A stretch of DNA of 64,000 nucleotides from Podarcis gaigeae (GCA_964106915.2 OZ066920.1), one strand, 5' to 3'. Shown: positions 1-64,000, counted from the stretch's first letter. A program made the numbers and translations. The notes: a model not told the origin generated them from the letters alone.

Positions 1-265
1 TTCTATAGTGTTAGTTTTTGGGCAATTAGTCTGTCTAGGTTTCCATCTAGTCCACACAGTATCTTCTAGGATAATATTTCTCCTGTTATGATACTCTGTT
101 GAATAGAGCTTAAATTTGTGAGCATATTTTCATAAAACTGAAATCAATAGAGTCTTAAATACCGATCACTTGCTTTAGAGCAAGTACCAGGAGCTATGCT
201 TCCTAACATGAGCAGCCTTGAACGGAAGATGGAAGCAAATTGGCTTGCATTGTGTTTGGCAAATA

Positions 266-783
266 CCGTATTTTTCGCCCTATGGGATGCACCGGCCCAT
301 AGGACGCACCTAGATTTTTTGGGGGGGGGAATAAAGGGGAAAAAAATATTCCCCCCCCCCAGGCGCAGGGGTCCCAGAACGCAGCTTCGGCATCGCTCTG
401 GGAGTTTGCGGGGCTGGGGGCGGGGGAAGCCTGAGCTTCCCCCGACCCCAGCCCCTAGAACGGGTCCCAGAGCGCAGCTTCGGCATCGCTCTGGGAGCTT
501 GCGGGGCTGGGGGCGGGGGAAGCCTGAGCTTCCCCCGACCCCAGCCCCCAGAACGGGTGCCAGAGCAATGCCGAAGCTGCACGCAGCTTCGCATCGCTTT
601 GGGAGCTTGCCAGACTGGGGGGATAGCTTCCTGAAACCTGGAGAGCGAGAGGGGTCAGTGCACACCGACCCCTCTCGCTCTCCAGGCTTCAGCAAAAGCC
701 TGCATTCGCCCCATAGGACGCACACACATTTCCCCTTCGTTTTTGGAGGGGGGAAAGTGCGTCCTATAGGGCGAAAAATACGG
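266..783. mobile_element. Non-autonomous Tc1/mariner-superfamily (Tc2/pogo-like) DNA transposon
   Basis: TA|CCGTATTTTTCGCCCTAT...ATAGGGCGAAAAATACGG|TA; GC-rich internal tandem duplication. Confidence 0.85.
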
Positions 784-889
784 TACTACATTGTAGTGTA
801 GAAATTTGTTGCTTTTAAGTCATTGTTATATGTACCCTTGTACATGGGGAGAACAATGTCTCAGTAAAAAGATAAATCTGTTGTGACTC

Positions 890-1550
890 ATTGTTAGTTG
901 TGGGATAACCTAACTACAGTTGCTTTGGCAACCTCTAGTCTAGATTACTGCAACACATTATACTTAGGGCTGCCTCTGAATAGGGTTTGGAAGCTTCAGC
1001 TGGTAGAGAATTTGGCAGCCAGGTTGCTGACTGGGGCAAGATGGTTTGAGCATATTACATTGATCCTGGCCCAACTGGCTCCCAGTTAGTTTCTGGGCCC
1101 AATTCAGAGTGCTGATTTTGACCTATAAAGCCTTGAGCTGCTCAGGATTGCAATACCTCAAGGACTGCCTCTCCCCACATGAACCAACCTGGACCCTGTG
1201 ATACTCATGTGAGGCCCTTCTTCATCTGCCTCCTCCACAAGAGGTATGGAGGGTGGCAACACAAGAACAGGCCTTTTCTGCAGTGGTTCCCTGTTTGTGG
1301 AATGCAATTTCCCCACGGAGGTTCATCTGGCATCTTCATTCTACACTTTTAGGTGCTAGGTGAAAATGTTCCTCTTCAACCAAGCCTTTGGCTGACTAAC
1401 ATCCATATCCTTTTAAATGTGTTATTGTTTTGGTTTGTTTTTGTTCTTGTTTTTCTTATATATTTTGTGTTTTTATCTTGTATTTATATGCTGTGAGCTG
1501 TCCTGAGATCTAGGGACTGTATGCAAATTTAATAAATAAATAAATAAATA
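890..1550 (+). mobile_element. L2 LINE 3' fragment
   Basis: LDYCNTLYLGLP..KLQLVENLAARLLTG L2 ORF2 C-terminal motif; (AAAT)n tail. Confidence 0.75.
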
Positions 1551-1840
1551 TGTTACTGTACCTTTAAGATGAATAGAATCTCAAGAGCAAGACTTGTCAG
1601 TTGGCTTTGTCTGTTAGAGAAGGTTAAGATTAAATTCAGTGAAGGTTGTACATATTTGTCTCCTTACTTATTAATCTACAGTCAACACTGTAGCTTCCTT
1701 TGTTTTGGAACATCCTGCAGCGTGCCTTTCCTCCCTGCTCATGGGTTGTTAAGTATAGAAAGATCTGAGCCACAGAATCCAGCATTTTAAAAATGGATTT
1801 ACCAAGGTATTTCATAACTACTTTCTCAACTTTTTAACAG

Positions 1841-4800
1841 AATCAATCTGCCTAAGAGAAAGCGAAGAGATTGGTTGAAAGACTCTGAAAAAGAGCAGCA
1901 GTTAGCAGAACATGATCTAGATGCAGCTTCTTCGGAACCAGACTATAACTATGAGTTTGCACAAATGGAAGTCATAATGAAAACACTGAATAGCAATGGT
2001 AAGAAGCTGATGCTCAGCATCACTGAAAATGTCAGACAGGAGCACATAAATTTCAAGGTCCTGGCAATAGATAGGTTCTTTAATCGGTTCCCTTGTCCTG
2101 ATGGTTGTAAATAAGGAATGGATAATTTTGTTGTGTTCAGTAACTGTTGTGACTTTCTGGGAATAGAGACTGTGGAGGAGTAAATCATGTATGACCAACT
2201 GATCCCAATTATATTTACTAGGAAGTAAGTGGAGTTTTATGGGATTTACCTCATGCTCATCTTCCTTTTCTTATATAGACCCTGCAGTAGAAAATGGTAC
2301 TTTGGATCTTTTATCTCTCACCTTCTGATCACTGTGGCTGTAGAACTGTGTTAAGAAGTAACAAAGCTGAATTATTAACAATGTAGATAATGAATTTTAA
2401 GATATGCTGGTGCTTTCCTTATCTAGATCCAGTACAAAATGTGGTCCAGGTCCTGGAGAAACAATACTTGGAAGAAAAGCGTAGCGCTTTGGAAGAGCAG
2501 AGGATGATGTATGAGCGTGAGCTGGAGCAACTCCGACAGCAGCTTTCTCCGGAAAGACGGTATCAGCATTCTAGTGACAGGCTTTCAGAAGCTACCCAGA
2601 CAGCTCAGCAGAAAGTGAACCTTTGGTCAGAAGAGAGGTGAGAGCATTGATATTAAAACCATAAGTAACTATGAAAGAATGAGTGATGGAAGAAAAATAC
2701 TATTGTGTGTGTGTGAATCTGTCCAGGACAATCTTTCATCCAGATCCTAAATAACTTTAGAACATCCTTCCTGCAAACGTGCTATGAGTAAGCTAACCAT
2801 ACTCAAACTGCTTGTTGTAAAACTTAGTACCATTTAAATTCTTCAAACGCAGGACTCATTGGGGCCGGGCATTTGGTATGTACCTTCCGTAACTAGAATG
2901 TAGTCCTTCTTACCTAGTGATTCTGACTGATTTGGTCTTATCTGCATTGTCTTCTCAGTTAAGGACCAATCATGTCATAGCACAGGCACTGTGCAGTGCC
3001 CATATGGTCAGAATTACTGCAGGGCTTTCAAGGGAAACTCATTATAGCTCTTGTATAACTTGTAGGTTTCATCTTGGTATACATATAATTTTTCTCAGAA
3101 TGCCTATAAAGACGGATTAGCACGGTGGGATTTGTTTTGTTACCAAATGGCATTTCCAAGATAGCCTTGACATGTATTAAAAAAATAGGAAGCATTCTCT
3201 CATTTAAAGCTATTATTTTCTCTTGTTAAAATATTTGAACATAATTTTTAAAATCTGGAATAATTAATATTCTTATGTTTACAACCTTGTTCATTGTTTC
3301 TGCCAATGTCTTCTTACCAAGTTCTCAATTTCCCAATTAATATTCTACTACTCCTCTCCATTTTTCTTTCCCACCCCTAGGGATGAGTTATTTCGACAGA
3401 GCCTAGCAAAATTAAGAGAGCAGATAGTTAAGGCCAACACATTAGTGAGGGAAGCAAATTTATTGGCTGAAGAAATGAGCAAGCTAACAGATTATCAAGT
3501 GACACTGCAGATTCCTGCTGCTAACCTGAGTGCCAATAGGAAGGTAAGAAAATTGATAATTGAAACTATTTTGTAAAAGCCCTTGGAAGTCATTTGAGTC
3601 CAGAAGTAGAGAATGAACGAGTGCATGAGGGAGAGAAAATGGAACATAAATTAAAGGAGTTGTATGGACTGAATAGATATAGCTTCTCTAAACTTTCTAT
3701 CTCACTGAGCTGATACAATATTATAATACCCGTAAACATACAGTAGAAACAGGACATTCATGCCTGTGCTATCTTGATATGTTTCCAGTCATTTATGGTT
3801 TCTAGTTCTCAGCCACCATTATGAGGCCGGGGAGAGGCTGGCACTGCAGCAAAAGGCTGCTAAACACGCCCCTCTCAAGCACCTGGTTGGATGCCTGCCG
3901 AGGGGCGTGGGCGCCAGCCAGCCAGCCAGGTGAGGTGGTGGCAGGGGGCTAACGCCCCCTGCTAGGGGCGGAGCTCGGGCTCCCGCCCACAACCACTCCC
4001 CTCTCTTGCAGGGAGAGTCTGTATAAATAATTGGAAAATGCAAGAGAATGGAGTACCAAAATATTAACATAGCTATGTAGCTTATGGTGTTCGAGTTTAA
4101 ATTTGAAAAATGGAATCACTTTGTTAAAATGCATATTTTATCTACTTAAGATACTTTGTCTTGTCTTTGTTTAGAGAGGAGCAATTGTAAGTGAACCAGC
4201 TATTCAAGTAAGAAGAAAAGGGAAAAGTACTCAAGTATGGACCATAGAGAAGCTGGAAAACAAGTTAATTGACATGAGAGATCTGTATCAAGAATGGAAG
4301 GAAAGAGCCCATGAGGTATTCAACCTCAGTTTTTCAGTTTGGCCAAAATCGTACACTTTTAATAAAAACAGAATATTTCTAAAAGCATTATATAGCACAG
4401 TTGTGCATATTCATGTAAGCATTTCTGCTGTTTATCAAACAGCAGTGCTACATTCAGTTGTACGTTTATCCTAATATTTGTAGTTTATTTCCCTTATACA
4501 TGTCTGAGAACAGACTACAATGACTACATTTGGAACTTAGTATCTCTAAAACTATTTCAGGATTATACAGAAAGATCATGTCTTGCATGGAGGTTACATT
4601 CTGAGGATGGCGTGTAGACAAAAACCACCTCCTTGGAACTGCCCCCACTCAAGCACCCTTATGCTTTCTGGAGTCATGCCCCAAGCAGACCTTGCCCCAC
4701 AAGCAAGGCAGAGAGCTTCTAAGCTCCCTTGCTTACTAGACTCTGGGAGGTTCTCTCGCAGGCCATCCATGTTCCTGCCAGCTTATGCGAGAGCCTTCCA

Positions 4801-7800
4801 GAGCCCAATAAGCAAGGCAGAGAGCTTAGAAGCTCTTTCTGCACTGGCGAAACTGTGTGCAAAAAGTGCTTTTAAGCGCTCTGGCTTCTGTGCATTTAAT
4901 TAGAGTGACTTCAACCTGTCAGCCTTCAACTGTGTAAAGTTGAAATCACACATGCTAAGCCTGTGTCAGTTGCAATCGTCCTGCAATTTATTTTGCTCTG
5001 CATATGAGATTTTAAAATAGTGTGCTTTTGGATATGTTTACAGGTAAGTGTATTTTTTAGTGTAAGTGAGGCAATATTTTTAGTATTCATTAGAAATTTT
5101 AATGCAAATGTTTGCTAATATTTGACCTACTATAAGGAATAACAGATTTTCCATAGTTTGTTTCTTCAAAGCACATCAGCACTGAGTCCTACTATTTTAA
5201 GTGAATGGATAACAACTTAATGTAATTCAGGATTTAATTATACGGTTGTTTCAACATAAAATGCTGTCTGCCTGAACATGATGATCAACATAGTACTTCG
5301 TGCAATGTAGTATTCATTGACTGCATCAAAAACTAGTACAAACAGTTTTTGTTGTTAGTATTTTTGCACACAGGGAATTTAATTTTGGTCTTCTGTGAGG
5401 AACACAAAATTGTTGGAAGTGTTGCTACTCATTTACAGTATTTAAATGAGGAATAAGCTTTTGGTGTTAATAAGAGTTAGGTTTGTATACATAGAATAAT
5501 AGAATCATAGAACTGTAGAGTTGTAGAGTTGAAAGGAACCTCAAGGGTCATATAGTCCGACCCTCTGCAATGCAGGAATCTCAACTAAAGCATGCATGGC
5601 AGATGGTCATCCAACCTCTGCTTAAAAACCTCCAATGAAGGAAAGTCCACTACCTCCTGAGTGAGGCGATTCCACTGTTAAAGAGCTCTTAGAAAGCTCT
5701 TTCTGATGTTTAGTTAGAATCTCCTTATAACTTGAAGCCATTGGTTTGGGTACTAGTCTCCAAAGTCGGAGAAACAAGCTTGCTCCATCCACCATGTGAC
5801 AGCCCTTTAGCTATTTGAAGATGGCTGTTATATCTCCTCTTTTACAGATTAAGCATACCCAGTTCCCTCAACCGTTCCTCATAAGGTTTGGTTTCCAGAC
5901 CTTTGATCATCTTGGTCACCCTCTTCCTCCATACATTCCAGCTTCTCAATATCCTTCTTAAATTATGGTGCCTAGAACTGGACACAGTACCCCAGTTGTG
6001 GTCTGACCAAGGCATAATAGAGTGGGACTCTTGCTTTCCTTGATCAGGTCCCTATGCTTCTGATTATGCTTCCTAGAATAGCATTAGGTTTGTTTGCTGC
6101 TGTATCACACTGTTGACTCGTGTTAAGCTTGCAGACCAGTAAGACCCCTAGATCCTTTTCACGTGTACTACTGGCAAGCCAGGTGTCCCCCATCTTATAT
6201 TTGTGCAGCTGGTTCTTCCTGCCTAAGTGTAGAACCATACATGTGTCTGTATTGAAATACATTTTGTTAGTTTGGACCCCGTTCTCCAGTCTGCTCAGGT
6301 CATCTTGCATCCCGATTCTGTCTTCAGCAGCAATGGTGTCATCTGCAAATTTGATGAACATCCCTTCAATACCTTCATCCAAGTAATTTAGAAATAGGTT
6401 GAACAACAAGAGGCCCAGGGCAGGTGCTCTATACACTCTAGTGCGCTACATATACTCTTGTCTTCTGCTATCATCTGACCTGCCTTGTTTAGACATGTTG
6501 CACAGTGGTGAAATGGGGATTTGAATATGACTTTATTGGGTGTAGCTCATAATTTTTTAGCACACCCATGTTGGATCACAATACTAAATCATTTTTGTTT
6601 TTGAAATTTTAATTGTCTTTAAAAAAAAACAGATGAAGAGACTCACTGGAAAAAGAGGTGATCCTTTCTATGAAGCACAAGAAAACCACAATTTAATTGG
6701 TGTAGCGAATGTCTTTTTGGAGTGCCTTTTCTGTGACGTTAAACTTCAGTATGCAGTACCAATAATCAGCCAGCAGGGGGAGGTAAGTTTCAGTCTCTGG
6801 TGTCATCTATTCCGTTTTGTTTATGAAGGCAAAACTTTGCTATGAGCGGCACATATGTATTCAGGAAGGAAAAGCACAATAAATCCACTATTAATGCATC
6901 AGTGATGTCTTGCTGCATACACCTGCAATAAGACAGCAGTCAGGATGGGCACACAGTCTTGGGACAAGAGAAGATTGATGCCACTGAAACATTAAATGGA
7001 AATGCTTTGAATAGAGGGCAAATGACCAAGCCACTGAATTTCATGTACTGACGACCAAATTTTTGACTATAGTTCACTTGCTCCTCCGGTGTTCTAAATC
7101 TAGAAGTCAAATCAAAGGGAAAAGTTGTGACTACACAGAAGGCAATTCAAAACAACTATCAATAACTTCCAGTTTATTTTTAAATATGTAAATTTGGATA
7201 ATAGCTGAGCAAGAAAATGAGAATTTTACTGGTTAGATACTGAGCTCCACATCTTACATGTGAACCTCCATAATGTCAAGTTGGATCTGAGACAGATTTG
7301 AGAATGGTCGTATGTAATCTGCAATTGTTATCGGCATGCTGTTTTCTGTTCAGTTGAAGCTACAATTATATTTATATATGTAAATATGTGGATTACTGAT
7401 GCTATGCAGTACTACAAGGTCTTCAATATTAATATTTTTTGGGTGCAGGTTGCAGGGCGTCTTCATGTTGAAGTGATGCGTGTCACTGGTGTTGTCCCAG
7501 AACGCCTAGTGGAAGGAGATGATTCTTCTGAAAACTCAAGTGAAAGTGGAAGTATAGAAATCATGGACAACAATGGAGAAATTACTCACAGGCCAAAAAA
7601 ACTCACCTGCAGGGTATGGACATATGTATATTAATATTTTAATAGGATATACATATATTTTACCTATATAATACTCTAAACATTTTGCATGTCTTACAAT
7701 CAGCAATGGGAAATGTCACTCATCCATTTCCAGTTGGTTTCCATACACCTTCAGAGATTTAGTTTATCTTTATTTGTCATATGTTCATACTATAGTCTGC

Positions 7801-10800
7801 ACCTTGGATGGAAGTTTTAGACAAGTAAAGTCAACAATTTAAAAATGTAAGCCATTCATTGGGGTTAGTTAATTTACAGCAGTTGAAGTTTTCAATGCTT
7901 GCCCAGCAGTACATGTGTGTGGACAAGGATTACCAAATAATCTTACGATGCTTTTGTTTGTTAAACATATTGTATATATTGAGTGTTAATTTTTAGATTG
8001 TTTTATGAGCCTAGCTGTGAGATAAAATTGGCCTTACTTAGTCAACCATTGTCTATATTCTGAGTATAGCTGAATATATTAATATAAATATGCCAGTATA
8101 TTGAATTACAGTTTTACTGTTGTCTAGGTAAAAATTAAAGAAGCAACAGGACTACCTTTGAATCTCTCAAACTTTGTCTTTTGTCAATACACCTTCTGGG
8201 ATCAGTGTGAGTCAACTGTTGCAGCACCAGTTGTAGACCCAGATGTGCCTTCACCTCTGACCAAGGATGTCCAGTTTACAGTGACTTTTGCTCATTGTAA
8301 GGTAATTTAGTTTGGTTGGAATGCTAGAAAAATACATTTGAGTCCATATTTTAAACACACACACACACACACACACACGTATGATTCCATCCTACTGTAC
8401 AGTGAGATGGAGATGAAACAAGGGGTTCTAATAGCTTCATTAAACAACAACAAAAATTCCTTTCCATTGCTTTCAAGTGCCTCCCCCACCAATTACCTTC
8501 AGTCCATTCCACTCACCTTTTGGGCAGGCCACCAGGTTCTTCACACACACACTCTGGGCCACAGTTTGGGAACCCTGACATAGGTTAAACAGAATTCTGC
8601 AAGTTATTAGTGGCATTGAATGCTGGAGTTGTGTAACCTGCTCCTGGTACTTTTATTTGTGATTTCCAGTGGAAAGAGCAAGGAAGACAGAACATACAAC
8701 TTGGTTCTTAGGAAACCTAGTCAGAGAGAAGATGTGACCAGCCTATTCACTGTTATGGAAAATAGGATTGGATTAAGGAAATGAAACATTCATTCTTTCA
8801 CAAAAACATATTAGTTAGGAGTGAGTTAGTCTGGCAAACTTTCTGGTCTCTGAAAATGGAGCTTTGTTATTCCTAAAATGTTTGGTGGTTATGCTTATTT
8901 CAATATATCTCATTAGAACAGGGATGACAATATTAAATATATTGTAGTAATCAACACAAAATATGGAATTTTGACTACCTGTGCAAATATAACTGAAGTA
9001 TTAATATAAAATAGTGGTCTGTTCAGTATTATACAAAATTCTGCATTTTATCTGGTTCATGGAATTAATATCTTCATTGGGAGTTTTTTTCTGCCCACAA
9101 GAACATTTGAACATTCACCTGGTTTTTTAATCATAGAGCTGATAAAAATCATGCTTTAAGTGTTTTGCAGTAAGTATTGCAATTTTCTAGGATTATGTGG
9201 TGAATGTAACAGAAGAATTTCTGGAGTTCATTCAAGATGGAGCACTTGCTATTGAGGTATGGGGTCACAGATGTGCTGGAAACGGCAGTTCCATATGGGA
9301 GGTGGATACTCTTCATGCAAAAACCAGGACCTTGAGAGACAGGTAAACCTATGTTGTATTTTCCTTATAGTAGTGAAGCCTCACTTCAAATATAGGGAGA
9401 AAGGAGGAAGTACAGCACATGTGCCAGAGATGAATTGAGAGCTAGAGGGTGATGGGTGTGTGTGCCTGTGAGAGGTGGTAGGAGAGAAACTGAGCACAAA
9501 TAGTCATAGTCTTCTTTCTGCAAGAATATTTTCATAGTCTTCTTTTCATAGTCTTCTTTCTGCAAGAATATTTGATTTGTTAATTACTAATTGTATTGTT
9601 GCTTCCTACCCTTGGCACCTAGGGGAAGAAGGGTGGGATAAAAATCTAATAAGTAGATAAAATGAATGGTTCTACAAATTTCCACTAAAGTGTAAGGAGG
9701 AGTATTCATACTACTCTTATTGCTTTTTGGATTGTCTCTAGGTGGAATGAAGTGACACGTCGAATAGAAATGTGGGTTTCAATTCAAGAACTGAATGAAC
9801 TGGGGGACTATACAGCTGTGGAGCTCCACCAGGCAAAGGATGTAAATACAGGAGGGATTTTCCAGCTTCGACAGGTACAATTAATTTTATCCCTCCCAGA
9901 TAAGAATACTAAAGTGTGTTTACATTAATTTACATGTTTCCCTACTTATATGACCAGGGTCATTCTCGCAGAGTTCAGGTGATGGTTAAACCAGTACAGC
10001 ATTCGGGAACATTGCCACTTATGGTAGAAGCCATTCTGTCTGTCTCCATTGGCTGTGTGACTGCCAGATCAACCAAATTGCAACGGGGGTTGGACAGTTA
10101 CCAGGTAGGATAAGTGGCTTTAAAGTGCTAAATTATTATATTGTGGTGCAGATTTGTTGTTTTCACTTGTGCCTTTGAAGGATACTGTGTGGAATTTGTA
10201 TGTACACTTGAAGCAAGGCATGGATGATAGCTTCTCAAGGGCCATTAGGAATGGCAGCTAAATGGAACATCATGTCTTGAACTGGCATCCCTTGAATGCC
10301 AGATACAATATCAAATTGGTGACTTTCAGGGGCTTGTAACCTTTCAGGGGCATCTTGCTGGGCATTATCAGAAACTGAATGCTGAGTAGATGAAGTTTGC
10401 TGATGGGAATTGTAGTTCAAAATATTTGGAGGACACCAAGTTGGAGCAGGCTGGTTTTAAAAGTTTATTGTAAACTAGTCATCGCAAGCCTCAGGTACAA
10501 CCTCTTCCTCTTTTGTAAGCCCGATGAGGAGACTGAAAGGGCTACCTGGAGATGCTAGCAATTGAACCTGAGACCTTCTGCATTCAAAAGCAGATGCTCT
10601 GCCATTGAGCTACTGCCCTTCCCCTCAACAACCACTTGCTCACCTCTTGGGCTCTGTGCATTTGTATACTAAGAAGTGACTTACACTTGATGTGCTGAGG
10701 GACTGAATCCAAGTCTTCCCTCCATCCACAATGGCCTTGTTTGCATGTAACCTTAAATCATAGTTAAAACAACAACAACAACTCTGGAAGGGCTCTCCAG

Positions 10801-13800
10801 CCTTTTTGGGCCCATAGGCACATTTGCAAACCAGACAAATAGTTGTTGGCAACCCCCCCGCCCCCTTTTCAAGCCTAATTTCAGCAGCCTCCTTTCTGTG
10901 ACATGTGGTAGGACACAAGCCTGAATCTGCCTTGTAGGGTGGGCAAAGCTCATGATTTGTATCTCTCCGTATAAATCAAAAGTGGTAAGCCAAGCACAAA
11001 TACTGGCTTCCACTCATGACTTATTTGGAAGGAAACAAGCCATGAGCCCAAGTTTGCATGTCACTACAAGACAGACTCTGGCTTCTTTCCTTTCCTGCAT
11101 GGCATAGTCAGCTGCGAAGGAAGGAGGAAAATGTTTGTGCACATTAAAACATAGTTTATTTTAAGCTACAGTTTAACACTGCACGTGAACCTGGCTATTA
11201 TGTGATTGCTGAATGCCCACTGTTACATCAAAGATGTGTAGACTGAGGGCATAATGATAAAGATCCAGCATAAATTACCAGAGATAAACCTCATGTAGAA
11301 GAACAGGTGGACACTTCTCCCATCAGTCATGTGCTTCAAAAAGTGAACTAATTAATTTAAAACAAAACAACAACCCAATGCTTGAAAGCATGAAGATATC
11401 ATATACATAGTTTATGTCTCTAGAAAGCAAGGGAGCATCATTGCATGAATTTTGCTTCTACGTGATTAGGTATTAGCCTGGAGGTCCTGACTCTCAAAGC
11501 TTTTTACAGTAAGTGGTAAAGAGAAGCAGCACATGTCTGTTCTCTTCACCATACTAATGGATCATTAAACCTTTATATAAACAAAGAAATAAAATAAGGT
11601 TTGATGCTTTCTGTTCTGTCTTGTTCTAATTTGTGTCCATGATGTTTGATCTTATTTGGAGTTTGTTAGCAAGAAAAATGCATGTTCTCTATGTTTATAA
11701 AGTTTATTTTTTTCTACCAGAGAGGAGATGATGATGATGATGGTGATATGGATAGTTATCAGGTATTGCTGCTGCTGTTGTTGTCGAATCACATAGCATG
11801 GGGCACAGCTAATGCTAATAGTTATCAACTCCAAAAAGTTACTGAAATAATTTGCTCTTGGAACTTCATGCATTAAAAGACACTGATTTAAAGAACAAGC
11901 ATCTCACCTTAATTTGACAATACACTGTGCTCTTTCATGTGACATTTCTAATGATCAATATATTAATGATTTATTTAGATTGTTGAAAATTAAGAAACAG
12001 CATGGTGGCTTGCAACTTAATTAAAACAACTGTCAATAAAACAATGTAAAACAGATGCAGAAGATACAAAATAGCAAAGAAATTTCAGGGAGGGAAAAGC
12101 CAAGGATTAAAAACCATGTCAAGTACCTGCCAGAAAAGGAATGTCTTCACTCACTGATGAAAGTCCATCAAAAAGGGGACAAAACAGACTTCCCTGGGAA
12201 GGAAGTCCCGCAGAGCCTGGGCAAGGCAACAGAGAAAGTTGTATTGTGTGTCAAATTCAGATGTTGGTGTAATGCAACGGAGACGTACAAGAGAGATTTA
12301 CAGACATCTCTTATATGGTAGAATTGAGGCCAAAAGCTGAATTCTTCATTTTTTTAACTAAATAATGTTTGAAATCATAATAATTTTTACATACAATTAT
12401 TTGTCATCCATAATTTTTACAGGTTTCATTAAATCACATTTTGTTCAGTGCAATAACAAAAACCTTCAAATATTTGTGTGTACTGTACTGTTAAACTATT
12501 TTTAAATAATAAAAAGCTAGTCCTGTAAAATTTACTTTCCTGATGCCTACAGCTTTAATATATTTATGAATTAATGAATTCTGTATGAAGGCTTCCCTAT
12601 ATTAAAGGTTTTTAAAAAACTTTTTAACAAGCAGCAAAAAACAAAAAACGAAACACCAGTTGTATAAATGTAGGTATCTATGCAAATACCCTAGTAAGTT
12701 GTACAGTTGTTCCAGAAACCTACAGCTCAAACTACAGGTGATGGCTGATTCAAATGCCTAAAGCTCCTCTCTGACCCAGTCCTGTGAAACAAGGAAACTA
12801 GAAGTCCAATTTAGGAGTATAAGGAATAAATGGGTGAGCAGTGCTAAACACCCACATCCACACACCAGAGGCAACTCAACACACACTGCTTACCTTCTTA
12901 CAACCTTCTCCCCAAGCACTCTTCTCACAGATAGAGACACTTCTGGTATTTAGCCTGGATGAGGAGAAAATGGCTTCAGAGAACAAACTGCAAGTAGATA
13001 AACCACAAGGAGAGGGAAGGCTTTGCACTTCCCATCCAGGAGGACCCCCACCTCCATAAATATGGTACTTCGATAAGTTAGGCAGATCTAGATTTAAATA
13101 CACCATCCTGCTGTCAACAGTAGTTTGAGCCTGAATTAGCTACTAACTTGCTTCAAGCGGTTCATGGCACTTCCTGGTAATGAATTATGAAGAATGGATC
13201 AAACATTTCTTTAATATCAGAAAGCATGATTGCATGATGGGTTTTTGTTTGCATGTGGATGATTTAGTTACTCTGGTAACAGCTTCTCATAATGGAGTTA
13301 ATACAGGTTTAAGGGTATATATGTTGATGTCTCTTTAATTGTTTTCTCTTTCATATGCTACTAAATAGTTTGTTGGCCAATGCATTATTTTTCTGCTTGG
13401 ATCTAAATCACAAATTTGCAAGAGACAAAATACACAAAGAGCTCTAACTATGGAGTGGGTGGTGCAGTTTCAGCTTTTCATTCTTTATGCTCTTTGCAAG
13501 TTGGGTGAGCTTCCTTTCTTGGGTTATGTACTATCTGATGTAAAGGTGAATGAACACTATTTGTTAACATCTTCCAATCAAAGTTGAAAACTGCATAAAA
13601 TTAAATGTGCATGTTGTATATGTTAAAAAAAACCAACTCTCTTTTTCCATAGGAGGAAGACTTAAATTGTGTGAGAGAGAGATGGTCAGAGGCACTAATA
13701 AAACGCAGAGAATATCTAGATGAACAGATTAAAAAAATTAGCAATAAACAAGGTTCGTGGATCTTGTGGTTTAATTATAAGAATTTTTCATTCCTTTGTA

Positions 13801-16800
13801 TCAAAAAAGAATGTTAGCCTAGTGTATTACTGCTTTATTTTTAAAAGTTGTTTGTATTTGAAAGGCTTTTTGTGATGTTCAGCTCATTATAAAGTGAAAA
13901 ATTAGGATAATTTGCTCATTACAAAGTGACTCCACCTTTGAGAGCAGAATTTTCATTAGCTTTGTTGGATCTAATCTGCATTCATTGGAATCCAAAACCA
14001 ACCTGTCACTTTGCTACTCTTAAATAATTGGAAAATGTATTATTAACCCGTTGTTTTCTGGATGCCCCTGGAAAAAGTACTTCCACAGTATGTGACCAAT
14101 AGTCCACTCTTCATATCCGATATCTCATTATAGATAAAACAGAAGATGACATGGAAAGAGAAGCACGTCTTGTAGAACAGTGGGTAGGGCTAACAGAAGA
14201 AAGAAATGCTGTGCTAGTCCCAGCACCAGACAGTGGGATCCCAGGTGCTCCTGCAAATTGGTAGGTTGACTGAAATGCATTATATTTCAGCTTGCTTGCA
14301 AAATAACTTTTGAGTGAATATTGTATGCAGTTAACAGGATAGTAAAGATCTGAGGGAAGAATAAGCTGCTAAAATGCTAAATGTGTGTTCATCTTTTTTT
14401 AAAAAATGACCTTTATATTCCACAACACAGAACATTAGTGCCCTTAGTTCAGCTAGAAACTTATTACAACTAGAAGAAAAACTGCTGAAGTGAACTGGTT
14501 GTTTTTTTGCTGGTCTATGTATCCTGAAGATTTATCTCACCCTGAGATCTTTGGATTAAGGGCAGGATATAAATATTTTAATATATAGAAAATAAAAAAG
14601 GTTTCTGGAGGTAAAATGCACAGTCATGTAATAATGTAGAATCGGGGTTTATGTACAAGTTCATTTACAGATTCCATAATATTTCCTGTTTTATTAACGC
14701 TTGTAGTAGGTGTTAACACCTTAAGTAAAAAAAAAACACTTTCTCCTGTCTCCACATTTCGTTCAATAATGCATTGAGATGATTAGATTCAGGACTTGCA
14801 TCCAGCTCCAAACACTTCATTTCCATAAAACTAGGGACTGTTTAGGAGATATAGTAGAGAAAATATCACCACCCCACCCCTGTGAATTCTTTTCTCTTTT
14901 ATGAACCATGGGACTAGGAGCTCTCCTGTTAGGGTCCAAGGATACACTGTAACATTTTGTTGTAGGTTCCCCCTAGTTAATGTCATTTGTTTTTAACGCT
15001 TTCAGTTTTCCATTAAAATATATTTGCATGTGTATGGTTTATTTTATTAACTGGGGTGTTTCCTTACTGTTAGGATCCCACCTTCTGGAATGGAAACACA
15101 TATACCTGTACTTTTCCTTGATTTGAATGGTAAGTTACAGCTTATGAAGGGAGTGGAAGTATGAATTCCCTTGAATATGCTTGACGCATTTATATGCTTT
15201 CGTATTGCCGGTGTCTTATTGCTGTTTGGGAATCTGAAGTGCTGCAGATCTGGATCTGGTGGCTTTTAAATAATCCAGGTTTTTTTGTTTGTTGAATGTA
15301 TTGAAAGAAGCACAGTTGTTGGGCATTAGAGTTCTTCCATCATGTGTAAAAACACATTCTTAAACATCTTCATCAAAAGTTCCAAAATGATATTTTGCAA
15401 TGATTTGTATTTGTTGCCATGTACTTGCATTGTGGGGTAACAAATTGCATTAAGCTGATGTATACAAATGTAACATGAGAAGTGTAAGTCTATCCTATCT
15501 AAAGCATTGTTTTCCAATTATGCATGATATCTGTGTAACATGTTTAAGACTGGGACATAGGAAATAATTAAAGCTAAAAAAAATGTCTTGTAACTTAATT
15601 TTATTTTTTGTTAGCTGATGACCTCAGTGCCAACGAACAGCTTATAGGTCCACATGCATCAGGAGTAAATTCAATACTACCAAAAGAGCATGGAAGTCAA
15701 TTCTTTTATCTACCAATCATAAAACACAGCAAAGATGAGGTAAATTTCTAGTGAGCTATTCTGTACAGTAGATGTGTGGCCATTATATTTTTACTGTTTG
15801 CATTTTGCCAATCCATTTTCTTTCTTTTTCAATACATTTAATGCTACATTATACCTTTGAAACCTTGAATTAGAGTTTACTCTTTTCTACTTGATTTTTG
15901 TTGAACAAGTGTGCATAGTTTATTGTTATTCAGAATAACCTCTTAACAAAGTGATCTTTGATTAGCTCTTAATTCATGTGGGGTTGAAATACCTACATTT
16001 TGAAGAATAAACATTTAATATTCTTGAATTGTATAAATGAAGTCCAACTTCTTAAAGTCACTATGTAGGTGTTCCTTTCTTCTCATAGATACTTACAGCT
16101 AGTAAAGACTCTCCTCCTGCAAGAGAGGGGAGTGGTTGTGGTCGGGAGCCGGACTCCGCCTCAAGAAGGGGGCGTTAGCCCCCTGCCTCCCACTCACCTA
16201 GCTGGCGCCCACACCCATAGGCAGGCACCCAACCAGGTGCCTGCGAGGGGGCGTGTTTAGCAGCCTAAATTGCTGCGGCACCAGCCTTCCGGCCTCACTT
16301 TTCGTCGTCCCGTTGCGAGTCACCCACCCTCCACTCCCTTAGAGCTCGGGGTCTCAGTTTTCTTTTGGCCTTGCTATGGACCTTAGGTTGGTCGCCCTGG
16401 TTGTCCGGGGGGCCTGGTAGGAATTTTTCTATTTGGCATTAGGCTTTTTGGTTTTTTCGCCTACCTCGTAGCAATCGTCACAACTTTCGTGGTATTGGTG
16501 GGTAGGTTAGGCATTGGAATAATGTGGTGTGGTGTGTCGAAGGGCTAGGTGTGGCCATCGCCTGCGCCTTCAATTTTGGGTATTCCGTTAAAGGAATCCG
16601 GCAGTCGTGTATTCTGTCCCTGCTTGGCGGGAGGCCATGGCACGACCCTCAGTGACATCAGGGGAGAGCTTATAGTTGAATTAGCATCAACAGGCTCCAC
16701 CTACTGGTGAATAAACCCCCTGTTTTAGACTCACCCCTCTCTGAGGGGGTGGAGTCAGCTGACGTAATCCAATGCCTAAGCCAATACCTTTTCACTTGCT

Positions 16801-19800
16801 GTAATCAATAAAGTTGTGGCCTTTTCTTGCCCATTAACCTTATATCACGTGTCCTTGTGTTTTCATTCCACTACGTGGAGATCGGGTCCTCGAACCACAA
16901 CGTAATATTCCACACCCTTTCGCCAAAGCCTTAGAAAATGGTAAATGCACTGACTTCCATGCTAGCGCTAAAAATGTCTTAGTTAATATATCCATAGCTG
17001 TCTCCCTGTGTGCTCCACTCACTTACCGTATTTTTCGCCCTATAGGACGCACTTTTTGCCCTCCTTTTTGCCCTCCAAAAATGAAGGGGAAATGTGTGTG
17101 CGTCCTATGGGGCAAATGCAGGCTTCCCCCTCCCCCAGCCCCGCAAGCTCCCAGAGCGATGCCCCTGGCATCTAAAACGGGGGGGTTTACTCGCTCTGGG
17201 TCCTGTTCTGGGGGCTGGGGGAGGGGGAAGCTCGGGCTTCCCTCGCCCCAGCCCCGCGCCTGGGGGAAAAAAATAATTTCCCCCTTTTATTCCCCCCCCC
17301 CCAAATCTAGGTGCGTCCTATGGGCCGGTGTGTCCTATAGGGCGAAAAATACGGTACCTTTTTAGTTGTCCCAAAGGGATGGTTTATGGATTTAATTTAA
17401 TATCTTGGCTTATTATGTCTTTGATACCCTGTGAAACATCTATCCATTATTAACCTGAATACATTTCTACCAAAAGTGGGCCAATATTTCCTTGCTTCTT
17501 CAACATGAATCAGATAGGTACACTGGGATACATTTTTGCAATTCTTACAGGGATATAATGCCATGTACAGTGGAACCTTGGTTCCCAAAAAGCTTGGCTC
17601 CCAAACAAATTGGCTCCCGAACGCCGCAAACCTGGAAGTAAGCGTTCTGGTTTGTGAATGTTTTTTGGAAGCCAAACATCCATTTTGACTGTCGGCATTG
17701 TTTCTGGGGCCAATCAGCCAATCAGAAGCCATGCCTTGGTTTGCGAACGTTTTTGAAGTTGAACCGACTTCCAGAATGGATTGAGTTCAGGAACCAAGGC
17801 ACCACTGTATACAATATATTATAAAAGTTTCTATTGAATCCACACAAAGTAAAATAGTTTTTGGCTCATTATTTCTATATATAATGTCATTCTATACCTG
17901 TCATTCTAACAATAATTTCTTTCTCTAAATTTTGTTTTATTAGTTGTTTCTTGTAGATTTCTGATAATAATTCAAAATATGGAAGAAGCCTGCTTATGTT
18001 TGTTCCTCTTATAACATTTTTATTGGGCTTCTAGACTGGCAATTTAGCATTTGGTTTGTTTTATGCAAACTGAGCATATTAGGAAATAACAAGTTGATTC
18101 CCACCTCTTCCTCCATGGCAAAATGTCTTTATACCTGTGAAACCATGTACTAGTGCAACTAATATTGCACATGGTGATAATGGTTAATTTTTGGTGCAGA
18201 TCAATCATCCAAGCTGGAGCTTATTCAGATTCTTCAGTGATATGTTAAAAATCAGCAATAGAAAAATAAATATGATCTTAGGCAGAATCTTCATTTTATA
18301 ACTTTTGCTTTTACTGACAATGAAATGAGTAATTTTACTAATCTATACATACCCTGTTTGTTTTGTCCCAATATGGACAAGCAGTTGGTTTATAATAGAT
18401 TTGAAATATTGATTGATAAATATATCCCTAGCTATTTTATTCTTGGTTGCTTAATGTGAGAAGGGAGGGGATATTTCCTTACTCACTTTATTTAAAAAAG
18501 CCAACCACCTTCTGCTCCAGCGGTTTTCCCAAACCCATAGTCCTGCCACCATTTAATATTACTTATACCCTTAGCGCCCTTAACTTATCAGTAACCTGAG
18601 TTACCGTTAATATCAATGTAGTACTAAGACTATCAGGTATAGCTATTATATTTGACAAAGAAATCAATGTTTATTTATTGCATTATGCAGTGCACAATGC
18701 GGTGCACAATGACTTTATACTACCTACTTAAAAGGATATGCACTTTGTTAAGATGTTGCTTAAATGCAGCTTATTTTACACTATTACTAAACTAAGTCAG
18801 CTTTGAAGGACCTAATTTAAGATTCTTTTGCCAGATTGTTCTATTTACTCCATCCCAGTTAAGCCTCACCAACTCTATAACTGAGGACCTTTACTGAAGC
18901 CTCTCTTTTGACCTGTACTGACCTGTTGAAGCACAGGGCTGTTTCCGTTGCTCTGCCCTGGAATCTTTCTCTCCTACCAGACACCAGACAGAGCCTGGCA
19001 TTCCAAACTGCCTCTCACTTCTTCTCCCCTCTTCAGCCTGAGCCAAGCCAATTCAGCTACCTCAGCCTTCCTTTCATGTCCTCTTCTTCCTTAATCTTCT
19101 TCCTCTGCTCTCTTCTTCTGGCTGCCCACCATGAACACCAAGCACCAACAAATGCTGACTCCTCTCTGAGCAACATGGACTAACCCTAACTGACCTTAAC
19201 TGCCATATATTCACTTCTTCTGCCCCCTCTGGTCCAGCCCCAGCCAATCACATTGTCTAATTGAATATTCTAAACCTGCAACCACCAATCAAAATGTGGA
19301 TACGTTTTATTCTTCTTTTGCATACTGATAGTTCTGTCTCCAACCCCTCCTTGGCTGTCTGTTTAGCTCCCCCAGTGACAGTTAAACCAACTGCTACCTG
19401 ATCAGGCAAAGCACTTTCCCCATCAAATACATTACAAAAAAAAATTGACAGAGGTACTATTCTACTCAGTTTTACTTAGACTCATTGAAACCATGGGACT
19501 TTAATCGTGTTCATTAATTGCTTTTGTTAATTGTCTAAGCATTTCTGTATTTCAGGAATGTTAAAAGGGTAGGGTAAACATTTAAGCAATTCAGATCAGT
19601 TTCCTTTATAATATTCTACCAAATTGTGCTCCTAGGTTTCGGCCACTGCTGCATGGGACCCTTCTGTGCATGATTCAGTGCACTTGAATAGGGTAACACC
19701 TCAAAACGAGAGAATCTATTTGATTGTGAAAATCACAGTCCAACTCAGCCACCCTGCTGCAATGGAACTTGTGCTACGTAAAAGAATTGCTGCAAATATT

Positions 19801-22800
19801 TACAATAAGCAGGTGATGGATGAATTCTGCTTAATGTATCTTGTTTTGACTGTATTTCTTTTTTGTTGACTTAACTGTTGGGATAAAATTTAGAAATAAT
19901 AAACTAAACCAGGAAGTATGCACATACAATGCTGTTTTTTAAAAATAAAAAACCACAGAAATGTTTTATTGATGTTTAGTTTCGTTACTAAAGGAACATG
20001 CAGAATAACAAAAGGAACATAAACAAAGGAAGGTATACAAAGCTTGATAAATGTTTAAATAAAAAGGTTAGCTTATGGTTGTAGTAATTTACATTCCAAT
20101 TTATGCAATCAAATAAAGGTGTTGTTCATAATGTTGCATGTGTTGATGGAGGGTGAAAACAATGTTCAATTGTTTTTACAAAGTAAAATAATACCATGTT
20201 TCTTTTAATTTTTTGCCATTCCCAGTGAGGTATTGGGTGGTATGAAAAATATGCTAAGGAGGCTGAATTGGGATGCCAGGATGAGAGTTAGCCCCTACCC
20301 CATTGCATGTGACCTGAACCTGCAAGAAACCATTTTCTTAGCTTGCTTTAATCACACTATTCATCATATGAATACTTTACTCTTTAATTCCCCCCTAGAG
20401 TTTTACCCAGAGTCTCAAACGAAGAATATCTTTGAAGAATATATGGTATGCTTGTGGTGTGGCCTATGAAATAGTTTCAAATATACCAAAGGTAAATTCT
20501 ACTGTACTTTTTTCAATAAGTTAGAATAAATGAAAAAATCAAAGTAAAAGAGATTCCTGTAAACTGCATCCTCAAAGTACTGTTTTAGGCATTCTGAAGT
20601 GGCATGTGTATAAGGACTGCATAACGTTGTGTTCTGTTTGTGTCCCAGTTTTTAAACAGATTAAATTAAACAGTTTAATTTTTAGGCCACAGAAGAAATT
20701 GAAGATCGGGAGACACTGGCTCTGATGGCAGCCAGAAGTGAAAATGAGGGTGCATCTGATGGTGAAACTTACATTGAGAAGTATACTCGTGGAGTGTTGC
20801 AGGTAGAAAACATTTTGAGTCTTGAACGATTAAGACAGGTGAGTAGAAAAAAGCTTCAGGCCAAATTAGTTTAGTTATTGTAAAACAATTGCCACAAGAG
20901 ATGTCTCATATTTCCATTTTCTTTACCTTTACTATCAGAATGCTGGCAAACGTTTAATGTGAACTTGCTCTTGGGATGCAATTTTGATATAATGTTCCAT
21001 TCTTTATCTGTCTTCAGAGATATCAAACCTGATTAAAGTAAAAATGATTTTTCTGTATTAATAAATATACCTTTATATATACTTTCTGAAGTGAGTTTTA
21101 ATTGCCTAGATCTCTATGTGAAACTACGGATTTCAATTTACTCATTCTATCTTAACACAGGCAGTCACAGTCAAAGAGGCTATTTCTACTAAGACTCGAC
21201 ACATGCAGCGGAGTGTCAGTACACCAAATGTCCACAATGTAAGATAATTTTTCAAGGTGAAAGACTCACATATTACTAAAAATGTTAAGGTTGTAGACAA
21301 AACGTATTCATTTTGACCCTGGATAAATTGAGATTAATCAGCAGAATAAGTTGTCATAGGGAAATTGTGGCATATTCTACGTATTCCAGTAGTTATTTGT
21401 CAGGGATCATTTAGGTTTAATGCTCCTTTCCTACATGCAAGTATAACCCTCCTTTCCTTTAAATGCAGGATATACAGTACATAAGTGTTCATGAAGTTCT
21501 ATTGCCATGTTTATCAGTCTTTTGTTTATTTCAAATGCAGCCTAGGCTTAGCAGTGGGTGAGGAGACTGCAGTTCTCATGTGAAGGCCAACCTGCTGCCA
21601 GGCAGGCTGATAGCATTCATTGGGCTCATATTTATTTATTATTGTGTTTTAGGTGTCCTGTAGTCGATTAGATATTTCTGGCTGTGATGAAGATAAGGTA
21701 TGAACATTAAGTGAGCAGATGTGGTGGCACCTTTTCGAAAATGTAGTCAAATAGACTTGCCTTTTCCTTCCTATTTGATACAAGAAAGCCTTAACTTTAG
21801 TCTTCATTAATAATGATAGGTTGTTTAGAACAGGAATGTATAATCTGATGCATTACTAACTCGAGAAAATCAAGTTGAGCTGATCTCAGGGTGCTTCACA
21901 AAATAAAATATGAAAGACTGTCAGTTATTTCTCTGGTGCAGGGGCATGTGGGGGTGCAAAAAAATTCTCAGGGTAGTTAGTATTGAATCAATTACCAAAA
22001 AAGTCCTAGGTATCTTCCCTGTGAAATAGGAGAGATTACGGGGTATTTTTGTAATAGATTTTAACAAAATAAGACTGTGCTCCATGGAGCAAGTACCACT
22101 GAATGCATTGGGGATATACTTCTGAATAAAATGCACAGGACTGAGTTGCATAAAATAAATTTGAAAAGTTTTGGTAGTAATAAAAAGCATATATGTGTGA
22201 GAGAACATTGACTATTTTGAAAGGATCTGAACTCTTTTTTGTAGCTTGAAAATGAACATTTTCCTGTTTCTTTTCTTGGTTGTTTATGACTTTAGGGTTG
22301 GTCAGAAGGTCATCTAGATGTATTAGATTGTTCTTCCAGTTATCAAGATGTATCATGTTATGGTACTTTACCCAGAGATTCTCCTCGCAGAAGTAAAGAT
22401 GCTGGTGGTAAGATTTTTATTGTGTTTAGTTTTAATTGGGTCAATATATGAAATTATTAATATAAAGGGTAAAGGGTACTCCTGCCTGTACGGGCCAGTC
22501 GTGTCCAACTCTAGGGTTGCGCGCTCATCTCGCTCAAGAGGCCAGGGCCAGCACTGTCCGGAGACACTTCCGGGTCACGTGGCCAGCGTGACTAAGCGGC
22601 ATCTGGCGAGCCAGCACCAGCGCCGCACACAGAAACGCCGTTTACCTTCCCGCTATAAAGCGGTACCTATTTATCTACTTGCACTTAGGGGTGCTTTCGA
22701 ACTGCTAGGTGGGCAGGAGCTGGGACCGAACAACAGGAGCTCACCCTGCCGCGGGGATTCGAACTGCCGACCTTGTGATCAGCAAGTCCTAGGCACTGAG

Positions 22801-22917
22801 GTTTTACCCACAGCACCACCCGCTGTCCCTCTTGCAATTCTAGATTGCTATAAATGGCAACAGAGTATTTTAAAATGGACTCACTATTAATATATTATTA
22901 ATATACACACACACATA

Positions 22918-22973
<56 letters not shown>

Positions 22974-23435
22974 TATATATATATATATGATGCAAAGGGT
23001 ATTTCCCTCTGTTCTACTGTCTTTAAATTCTTGTGGTAAATGTGTATGTGTAAAGCAGCATTCAGTCCTAACGGATACAGTGTTTTAATCTGCTAGCAAA
23101 GGCTATTTCTCCCATGATGATGAAGGTTAGCTTGTGGGTGCTTTGCTGCTGCAAGGGCTGAAAACAACTATCCCAGCACCCTTTAAGAAGGTTCTGAAGT
23201 AAAAATGGGATGTGCCTCTCCAGACCAAGCACTTAGGATCATATACCAATAAATTTTATCTCCTAGAACGAGCATTATTATTTTATATAGTAGAATCAAT
23301 GCACATAGTGCTTTATGTAGTGATATGAGCAGTGATATGTTTAGAGAAGCTTTTAATGTACGCGCATTACGATATTTTTATATTTTGTTTGAAGCTGCCC
23401 AGAGTGGCTGGGGAAGCCCAGCCAGATAGGCGGGG

Positions 23436-23477
<42 letters not shown>

Positions 23478-26400
23478 GACAGTTTCTCCCCTGAGGAGTT
23501 TACAAAAGCAGAGGAAGAGAAGTAGGAAAAGAAAATGTGCACATGCATATACATGACAGCGTAAAGGAAGAGGAGGGAGATTTAGTGATAAGAAGGAAAG
23601 AAAAAAATTATATTGGAAGCTGCCTAGAGTGGCTGGGACAATCAAGTCAGATGGTCAGGGTACAATTATTATTATAAAGAATAACTGCTTAAGGAACAAG
23701 TGATTAAAATTTGGTTTTAGTACTAATGTTGTAGCTTTGTGACTTACTTTGTTTTAAACTGCCAAATTACATATGAGTTGTTACCTTATGCTGACAGGTA
23801 CATTATCATTCTCTCTTGGGTTATATTAACCAGCAGCTGCACTGAAATTCTAGTGATGCTACGAGTCATATGTAAATAATTACCACTATGTACTTCTATG
23901 AAAGAATGGGAGGCTTTTTCTTTTGAGACATCCACAGCTCATATTTAGTTCTCTTTGAAGTATGTTCTGAATTGCAGACAAGCTTTTTGCTAAACTTTGT
24001 TTAAGGAAAACCTTCTTGATGCAAAAGGAGGGAGTTGTAGGTGATAAAGTATGTTTACTTTACAAATAGCAGAGAGCATGCTTTGAGACATGCTGGACTG
24101 GTTTGCATATAATCCTATACCTTGAGCAAACCTCTCAAACAGTGTGAGAGATGGCACTGTGGATACAGGAGGAGAGGAAATCAGCAAAAGTTGCCATGCC
24201 CCCTCCCCATCACTTAATTAAAAGCCGTTTTCCACGGTGATAAAGTCTGGATCCAACCCTCTCTGTTACTCCACTGTTATTTCGTTGTACAAACAACATT
24301 TACCATGAATGGTAAGCAGGGAGATGAACATATTTCATAACATGGCACAAATGAGGATCTAATCTGCTCGTCATCATGGTTATTTCCTGTGGTGCTTTAT
24401 ATCACTTTCTTTTTCATTTTTTACTTATTTTTGCAGTTGATGTTAGAATAACTAACTTATTTGTGTGTGTGTTTATTTTCATTATCCAAGGTTATGTATC
24501 AGAGAATCCTCATGCATCAACCGTCAGCCCATTTAAAGCATTTTCTCCACAGCCACCCAAGTTTTTCAAACCTTTAATGCCAGTAAAAGAAGAACATAAA
24601 AAGATCTCCTTTGAAAGTCGGCCTCTACTTAGTAAAGAGGTAGGTAGTTAAGAACTATTATAGTTTCTTAATCTTGATTAATTTATGTGCAAGTAGCTAT
24701 TGTCTTTGCCAGTAAATAACTTGCAGTTTGTATTTGTGATACGGAGAATTTGGAATCCTACATTAAAATTCAGCAATTCCTTTTCTCTGTATTGGAATGA
24801 TAATCCTATTTCATTTTTGTCTCCTTTTGTTCAGCATGGAGTGTGTTTCTGCTTAATCGTTGTCTGTTAAAAAACAGCTGTCCTGAATTGTCAATTTCTT
24901 TTATTAGGCTATAGCACTATTTTAGGAAACGGTTTCATGTTTTCCACAACTGAAAACAAATGTGGTGTTGCATGGATTTCTGTAATTAAGCCATTTAACC
25001 TCCTTGCCTGAGTTGTTTTAAAAACATGTCCTCCTGTCTTACTAACATGCATGGGTTTGTAAATACCTTATTTGTGTGATGTTTTGTGTGTCTTAACCTT
25101 TGCAGAGCATGCCATCATCTCAGGTACATAGCGCTGGTTGTGTTGTGCCCTCAGGAAGTAATGCCAGTAGCATGCCAGTAGAACACAATAACAAACATGA
25201 GGAAAATATTGTAAGTTTTGCATTGGTTTCTGTCATAATGCCTGGTGGTGGTTTAAGGCCCTCTCATGGGGTGTAATTTTTGCTATACTGTAATAGTGAA
25301 GGAAACAAGATGTGCATACAATGTGCATGTTGGCTTTTAAATATGTGGCAAAATGCATAATTTGTTACAATTATTTTAAATTGATCATTCATATATTTTG
25401 AAATGATCATTCATATATACGTTTTCAAGGGAAAAGGTAGAACTTTGAAGGGCTTATTCACTGGTAAATTCAGAATGTCAGCATTCATGAACTTTCCAGT
25501 GCTTCCACATGTTTAATTTGTAGATTGGTTTAGACTGAAAAATGTAAATGTTGAAGTGTACAGCAAAGCAGACTTGCCATTCATTTTCATATATTTGAAA
25601 TGTCCACCTTTCTTGGCTTCCTCACATAGACAATCAACTTTACAAAATAAAAGTGTTGTATACCTAGCGTTGACACTGAAGTGGATATACTGCAGTCTTG
25701 GGTTTAGGCCTGGTTTGGGGACTGAATAAACTTTGGTTGCACTGATGGATGGCCTTTACTAAGAAGTAGATGGAATTGGGACCCTGTTACTCTTGCTTAG
25801 TCTTTCAGCTGCCTTTGATACCAGTGACCATGGTATCCTCCACGATAAACTGTGTGGAGTGGGTATTAGAGGCACTGTATTACAGTGGTTCCACACCTAC
25901 CTGCATAGCTAAGTCCAGAGAATAACATTAGGGGAGTGTTCTTTATCCCCTTGGGGTTCTGACATCTATATGAAGTAGTTGTGTGTGGTCATTAGGAGTT
26001 TTGGAGCAGTACACTGATGATATGCAGCTCTATTTATCCATAACATCTGAATCTGGAGAGATTGTGCAAGCCCTGGACCAGAGACTGGATGCAGGCCAAT
26101 AAATTGTGTTGAACTCTTGTGAAGATTGAGGCTCTTTGAATAGGTGGTTCTCGTTTCCAAATGATAAGCCAGTTGCTTCTTCTGATTGGGGTTATGCTCC
26201 CTCTAAAGCATCAAGAGGTGCTCTAGGATACATCTTTGTCACTGAAGGCTAAAACATTTGCACTGGCTGCCTATATGCTACCAGCCCAGGTTCAAAGCCC
26301 TTGTGATGATATGAAAGCTGTGAACGGGTTGAGTCCAAGATAATTTAACTACATTGGTAGTTAATCCTCACCACCACCACAAAAGGCATTTTTATACCAC

Positions 26401-29400
26401 TCATAGTCAAAGTACTTGCTTATTCAGATGCTACTTGACAGCAATTTATGGCCAATTTTGGCTTCTGGAAGCAGATAAGCTTGCAGTTACCTGGCAAGAT
26501 TCTTAGAGATCAGATCTCTGCCTAGAATGGTAGGTAGTGAAGATAGGCCAGAAAGTTTGAAGCTAAGTGTAAAAGGAGATGAGGAAGAGATCAGAATCAG
26601 AAGAGATAAGTAAAAATATCATTTGAGAGGTTTTGGGTGTTGGGAACAAGGAGAAAATATATCTTGAGGTGTACATTTAGCTGTTGAAAGCACAGGAAAA
26701 CCTTCAGCCCTGGGGGAAGAAGCGTGGAGGGAGATTTAGGGAACAATTGTGTGCCTGGGTATGCTTTATCTTCTGAATTTCCTCTTTTTCCATTGTAGCC
26801 TTTATTGGCTTGGCTTGCCAGTTGACCTGAAGACCCCATAGACAGGCCTGCTTTCATATCTTTAACATCTATACAATGTGAGAAATCAGCCAGGATGATT
26901 GTAGGGCATGGGACTCAATATGACTCGCTGCTAATGGCACCCAGTGAACCAGTTGTTGCAAGCAAAGAAGCAGCCAGAAAAGTTGGCAACCCTCTAAATT
27001 ACACAGGAGCCTGGTTAGGGAAAAAAGTTGGTAACCCTTAGTTCTAACCTTTTTTCACTTAATAATTTAGCCACTTAATAGGCATGAACAGTTGTAAATG
27101 AATTATTGCCCTTATAAATGGTGCCGTGTTATTTTATATTAATGAGGATCTCTCTTTCTTTCTGGGGTTTTTGATTTCAAGTTTGCCTGATGAGAGGACA
27201 CAGGTGGCGCTGTGGTCTAAACCACTGAGCCTCTTGGGCTTGCCGATGAGAAGGTTGGCAGTTTGAATCCCCACGACGGGGTGAACTCCCGTTGCTCAGT
27301 CCCAGCTCCTGCCAACCTAGCAGTTCAAAAGCACACAAAAAAGTGCAAGTAGATAAATAGGTGGGAAGGTAAACAGCATTTCCATGCGCTGCTCTGGTTT
27401 CGCCAGAAGCGGCTTAGTCATGCTGGCCACATGACCCGGAAAATCTCTCTTCAGACAAACGCCGGCTCCCTCGGCCTCTAAAGTGAGATGAGTGCCACAA
27501 CCCCAGAGTCATCTGCGACTGGACTTAACTGTCAGGGGTCCTTTACCTTTACCTTTTTCCTGATGAGAGAGTTGTAGCATAGCCTTCTCAAAATGTAATC
27601 ATATTTAATTAACAAATATTCTGTGGTTATTCCAATTTCACCACTACCTTGGAGCTAGATGGCTATAGGTGTCAGTGCAGTGGACCTAAGTCCCAGATTT
27701 GTCTGTGAGTAGATACATGGAGCTGCCACTATCCTTTTATGTTATGCTTTGTTTGTGGACAGCTAAGTGAACTTAATTATGGTATCTATTAACAGCATTA
27801 CATTCTGGTTTACTACACAGCATAATTCATTTCTAGACAAAGAATGTACAGAGAAAGCATTGAGAGGATCTTGCACTTCACTAGTGGAAGATTCTATTTA
27901 AAATTATCTACGTTTCTTTTGGTATAAAAACATCAGTTACATTCACTGTTAAAATTACAATTATTTTCATATGTCAACAAACAGTTTTCTTCAAGGTATA
28001 GAAACCACATAGACTGCAGAGTAGTTACTTATTGTTGTGTTCACCTGATACTGCCCAAACCTAATTATCCCCTGGCTTTTATGTTTTCTCTGAAAGGATC
28101 CTTCAGTGTAGAAAAAGGTTGCAAGAAATTTTCACTTTTCAAGGACATTGACTGGACATAGTGTGCTGACTGTTGATTTCTGAGCTAGTGGAGGATAAGC
28201 AAGAAGATTCTGAAATGATTAGACCATGTTGGACTAGTTAAAAATGTCTAATGAATGGTGAGCCCTATCTTACAAATTACTCAGTCTATGTCATAGAAAT
28301 CAATTTTTAGTGGATAAAACTTAATTCAAGTTCTAACCGGTATAACTCAAACCACTTTTCAGTATTGGCATTGTTCCACAAATTGGATCGTATCATTATA
28401 TTCAGACTTTACATCCTGCCCATGTAATGCTAAAATTGTTGCTATGCAACTTTAGATTGATATATCAGTGAGAACAACTTAATGTCTCGCCAGAGTGGTG
28501 CATGCTCTAGTTATCTCTCGCTTGGACTACTGCAGTGTGCTCTATGTGGGGCTACCTTTGAAGGTGACCCGGAAACTACAACTAATTCAGAATACGGCAG
28601 CTAGACTGGTGACTGGGGGTGGCTGCTGAGACCACATAACACCGGTCTTGAAAGACCTACACTGGCTCCCAGTACGTTTCCTAGCACAATTCAAAGTGTT
28701 GGTGCTGACCTTTAAAGCCCCAAACAGCCTCGGTCCAGTATACCTGAAGGAGTGTCTCAACCCCCATCATTCTGCCCGGACATTGAGGTCCAGTGCCGAG
28801 GGCCTTCTCGTGGTTCCCTCACTGCGAGAAGCCAAGTTACAGGGAACCACGCAGAGGACCTTCTCGGTAGTGGCACCCACCCTGTGGAACACCCTCCCAC
28901 CACATGTCAAAGAGAAAAACAACTACCAGACTTCTAGAAGACATCTGAAGGCAGCTTTGTTTAGGGAAGTTTTTAATGTTTAATAGACTATTGTATTTTA
29001 ATATTTTGTTGGAAGCCGCTCAGAGTGGCTGGGGAAACCCAGCCAGATGGTTGGGGTATAAATAATAAATTATTATTATTATGTTAATTATGCTAAAACA
29101 AGTATTTTTGCCTTTGGAAAATATATCTCTCACCATAAATGGTCACTTGATAGTGAAGCCATTGAATAAATCTCTACTAAGCATAAAGCTTGGAGAGCAC
29201 TGCATGCTGTTTTTGGTTATGCAGAAGTCCCCTCCCAGCTGTTTTACTGAACTGAGATTTGGAGATTAACAGATACGGAACATGTAGAAATTTCACAGAA
29301 TGAATTTCTAAGATCTATACTTAGAACCTTACACGGTACTCCAGTAGTTTGTATTACTGCAGAAGTTGGGTTAATGCCCACAAAGTTCCTCACTCTCATG

Positions 29401-32400
29401 CTGTTTGTATATTATTACAAGTAGTTTAGAATAAATTGTGATACACTGTTGCAAAAATTATTCTTGGCGCAAAGCAGACACAAATGCAAAAACAGTTGAC
29501 TAGCTCACTGTGTGCAAATAATGTCACATCAACCCCCATGATACCAAGAACTAATATTTAGCTTGCCATGACCACCCCCTCCAATTATCCAAACTAAATT
29601 AAGGGTGTATTTCTATAATAAAGTTAGCAAAACACCCCACTCTTCTATTTATATATATATATTTGATTTTATATATAACATGCTTTTGAAGGTTATTTTC
29701 TATGATTTCACACATTTTATCCTGTATGTGGTCAATTCCAAATCATGCGTACTCTGTCTTGAGAAATTATATCAGAAGTATCATTTCAGAGCAATTGCTA
29801 TTTGTGAAATGCAGCTTGTTGAGGCTTCTCAATATGAACTTCATTTTGTTATTTATACTAAACACAAGAGGAAATTCCTATAACCATTTTCAGATAGTCT
29901 GGCCAGTTCTGATGATTTAGCTGGAAAAAACCCCATCAACAACTGATAGAATTAGGTTACACTTAAGAGCTGCTAGAGTTGCTATTACACAGAAATAGAC
30001 AACATAATTTACTGAAACAAATTCTGCAAACTGAAAATGTGTGATATATGTAAAGATTTGGGCTTTGATCCTAACATCAATTCCATGGGTGGAATGGAGT
30101 TCATTTTCACAAAGTGGGTTTTTTCTAAGCCTCCTGAAAATTGTTCCTGAGGCTTAGGGGATTTTCCTAATCAGTATAGCATATGATACAGGGGACTGCA
30201 GTAGGAAGCGGGTGGCATGACCCTTTGGTTAAATGTAAGTGCCTTCTGCTTGTACACTATACCTTTTGGATACAAATTCTAGAGTGCTTCTATATAGTTT
30301 GCTTGTTTTTACTTTAGGTGTAATTTTATAGGATCACCACCTTCTGTCTACTTGCAATGAGGATGAAGTCTTGCATAACCCACTTTGATTAAAGAACAAA
30401 TATTTGATTAGTATATATTATTTGCAATATAGAAATCTTAGGAAGCTCTATTTAATCCCATTATACTCTCACAAAAATCCTGGCTAGCACACAGGTGTGT
30501 AGTGCTTATCAGCAATAAGAATTTTCAGCTCATCTGCATTACCATTACGAACTAGTTGGCTAGACTAGATCAAGCTTCCTCAATCTAAGCCCTCCAGATG
30601 TTTTGAGACTACAGTTCCCATCATCCCTGACCACTGGTCCTGCTAGCTAGGGATCATGGGAGTTGTAGGCCAAAAACATCTGGAGGGCCGAGGTTGAGGA
30701 AGCCTGGTTTTAGAGTGTAGAAGAAACTTTGCAATGAGCAGGTGGGTGAGAGGAAGAAGTATATCCTAGGAAATTCAAACAAAGGTAACATATAGAGTGG
30801 TATTAAACTAAGTAATTGCATGAGCAGAATGATTTCCATTTGCATAACGGAACTCTGGAATCTCCAAAGGATTGGGGAAACTCGTAGAACATATTTAGGT
30901 GGGGGTGGAAAGGGTGGGGAAATTCAATGCAAATATTATAAAAGTTACATGCATTAATTGAAGTAGTACAGAAAGAGCAGAAGCATTCCATTGCATACTT
31001 GATTGGGCAGGACATCATCTGTTAATGAGAGCTGATTACTTGTTCTGCATTGCTAGAAAACTAAAAAACTAGAGCGACTATTTATGCTGGTGCTTTAAAT
31101 AACACATAACTTCAGCAGTATCCAATCCAAATAACTTTATTGTACTAGCTATTGGCCATGACAAATACTTCAGCAGTACAGATTTTGGATTCATTTCATT
31201 GCTTTAAAAGCAAAGCAATGCAGACCAATAGTTCCATGGAAAGACACATGTTTTTCCTAGTGCCTGGTAGATTTCTCATAAGCTCCACTGTTTCAACTAT
31301 GCCAGTATTGCCTATTGTTTAACACCTTGTCTATGAACACATAGTCCAGGACTAGTTTAATAGACTACTCCTATACTACCTTCCCTTCTTGTATCAAAGA
31401 TTTAAAATCCACATTCATCTTATGATAGATGCAGAAAGATGTTTAGTTCTAAATGTTGTGTATATGGCAGTATGGTGATTAGGATGTAAACCGGGGTGGG
31501 CGGTTGAATCAGACTTTTACAAAATATTTTGTAGCCTGCTTCACCACAGTTGGAATCCTGACAGAAATTTGCTGTAATCATTACCCATGGCAAGAATTTT
31601 AATAAAGTTCATTTAATCATTATCTTACTCAATTTAACACAGCTGTGCAGGTGGCTAAAAATGGAGTTGCACAAAAACAAATTATTTGTATTGTATAAGA
31701 AAAAATAACTGGCTCTACAATCTATACACGGCCAGTGAAACAATATTTATATTGGACCAACAAGTGAGACCTGAATTAGGATCAGACATGCTTAAAATGT
31801 AGGGATTAAACTCCTTGATAATGGGGTATCTAGTAGGAATGTGGTATCTAGTACCACTAGCCCAAAATAGCTTTAGACTTGGGTTTTTCCAGCTATACTG
31901 TTCCCCACTCCCACCTGTCATACCTCAGTTAAAGTTGGGTGTGGGGTATGCATGAGGAGTTGGCTAGTAAAAGAAAGTAAGAGCATTTCATTGGATGTGC
32001 TCAAATTCTTAAGTAGCAAATTGGATCCCAATCATAAGGTGCACACACATACATGCGCACGTGCACACGCACGCACACACACACACACATCTTAATTTCC
32101 TTGATAATCAAACTCTTAGAATAAAGTGAATGGCAAGTGTTCTTAAAATAGCCACGTTCTGGCAACATTCAGCATCACCCAAGCAGATTTTTGCTTGTGC
32201 AGCAGAACTTCTCCTTCTGTCCTCCCACTTGCAACCCCTCCCTAAAAATCTGCTCCGGAGGGTTGGTGAAAACCCTCCAGAGCAGATCTTTGGGCTGCGC
32301 AGGGGAGTGCAGGGGAGGCAAGAGGAAAAGGAATACTCATTGCACAAGTGGGCAGGCATTTATTTATCCTTCATTGATAACTTGTCATGCCTTTGCTTAA

Positions 32401-35400
32401 AATGCAGAAGTAGTAACTGTAAACCTTTACAATTTTAGCAGGACTCTGAGGATGACGATGAGTTGGAGGCCATTAACAAGAAGCCTTATGTGCCCGAAGA
32501 ATTTGCTGACTTCAGTGTCTACAATGCCAGCTTAGAAAACAGGGAATGGTTATCCTCTAAAGGAGACTTTGTAAACTCTCGTGTTGTTGAAAAAGAAGTA
32601 TCTCGTAGTCCTACCATGAGCAGTATTACTAGTGGCTACTTTTCCCACAGTGCCTCTAATGCTACTTTGTCTGATATGCTTGTTCCCTGTAGTGATAGCA
32701 CAGATCAATTAGCCAATCAGATAAGGGATTTGGATTCTAATGACCATTCTGTAGCCCATCTAACTCACGATTTAAGACCTTCAAACAAGGAGACTTCAGA
32801 ACCAGAAAGAGACTTGGCAAAATATAAGGTGCTCATGTCACCAGTTAAAGAAAATAGTGCCTTAGCAGCAGAGGTTCCAATGTATGAAAGTACTACTACC
32901 ATTCCCACACAGTTACAGTGCACAGGTTTGGATTCCTCAGCTAATAAAAACACACCACATGGGATTGAATTTCCATTTCGAGAAGCAACAGTTGAACATA
33001 CTTCAAATGTTTTTGAGGATCACGCATTTACAGAATTCATGGGTGCTGAAGATGGAAAGGAACTTGAATGTTCTGTAGGTCCACAGTTCTGTTCCAGCAG
33101 CTCTTCTAGTCAAAAGAAAAAGGTCTCAACAGCTGGAATGAATTGTGCCTCTGGTTTCTCAGATAATATTTACAACCAGGACAATCCTTTGAGCCATTTG
33201 CAATCTGCACCAGTGGGATATCAGCGGTCAAACAGTACTGAAAATCCTTCATTGTCTGTCAGAATAAAAGAGGCTTCATATTGTCAGATGTATGCAGACT
33301 CTTTCCTAGCAGATGACTTCATTGGAAAAAATCATTTAGATGTCTCTCATTGTGAAGTTGTAACTTCTGAAGAACACCCTAGTTGGGTGGAAGTGGGGGA
33401 ACAAGTGTATATTGGTAGTAACAAGCCAGGCATAGTAAGATATGTCGGTCCTGTTGATTTTTCATCTGGTACCTGGGTTGGCATTGAATTACATTTTCAA
33501 ACAGGTAAGATATGGTCCTTTCCATTATATATTTAGAATCCTAGATACAAGTTGTCTGGTGATATTTGTATATCCCAGTATTTTAGGACTGGAGAAGTCC
33601 AACTGGTGAAATTAGTAATGCCTGTTTACTTTTATTCATTTACATCCCACCTTCCTTCCTTCATGAAACTCAAGGCAGCACACATAGGCATTTCATTGGG
33701 GACCCTAGAGGATGGGGTGCAAAGTGGGGTTGGGTCCAAACCCTGGGATAATTTGTCAGAAAGATTGTTGTAAACAAAGCTAGTTGATAAAGAATAGAGA
33801 AAGCTGCCGCGTGTCTGCTAGGACCAAGCAGATGATTCCATTGTTGTGGGTGTAGAGCGCTGATGTGCAGTGACGAGCTGTCAAATACTATTCCAATACT
33901 GGCCCAATCTGCATGTCACAGTAAACCTTTGTTTGTCTTAAATCATGGTTTAATTGGATGCATGTGTCTCCCCTGCCTTGTGTCAAACAAGGAATACTAT
34001 GGCTTATTGTGTTTTCAAACAAACCACAAATAGACTAGACTCTAGTCACAAATTTCTTGCAAGCTCTTCTCCTAACATAATCAAATATAGTCATACCTCT
34101 CTAAAACATCTTTAATTCCAACAATTTTTCTTACAAATTTTAATGATTAAATAAATGAATTTAATCAAGATTATCTCACTTTATGTTCTGGACCTTAATT
34201 CACCATATGAGAGGGAAGCATTGATAAACAACTGAGGCAAGAAAATAAACCACCAGCAGCAAGTCAGAAATATACCAAGTATGGGGAAGGGGAAGAAACT
34301 GCTCAAAGACCTGCATGGCAGAAGAGAGGCACTTTCACAATTAAACCATGGTTCAATACAAACAGACTTATTGTGTCATGCAAACGAGCCCATTGATTGC
34401 TACTGCATATCAGAGACTTTCAAATATATTATGATCTATTTGCATGTCACAATACTCCCAGGATACTTGCACAACCAGGGAATTTTATTTTAGAGAAGAT
34501 TCATTAGTAAAATTGACAGTTGAAGATGTTGAGACCTGGGAACAGGACTTTTCCCACAGGTTCCTTTAATTAAGGACAGAAGAAATTTATCCATATAATC
34601 ATGCAGTGCTTAATGGTCAGCAGCAGAAGAAAAATAAGCAACTGAAAATATGCCCAGACTGCTCATGGACACTTATATAGGGCACTGGTTACTAAAAAGT
34701 CACAAAAGAAACAGAATTGCAAAGTTGGGACCCAAGGGTCATCTAGTCCAATCCCCTGCAATGCAGGAATCTCGGCTACAGCATCACTGATGGCCATCCA
34801 GCCTCTGCTTAAAATTTTAAAAAGAAATGTATAGGTCATTCAAGTATAGTGCACAATTGTGTATTAAATTAGTATGATGCACAATTGATGTGACCAGGCA
34901 AAAGCACATCATATATTTCTAGAAATTGCTGAAGTCTCTTTTCCCATTAAGATCATAGAGGAGCTGCTGCTCAACCAATTGGCTCATGAAGGAGTTGAGT
35001 AGGAATTGCAGCTTCCAATTTTTCAGATCAAACCACTTTACATACTGCAGAAAATATGAGTGCCACAATATGTCAGTTGCATCTAATTTTGTGTCATTTT
35101 AATGCAATCAGATGATACAGTTGGCTGAGGCTCTTGTGTGTGTTTTCTGATCACATGCTTCATCCCGTTTGTGATGTTTTTTGTGCTTCCACCATGCTTG
35201 AGGCTTACATCTGATCAACCATGAGTAACACCATTACTTCCTCTTAACCAACTGGTTAGTACAACACAGTAAAGAGTGAACCTTTGTAAGCATTAACCAT
35301 GGTGAAAGCTAGTATCAGTCTCTATGCTTTAATAAATATTTAATAATTCCTCCCATGGTTTCAAACTTCTGTTAATTCTTACTGGAATTATTTGTGCTTA

Positions 35401-35690
35401 TTTAAGGGAAACATGATGGAACTGTAAAAGGCAGAGAGTACTTCCGCTGCAAACCACGACATGGGATATTTGTTCGTCCTGAATGTGTCACTAAAACACC
35501 AGCTCCAACAAAGATATGCAGTAGCAGTTCACGATCTCAGGTATCATCCACCATGGACACACGGAAGAGTTCAGTTCTGCAGAAGTCATCCTCTTCCAAA
35601 GCAGAGGCAGAATCCTTCTGTCAATCAGGAGATGCAGCAGCTTCTGCTTTTTCTAGAAAACAGGAGATCAGGAAGTCTTGGATTAACTGA
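1841..35690 (+). CDS. KIF13A: Kinesin-3 KIF13A, 3' portion (motor and most of FHA lie upstream of the window); 25 coding exons, ~1433 aa in window, ending in a CAP-Gly domain
   Basis: Exons (all AG/GT): 1841-1998, 2427-2637, 3381-3543, 4175-4315, 6633-6782, 7449-7613, 8128-8301, 9191-9342, 9742-9874, 9958-10104, 11721-11762, 13653-13752, 14134-14260, 15074-15129, 15615-15739, 19636-19812, 20399-20491, 20686-20838, 21161-21238, 21653-21697, 22296-22407, 24491-24639, 25106-25210, 32442-33504, 35407-35690 (TGA 35688-35690). The total of 4303 nt keeps one open frame. Peptides recognised as KIF13A: EPDYNYEFAQMEVIMKTLNSNDPVQ, DPFYEAQENHNLIGVANVFLECLF, EFADFSVYNASLENREW, SITSGYFSHSASNATLSD. Confidence 0.95.
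3822..4020 (-). mobile_element. Solo copy of the 5' module of the 16106 element
   Basis: Reverse complement starts AGACTCTCCCTGCAAGAGAGGGGAGTGGTTGTGG and ends CGGCCTCA, as does 16106-16297. Confidence 0.6.
5490..6425 (-). mobile_element. CR1 LINE 3' fragment
   Basis: ORF 6044..6436 (-) has RT motif FNLFLNYLDEG..KFADDT; ATAGAATCATAGAA is the reverse complement of the CR1 3' microsatellite tail. Confidence 0.85.
11721..11762 (+). CDS. KIF13A: KIF13A 42-nt frame-preserving cassette microexon (RGDDDDDGDMDSYQ)
   Basis: ttttttctaccag|AGA...TATCAG|gtattg; phase 0-0; resembles the recalled human alternative exon RDDEDGDDMDSYQ. Confidence 0.85.
16106..16875 (+). mobile_element. GC-rich non-coding retroelement remnant (LTR-like or DIRS/Ngaro-like; class uncertain)
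   Basis: First ~190 bp duplicated in reverse at 3822-4020; CAATAAAGTTGTGGCC near the 3' end; GC-rich against AT-rich intron. Confidence 0.5.
17026..17354. mobile_element. Same Tc2/pogo-like family, opposite orientation
   Basis: Same TIRs and TA TSD; subterminal blocks reversed relative to 266-783. Confidence 0.85.
17568..17807. mobile_element. Tigger-like MITE
   Basis: TA|CAGTGGAACCTTGGTTCC...GGAACCAAGGCACCACTG|TA. Confidence 0.75.
22463..22829 (-). mobile_element. Sauria SINE
   Basis: Reverse complement of the tRNA-like head GGGACA..GGTGGTGCTGTGGGT and the ACCTTT-type tail. Confidence 0.85.
22920..22989. repeat. (TA)n microsatellite
   Basis: Direct reading. Other microsatellites: (CA)n 8355-8378 and 32041-32089, (TTA)n 23439-23477 and 49175-49203, (TG)n 40789-40812. 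Confidence 0.95.
25106..25210 (+). CDS. KIF13A: KIF13A 105-nt cassette exon (SMPSSQVHSAGCVVPSGSNASSMPVEHNNKHEENI)
   Basis: ctttgcag|AGC...ATT|gtaagt; phase 0-0; resembles the recalled human alternative exon SMPPPQAHNPGCIVPSGSNGSSMPVEHN. Confidence 0.85.
25730..26330 (+). mobile_element. Decayed L2 RT fragment
   Basis: Disrupted LSAAFDT.DH and Y.DD-like motifs. Confidence 0.55.
27196..27558 (+). mobile_element. Sauria SINE
   Basis: GGTGGCGCTGTGG head, (ACCTTT)n tail, TSD CCTGATGAGA. Confidence 0.88.
28490..29080 (+). mobile_element. L2 LINE 3' fragment
   Basis: LDYC.., LHWLPVRF..FKVLVLTFKA motifs (ORF 28648..28983); (TTA)n tail; the same tail recurs alone at ~23370-23477 and ~23612-23675. 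Confidence 0.8.
30571..30706. mobile_element. Palindromic MITE (probably hAT)
   Basis: CAAGCTTCCTCAA..CCCTCCAGATGTTTT / AAAACATCTGGAGGG..TTGAGGAAGCCTG long inverted arms; TSD unclear. Confidence 0.65.
32442..33504 (+). CDS. KIF13A: KIF13A large penultimate exon (Ser-rich tail plus N-terminal half of CAP-Gly)
   Basis: Matches ORF 32463..33536; donor ACAG|gtaaga at 33505; ends GIVRYVGPVDFSSGTWVGIELHFQT. Confidence 0.92.
35407..35690 (+). CDS. KIF13A: KIF13A terminal coding exon (C-terminal half of CAP-Gly and tail)
   Basis: tttaag|GGAAACATGATGGA; phase 1 matches the upstream donor; translates GKHDGTVKGREYFRCKPRHGIFVRP...RKQEIRKSWIN*; not shown in this frame by the ORF track. Confidence 0.88.
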
Positions 35691-37500
35691 AGCTGCAGTT
35701 TTGTTCTTGTTTTTGCACTTGCTGCACACATCACTGTGTAGACATTTTTTCAAAGTAATTGTATAGTTTTTAATTTGTTACTGAATGTTTGAGTCATGGG
35801 CATAATTCTCTGGTTCTTTAAAAAAAATAAGTAATATATATATATTGAGTGTGTATCATTTGCCTGCCTAAAGGCAAACATGGCTGCACACTAAATTAAA
35901 GTCAGGCTGAAATCCTAAATTCCCTTACCTGGGAGCAAGCCCCATTGAACTCAGTAGGTTTACTTCTGAATTGAAATGTAAAGGATTGTGCTGTTTGTAA
36001 ATAAAACTGTGAGGTACTTGACCATTTGCTACTTAACACATTAGATTATACAAAATATTGTGTGGGAGGGCAATGGGATGTAAATATGTATCTGAGGGGA
36101 AATCTACCATATGCTGTTACTTACCAAAGAACATGTATTAGAATGATACACTTGCTGTTTATATCTTGGGTTGTATTGTATATGTTTGTTTTACTTGATA
36201 GCTTGGTGCCATATTTCTACATGTTAACACCAGGCACCATGCTGCCTTATATCCTGTGTTTATTAAGCACACTGAAGAGACTGCTATCAATTTTGTTTTC
36301 TATTTTGTCTTCCTATAGGCCTGCCACTGTGCCAATTTGACATTTATTGAAAATATTAACAATGCCTAAAGTTTATGTGTTGGGCATTTTTCATGTGCCA
36401 ACCAGGTAATCTGGATGCAGAAACAGTATTACTGCAAAGGAGAAGGTGGACAAAATTTTCAACAAATGGCTTTTTTTTTAATGGGGAAAAATACAAAGCA
36501 GCAGTAGTGGATCACAATTACAAATCATGCACTGTTTGTTACTGGCAATGACCAATCTCAGATGAAATGTTCAGAAGTGATTTAATCTGTAAAGTTCATT
36601 TTTAATTGTGGATTTGTATTATGTGTTCGAAATGTTGGGGAACTATTCCATGTATAGATACTGTCTTGAATATTTGTAAAGTAGAAAATGGTAAAAAGGA
36701 AATATAAGAATGGCCTGCTGTATTCTTTATATTTTAGAAAGAAATTGAGATAATGGGACCTTACAGACAAGTTGCTGCTGTTCTTCGATTTATATGTATA
36801 GTAAGCTAACTCCTAGTATTTTGCAATTACTGTAAAGTGTAATTTATATTATATTTCTGCTATACTGTATTTAATTGGTACAGAACATTTGTGTGTTAGA
36901 ATACAGATGGTTTACTTCAGATTTTATAAATGTTTCTGCCTATTTGACTTCATATTCTGTAATATAAGACTTGAACAGATATATTGCTTAATTGGTTACT
37001 AATTCATAGCTTCACATATGCTGTATTTACCTTTTATATACATACTGAAAAGATAATACAGTATTAAATGAGGTATATTCATCACTGATCTCATCAAAAG
37101 CCCCTGCCAGGTAGTAAATCTTCTTCACATAAATTATGGGAAATATATAATGCTTCATACTTTCAATTTATGAATTGTTCAGATTATTAATATGGCTACA
37201 CTTCCATTAGCAGTTCTTCATTCCAACAATAAATTTAGCCATACTTCTTTTCTATATTGGCTGCAACATCAGTGTAATGTGGAGTAAACTACTACTGTTC
37301 ATTACACTAGCCATATTTGGATGTTGCATTAAACTGACATGAATAATTCTAACATTTTTCGGAAACTCTGATGCTCTCCTTTTCTCCTTCCATACAGCCA
37401 GGAGGCATTTGGAAACACTTGGTTTTGGTTAAGTATGGTTTGTCTTGTTCAGACGTGACAAACTCTGGATAATTGGCTTATTTTAAATGTCAAATAAATG
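35691..37500 (+). other. KIF13A: Probable KIF13A 3' UTR
   Basis: AT-rich, repeat-poor stretch after the stop; AATAAA near 36000, 37228 and 37493; the true end cannot be fixed from sequence. Confidence 0.5.
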
Positions 37501-37677
37501 TTTGTAAAACTGGCTTATTTAAACAAACCAAAATTAATGATAAGCATAATTCATAACTTTAGACAATTTAACAAGCTGTGGTTAACTGAAAGTAGAAGTG
37601 AACGTTTCTGAAACCCTCCTAGCCATGTGTGGGGTAGAGGGAAGACTGTAGTCTTGTTCATGTCTTACTAAACTATA

Positions 37678-37919
37678 CAGTGGTACCTTGGGTTACATAT
37701 GCTTCAGGTTACATACGCTTCAGGTTACAGACTCCGCTAACCCAGAAATAGTACCTCAGGTTAAGAACTTTGCTTCAGGATGAGAACAGAAATTGTGTTC
37801 CATCGGCGCAGCGGCAACAGGAGGCCCCATTAGCTAAAGTGGTGCTTCAGGTTAAGAACAGTTTCAGGTTAAGAACGGACTTCCGGAACAAATTAAGTAC
37901 TTAACCCGAGGTCCCACTG
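37678..37919. mobile_element. Tigger-like MITE
   Basis: TA|CAGTGGTACC...GGTCCCACTG|TA; reverse-complement match to 57891-58132. Confidence 0.8.
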
Positions 37920-38708
37920 TAGTTTGGATGTATTTGGATGTCAAGCATACTGTGATGAAGTCCTTTATTGCTGAAATAGATTGCTTTTTGAGAAGGTAGG
38001 TATGAATACATCAGTATAAAGCACAGAAGTTCTACTGAAACACAAAAATATTCAGAGAGTACTGCAAATTATAGAATGATGACTGCTTAAGTGATCTTAG
38101 TGTTCAGGTTACTTGAGCATGTTTCTAAACCTGATTTTGGCAGAAGTCTTCAAAGTGGCATATAGTTTGTGCACACAATTCTATTTATATTATGCAGAGC
38201 TGGGACTTTGTTAAGAGCTTTAGATAGAATATTGTCAAATTACTACACTACATGAAAGATTGCTTTTAGTTAATGTACCAGTTATGTTTTGCACTCAAGC
38301 TGTCTCATTAAAGCATACGCAATAATTTGTTTTGTTGGAATAGGTAACCTATGTAATTTTTTTAGTCTTGAGGCTGTTGGTCCCTTAGGGGGCAAAGGTT
38401 GCAGGGGGGGAGACATACTAACAAAAAATAGATATGACCATTTAACAATTCAAAAATAATGTCCCAACAAATTCTAATTCAGAGTTTACAGACTTTGTAA
38501 ACTTCATCCTCTTCATTTTTTTGTTTTCATGCAAAAGTTGACAATTTGCAGCTTTGAGACAGCAGAAGCCAAACAATGTTCCACTGTCCTTGAAACTATC
38601 AAGTCTGTTTCTTTAGCTATGTTTATCTAAGACTAATACAGATTCATTTCAACTAGATGACTTCCATTTTAACTAAAATGTGGTGTCTGGTAACCTACTA
38701 AACTAAAT

Positions 38709-38857
38709 TAGGGTTGCCATATTTCAAAAAGTAAAAACCAGGACACCCCAAGAGTGGCTGAGCTTTATTTAGGAAAACGCCAAAAGATCCAGGACTTGCC
38801 TAAGATTCAGGACAAAGCCTTTGAAATCCCATTAATGGGACATATGGGACAGCCCTA
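38709..38857. mobile_element. Degenerate hAT-like MITE
   Basis: TAGGGTTGCCATAT...ATATGGGACAGCCCTA ends; flanking ACTAAA repeated. Confidence 0.45.
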
Positions 38858-39219
38858 ACTAAACGTACAATCTTTTCTACATAATTCAGTTTTTCATAAA
38901 GCATTCATGTAATTCTGCATTCAAAGTGCTTGGCTATTCAGAAACTTCAGGTCTTATAGCACTGCTCTTTATGTTAGTATTTATCTACTTAAAGATGTTA
39001 GAGCTGGTTCCCATTTCACTGATTAAAGCTTTAGTATAAATAGATAGGGACTAAGCCTCAATGTGTAAAATGCAAAATTTCAGCAACCTTCATCCTAGTC
39101 TGAACTTCCAAGTGTTTTATTTTAGCTTTGGTATTTTTGAGAGACCAGCCAGTCAGAGTAGAGTGGCTGACTCTCTGGGACAGAGACCTAGTATTTGGTC
39201 CCTGTCTTCTGCTTCAGCC

Positions 39220-39597
39220 CTTAACTGTCAGGGGGCCTTTACCTTAGGGACGCGAGTGGCACTGTGGTCTAAACCACTGAGCCCCTTGGGCTTGCCGATC
39301 ATAAGGTCAGTGGTTTGAATCCCCGTGATGGAGCCCCCGTTGCTCAGTCCCAGCTCCTGCCAACCCACAGCTGTCAACTTTTCCCTTTCTTGCGAGGAAT
39401 CCTATTTGGAATAAGGGAATTTCCCTTTAAAAAAGGGAAAAGTTGACAGCTATGTGCCAACCTAGCAGTTTGAAAGCACACAAAAAAGTGCAAGTAGATA
39501 AATAGGTATCGCTCCGGCAAGAAGGTAAATGGCATTTCCGTGTGCTGCTCTGGTTTCGGTGTTCTGTTGCGCCAGAAGCGGCTTATGCTGGCCACAT
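39220..39597 (+). mobile_element. Sauria SINE, 3'-truncated, preceded by an isolated SINE tail and interrupted by a MITE
   Basis: Tail CTTAACTGTCAGGGGGCCTTTACCTT (39220-39245) directly abuts head GGGACGCGAGTGGC (39247). Confidence 0.8.
39366..39454. mobile_element. 89-bp hAT-type MITE nested in a Sauria SINE
   Basis: TIR CACAGCTGTCAACTTTTCCCTTT / AAAGGGAAAAGTTGACAGCTATG; 8-bp TSD TGCCAACC. Confidence 0.85.
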
Positions 39598-40259
39598 CCA
39601 TGGAGGTGGGGTGGATGAAGAAGATAAAATGAGCTTGAATCCTAACAAGACAAGCACTATAGGAGAGTGGTTCCCATGTGAGATAAATTGGTCCACTGTC
39701 GCCCTGGATGGAGTTGCACACCCCCTGAAGCAGCAAGTATGAAGTTTGGCAGCGCTTCTGGATTACTGTTATGAGGCAGGCATCTTCACTGTAATCTTTT
39801 ACGTGCCCACTTTAAACATTTTTGTTTAGTCTACCCACGCATGTAGAAGTTATAGCTATTGTTGATTTTAATCATATGTTTAATACCTGTTTTTAACTCT
39901 CCCCCCCCCCAATAATTTAATAGTTTATATGTAACTGCTCACCAACACATTCGAGCTGTAAATCTTTCAGTATTGAGCTAAGCAATATGAATCCCTATAT
40001 TTGCATACACTTTCAGATCTTTAACCAGGCCTTTTTGGCTGAGTGACAACTTTAAAAATGTGCTGGGGAGTGGTTTTAACTTTAACTACGCATTTCGTTG
40101 GTTTCTATATTGTGATTTTATGTTGCAACCGCCCCGAGACCTGCACGGTATAGGGCGGTACAGTATACAAAGAAGGATTAATAATAACAATGTGCTTGTT
40201 TCCAACGTAATTGTAAAAAGCCTCTGGGAGCGAGTTCTAACGCGATTTCCAATGCAGCC

Positions 40260-40700
40260 CTATACGTGCCAATTAAGAGGAGGGGGCGGCGGGTGGGCTT
40301 TGCCTCCGCAGCGCCCGACGCCTCGGGCACCATAGTAACCTCTCATCAGGCCCGGAGCCGGGAGAGGGCGACGTGCCGGGCTCCACGCAGGCCTCTCTCC
40401 TCGCGCCGCTCCGGCGACTGGGCCCTCCCTCCCTCCGCCTCGCCTCGCCTCGCCCGTCGTCGTCGCTCCTGTTCCTGCTGCTCGGCCTGGCGGGGCGGGA
40501 CCTCACGAGGCGGGCGGCTGGGTTGCGGTGCTGGCGGTGGTGAGTAGCGGCGGGCCGAGGGCGAGGGGCGCAGGTGAGGGTCTCAGGCCCTCGGAGAGTG
40601 GCTTCTCGGCTGCTTTCCTCGGCCAGCTGCCTTTCCCTCCGTGGCGACGGCGGGCCTCGCGCTTTCCCCCTCCGTTCCTTAAGTAACCTTCAGGGCGGAG
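40260..40700 (+). promoter_or_regulatory. SIRT5: CpG-island promoter and non-coding exon 1 of SIRT5
   Basis: Sharp GC/CpG-rich island with GGGCGG boxes; donor-like sites GTG|gtgagt (40540) and CAG|gtgagg (40574) about 2.3 kb upstream of the first coding exon. Confidence 0.75.
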
Positions 40701-41260
40701 TAAACACATGTGAGAAAACAATTTTCCTCGCCCCGATATTCACGGAAGCCACCAGGAAGTGTATGCATATTTGTATGTATATACATACGTGTGTGTGTGT
40801 GTGTGTGTGTGTTTGTATACACACACATTGTGAGTATAGGAGCCTATATTCCCTAGGGACTGAGGTTCCTCCCCCCCCCACTAATATTTGAGGGGGCTGC
40901 CCACCCCTAAAATTGATGGGCATTGCCATTCCAATAGAGAGAGAGAGTGTGTGTGTCATGCAATGTCATGTAATAGATTATGTGGGGTGGGACTTACCTG
41001 TCCTCCCCCCCCCCCCCATATTTTATTCAAGTTGGCACCCCTGAATGTGGCAGTGGGGGGGGGGTTCCCCAGTCCTCTTCATTCACTCTTTCATCAGGAA
41101 CAGAAGTTACTCTAATAAAAGGCATGGTGCTTCTCCGTTGTGTCTCTGCCCCCTACCCCCCCTCCTCATTTTACATCGAAAGGGGTCCATCAGCTGTATA
41201 GATCCTAAATTTAAAGAGGCGCTTATGTAAAAATAAAAAGGGCTTGGTAGGCTTGGCTCT

Positions 41261-41352
41261 GCAGATCCAGGTGCTTTTACTTCTGTTTTGTGTATGTAGC
41301 TAAAGAAACCAGATCCAGGTGCTGTTACTTCTGTTTTGTGTATGTAGCTAAG
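41261..41352. repeat. 48-bp tandem duplication
   Basis: CAGATCCAGGTGCT(T/G)TTACTTCTGTTTTGTGTATGTAGCTAA occurs twice. Confidence 0.85.
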
Positions 41353-42413
41353 GAAACTAGCACAGGTACAAAATAGAGTTTTTTCCAACCCGATACATAG
41401 TCAGTTGAGACTGGATTTCAGCATAGGTCTTTGTGGTCCAGTTTCAGAGGCAAGCATACCAGTGCTAACATGGATCTCCAGGTATTGCTCTCTTTTTTCT
41501 TAGCAGCGTTGTGTTTTATATCCTGCCTTCCAAATAATTCAGGTGGTTTCACGTCCAGAATACGCCCCACTCTGGCCTCTGCCATGTACCTCCCCCCACC
41601 CTACCCTAAACTTGAAACAAACTGTTTGGGATGTAACCTTGCTACTGTTAAAAGTGCTCTGTACTTAGTGCATAATGTTTCGAGAGCAGAAATGCCCAGA
41701 CTTTATTAAATATGGTGAAACTGTTTTCATCTGTTATATGCTATATGGCATCCTAAGTATCATTAGCTGGAGATCTTTGTAGCAAGCAAACCTTCAGAGT
41801 TTGATTTGATCCAGTTTGCCTAGCCTAGAGAGAACTGAATGGCTCAACTAATAGTTTTTAAAATGTTCTAGCAGCTTGTATAAATCAGTACATAATAGTA
41901 TTGCCGTCAGACAATAGACAAGGTTTTCCAGAACGAGGCATCTCTCTCCTGGGATAAGGGAACATCAGGTTAGGAAGCTTGGTAGAGTTTTTGTATGTGA
42001 ATCAATCAGGATAGGGAAATTGCAACTCCTGGTTTTTATGAAATGTGGCAAATATGGCTGGAGAATATCCAGTTGAAAGGTATATGTAATTAAAAACTTT
42101 GCTTACACAGGCAGTTTAGGACTAGAAGAGAATTCCTGTTTACAATGGAATTTTAATAGTCCCAGTGAAGATAAAATACATACTGTATTGTGTTGTAGAA
42201 AACCTCTTGAGAATCATCTCATATACTTTGTTTAATCCATGCCCCAGAGTGAAATTGATTAAAGAACTCGCAGACAAAGGGTTAATTTGGCACCACTGTT
42301 GTCAAAGGCTAGGTTAAAGAACAGAGCCTCTCTGCTATGACCTGCAATTAAAAGTCCACATGCTTCAGTTAGCAGCAATTGCAACTAGCAACAGACATAC
42401 AGAAGTGTAGGTA

Positions 42414-42542
42414 CAGATAGGTAGCCGTGTTGGTCTGCCATAGTCAAAACAAAAAAAATTCCTTCCAGTAGCACCTTAAAGACCAACTAAGTCAGTTCTT
42501 GGTATGAGCTTTCGTGTGCATGCACACTTCTTCAGATACCTT
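42414..42542. mobile_element. Penelope-like element terminal fragment
   Basis: 14-bp TSD CAGAAGTGTAGGTA (42400-42413 / 42543-42556); carries the hammerhead motif; near-identical to the copy at 55229. Confidence 0.7.
42501..42540 (-). ncRNA. Minimal type I hammerhead ribozyme motif (Penelope-associated)
   Basis: Minus strand reads GGUAU-CUGAAGA-A-GUGUGC-AU-GCACAC-GAAA-GC-UC-AUACC: stem I GGUAU/AUACC, CUGANGA and GAAA core, stem II, palindromic AGCU stem III, UC cleavage site. Confidence 0.75.
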
Positions 42543-42890
42543 CAGAAGTGTAGGTAGTCTTCTTTCTTCCCATTCTAGCACTAAAGAAGTTGTCAGTACC
42601 ATGAGTGTTGCTCTTCTACCACTCATGCTGGCCTTCCTGTTAGAATCTTCCCTCAGCTAAGTCTCCAGCTGCTAAGCTAAAGTGCATTGCAGAAATAGCT
42701 CTCTCTTTCTGAGCACAGTGGCAAATATTTAAACAACCCAATGAGGAAGCTGGACACTAATCACAATGGAAGTGGGGTCCCAGATAACTCCAGAGGCAGA
42801 CAGCAGATGGAGTTTCCTTTGCCATCTTGTCAAATACATTCAGATTTTTTAATTTAACTTTCTTCCATGTTAGGACCGTAAGGAATCCTG

Positions 42891-45800
42891 ATGAATCTTT
42901 TCCACTTTACCACAAGAAGGCTGGTTTCTCAAGTATATTGTGGACTGAAACCTGCTTCTTCCAAGAAACAAAGGACGTGCTTTGAAATGGCCCGACCAAG
43001 TTCAAGTAAGATAAGATTCTGCCCATGGTGTATATTTGTTTTCGTGTCCACACACAATATGATTTCTATGAACTGATTATTTTTGTTCCTGTTGTAAATA
43101 ATGAATCTTGAAATCTTAAAAGTTTGAAACCTTCCATTTGAATCACTTGGGTTTGGAGAGCTATGTTGGTGAAGATGATTGTACAGATGATGAGATTTGT
43201 GTAATTACTCCTATTTTTAAAGATGTAGCTTATTAAAAACAAGGGGACATTAAAGAGATATTAGGAGACATCTATTCACCTTCCTGTTTAAGAGTAGAAC
43301 TGCATTCTGTCTTTACAAATATGTGTGCCTCAAGTCCATCTGTGGAAAAAGGGAGTAATTGTGAGGGAGACTCTGTAAAAGGAAAAATTCTCCCTTACAA
43401 ATATTTCCCAACAGCTGGGCTTTCTTCTGGTTTTAGAGCCCAGCTAGATTTAATAACAAAAAAATTAAAAAGATGGAGGAGGGAGAATATTTGTGTTCCT
43501 CATAATGTGCAACAGGATATTACCAATGTGAGACAGCTTGTGTTTCTTCAATGTCTGGAAATTCTGTAAGTTGCTGATTCTTTATTTCTAAATCCATTTG
43601 AGATTGGACTTGCTTTTATGGTTCAACATAATTTGTGGTCCTGCTGCTTTTCTTAAAACTGTACTGCATTGTGTTAGCCATGAATATAGAAATGCAGTCA
43701 TAATGGGAGGTAACCCAGAAGGCCACTAACATGTGATCCTAAGAAGGCATCACTAATTTTACAAGAATAAATCAGTTAAAATAGTTACCGTATTTTTCGC
43801 CCTATAGGACGCACCGGCCCATAGGATGCACCTAGTTTTTTGGGGGGGAAATCAAGGAAATTTTTTTATTTCCCCCCCAGGTTTGCGCAGCCACCCCCAA
43901 GCTAGAAGAGGGAGACAGAGCGCTCCGTCTCCCTCTTCTGCCTTCAGGGACAGCCTCTCTAGCCTCCGTGGGGCAGCGGCTTGCCCCGCTGTCCCCCGAG
44001 CTTGAGGGCTGGCGATGGGGAGAAGCAAGCTTGCTTCTCCCCCCCGCCAGCCTCCAGATCAGGTCGGGTAATAGCGGGGTGGCGGCGCTTCGCCTCCCCG
44101 CTATCCCCCGAACTTGTGGGGCTGGTGGGGGGGGGAGAAGCAAACTTGCTTCTCCCCCCCCCCCGCCAGCCTCCAGATCAGGTCGGGGAATAGCGGGGTG
44201 GCAGCGCTCTGCCTCCCCGCTGTCCCCTGAGCTTTTGGGCTGCAGAATGCTGCCCGCAAGCCTTGCGAACCCGACCCCTCTCGCTCTCCAGGCTTCAGCG
44301 AAAGCCTGCATTCGCCCCATAGGACGCACACACATTTCCCCTTCATTTTTGGAGGGGGAAAAGTGCGTCCTATAGGGCGAAAAATACGGTAGATCCACCC
44401 AAAGGAGCTCACCCGTACAACTTTCATTTTTAAAACTTATTTTGTACATTTAAATGCCTTAAATAAAATGAGAAGTTGTATTCTGTTATGTATAGACAAG
44501 AGTCTGTATAACCAAGTACTTCAGTTTTTAATATCAGCAGGTCAGGTCTTGTTTCTAAGCACTTTCTAGTTTTCCTATGTAAGATTCCTTAATGAGCTGA
44601 AATGGAGGCCTCATAAAGCAAAGCATGCATTCCATTTTATTTAATTTTTAATCATGAACTGGCTTACCTTTAAAGATCAATAGGGTATATACTTCAGTAC
44701 ACCGAGTTGCGTCATGAATGAAATTATTCATGCGCTACAGTTTTGCTTTTAAAAAACCCCTCCATTTTAGGACTCATCAAACTCTTAAATGTTTCGAGGG
44801 TCAACACGTAAACATAATTTTGTGTCAGACATGTCTTCTGATTGTGGTCTGCAGAAGTTTTAAGATACAAAATTTAAGCACAGGCAAAACTAGTCAAGCT
44901 CACAGAGACTGATTTGTCCAGGTCATCCATTCCAGACATCTTTAAAGCTGAGGAGTTTCAAACTTTGGTTTTCCACTTTCAGATAAAAAATAGCTTTTGT
45001 ACGTGCTTAAAATGTGTCATTTAGAAATAAATCTGACTTTTTCATCTTTTCTCTTTTTTAAAAAAGGTATGGCTGATTTTCGAGAAGTATTTGCTAAAGC
45101 AAAGCATATAGCTATTATTACAGGGGCTGGTGTCAGTGCTGAGAGTGGTGTTCCAACCTTCCGAGGTGCAGGGGGCTACTGGAGGAAATGGCAAGCTCAG
45201 GTGTGTGCTACTGACCCGTTTTCCCCCCAGGATGCTAAATACTGCTACGTAATAGCCTTTAAGTGCAATTCCACACATATTTACTCATAACTAAACCCTG
45301 CTGAGTTTAATGAGGTTTGCTCCCAAATAAGCATAGGACTGCAACCCTAGTAGTTTTGAGGGAATGTAAGGGCATAGTTATATTTGTTTATTAAAACGTT
45401 TATTTCTCTCCTTTTCGTCAGGGAGCCCAAGGTATTGTATATGGTCCTCCCCTTCCTCATTTCATCCTCACAACAACCCTAGGAGGTAGTTAAGGCTCGG
45501 AGATACTGGCCGGGTTTGCACAACATGGTAAACCAAACTATGGCTTAGTTAAGGTTGGATATTGTAGCTATAAAGTCATCTTGTAGACTTGGTTCCAAAA
45601 TGGTGATTTCAGGCTAAATAAGTATCTGCTAGGTCAGAGCTTTTCAAACTTCATATTGGTGACACACTTTTTAGACATGCATCATTTTGTGACACAGTAA
45701 TTCAGCTTTACTATAAGAGTACAGGGAGCGTTCGTGGGACACACCTACACACTGCAGCCAACACACTAACATGTCGCGACACACAGTTTGGAAAGCTCTG

Positions 45801-48800
45801 TGCTAGGTGTTTTCTAGATATCAGGTTATACACCTAGGATTCTGGGATAAAGAAACAATTGGCTACAATCCATTTTTAAGAATGTAAAGTCTGGCTGCGG
45901 TCCAAATCGGTCCTACGCCTTAAACAAAACACACAGATTTCCAGATAGGCAGCGAGCAGAAATTAATAGAAACTGGCAGTCTTTATATTGGCCAAGCTAG
46001 GGATTGATTTTGGTTGGCATGTTAGATAAAAGACAAAGTAGTTACCGTGCAAAGTGGTTATATGTACAGTGGCAGAAAAACTGGAGGAGATTTTGTGAAG
46101 CTGAATGCATTTCAGTGTTATAGCAACACTCTGATCTAAATGTTGCATTTTAAGAAAGCCCTATTGATTGGCTTCTCAGTTCTGAATTGTTAAGTAGTGT
46201 TCTGATCCCGTGTTTTATATTGTTCAATTGAGTTTCCGCTTTGTTATTGTGTGTGATATAAAGCAAATAAAGGGTGGCATTCATCTAAGTTTTACCCTTG
46301 AGTAGATTCAATGAAATTAATGAACACAAATAAGGTCTGTTGATTTCAGTGAGTTTTCTCCAAGTATAACTTAATTTAATACCACCCAAAAGACTTACCT
46401 CGATCTAGATTACTCCATTGTTGTCTGTGAAGTACAGTGGTGCCCCGCAAGACAAATGCCTCGCAAGACGAAAAACCCGCTAGATGAAAGGGTTTTCCAT
46501 TTTTCGAGGCGCTTCGCAAGACGATTTTCCCTATGGGCTTGCTTCGCAAGACGAAAACGTATTGCGAGTCTTGCGAGTTTTTTTCCTTTCCCCCCCTTTT
46601 TCTAAGCCGCTAATAGCTGCTAAGCCGCTAATAGCGCTAAGCTGCTAATAGGGATGCTTCGCAAGACGAAAAAACCGCTAGACGAAGAGACTTGCGGAAC
46701 GGATTATTTTCATCTTGCGAGGCACCACTGTACTGAACACACTGAAACACAGTATATAAATGCCAAATATTGTGCTTATGGCTGCTTGCAAATGAATGTG
46801 AGCCTTTATAATTAGGTATGGGCGTTCTATTGACAAAGCAACAAATGATTCCTCCCCCTCTACCCCACAGGAACTGGCTACTCCAGAGGCTTTTGCAAGG
46901 AATCCCTCTAGGGTGTGGGAATTCTACCATTACCGTAGAGAGCTTATGATGAGTAAACATCCAAACCCCGCACACACTGCCATAGCAGAGTGTGAGGCCA
47001 GGCTAAGCAAGCAAGGAAGGAGTGTTGTGGTTATCACGCAGAACATTGATGAGCTCCACAGAAAAGCGGGAACAAAGCACCTCTTAGAAATCCATGGTAA
47101 GGAATCCCCAGCAGTGTGTTACAGATATCTCATTCAGCTATCCTTTATAAGATGTTTGTTGATATTTGCAATCATAAAGACATGGAAATTAAAGACCTGA
47201 GAATTAGCTACGATGGGACATTTCCCCTCCCATTTCCTCTCTCAGGTTTCTTTGAAGGCATGCACAAGATGGAACTTGCTTAATTGCAGCTGGAAGACAT
47301 GTGATAGCGAAGAATTGTACCTGTGTTTTTCCTTTACTGAATTAAAAGCAGAGGAGGGGTTTTGATTGGGAAACAATATTTGTTGTGTTGGAGGAAGTAT
47401 TAAGCAGAAATGCTGCTTTAATCAAATTGGGAAACTGCATGGCTGCATTTCATTAAAAAAGAAAACACTGGGGAATTCAATAATAGTTCTCCTGTATAAT
47501 GTGTAAATCAGCCTTGAAAGGCACATTAGAAATTACCATAGAGGGTAGAAACTAAATTAGTAAACAAATCAGGGCCCAGAAGGTCAAACACAGCCTTTCA
47601 TATATGTACTAGCATCTTGAGGTGTTTCCCTTTCCCAGTGAAACATCCTTTGTCCGACTGAGCTATTCTTGAAGGATGGGCAGTGCCCCTGCTTTAGGAA
47701 TAAATGGGACGCGGGTGGCGCTGTGGGTTAAACCACAGAGCCTAGGACTTGCTGATTGAAAGGTCGGCGGTTTGAATCCCCGCGGCAGGGTGAGCTCCCG
47801 TCGTTCGGTCCCAGCTCCTGCCCACCTAGCAGTTCGAAAGCACCCCTAAGTGCAAGTATAGAAATAGGGACCGCTTTATAGTGAGAAGGTAAACGTCGTT
47901 TCCGTGTGCGCCGCTGGTGCTGGCTCACGAGATGCAGCTTCGTCATGCTGGCCACGTGACCCGGAAGTGTCTTTGGACAGCGCCGGCTCCCGGCCTCTTG
48001 AGCGAGATGAGCGCGCAACCCTAGAGTCGGTCACGACTGGCCCTGACGGGCAGGGGTACATTTACCTTTTTGCTTTAGGAATGGGATTCTGCAGATTCTG
48101 GCTGTAGTATTTAATTCACTTCTTTTAAGAAGTTTGTTTGTTGCTTCTACAAGGCATGATTTTTAGAATCTAGAAAAGTAGCCTCACTAAATCTGCTGTT
48201 GACTATGTACTTTGTAGAATTATACAATATCTGTGTGTATGACTTGTAGTATGAGGAACAAATAGTTACTTGGGAAATGGTGAAAATTATTAACATATGA
48301 TATTTATTTGGGCTTGCATTTTTGCAGCTCCTGTTGCTTAAACATTTCGATTGTCTACTTTGGCTAGCCAGTAGGTTGTTTCACTAATAAATGCTTTATA
48401 ATATTCTTCCAGGCTCAAAGTGCTGAATTAGGCTATTTTCAGTTCTTGTAAGATGTATGAGAATCACACTGCTGGTATGATGTGTTAGAAGTTTTGTATT
48501 ATCAACTGTGAAGTCCATGTTTAAAATATGGGATTGTTATTTACAGGTAGCTTATTCAAAACCCGATGCACCAGTTGTGGAACTGTGACAGCAAATCACA
48601 AGAGTCCAATCTGTCCTGCTTTGGATGGGAAAGGGTAATGGATCTGTGCTGTGTTACCTACAGTTTGTGTCTGTTGGCTCCTAATGTAGACATTTTCTCC
48701 TGTCAGATTAGGTGAACATTCAGTAGATGAGATACTGCATACTTCATAGGGTACTGATCCAGAGGGCCCTTCAACCTTTGGAAGGGCTTTTTCCCCCTGC

Positions 48801-51197
48801 AGGTGTGGGGGCTGATGCTTAAAGGGAATGATTAAAAGCTCCTGTCCTGCTCAAGAGTAGAGCTGCCTTTCACACCAGTCTGGATCCCAGTAATAGAGCT
48901 TAAGTAGTCTGCTCTGAGTAGGACCAGCATTGAATACCACTTGATGAGCAGGATTTTCCTAACCAGGCCCATCAGCAGAAGCCTTGAACAATTATTTCTG
49001 CTTGCATATTGGGCTTTGCGTGCCCCCCCCCAAATTGTCTCTTGGAAGGTTGGGAGAACCCCCAGAACAGTGCAGGGGGGCAGGAGAGGGGGATTGTTCC
49101 ATCTCGCAAGCTGTGGTGCTCGCACAGAAAAAAGAATTGGAAGAGCATGACATTGAGTTCCACCCCATGTGGTGATTATTATTATTATTATTATTATTAT
49201 TACACTTGCAATGTTCACAATCTTTATTTGCATTTATAGTGCTCCAGATCCAGATGCTGAGGACAGCCAGATTCCTGTAGAAGATCTTCCTCGGTGAGTG
49301 TTGAGCGCTGCTGAAGCATTCAAAAATTGCATGCAAAGGAGATGCTCTGTTACTTAACATATTGCAGCAGAATTTGTAATAAACTAGATGAAGATTTTTA
49401 ATTGCTTTGCTTTCTTCCCAGCTTTGTGTCAGTCTAATATATATCTCCATATTTTTTCTTGGCAGGTGTGAAGAATGCAATGGCCTCTTGCGCCCTCACG
49501 TTGTATGGTTCGGAGAAACTTTGGATTCTGATATTCTTACAGAGGTTGAAAAAGAACTTGAGATTTGTGATCTTTGTTTGGTGGTAAGTGATTTTTGTTC
49601 TGTTTCTTTGTCTTTAATTTGTTAGAGCCTATAACTTAGTATTGGCTCATGTTTCCCAGGAAAGGATTCATGAAGTTAACTGTCAAATATAACAGAGATG
49701 AAATGTCAGTATTTTCACATAGCACAAGGTTGGGCATTTGAGTGGTCTAATTGAGTTGTTCAGTTGATGGCTCAAATATTGTCAGCGAATGATCAGGTCT
49801 TTTTAAAGCATTCATTGTATTAAAATAACAAGCTTCAACAGAGTTTAAACTTGTGGTGATTGCAAAAGGAAATTAATTACCAATAAATGTGAAGTTCCCT
49901 TTGCATGTGAAGTTCCCTTTGCATTGAGGCTCTTGTCATATTTTGAAATTTACAGAAGAATTGGCAGGTTATCACATATCAGTGGCTTTCAGTGGCATAT
50001 GTATAACTTATTTTACATTACCCACAATACTTATTTTAAGGGCACACAGAAACATCCTAAACTCTGCTAATCTTTGATCCAACCTGATATGTCTGCAATG
50101 AGGTAATAGTAGTCATAGGTAAAGGTAAAGGGACCTCTGACCGTTAGGTCCAGTCGCGGACAACTCTGGGGTTGTGGCGCTCATCTCGCTTTATTGGCCG
50201 AGGGAGCCGGCGTACAGCTTCCGGGTCATGTGGCCAGCATGACTAAGCCGCTTCTGTCGAACCAGAGCAGCGCACGGAAATGCCGTTTATCTTCCCACCG
50301 GAGTGGTACCTATTTATCTACTTGCACTTGACGTGCTTTCGAACTGCTAGGTGAGCAGGATCAATAGAAGCTCACCCCGTCGCGGGGATTCGAACCGCCG
50401 ACCTTCTGATCGGCAAGCCCTAGGCTCTGGTTTAGACCACAGCACCACCCGTGTCCCGCAGCTGGTATACAAACCCTTTTTTAAAAAGATCAATGCAGTC
50501 CTCAAGCTATAGTATGATTAATGTTGGAAAGGGTGGTGCATGGGGAGGAGCCTGTAGGGCGTTCCCAATGTCTGGTTGAAAAAATTTGATAGCTGCACCA
50601 AGCCAAAGTTTTGGGCAGCTAGGTTAATGCTTATGAACCACTGCATTTTCTTCTCTTTCTCAGGTTGGAACGTCCTCTATAGTATATCCTGCTGCTATGT
50701 TTGCTCCCCAGGTATCTGCCAGAGGAGTGGCAGTTGCAGAATTCAACATGCAAAGCACCCCGGCCACAGATAGGTTCAGGTAGCACCCTAATATTCTTTA
50801 GAACTAGTAAATGCCATTATCTGCAGAATTAATTAAAATGTAAAACCTGCCGTATCTAAAATGTTTGCTAGCAAAGGCAATGGAATTTTCTCACTTGCAG
50901 CCTAATCTGTAGACCAGCAAATTTGCCATTAAACTTCTTAAGCTCCATAGAAATAAATGGGATATCAAACAAATGTAAAAGATTTACTGGTTTATGGAAG
51001 GGGGGATAGGTAAAAGGACCAACAATGTTCTGATATTTGTTTAGGGTTAGGGTTTTGGAATTATTTGCCGAAGTACAATTATATTTGATTAAATACTATT
51101 TATATCCTGATTCTGTTTCAGGTTTCATTTCTCAGGTCCCTGTGGAACCACGCTGCCCCCAGCACTTGCACGCCATGAAACTGAGATAATCTCATGA
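42891..51197 (+). CDS. SIRT5: NAD-dependent protein deacylase sirtuin-5, mitochondrial (308 aa)
   Basis: Exons: 42891-43005 (acceptor at 42874), 45067-45200, 46871-47096, 48547-48634, 49240-49293, 49466-49583, 50664-50779, 51122-51197 (TGA); 927 nt. Motifs [23 protein letters not shown] (SIRT5 Tyr/Arg acyl pocket), [32 protein letters not shown]; basic N-terminal transit peptide. Confidence 0.97.
43788..44389. mobile_element. Same Tc2/pogo-like family
   Basis: Same TIRs and TA TSD; different internal duplicated unit. Confidence 0.85.
45635..45800. mobile_element. hAT-type MITE
   Basis: TIR CAGAGCTTTTCAAACT / AGTTTGGAAAGCTCTG with perfect 8-bp TSD TGCTAGGT. Confidence 0.85.
46435..46730. mobile_element. 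Tigger-like MITE with internal CGCAAGACGA repeats
   Basis: TA|CAGTGGTGCCCCGCAAGA...TCTTGCGAGGCACCACTG|TA. Confidence 0.8.
47706..48070 (+). mobile_element. Sauria SINE
   Basis: GGGACGCGGGTGGCGCTGTGG head, TTTACCTTT tail, TSD TGCTTTAGGAAT. Confidence 0.88.
50117..50457 (-). mobile_element. Sauria SINE
   Basis: AGGTAAAGGTAAAGG tail and reverse-complemented head. Confidence 0.85.
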
Positions 51198-52841
51198 ACA
51201 CTTATCAGCAACACAGAGGGAAAAAACTCAGCTGCTCATTCAGCAGGGTGCAAGCATAAGAGAAACGTGGGACTTGTAGAAAACATTGTGTCTGCAAGTG
51301 AGCAATAGGATTTAAGGGTGACACTGAAGAAAATAGATCATGATTTTCCAGTTGGTTACAAGAATGAGCAAAGCAAAAGAGTTGTCATGGTCAAGGACAT
51401 TGGATAAGCGGTTACATTTTTGTTAGACAAAAACAATTTATGTGAAATGAGAGCATAAAAATGCCAACAGTTCAAAAGAAGACATTTGTGCCCTGAAATA
51501 TTAGGCTACATATTTGGCAAATCATAATGGGGAGGGACTTCATCATGACCTTACACGTCTTTGTGACTACACAAAATAATTTTATAAACCAACTGTAAAA
51601 TTCTGAGAAAGGTATGAGTAAGCAAATGGGGCAAATGACAGCTTTTCATATAGTCTACACTCGTTTTTGTAGGAAAATAGTAAACAAGGTGGTCTTTTTC
51701 ATGAAGCAGTGCAATCCTCTTAAAAGGTTTACTTCCAGGATGGTGTACATTTTTATGTGGTGATCAGTGTGAGAAAATAATTAAAGGAACATAGGTAGCA
51801 TCATCCATGTGCAAAGTATACATGCTTAATTTCTTCTCGCTCTTGGACTTATATGAATGAATCTGTGGGTTTGTTTTATTAGTCTTTTACTTATTTTGTC
51901 TACTGTTCTAAGTCACTAAGATAAGATAAACCAATGTTTTGTCCGTTTTGTTCCAAAGCAGTTTTCCTATCAAAACATCAATATGTATTAGCAGATCTCA
52001 TTATATAATTAGTGCTGCATTAGATACCACACTAACCATGTTTGCACTTCCTCTCAACGATGATAAAACATCAGTTAACTGGGAACTGGAATAGAACTCA
52101 ATGCTGAGTTACTGTGAAACAGAACTTCCAACTTTTTGATTATAATATGGGTCTGCAGTTTCCTTTTTATATTTTAATATTAATATATAATATATAGAAG
52201 AATTTTGGAGTAATCAGTGTGCTTCGCATATATTATCATTATCCATTAATTGTAAGAGGCTTTGTCATGAGCAAAGTTTCTGGAATATGAGCTCTCAAAA
52301 TTTGAAGTCAGTTTAAGCTAACATCCCCCAATCCCCAAAAACAAATTGCCTAGAAGGGGAAGTCAGCAGGGCTTATGCTGGCAGCATCTGGCAGAATGAG
52401 AAAGGAGTATAGCCTTGCACATGGTGCATTAATGCCAGTTTGGTGCTCAAAGATGTGCACCACCCTCAATCTTAGAACAATCATGTTGAAGAAATGTTAG
52501 ATGGCAGCTTCTTGCAGCGAAAGCTGTAGAAGGGCACTGGACTGGCGCCTTTTAAAAATGTAACAATTTGGGCAGCATTCTACATGGTTATATGGGAGCA
52601 AACACAATGGAATTTACATTTGAGTAAGCATGGATAGGCTTGTGTTGTTTTAGTATATGCTTTTGCATATACTTTTGTACATGTTTCTTTGGGCTAGTGC
52701 CTAAGCGCAGTTGCATTCTGGATATTGGAATCTTTGGCAGCGGATCAGAAATGGAGTGGTTTCTGCTGCGCAGACACCTTATGCCCTAACAATGCGAGGG
52801 GAAATTATGTATGTGATTTGTACTGTTCTTTCACAAAAGAA

Positions 52842-52847
52842 AATAAA
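52842..52847 (+). terminator. Candidate SIRT5 polyadenylation signal
   Basis: AATAAA about 1.65 kb after the SIRT5 stop, upstream of the NOL7 CpG island. Confidence 0.45.
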
Positions 52848-53399
52848 CTATGTATTAATCCGAAAACAAAATCACTGGTATCTAATTGACTGAATCCCTT
52901 GGTTGCTGCGTATGGAAGTCAGACTGCCCCTTTCACCTCTTCCTGCATTTTCCCTGTCCAGAGGCGGAATCCAAGCTTTAAGCGTAGCTGTGATTGGACA
53001 ACAGGGTGTCCATCCAGAAACATGAACTGGCAACAAATAGCACTTTCTGTTCTTTCTAACTTGGGTCCTGTTGTGTGGGCATGTGTGTTGGGGTGGGGCA
53101 TTTGCTGTAACAATCCCGATGCAAACTGTTAAATACACCTGTACTTCAGGGTGGGGGGAAGCTTGTGCTGAGAGGGGATTATGATCGCTTCGCTGTGCAA
53201 ACTCAGCCTTAACGTTGCAAATTAAAGAGTCGAGGCTAGTTTGCTTTACTTATAAAATCCTCAGTGCAAACTTTCCTTAAGCTGCAGCAAAACCTGCCCC
53301 GATCCAGTAACTGACTGCAGCAACTGTCGCGGTTTAAAAAAATCACGTTTCCACAAGAAATAAGAACCAAGCTGGAAAGAGCAACAGATATATTACTGT

Positions 53400-53980
53400 G
53401 TTGCCATCCCTTGAGGGCGAGCGAGGGAAGAACAACATCCCTGCTAATCGCCTTATTTTGGCTTCGACTGGCAACTCCAACGCCCTCGGAACCTCGCCGC
53501 TCGGCCAACGCTGCCTGCCCGGAAGCTTATTTTCGCGCGCCGAGTCCGCTCTAGCAAGTCCCCGCTCCGCCAGGCTGCTTCCGGGTCAAAGGGACGCAGG
53601 GCCAGCCGGAAGTTCGAGGAGTGAAGAAAGATGGTGGCGCGGAGCACTCGCTCGATGGCTAGGAAAAGAGTCGCTGCGGAGGCTGCTGCCGCCGCCGCCG
53701 CCGCTTCCTCAGAAGAGGACGAGGAGAGTGACGAGGCTCCCGAGGAGGTGACCTTCGAGAGCGCGCGCGCCGCGGCCGAGGAGGCGCGCCGGTTGGCGGG
53801 GGAGCGCGTGCGCAGGTAAAGCTCGGCGTGGGACTCCTCCATCCCGCGCCTAGAACGGCGCCTTGCGCTTCGGGGGTCAGCCTCGTCGTGGCGGGGAAGG
53901 GCGGGGGTCGTAGTTGACCGGCGCCTGCCCTCCCTCCTTCTCCTATGGGGCGGGGGGGAGAGAGAGGCAGCGCCAAGAGC
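53400..53980 (+). promoter_or_regulatory. NOL7: CpG-island promoter of NOL7 with ETS/GABP-type sites
   Basis: CpG-rich; CCGGAAG at ~53519 and ~53606, CTTCCGG at ~53578; AAGATGG start context. Confidence 0.7.
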
Positions 53981-56900
53981 CTTTCTGTGGGAAAATTGAG
54001 CCATTCGGCAGGACTGAGGCGCCAGAACCAAAGAGAGAAGCTGACGTAGCTGCATCTTGGGCTTCAAGGAGCTGCTGCGTTCTTTTCTTGTTATCCCCGT
54101 GTCGTCGTCCCTTTCTAGTGTTGTAAATGGCCTTTGCGTAAAAGGTCGAATTTGTCCATGATAGGCCTCAGCTGTGAGAAAGTATTCCTTCCTTCGGTAG
54201 GAAAATAGTAGGTGGAGTTTGCTGGGAGAATAGTTTGCTGCATGCTAGAGAGAAGAGAGTATCAGTTCTTCAGACAAACAAGAGCCAGGATTTGGTAGTG
54301 TGATTCCACCTGGAGAAACGCTTGAATTTTCTTCATTCTATCCTAAACGGTTCAGTTCTGCAGTTCCTCAAGGACCACCTCTCCCCACATAAACTGACCT
54401 GGACCATGAGGGCTTTTCTGCTGCGGCCCCCTAATCCTCTTCCACCAGGCCTCTGGCTGATGAATTTTCTACAGCCTTTTAAATGTGTTTGTGGGGGGGG
54501 GGGGTCTTGTCTTGTTTCAACTATTTTGTGCTTTTACCCTGTATTTTTTTATCTTGTGAACTGCCGTGAGATCTTCAAATGATAAAATAATAATAATACA
54601 ACATCTTAGTCCAAAACTAAGGGAATGTATTAGAGATTTTTCTTGGTAGATTTGACAATATAATGCTGTCTACTGAAAGTAAATTTTCAGTCTTTCATAT
54701 TATAAGGACAAATTACTGTGTTCACGTAATAGTTAAGTGTGTTCCCTCCTCTCTTCTAAACATAGACAATTGTGGCCATTGTGAGACTACATCCTTCTTT
54801 TCCCCTGACTGCACTTCTTAGCTAGTTTCTCTTAACGTTGTTGGTAGCACTTGGAACAAGCACTCACAATTGACTGTAAATACACATTGATTTTTCTTGT
54901 GCCCATGTCTTCTCTTCATAAACAACATCTGATTATTTATTTACTTAGAGAAAAGGCTACCTTAAAAGAAAAGAGACGACAGAAAGAAGAACTATTTAAG
55001 GAACAAAAGGTAATGTTGAAGTTGTTTTATTTTTCATGCCCAGCAAACTTCCACGCTCTGAAAATGTTTAGCAGTTGTACCATACTGCCCCTGCAGTTGC
55101 ACACCATAAGACTGAGAATCACCATGAATAATATCAAAATTCAGTCCCAATGTGTTATTTTGCAGATACCTGTGTGAGGGATTTACATGTGTAATATACA
55201 AATGTTATCTACAAACTAATTTTCTAGATTCAGTTACAGATAGGTAGCCGTGTTGGTCTGCCATAGTCAAAACAAAAAAATTCCTTCCAGTAGCACCTTA
55301 AAGACCAACTAAGTTAGTTCTTGGTATGAGCTTTTGTGTGCATGCACATGAAAGCTCATACCAAGAACTAACTTAGTTGGTCTTTAAGGTGCTACTGGAA
55401 GGATTTTTTTTGTTTTAATTTTCTAGAGTTCCCAAATGTTTTTAAATGTAAGTGAAATATCACACATACTCAGTTTTGCACCACTTTTTATCTTAATGAC
55501 TGCAGTCTATTGAGGTAAACTATTTCACTATACTTTTTAATGTATTTTTAATCCTAGCCCTACCCTTTGCTTGTTGCAACTTAGCACAGTGCACATCTTG
55601 GGTACAGCATAGACTGTTTTGCTCAAAGTAGTAACACTTTTCCAACCTACGTGGTTCTTGTTTGTATGGTTTTATAAGGACCCATGAACAAAGTGGAGGC
55701 AGGATATAAATATGCAAGCTTAACGACTTAAGCGCTACCATTCTGGGTCAGACAAAAGCTCGATCTAGTTCAGTGTCCTTAAACAGCAGCCAATCAGATG
55801 CCTCTGAAAAGTTACAAAGTGTCCTGTTCCCTTTTCCCATGGCAAGACTTGTCTGGAAGTTTAATCTGGGATATACTGAACCTAACTAAAGATCTTGTAC
55901 ATAGCCCAGCTCATTGGTCATTTAGTCACAAAATCATAATGACCAAATGAGATATCAGGGCAAAGCCTATTTATCCCTTTCCCAAATTAATGCCTGGTTA
56001 GATACCAAACTTTCCACTCAACTGTCAGCTAGGCGTGGTATACCATTACTGCTAGCATTGTCAGAGGGCTAGCTTAATAACAGCTGTTGCTTAATAATTT
56101 GCTAATGTTGGTTTCTTTTAGAAAAGAAAGCTGCTTCCTGAAAATGTGTTGGAGGAGTTGGCATCATCAACACAGACTAGGTAAGCAAAGTATGTTCTGG
56201 AGCACCAATAAGCATTTCAGTGAGATTCGGTTGTATGCTTCCTTTGGCTGCAATACCCATAAATGACTAACCCCCACCTACACTGATGGATTTATAATTT
56301 CCAACCAACACCAATGGCCAGAATGGGGAGAGCAGCGCATGAATCAAGTGTCATAATATGCAGCTGGTGTATGCCCTACCTTTAAAAATGTGTCTTACCG
56401 TATTTTTCGCTCTATAACACGCACCTGACCATAACACGCACATCGTTTTTAGAGGAGGAAAACAAGGGAAAAAAATTCTGAATGAAACAGTGGATGTATC
56501 ATTTTTGTGCTTCATGCTGTGGCCACAGACATGTGATCTGATGGTGAATTTGGGGTGACCCAATGCAAAGATCCTGAGGATCCATGTGGATCCATGTTTT
56601 TTAACCACGTTTTTGCACCATTGCAGCCTCAGGCAACAGTGGGTGCGTGATTTTGGGGGGGCAGGCTGTAGCCATGGACATGCTATGTGATCTGATGGTG
56701 AATTTGGGGTGACCCAATGCAAAGATCCTGAGGATCCATGTGGATCTATGCTTTGTAACCACATTTTAAGTGGGGAGCGAAGGAAAAACAAGGGACATGA
56801 GAGGGGTGTGCAGAGAAGCAGCTGGCTAAGAATGCAGGAGAGGGATTTAACGGGAGGGAGGAAAGAAAGGCAAAAGTTTCCCCCCACCCAAGCCAGCCAT

Positions 56901-59900
56901 CTCTATCTCTCTCTCCCTCCCCCCCTCTCTCCCTCCCCCCCTCCCTCTCCCCAGCAGCACCTGAGCACAGAGACACACTCTGCTTCACCCTCTGCTTGCC
57001 TGGAGGGGAGGGGCTTTCCCTGCCCTTTGTTCCATTTCAGCAAACATAGCAACGAAACAGAGGAGGGTGGGCAGTAAGACCCTGAGGCAGAATGCAGGAA
57101 AGCAGCCGCTTCCTCTTTTCAGGTTTCCCTTCTCCGTGAAGCGCGATTTGATTTTTGCCTGATTTTTCGGCTCCAGGGACCACACATTCGCTCTATAACA
57201 CGCACAGACATTTCCCCTTCCTTTTTAGGAGAAAAAATCTGCGTGTTATAGAGGGAAAAATACAGTAAATAGTAAGGGAATTGGAAAGCTGAGTTACTGG
57301 GTGCTTGCAGAAGTCTTCCTATCTTAGTTTTGCTATTATATTCATGATAGGTAAGCACAGCTATTAACAGTAATTGCTGTGCGTATTTTAATAGGTTCCA
57401 TTTGAATGTGCCATTTTTGTATTTGTGAATAATTGATCAAAAGGTTCCTTACTAAATATCTTCCAATGTTAATTTCTCCTTAGCAAAAATCAGCCATCTG
57501 CCATGCAAGCGCAAGGTATGTGTACGATTCTGTCCAAGGTTACATTGCGTTTATTATGTACTTTGTATCATGCCATAAATATTAGGATCTACTTGACAAT
57601 GCCCATACAATATTATGACTATTATAATAATGACCATAACTATTTTGGTGTTGTTCATTAATCTTATAGTTTGAGATACTTTCACTTCTCACAAAATGCA
57701 TTCGTGCTGTAAACTTTGTTCTTTAATTCACATATTCATCATAAATGTGCTGGGTCCCCAATTACCTGCACCTGTTTGTCTGATAACAGTGGTCATTCTT
57801 TCTCTTACCACATACATTTGTGAATTGTTTAGTTGCTAAAGAGGCTAAAAAACCTACTGGAATGGGTTTGCAACTAGTTGAAAAGTATTACAGTGGTACC
57901 TCAGGTTAAGTACTTAATTCGTTCTGGAGGTCCATACTTAACCTGAAACTGTTCTTAACCTGAAGCACCACTTTAGCTAATGGGGCCTCCTGCTGCCGCC
58001 GCACTGCCGGAACATGATTTCTGTTCTCATCCTGAAGCAAAGTTCTTAACCTGAAGCACTATTTCTGGGTTAGCGGAGCCTGTAACCTGAAGCGTATGTA
58101 ACCTGAAGTGTATGTAACCTGAGGTACCACTGTATAGTCCTGCATGGTATCCATGGACGTGTAACGTTTCAATGAAAGTTTCCATTATTTTTATAGGTCA
58201 GAATGTTGAAGATGATTCTGAAAGTGAGAATGGCCAAAAGGATACAGAGGAAGACAGTGAAGAAAACTTGGCAACTAGGTATGGCTGAGTGATTCTTACA
58301 TGTCATAGTGTTGTAAGAAAAGCCCATTTATTCTGTTCTGCAAGCGCATATGATGTTCTTATTGCTCCAAATAACCATTTATTTGTTTTAGTTGTAATAT
58401 TATTCCCCCCCACAAGCCATTTCTCCAAATAACCATTTATTTGGTCACAAAATCTCAGATCCAGCCGCTTAAAGTACTGTACACAGATACTGTTGCATGT
58501 CAGTTGTATTGCAGGATTCTCCATGTACAAGATTTGGCTACTTCTGTCCATTCGTTCAGTAAGACTCAGGAAACGGCTGTGCTTGGCTTGAGGACGATCC
58601 TGGGTTTTATTACAATTGCCTTTTGAAAAATCTGATCTTGGAGACCCACAGCCAGTCACAATAGATAGTACTGATATAAGGCATCTTTTATGTATTTACT
58701 TAGGAAAGTTTATAACCCCGATAGGTTTTTATACTGTTGATGAATTAGCATCGTTCATTTTGAACAAGCCTGAATTATTCTTAGTGAAGCTGAGGAGTTA
58801 TTTAATTTTATTTTGATAAATTAAGGTTTTAGTTGTAATATTATTGCCCCCCACAAGCCATTTCTAAAATCATGCAAGCTTTAAAATATGCTGCCACGTG
58901 TGACAGTGTATGTTTTCACAAAAGACATCTCCATGTTAATACAAAGCCAAGCTTAGAGGCAGTTTCTGTACTTGCAACAGTATCCTGTGAAGACTGTCTA
59001 TAGTACGCAAAGTAGGACTGCCCACTAAGTAATAACCTCAATACCTGTTAGGTATTTTTGACTTGTCACTTAAATTAGCTTTATGTATGAGAACTTGATC
59101 ACATACATTAGATTACTAGGAAAAAAGGGAAGTTGGAAATCATTTGACTAAAACTTTCTTTATGTAGGTCTGCTCTAGTAAGAGAAGTTCCATTACAGAG
59201 AACTAAGTATCATTTTATCATTAGGCTCCAAGAAAGCTATATGGCTGTGCAGCTAAAAGATCAGGATTTAACCAACAAGCAGCAGCAAGTGGCCAAAGAC
59301 TTCCTACAAAAACACCTCTATGGAAGAGGTTGCCACCGAACAACAGGTACAGTGGCCTTTGCTTAGCACATTTGTAGAGTTATACATGTAGCTTATGCTA
59401 ATTGACTTTTTGTCTTTTCAGCAAACCAGTATTTTTCTGTTCAAAACAAGAGAAGTGATGTTAAAAAAGCTGCATTCCAGTTTGTGAATAAGTCTTGGGG
59501 TGAGTGCTTTTTATTTTTTGAATGTGCATCTTATGTGGGTAATGAAGATGTGGTATGGATATAATCCCCATGGAGCTGTTTGTTATGTAGGAGGTTTTCT
59601 TCCTGGGACAGTGCTTGTAAGTGTCAGGGTTGACATTGACCCATCTTTAAAGGACATGTTTTTTTTAATAAAAAAGCAGAAAACCCGGCCAGAAATAAAC
59701 TTGTGTGTTTACAGTATTTTTTATACTGAAGTGTAATTAGCTCAGTGGTAGCACACATGATTTGCAGTTCCCAGTATTTCAAGATAAGCGGGGGAAAGGT
59801 TCCCCTGCCTGAAACCCCAGAAGAGCTGTTGGTCAGTGTAAGCAATACTGAGCTAGACAGCAGTGGTTCATCTTGGTAGACAAGTCAGCTTTCTATGTTC

Positions 59901-60338
59901 CTAAAGAAGTTTGCTTTCTTGTTTGTGGGAGATTGGCTGGCCATGTTAATATAAGTAAAATAAGGGTTGATATAGTCCTGAGCATGGAGCTCAAAGCACC
60001 TTGTTTGTTGGTTTTATTAGCGAGATCCAACAGGCCTCCTAAGGTAGAGGATGATTTTCTAGATATTGTGTTGAGAGAATGGTATCACGCCTAGTGCTGT
60101 AGATAAGTTGATGTGAGACTTAAGCCAAAAACTGTCTGCCTTAATGTACTCAGTTGCTGTGGCTTTCTCAACCCAGAGGTGAAGGGGCAGATTGGCGCTT
60201 CTGTCATAGACAATTTGGAAGGGACCTGGCAGCAGCTGTTACTTAATAAAATCTTTTTCTTTCCTACCAGGTGAAATGGAAAAGCAAAAGGCTAAGAAGT
60301 TCACAAAGCACTGGGTTTCTTCAAAGATAAGCTGCTGA
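53631..60338 (+). CDS. NOL7: Nucleolar protein 7 (228 aa)
   Basis: Exons: 53631-53815, 54949-55009, 56122-56180, 57484-57515, 58197-58278, 59225-59346, 59422-59499, 60271-60338 (TGA); 687 nt in frame. Peptides DEAPEEVTFESA, LKEKRRQKEELFKEQKKRKLLP, SYMAVQLKDQDL, HLYGRGCHRTT, KAAFQFVNKSWG; position between SIRT5 and RANBP9 as in human. Confidence 0.93.
55229..55415. mobile_element. Penelope-like element fragment with fold-back inversion
   Basis: 12-bp TSD TAATTTTCTAGA (55217-55228 / 55416-55427); ~74-bp arms inverted about 55342/55343. Confidence 0.7.
56398..57265. mobile_element. Related Tc2/pogo-like non-autonomous element
   Basis: TA|CCGTATTTTTCGCTCTATAACACGCA...TGCGTGTTATAGAGGGAAAAATACAG|TA. 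Confidence 0.8.
57891..58132. mobile_element. Tigger-like MITE (same family as 37678-37919)
   Basis: TA|CAGTGGTACCTCAGGTTA...TAACCTGAGGTACCACTG|TA. Confidence 0.8.
59730..59900 (+). mobile_element. Old tRNA-derived SINE
   Basis: TAGCTCAGTGGTAG A-box head followed by a non-tRNA body. Confidence 0.5.
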
Positions 60339-61059
60339 AACAGACTACATTTTGACAAGTTGTGGAAAATAAATAGGAGTTTCTTAAGTAAGAGCTGTTC
60401 AATATGATTTCTTACATATATATTGAAAAGAGGCTTCATATAAGCCAACTTCTGTAAATACTATAAAGTATTAAGACATTTATTTTTATCCTGCTTTTCT
60501 CCTCTAAACAGTGTGTACTTTATTAGCTTTCCACATTTAAGCTAAATTTAATGCTGAAATGCAATTCTGTTCCTTAAATCCTTAAAGGATTGGAATGTCT
60601 CCTGCAGGACAGCTTTTTCATAATTGTTTTTATTTTAACAAATCTCTAGGTTAATAGTTGCATATATGCTTGTAAACAATAGCTGCTGGAATCTCAACTG
60701 CTAAAATAAAAATGCAAAAGAACCAATATGGATTACAAAATCAAGTTTTTCTTGGCCCTGAATTTCAACTTTCACATACAAGCTGCACTGTGAAAATAAA
60801 TACTTCTGATGAAAGCTATGCCACCCCCATTGGTGTTCAGTTAATATTAAAGCAGTGTAAGACAAAAAGTGAACCTAGACTGCTATGATCTCTCATCAAA
60901 AGGTTCTTTAAACCCTTTTAACACAAAGGAATCCCCTGCAGCCCATGCCATGACTTTCATAACTAGAGATGTTTAATTAACTAGTTCCAAGTCCAAAACA
61001 CAACACAAGCAAAGTAAGGTAGCCATCCTACCATATGTAGAAGTATTTAATGGCTGGTT

Positions 61060-61848
61060 AATTATGGTATCACTACATTTTATTGCAATAGAGTACTCAT
61101 TTAAGCACTTTTAAAAATGCAGGGTGTACAAAGATTAAATTAAGACTGAAATTGACTAAATATTTGGTTTTTATATAAATAGGCCATAACCACACTGTGT
61201 TGACATATAATACTGTTATAATACAACAGTTAAACAGGTGAGTCTACAACATAAGTTGTCTGCAGTTAAACAGGAAACAGAGTTGAAAAGACCATGTTAA
61301 AACAAAAACCACTAGGAAACAGGTTGAGATTGTAAGTAGCAACAAACATATTCACTCAGCTCCTGAGTATTTCAAGTTTTACAGTACACATTAAAAATAT
61401 TTCTTCCCATCAATACTATACAGCCAAACTGTCAGGTACTTATGCATTTTGCAAATTACACTGATTGATCTATGTAATAATGGGGGTGGAAGTTGGCAAA
61501 TTATCCTGCTTGAAGTTTACATCACCCACATACTAACACATCCACAACATCATCTATTTCGTCCCACCTTCCATGAAGGCAGGACTTTTTTGGTTTGTCT
61601 GGAACAATTCAAGGGTTTGTCAATCTGATGTTACCAATGATACTTAACTCTGGTTAAAGATGGAAAATTTATCCTAACAGTAGGTTAGAAAATCATTTGC
61701 GTCATGCTGTAAACTAGGAAGCAATGTAAAGCAACAGACCTGTCCTTAGTACATAATTTAAAAAATCCAAACTCCATTCAGCAGAGCTGGTCTACTTTCA
61801 TGTTGAATATAGCCACATTATACACCTTGGACATCATCATATGCATAG
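61060..61848 (-). other. RANBP9: RANBP9 3' UTR with candidate poly(A) signal
   Basis: Follows the TAG; TTTATT (AATAAA on -) at 61079-61084. Confidence 0.6.
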
Positions 61849-63341
<1,493 letters not shown>

Positions 63342-64000
63342 CTATCACTAAACAGCACAGCAGTGAGAACACAGTGCTTTGACTACACACAAACTCAATG
63401 AATTAGGCCAAAGTAATAATTGTGGTTGATCAATTCAGGGTTTGGGCTTCTGATTTAAAACTTTAATTTCTAATCCATTTTTCAACTTTGAGAACTCTGC
63501 AAAGCAGCATACAATAAAAGTGACAACAGCCCAGATAAAACCACATAAAACACACACACAGAACCCAAATTCAAAAGTTATGACAGAATGATGATTTTAT
63601 TGTTCTTCCAAAGGAGCCAAGAATGTGGATCTGGAAAGCTTCCTTGGGAAGAAGTTCTACAAAACTGAGGTCAATGCCAAAAGTGCATTATTCTTAGTAA
63701 CTCTTGATAGCAGTGGTCTAATAAAAACACAAGCTGGAGCTGTTTAAGTATCTAAGATAGACTTTGGTTACAAGGAAGGTCTGCTGACTCAAATAAAAAC
63801 TAATTTAGGTTTGTTTAGTGTGTCTATACTAACCCAGAGGATGGAGGAGGGGAAGCGAGTCCTCTAAGTCATATTATCAACTGCTTTTGAAACTTCCCTC
63901 AAATTCAGAAGCAGTTGTCTATGAGGTAAGCAAGACTTTCTTGGGCTCATGAAACTGGATCCTGACCACTGTAAATATTACTGCAAATGTAACGAAGCAA

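Follow-up and report, generated by a model that had tools for sequence, protein, structure and literature searches.

A C-terminal CAP-Gly domain in lizard KIF13A, probably an ancestral feature lost secondarily in mammals

The kinesin-3 transport motor KIF13A of the lizard Podarcis gaigeae very probably carries a CAP-Gly domain, encoded by its last two coding exons and followed by a short tail resembling that of KIF13B. The CAP-Gly has been presented as a structural difference between KIF13B and KIF13A (PMC9081326) and used for orthologue assignment across animals (PMC8576264), mammalian KIF13A being devoid of it (PMC9081326, PMC8576264). Since the lizard domain is intact and maintained, the rule that only KIF13B has a CAP-Gly would be valid for mammals only. 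By sequence comparison, retention on KIF13A in reptiles, birds, sturgeon and teleosts appears confirmed, and its removal in mammals via a splice-site shift is supported. Gene-model databases and automated annotations probably list the domain on non-mammalian KIF13A already.

Exon anatomy and domain assignment

The window (the whole stretch of DNA analysed, 64,000 nt) begins at about residue 475 in shark KIF13A numbering, with the N-terminal kinesin motor and FHA domain falling upstream. The features discussed here are as follows.

1833..25216, plus strand: upstream KIF13A tail exons, corresponding in the shark protein to residues ~475-1329 and onwards; the tblastn block ends in the next three lines are alignment ends, approximate as exon borders
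1833-1997, 2426-2638, 3313-3564, 4175-4306, 6618-6818, 7446-7616, 8128-8301, plus strand: upstream blocks, part 1
9191-9343, 9740-9874, 9955-10104, 13653-13751, 14133-14261, 15075-15131, 15599-15745, plus strand: upstream blocks, part 2
19636-19866, 20399-20506, 20686-20838, 21152-21241, 21653-21697, 22296-22409, 24490-24639, plus strand: upstream blocks, part 3
25103-25216, plus strand: possible alternative exon (tblastn)
32439..33504, plus strand: penultimate coding exon, an open frame of 355 codons and 1 base with acceptor AG at 32437-8; disordered KIF13A-specific tail (..PYVPEEFADFSVYNASLENREW.., ..FTEFMG..), then the CAP-Gly N-half
33384..33504, plus strand: CAP-Gly N-half, WVEVGEQVYIGSNKPGIVRYVGPVDFSSGTWVGIELHFQT and the first base of a Gly codon
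33505..35406, plus strand: intron, phase 1, GT...AG, 1902 bases
35407..35486, plus strand: CAP-Gly C-half, (G)KHDGTVKGREYFRCKPRHGIFVRPEC, with GKHDG where the canonical motif is GKNDG
35487..35618, plus strand: linker within the last exon, Ser-rich and variable, dN/dS 0.44-1.65
35619..35690, plus strand: conserved C-terminal 23 residues, FCQSGDAAASAFSRKQEIRKSWIN, then the TGA stop

Read from the sequence, the penultimate exon ends at 33504 in the donor G/GTAAG (slash, exon border), and the last coding exon extends from 35407 (acceptor ...tatttaAG/GG) to the TGA at 35688-90; the junction codon g/gg specifies Gly, which makes the intron phase 1. Together the two exons encode WVEVGEQVYIGSNKPGIVRYVGPVDFSSGTWVGIELHFQT-G-KHDGTVKGREYFRCKPRHGIFVRP ... 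RKQEIRKSWIN, followed by the stop, beyond which there are candidate poly(A) signals at 35895, 36000, 37063 and more distal positions. The encoded peptide reproduces exactly what a preliminary description of this DNA had proposed, namely a GT-AG phase-1 junction from 33504 to 35407 yielding a stop-free CAP-Gly and that same C-terminus. KIF13A in Podarcis gaigeae very probably uses this junction, the explanation as a whole being likewise very likely.

Each lizard exon was scored separately against the Pfam profile CAP_GLY (PF01302; 65 positions, gathering cut-off 26.5 bits), a scan that the preliminary description had suggested for the spliced protein, and each half exceeds the cut-off alone: the N-half matches profile positions 1-34 with 39.2 bits and the C-half positions 39-64 with 39.3 bits (E 6e-10 for both). 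Orthologous spliced proteins reach 86-90 bits across positions 1-65. Among solved structures in the PDB, the top match of the N-half is the CAP-Gly of human KIF13B (2cow, E 3e-13). CLIP-170/CLIP-115, p150Glued and TBCB/TBCE share PF01302 and give PDB matches with E 5e-8 to 1e-4, but these are non-motor proteins with a mostly canonical GKNDG, whereas in the lizard it is a kinesin that carries the domain at its end, with GKHDG. The lizard loop, which reads G-KHDG across the junction, is a GKNDG variant, the motif being present in altered form. His replaces Asn in 12/12 KIF13A-type sequences compared, and the loop Asn is kept in 5/5 KIF13B-type and most of 6 invertebrate sequences.

Identity of the gene

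Per-exon tblastn places the upstream exons with KIF13A (74-98% identical to the bat, elephant shark and Komodo dragon proteins) as opposed to frog and teleost KIF13B (38-67%), in agreement with the earlier impression that they look like KIF13A; for three linker exons nothing in KIF13B matches. With the KIF13A proteins of bat (P0043), elephant (P0046), Callorhinchus (P0128) and Varanus (P0125) and a transcript fragment (P0121) as tblastn queries, the upstream blocks are 74-100% identical. The first ~56% of the penultimate exon matches bird and mammal proteins named KIF13A at 59-65%. Downstream of the KIF13A exons, on the same strand, lies SIRT5 (E 1e-37); we take SIRT5 and KIF13A to be both on human 6p, presumably non-adjacent there, and KIF13B to be on 8p.

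One could still ask whether these exons belong to KIF13B, or to a copy derived from it, in which case the CAP-Gly would be already known. The best structural match of the N-half is, after all, to human KIF13B, with no competing KIF13A CAP-Gly in the PDB, and the ..NRKSW.. tail is common to the lizard protein and KIF13B. Yet all upstream exons are far nearer KIF13A than KIF13B, the KIF13A-specific linker motifs and FTEFMG share an exon with the CAP-Gly N-half, both lizard halves fall inside a KIF13A-type clade (see below), and the neighbour is SIRT5, given the human placement assumed above; these four lines of evidence rule out KIF13B identity for practical purposes, leaving it a negligible probability. 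What lizard KIF13A does share with KIF13B/GAKIN of vertebrates and Khc-73 of Drosophila, likewise kinesin-3 motors with a C-terminal CAP-Gly, is the plan of the tail (DUF3694, disordered linker, CAP-Gly, short tail). The domains themselves differ, KIF13B having GKNDGSV and YGVLV and the KIF13A type GKH(D/N)GTV and HG(V/I)FV, and they form separate CAP-Gly clades.

Maintenance, ancestry and loss

The lizard CAP-Gly is selectively maintained. Orthologous exons of other reptiles contain no stops or frameshifts, contigs L003-L005 keeping both exons intact and L002 the last one; the donor G/GTAAG and acceptor AG/G.AAACATGATGGA are identical in L002-L005, as is the position of the stop. With dS of 0.23-1.07 in the reptile comparisons, dN/dS is 0.15-0.27 for the CAP-Gly N-half (four reptile sequences), 0.08-0.31 for the C-half and 0-0.24 for the last 23 residues, against 0.37-1.65 for the linkers; within the last exon, for which the preliminary description had called for this analysis, the domain half and the tail are accordingly low next to their linker. 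Mean pairwise identity among 8 squamate-like sequences is 0.78 for the N-half vs 0.53 for the linker, and the N-half is kept in seven further squamate-like reading frames.

These data bear on whether the CAP-Gly exons might lie outside the main lizard KIF13A protein, either because a short isoform dominates or because the exons are being lost. The sole named squamate model seen, a KIF13A fragment from Varanus komodoensis in UniProt/Ensembl (A0A8D2L1W4; P0125), is without a CAP-Gly and has 22 unrelated final residues, and word searches with the bird C-terminal region and the lizard last exon matched squamate sequence in genomic contigs only, with no spliced squamate transcript among the matches. 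An ending of this kind leaves room for shorter isoforms, or for another isoform as the major one. Such a reading is nonetheless improbable in view of the low dN/dS of domain and tail at these dS values, the intact frames, splice sites and stop of L002-L005, the further squamate-like frames retaining the N-half, and expression of the long form in birds (L001); moreover, the Varanus C-terminus has no counterpart found in the 64,000-nt window, and neither a mammal-like internal donor nor a G.TTSR-stop mini-exon was found when looked for in the lizard. A minor short isoform beside the long form is possible in the lizard.

Beyond reptiles, spliced transcript-type contigs encode the KIF13A tail, the whole CAP-Gly (86-90 bits in Pfam) and a terminal ...RKSWIN in two lineages that are labelled from similarity only, as are all lineages of the Logan contigs used here (bird-like, non-amniote-like, reptile, mammal-like): passerine-like bird (P0018, P0019) and non-amniote-like (P0068, P0121). 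P0019/L001 shares 96% identity with the KI13A protein of a passerine, and P0121 spans DUF3694 to RKSWIN with a CAP_GLY score of 87 bits. In the bird and other transcript contigs the exons are joined exactly at the lizard junction point (..QLGKHDG..). Sturgeon and teleost KIF13A-type proteins have the CAP-Gly in the same exon context as the lizard, and the signature GKH(D/N)GTV.G..YF.C...HG.FV is common to lizard, bird, sturgeon and teleost. In the domain tree the KIF13A-type CAP-Gly clade stands apart from the KIF13B type with support 97/95, and the two lizard halves, entered as separate rows, both fall within it (98/95); grouping with KIF13B, which the preliminary description had named as an outcome that would overturn its reading, was thus not what emerged.

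The CAP-Gly architecture, ancestral for vertebrate KIF13, would then have been inherited from the common precursor gene of KIF13A and KIF13B, and purifying selection would have preserved it in squamates and birds, in a further reptile lineage and one that is non-amniote-like, in sturgeon and, minus the RKSW tail, in teleosts. That sauropsid KIF13A regained the domain secondarily, through capture of a KIF13B exon or gene conversion by KIF13B, might be entertained inasmuch as short domains can be shuffled and the lizard RKSW tail is similar to that of KIF13B, but it is very improbable given the CAP-Gly of the fish KIF13A-type proteins in an unchanged exon context, the single KIF13A-type clade with its private GKH(D/N)G signature, and the decayed remnants found at the homologous place in mammals.

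Mammalian KIF13A is an orthologue whose shared exons are 75-98% identical to those of the lizard, a likeness that extends ~200 residues into the penultimate exon, to and past FTEFMG. The mammalian protein, however, ends ~55-65 residues past FTEFMG via an internal donor (..NDQ/GTAAT) and a mini terminal exon, whereas the lizard protein has ~150 more residues in the penultimate exon and a 94-codon last exon. Spliced mammalian forms read ..DQ/G.TTSR and genomic reading frames ..DQV..; in mammalian genomic contigs the donor CAG/GTAATA is followed by a CAP-Gly remnant (tblastn E 1.6e-9 and 7e-6), and Pfam CAP_GLY gives no match in these remnants. We propose that this internal 5' splice site within the old penultimate exon came to join the tiny terminal exon (G.TTSR, then stop), so that the former CAP-Gly coding sequence would have been left inside a mammalian intron, decaying there. 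Genomic and transcript comparisons thus support secondary loss of the CAP-Gly and RKSW tail of KIF13A in the placental mammals sampled. The earlier suggestion of an ancestral architecture lost secondarily in mammals accords with the bird and non-amniote-like transcripts, the fish proteins, the clade and the mammalian remnant alike.

The lizard tail closes with ..SAFSRKQEIRKSWIN, and the same C-terminal tail (..AASAFSRKQENRKSWIN) is carried by the bird and P0068/P0121 transcripts. Human KIF13B ends in ..ENRKSWAS. Frog KIF13B (Pelobates fuscus XP_063298079.1) ends in ..KKIENRKSWAS and teleost KIF13B-type proteins in GENRKSWN[TSN], which bears out the description of the lizard tail as KIF13B-like; the lizard tail has (E/D)NRKSW in common with frog and teleost KIF13B. 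Teleost KIF13A-type proteins have the CAP-Gly without the RKSW tail. The 23-residue lizard tail, with its putative phospho-motif, may have a functional role.

Ligand reading and implications

The CAP-Gly of KIF13B binds EEY/F motifs and biases landing and run length toward tyrosinated microtubules (bioRxiv 10.1101/2022.08.09.503328). By analogy, the C-terminal CAP-Gly of KIF13A would provide a second, nucleotide-independent microtubule contact that recognises the EEY terminus of alpha-tubulin in its tyrosinated form, or the tails of EB and CLIP proteins; on tyrosinated microtubules such recognition is proposed to increase both the landing rate and the run length, and lizard KIF13A may accordingly bind tubulin or EB tails. 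Since the canonical GKNDG Asn is His here, binding of EEY/F is not assured, and since this change is fixed in all KIF13A-type sequences compared, the domain may differ from that of KIF13B in how tightly it binds or in which ligands it prefers.

A stronger version of this concern, which we regard as possible but on balance unlikely, is that the CAP-Gly has been maintained while its EEY/F reading has gone, the Asn-to-His change retargeting the domain to another ligand or the domain serving in autoinhibition. The loop Asn touches the C-terminal carboxylate in known CAP-Gly complexes, and every KIF13A-type sequence compared has GKH(D/N)G in place of GKNDG; "GKHDG" is not mentioned in the literature searched. 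On the other hand, the remaining groove-forming pattern is kept (F..G.W.G.EL, YF.C, HG.FV), and the tubulin chaperone TBCE, which also has GKHDG, still handles alpha-tubulin. For the sampled non-mammalian jawed vertebrates, we consider it somewhat probable that KIF13A represents a CAP-Gly lineage of its own, more than 400 million years old and with a fixed GKH(D/N)G, and that it acts as a second tyrosination-reading kinesin or a differently tuned one.

Modest as it is, the evolutionary correction is real, the system itself being of known kind. It changes the reading of KIF13A experiments in non-mammalian models, and it brings out a terminal motif (..SAFSRKQE.RKSWIN) that both KIF13 paralogues share, conserved but so far unstudied. 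Lizard and mammalian KIF13A offer a natural pair, with and without the domain, for studying the effect of a CAP-Gly on a kinesin-3 tail. If the reading of KIF13A as an old CAP-Gly lineage of its own is true, the "has a CAP-Gly" criterion for telling KIF13B from KIF13A (PMC8576264) would misassign orthologues, the mammalian domain map would be no guide to work on zebrafish, Xenopus and chick KIF13A, and the division of labour between mammalian KIF13A and KIF13B would be a derived state arising from a single splice-site shift.

Identity and neighbourhood of the gene

The first ~56% of the penultimate coding exon is 57-65% identical to proteins named KIF13A at source (~20 birds, plus bat, elephant and sheep), and a colinear run of KIF13A exons maps by tblastn to window positions 1833 to 24639; the motor and FHA domains lie beyond it, on the upstream side. 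Per exon, identity is 74-98% to KIF13A of bat, elephant-shark and Komodo-dragon, versus 38-67% to KIF13B (the frog Pelobates fuscus, XP_063298079.1, and teleost KIF13B-type proteins), and three linker exons found no match in those frog and teleost proteins. Downstream stand exons of SIRT5 (E 1e-37 to a solved SIRT5 structure in the PDB), a gene not known to be adjacent to KIF13A in human. The preliminary description had called the gene KIF13A, and by its exon identities it is the KIF13A orthologue.

Features of the window
21653-21697, + strand: 15-codon micro-exon, matched by the Varanus protein only
25103-25216, + strand: small extra exon, 60% identical to an insert of elephant KIF13A isoform P0046
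32439-33504, + strand: penultimate coding exon, a 355-codon open frame after AG at 32437-8, followed by GTAAG
Between 33504 and 35407, + strand: intron of 1902 bases, phase 1, GTAAG donor, AG at 35405-6
35407-35690, + strand: last coding exon, opened by the AG at 35405-6, with TGA at its end
45100-50700, + strand: SIRT5 exons (~45.1 kb, 46871-47098, ~49.5 kb, ~50.7 kb), tail-to-head downstream of KIF13A

The two small exons are likely alternative; the insert matching 25103-25216 is missing from bat KIF13A. Within the penultimate exon, 44 bases (32619-32662, + strand) encode a conserved ..SSITSGYFSHSASN.. stretch. Among three related species, fourteen small sequencing runs (60-140 million letters) contain 63-69% of this exon's words, a pattern that would fit targeted capture of this long KIF13A exon rather than RNA.

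A CAP-Gly domain across two exons

The intron is of phase 1 because the codon that it splits in the window sequence is g|gg (Gly). The two exons encode exactly the peptide reported previously, including its ..RKQEIRKSWIN* end. Scored separately, both pass the curated Pfam cut-off for CAP-Gly (26.5 bits): the half on the penultimate exon (N-half) at 39.2 bits over profile positions 1-34, and that on the last exon (C-half) at 39.3 bits over positions 39-64. The claim of a CAP-Gly domain is borne out half by half, and the closest solved structure to the N-half is the human KIF13B CAP-Gly (2cow, E 3e-13).

Strong, if indirect, support for the predicted 33504-35407 junction comes from sequences of other species. 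Transcript-type Logan contigs are continuous across the equivalent junction, and four proteins, P0018 and P0019 (bird-like spliced fragments, the latter, from contig L001, matching a passerine 'KI13A' protein at 96% identity in their common part), P0068, and P0121 of the same lineage as P0068 (778 residues running from DUF3694 through the KIF13A linker to a whole CAP-Gly), all have ..QLGKHDG.. at the junction and ..AASAFSRKQENRKSWIN at the end, with CAP_GLY scores of 86-90 bits in Pfam. In genomic reading frames of the same groups the protein match stops right after ..Q(L/M/T)G, where the frame runs into intron GTAAG. A Varanus komodoensis KIF13A fragment (P0125, UniRef A0A8D2L1W4) follows the penultimate exon as far as ..HCSANKSK; the 22 residues that close it (CETQGSIYKLPQKQNWEQRVTD) are unrelated, with no counterpart found in the window, and represent an alternative 3' end or else an artefact of the gene model.

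Maintenance in reptiles, deep ancestry and mammalian loss

The N-half is kept in seven squamate-like genomic reading frames, with mean pairwise identity of 0.78 against 0.53 for the preceding linker. Both exons are intact in three genomic contigs (L004 and L005, squamate-like by similarity, and L003, nearer birds) and the last exon in a fourth (L002); none of the four has a stop or frameshift in the orthologous exons, and as far as exons are present they agree in donor (G|GTAAG), in acceptor (AG|G.AAACATGATGGA) and in where the stop lies. The dN/dS pattern, low in domain and tail and higher in linkers, is alike in every pair, and by these measures the CAP-Gly of reptile KIF13A is selectively maintained.

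dN/dS by segment (Nei-Gojobori, dS 0.23-1.07; segments are short, at 23-44 codons, which makes individual values noisy)
Linker before CAP-Gly: 0.37-0.53
CAP-Gly N-half: 0.15-0.27
CAP-Gly C-half: 0.08-0.31
Middle of last exon: 0.44-1.65
Last 23 residues: 0-0.24

KIF13A linker motifs occur together with CAP-Gly in sturgeon proteins (P0081 with the N-half only; P0133 with the whole domain and the end ..KKQDNRKSWVS) and in many teleost fragments, spliced teleost forms being short after the domain, with a ..TEPQTLIR end and without RKSW. The teleost KIF13A-type proteins P0086, P0090, P0091, P0096, P0109, P0126 and P0127 keep CAP-Gly with the loop GKHNG, lack the RKSW tail and end ~25 residues past the domain (..TRGPPSMDTEPQTLIR); a few of the cyprinid-like ones have tandem linker repeats of ~20 residues (..PPDFKGV..GIREDLGNIG..). 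All KIF13A-type domains compared have GKH(D/N)GTV; GKNDGSV is found in 5/5 KIF13B-type domains and most of six invertebrate ones. In an IQ-TREE analysis of ~81 columns, a short alignment in which only the main splits are trustworthy, the KIF13A-type domains cluster as a clade (97/95), and so do those of KIF13B type (88/89). The two lizard halves, each given its own row, group among the tetrapods within the KIF13A clade (98/95) and not with KIF13B.

The tail had been described as KIF13B-like, and (E/D)NRKSWxx indeed ends KIF13B-type proteins (..KKIENRKSWAS in frog, GENRKSWN. in teleosts) as well as KIF13A-type proteins of tetrapods and sturgeon; it is absent from the invertebrate homologues checked. 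Since both paralogue types have it, this end is older than the duplication.

Mammal-like fragments fall into spliced ones ending ..(N/S)DQ|G(G/S)TTSR or similar, and genomic frames reading ..NDQV(I/M)...; in two mammalian contigs AAT GAC CAG|GTAATA places a 5' splice site within the equivalent of the reptile exon. About 300 bases past this donor, in unchanged frame, lies a decayed N-half, in intronic stretches at ~1150-1620 of L006 and ~1500-1915 of L007. The remnant reads SVAEQVCFG-NQSETMIYIGPVDFFFLTSIWVGVKV in L006 (tblastn E 1.6e-9), where the frame stays open ~140 codons beyond the donor, and WQALGEQVC.. in L007 and L008 (E about 6-7e-6); Pfam finds no CAP_GLY in these remnants. Source-named bat, elephant and sheep KIF13A are without the domain, so its loss came before the split of those placental lineages. 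The proposal of an ancestral domain lost secondarily in mammals agrees with the sturgeon and teleost domains, the separate clade and these remnants; the original observation is right, and its interpretation holds.

Implications for KIF13A

Full-length KIF13B lands about 2x as frequently and runs longer on tyrosinated than on detyrosinated microtubules; the effect requires the CAP-Gly in its tail, and in the motor's ADP state this domain dominates binding (10.1101/2022.08.09.503328). By analogy, lizard KIF13A would make a second microtubule contact through its tail CAP-Gly. The main caveat is that the loop corresponding to GKNDG has a fixed His, which may signify retuned or retargeted binding; the TBCE loop is presumably also GKHDG. 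As a guess, the conserved 23-residue tail could hold a basophilic-kinase site (RKS).

The 26 papers found to mention both KIF13A and CAP-Gly deal with mammals or non-vertebrates only. KIF13A is stated to be without CAP-Gly (PMC9081326, PMC8576264), and this absence has served for orthologue assignment (PMC8576264). The domain is probably already visible in public gene models: one KIF13A-type teleost fragment is named 'CAP-Gly domain-containing protein' in UniRef. The bird 'KI13A' proteins built by homology end before it, as does the Varanus fragment. Judged from its exons, lizard KIF13A is a CAP-Gly-bearing kinesin-3, a finding that corrects a mammal-centred rule and offers a natural experiment.
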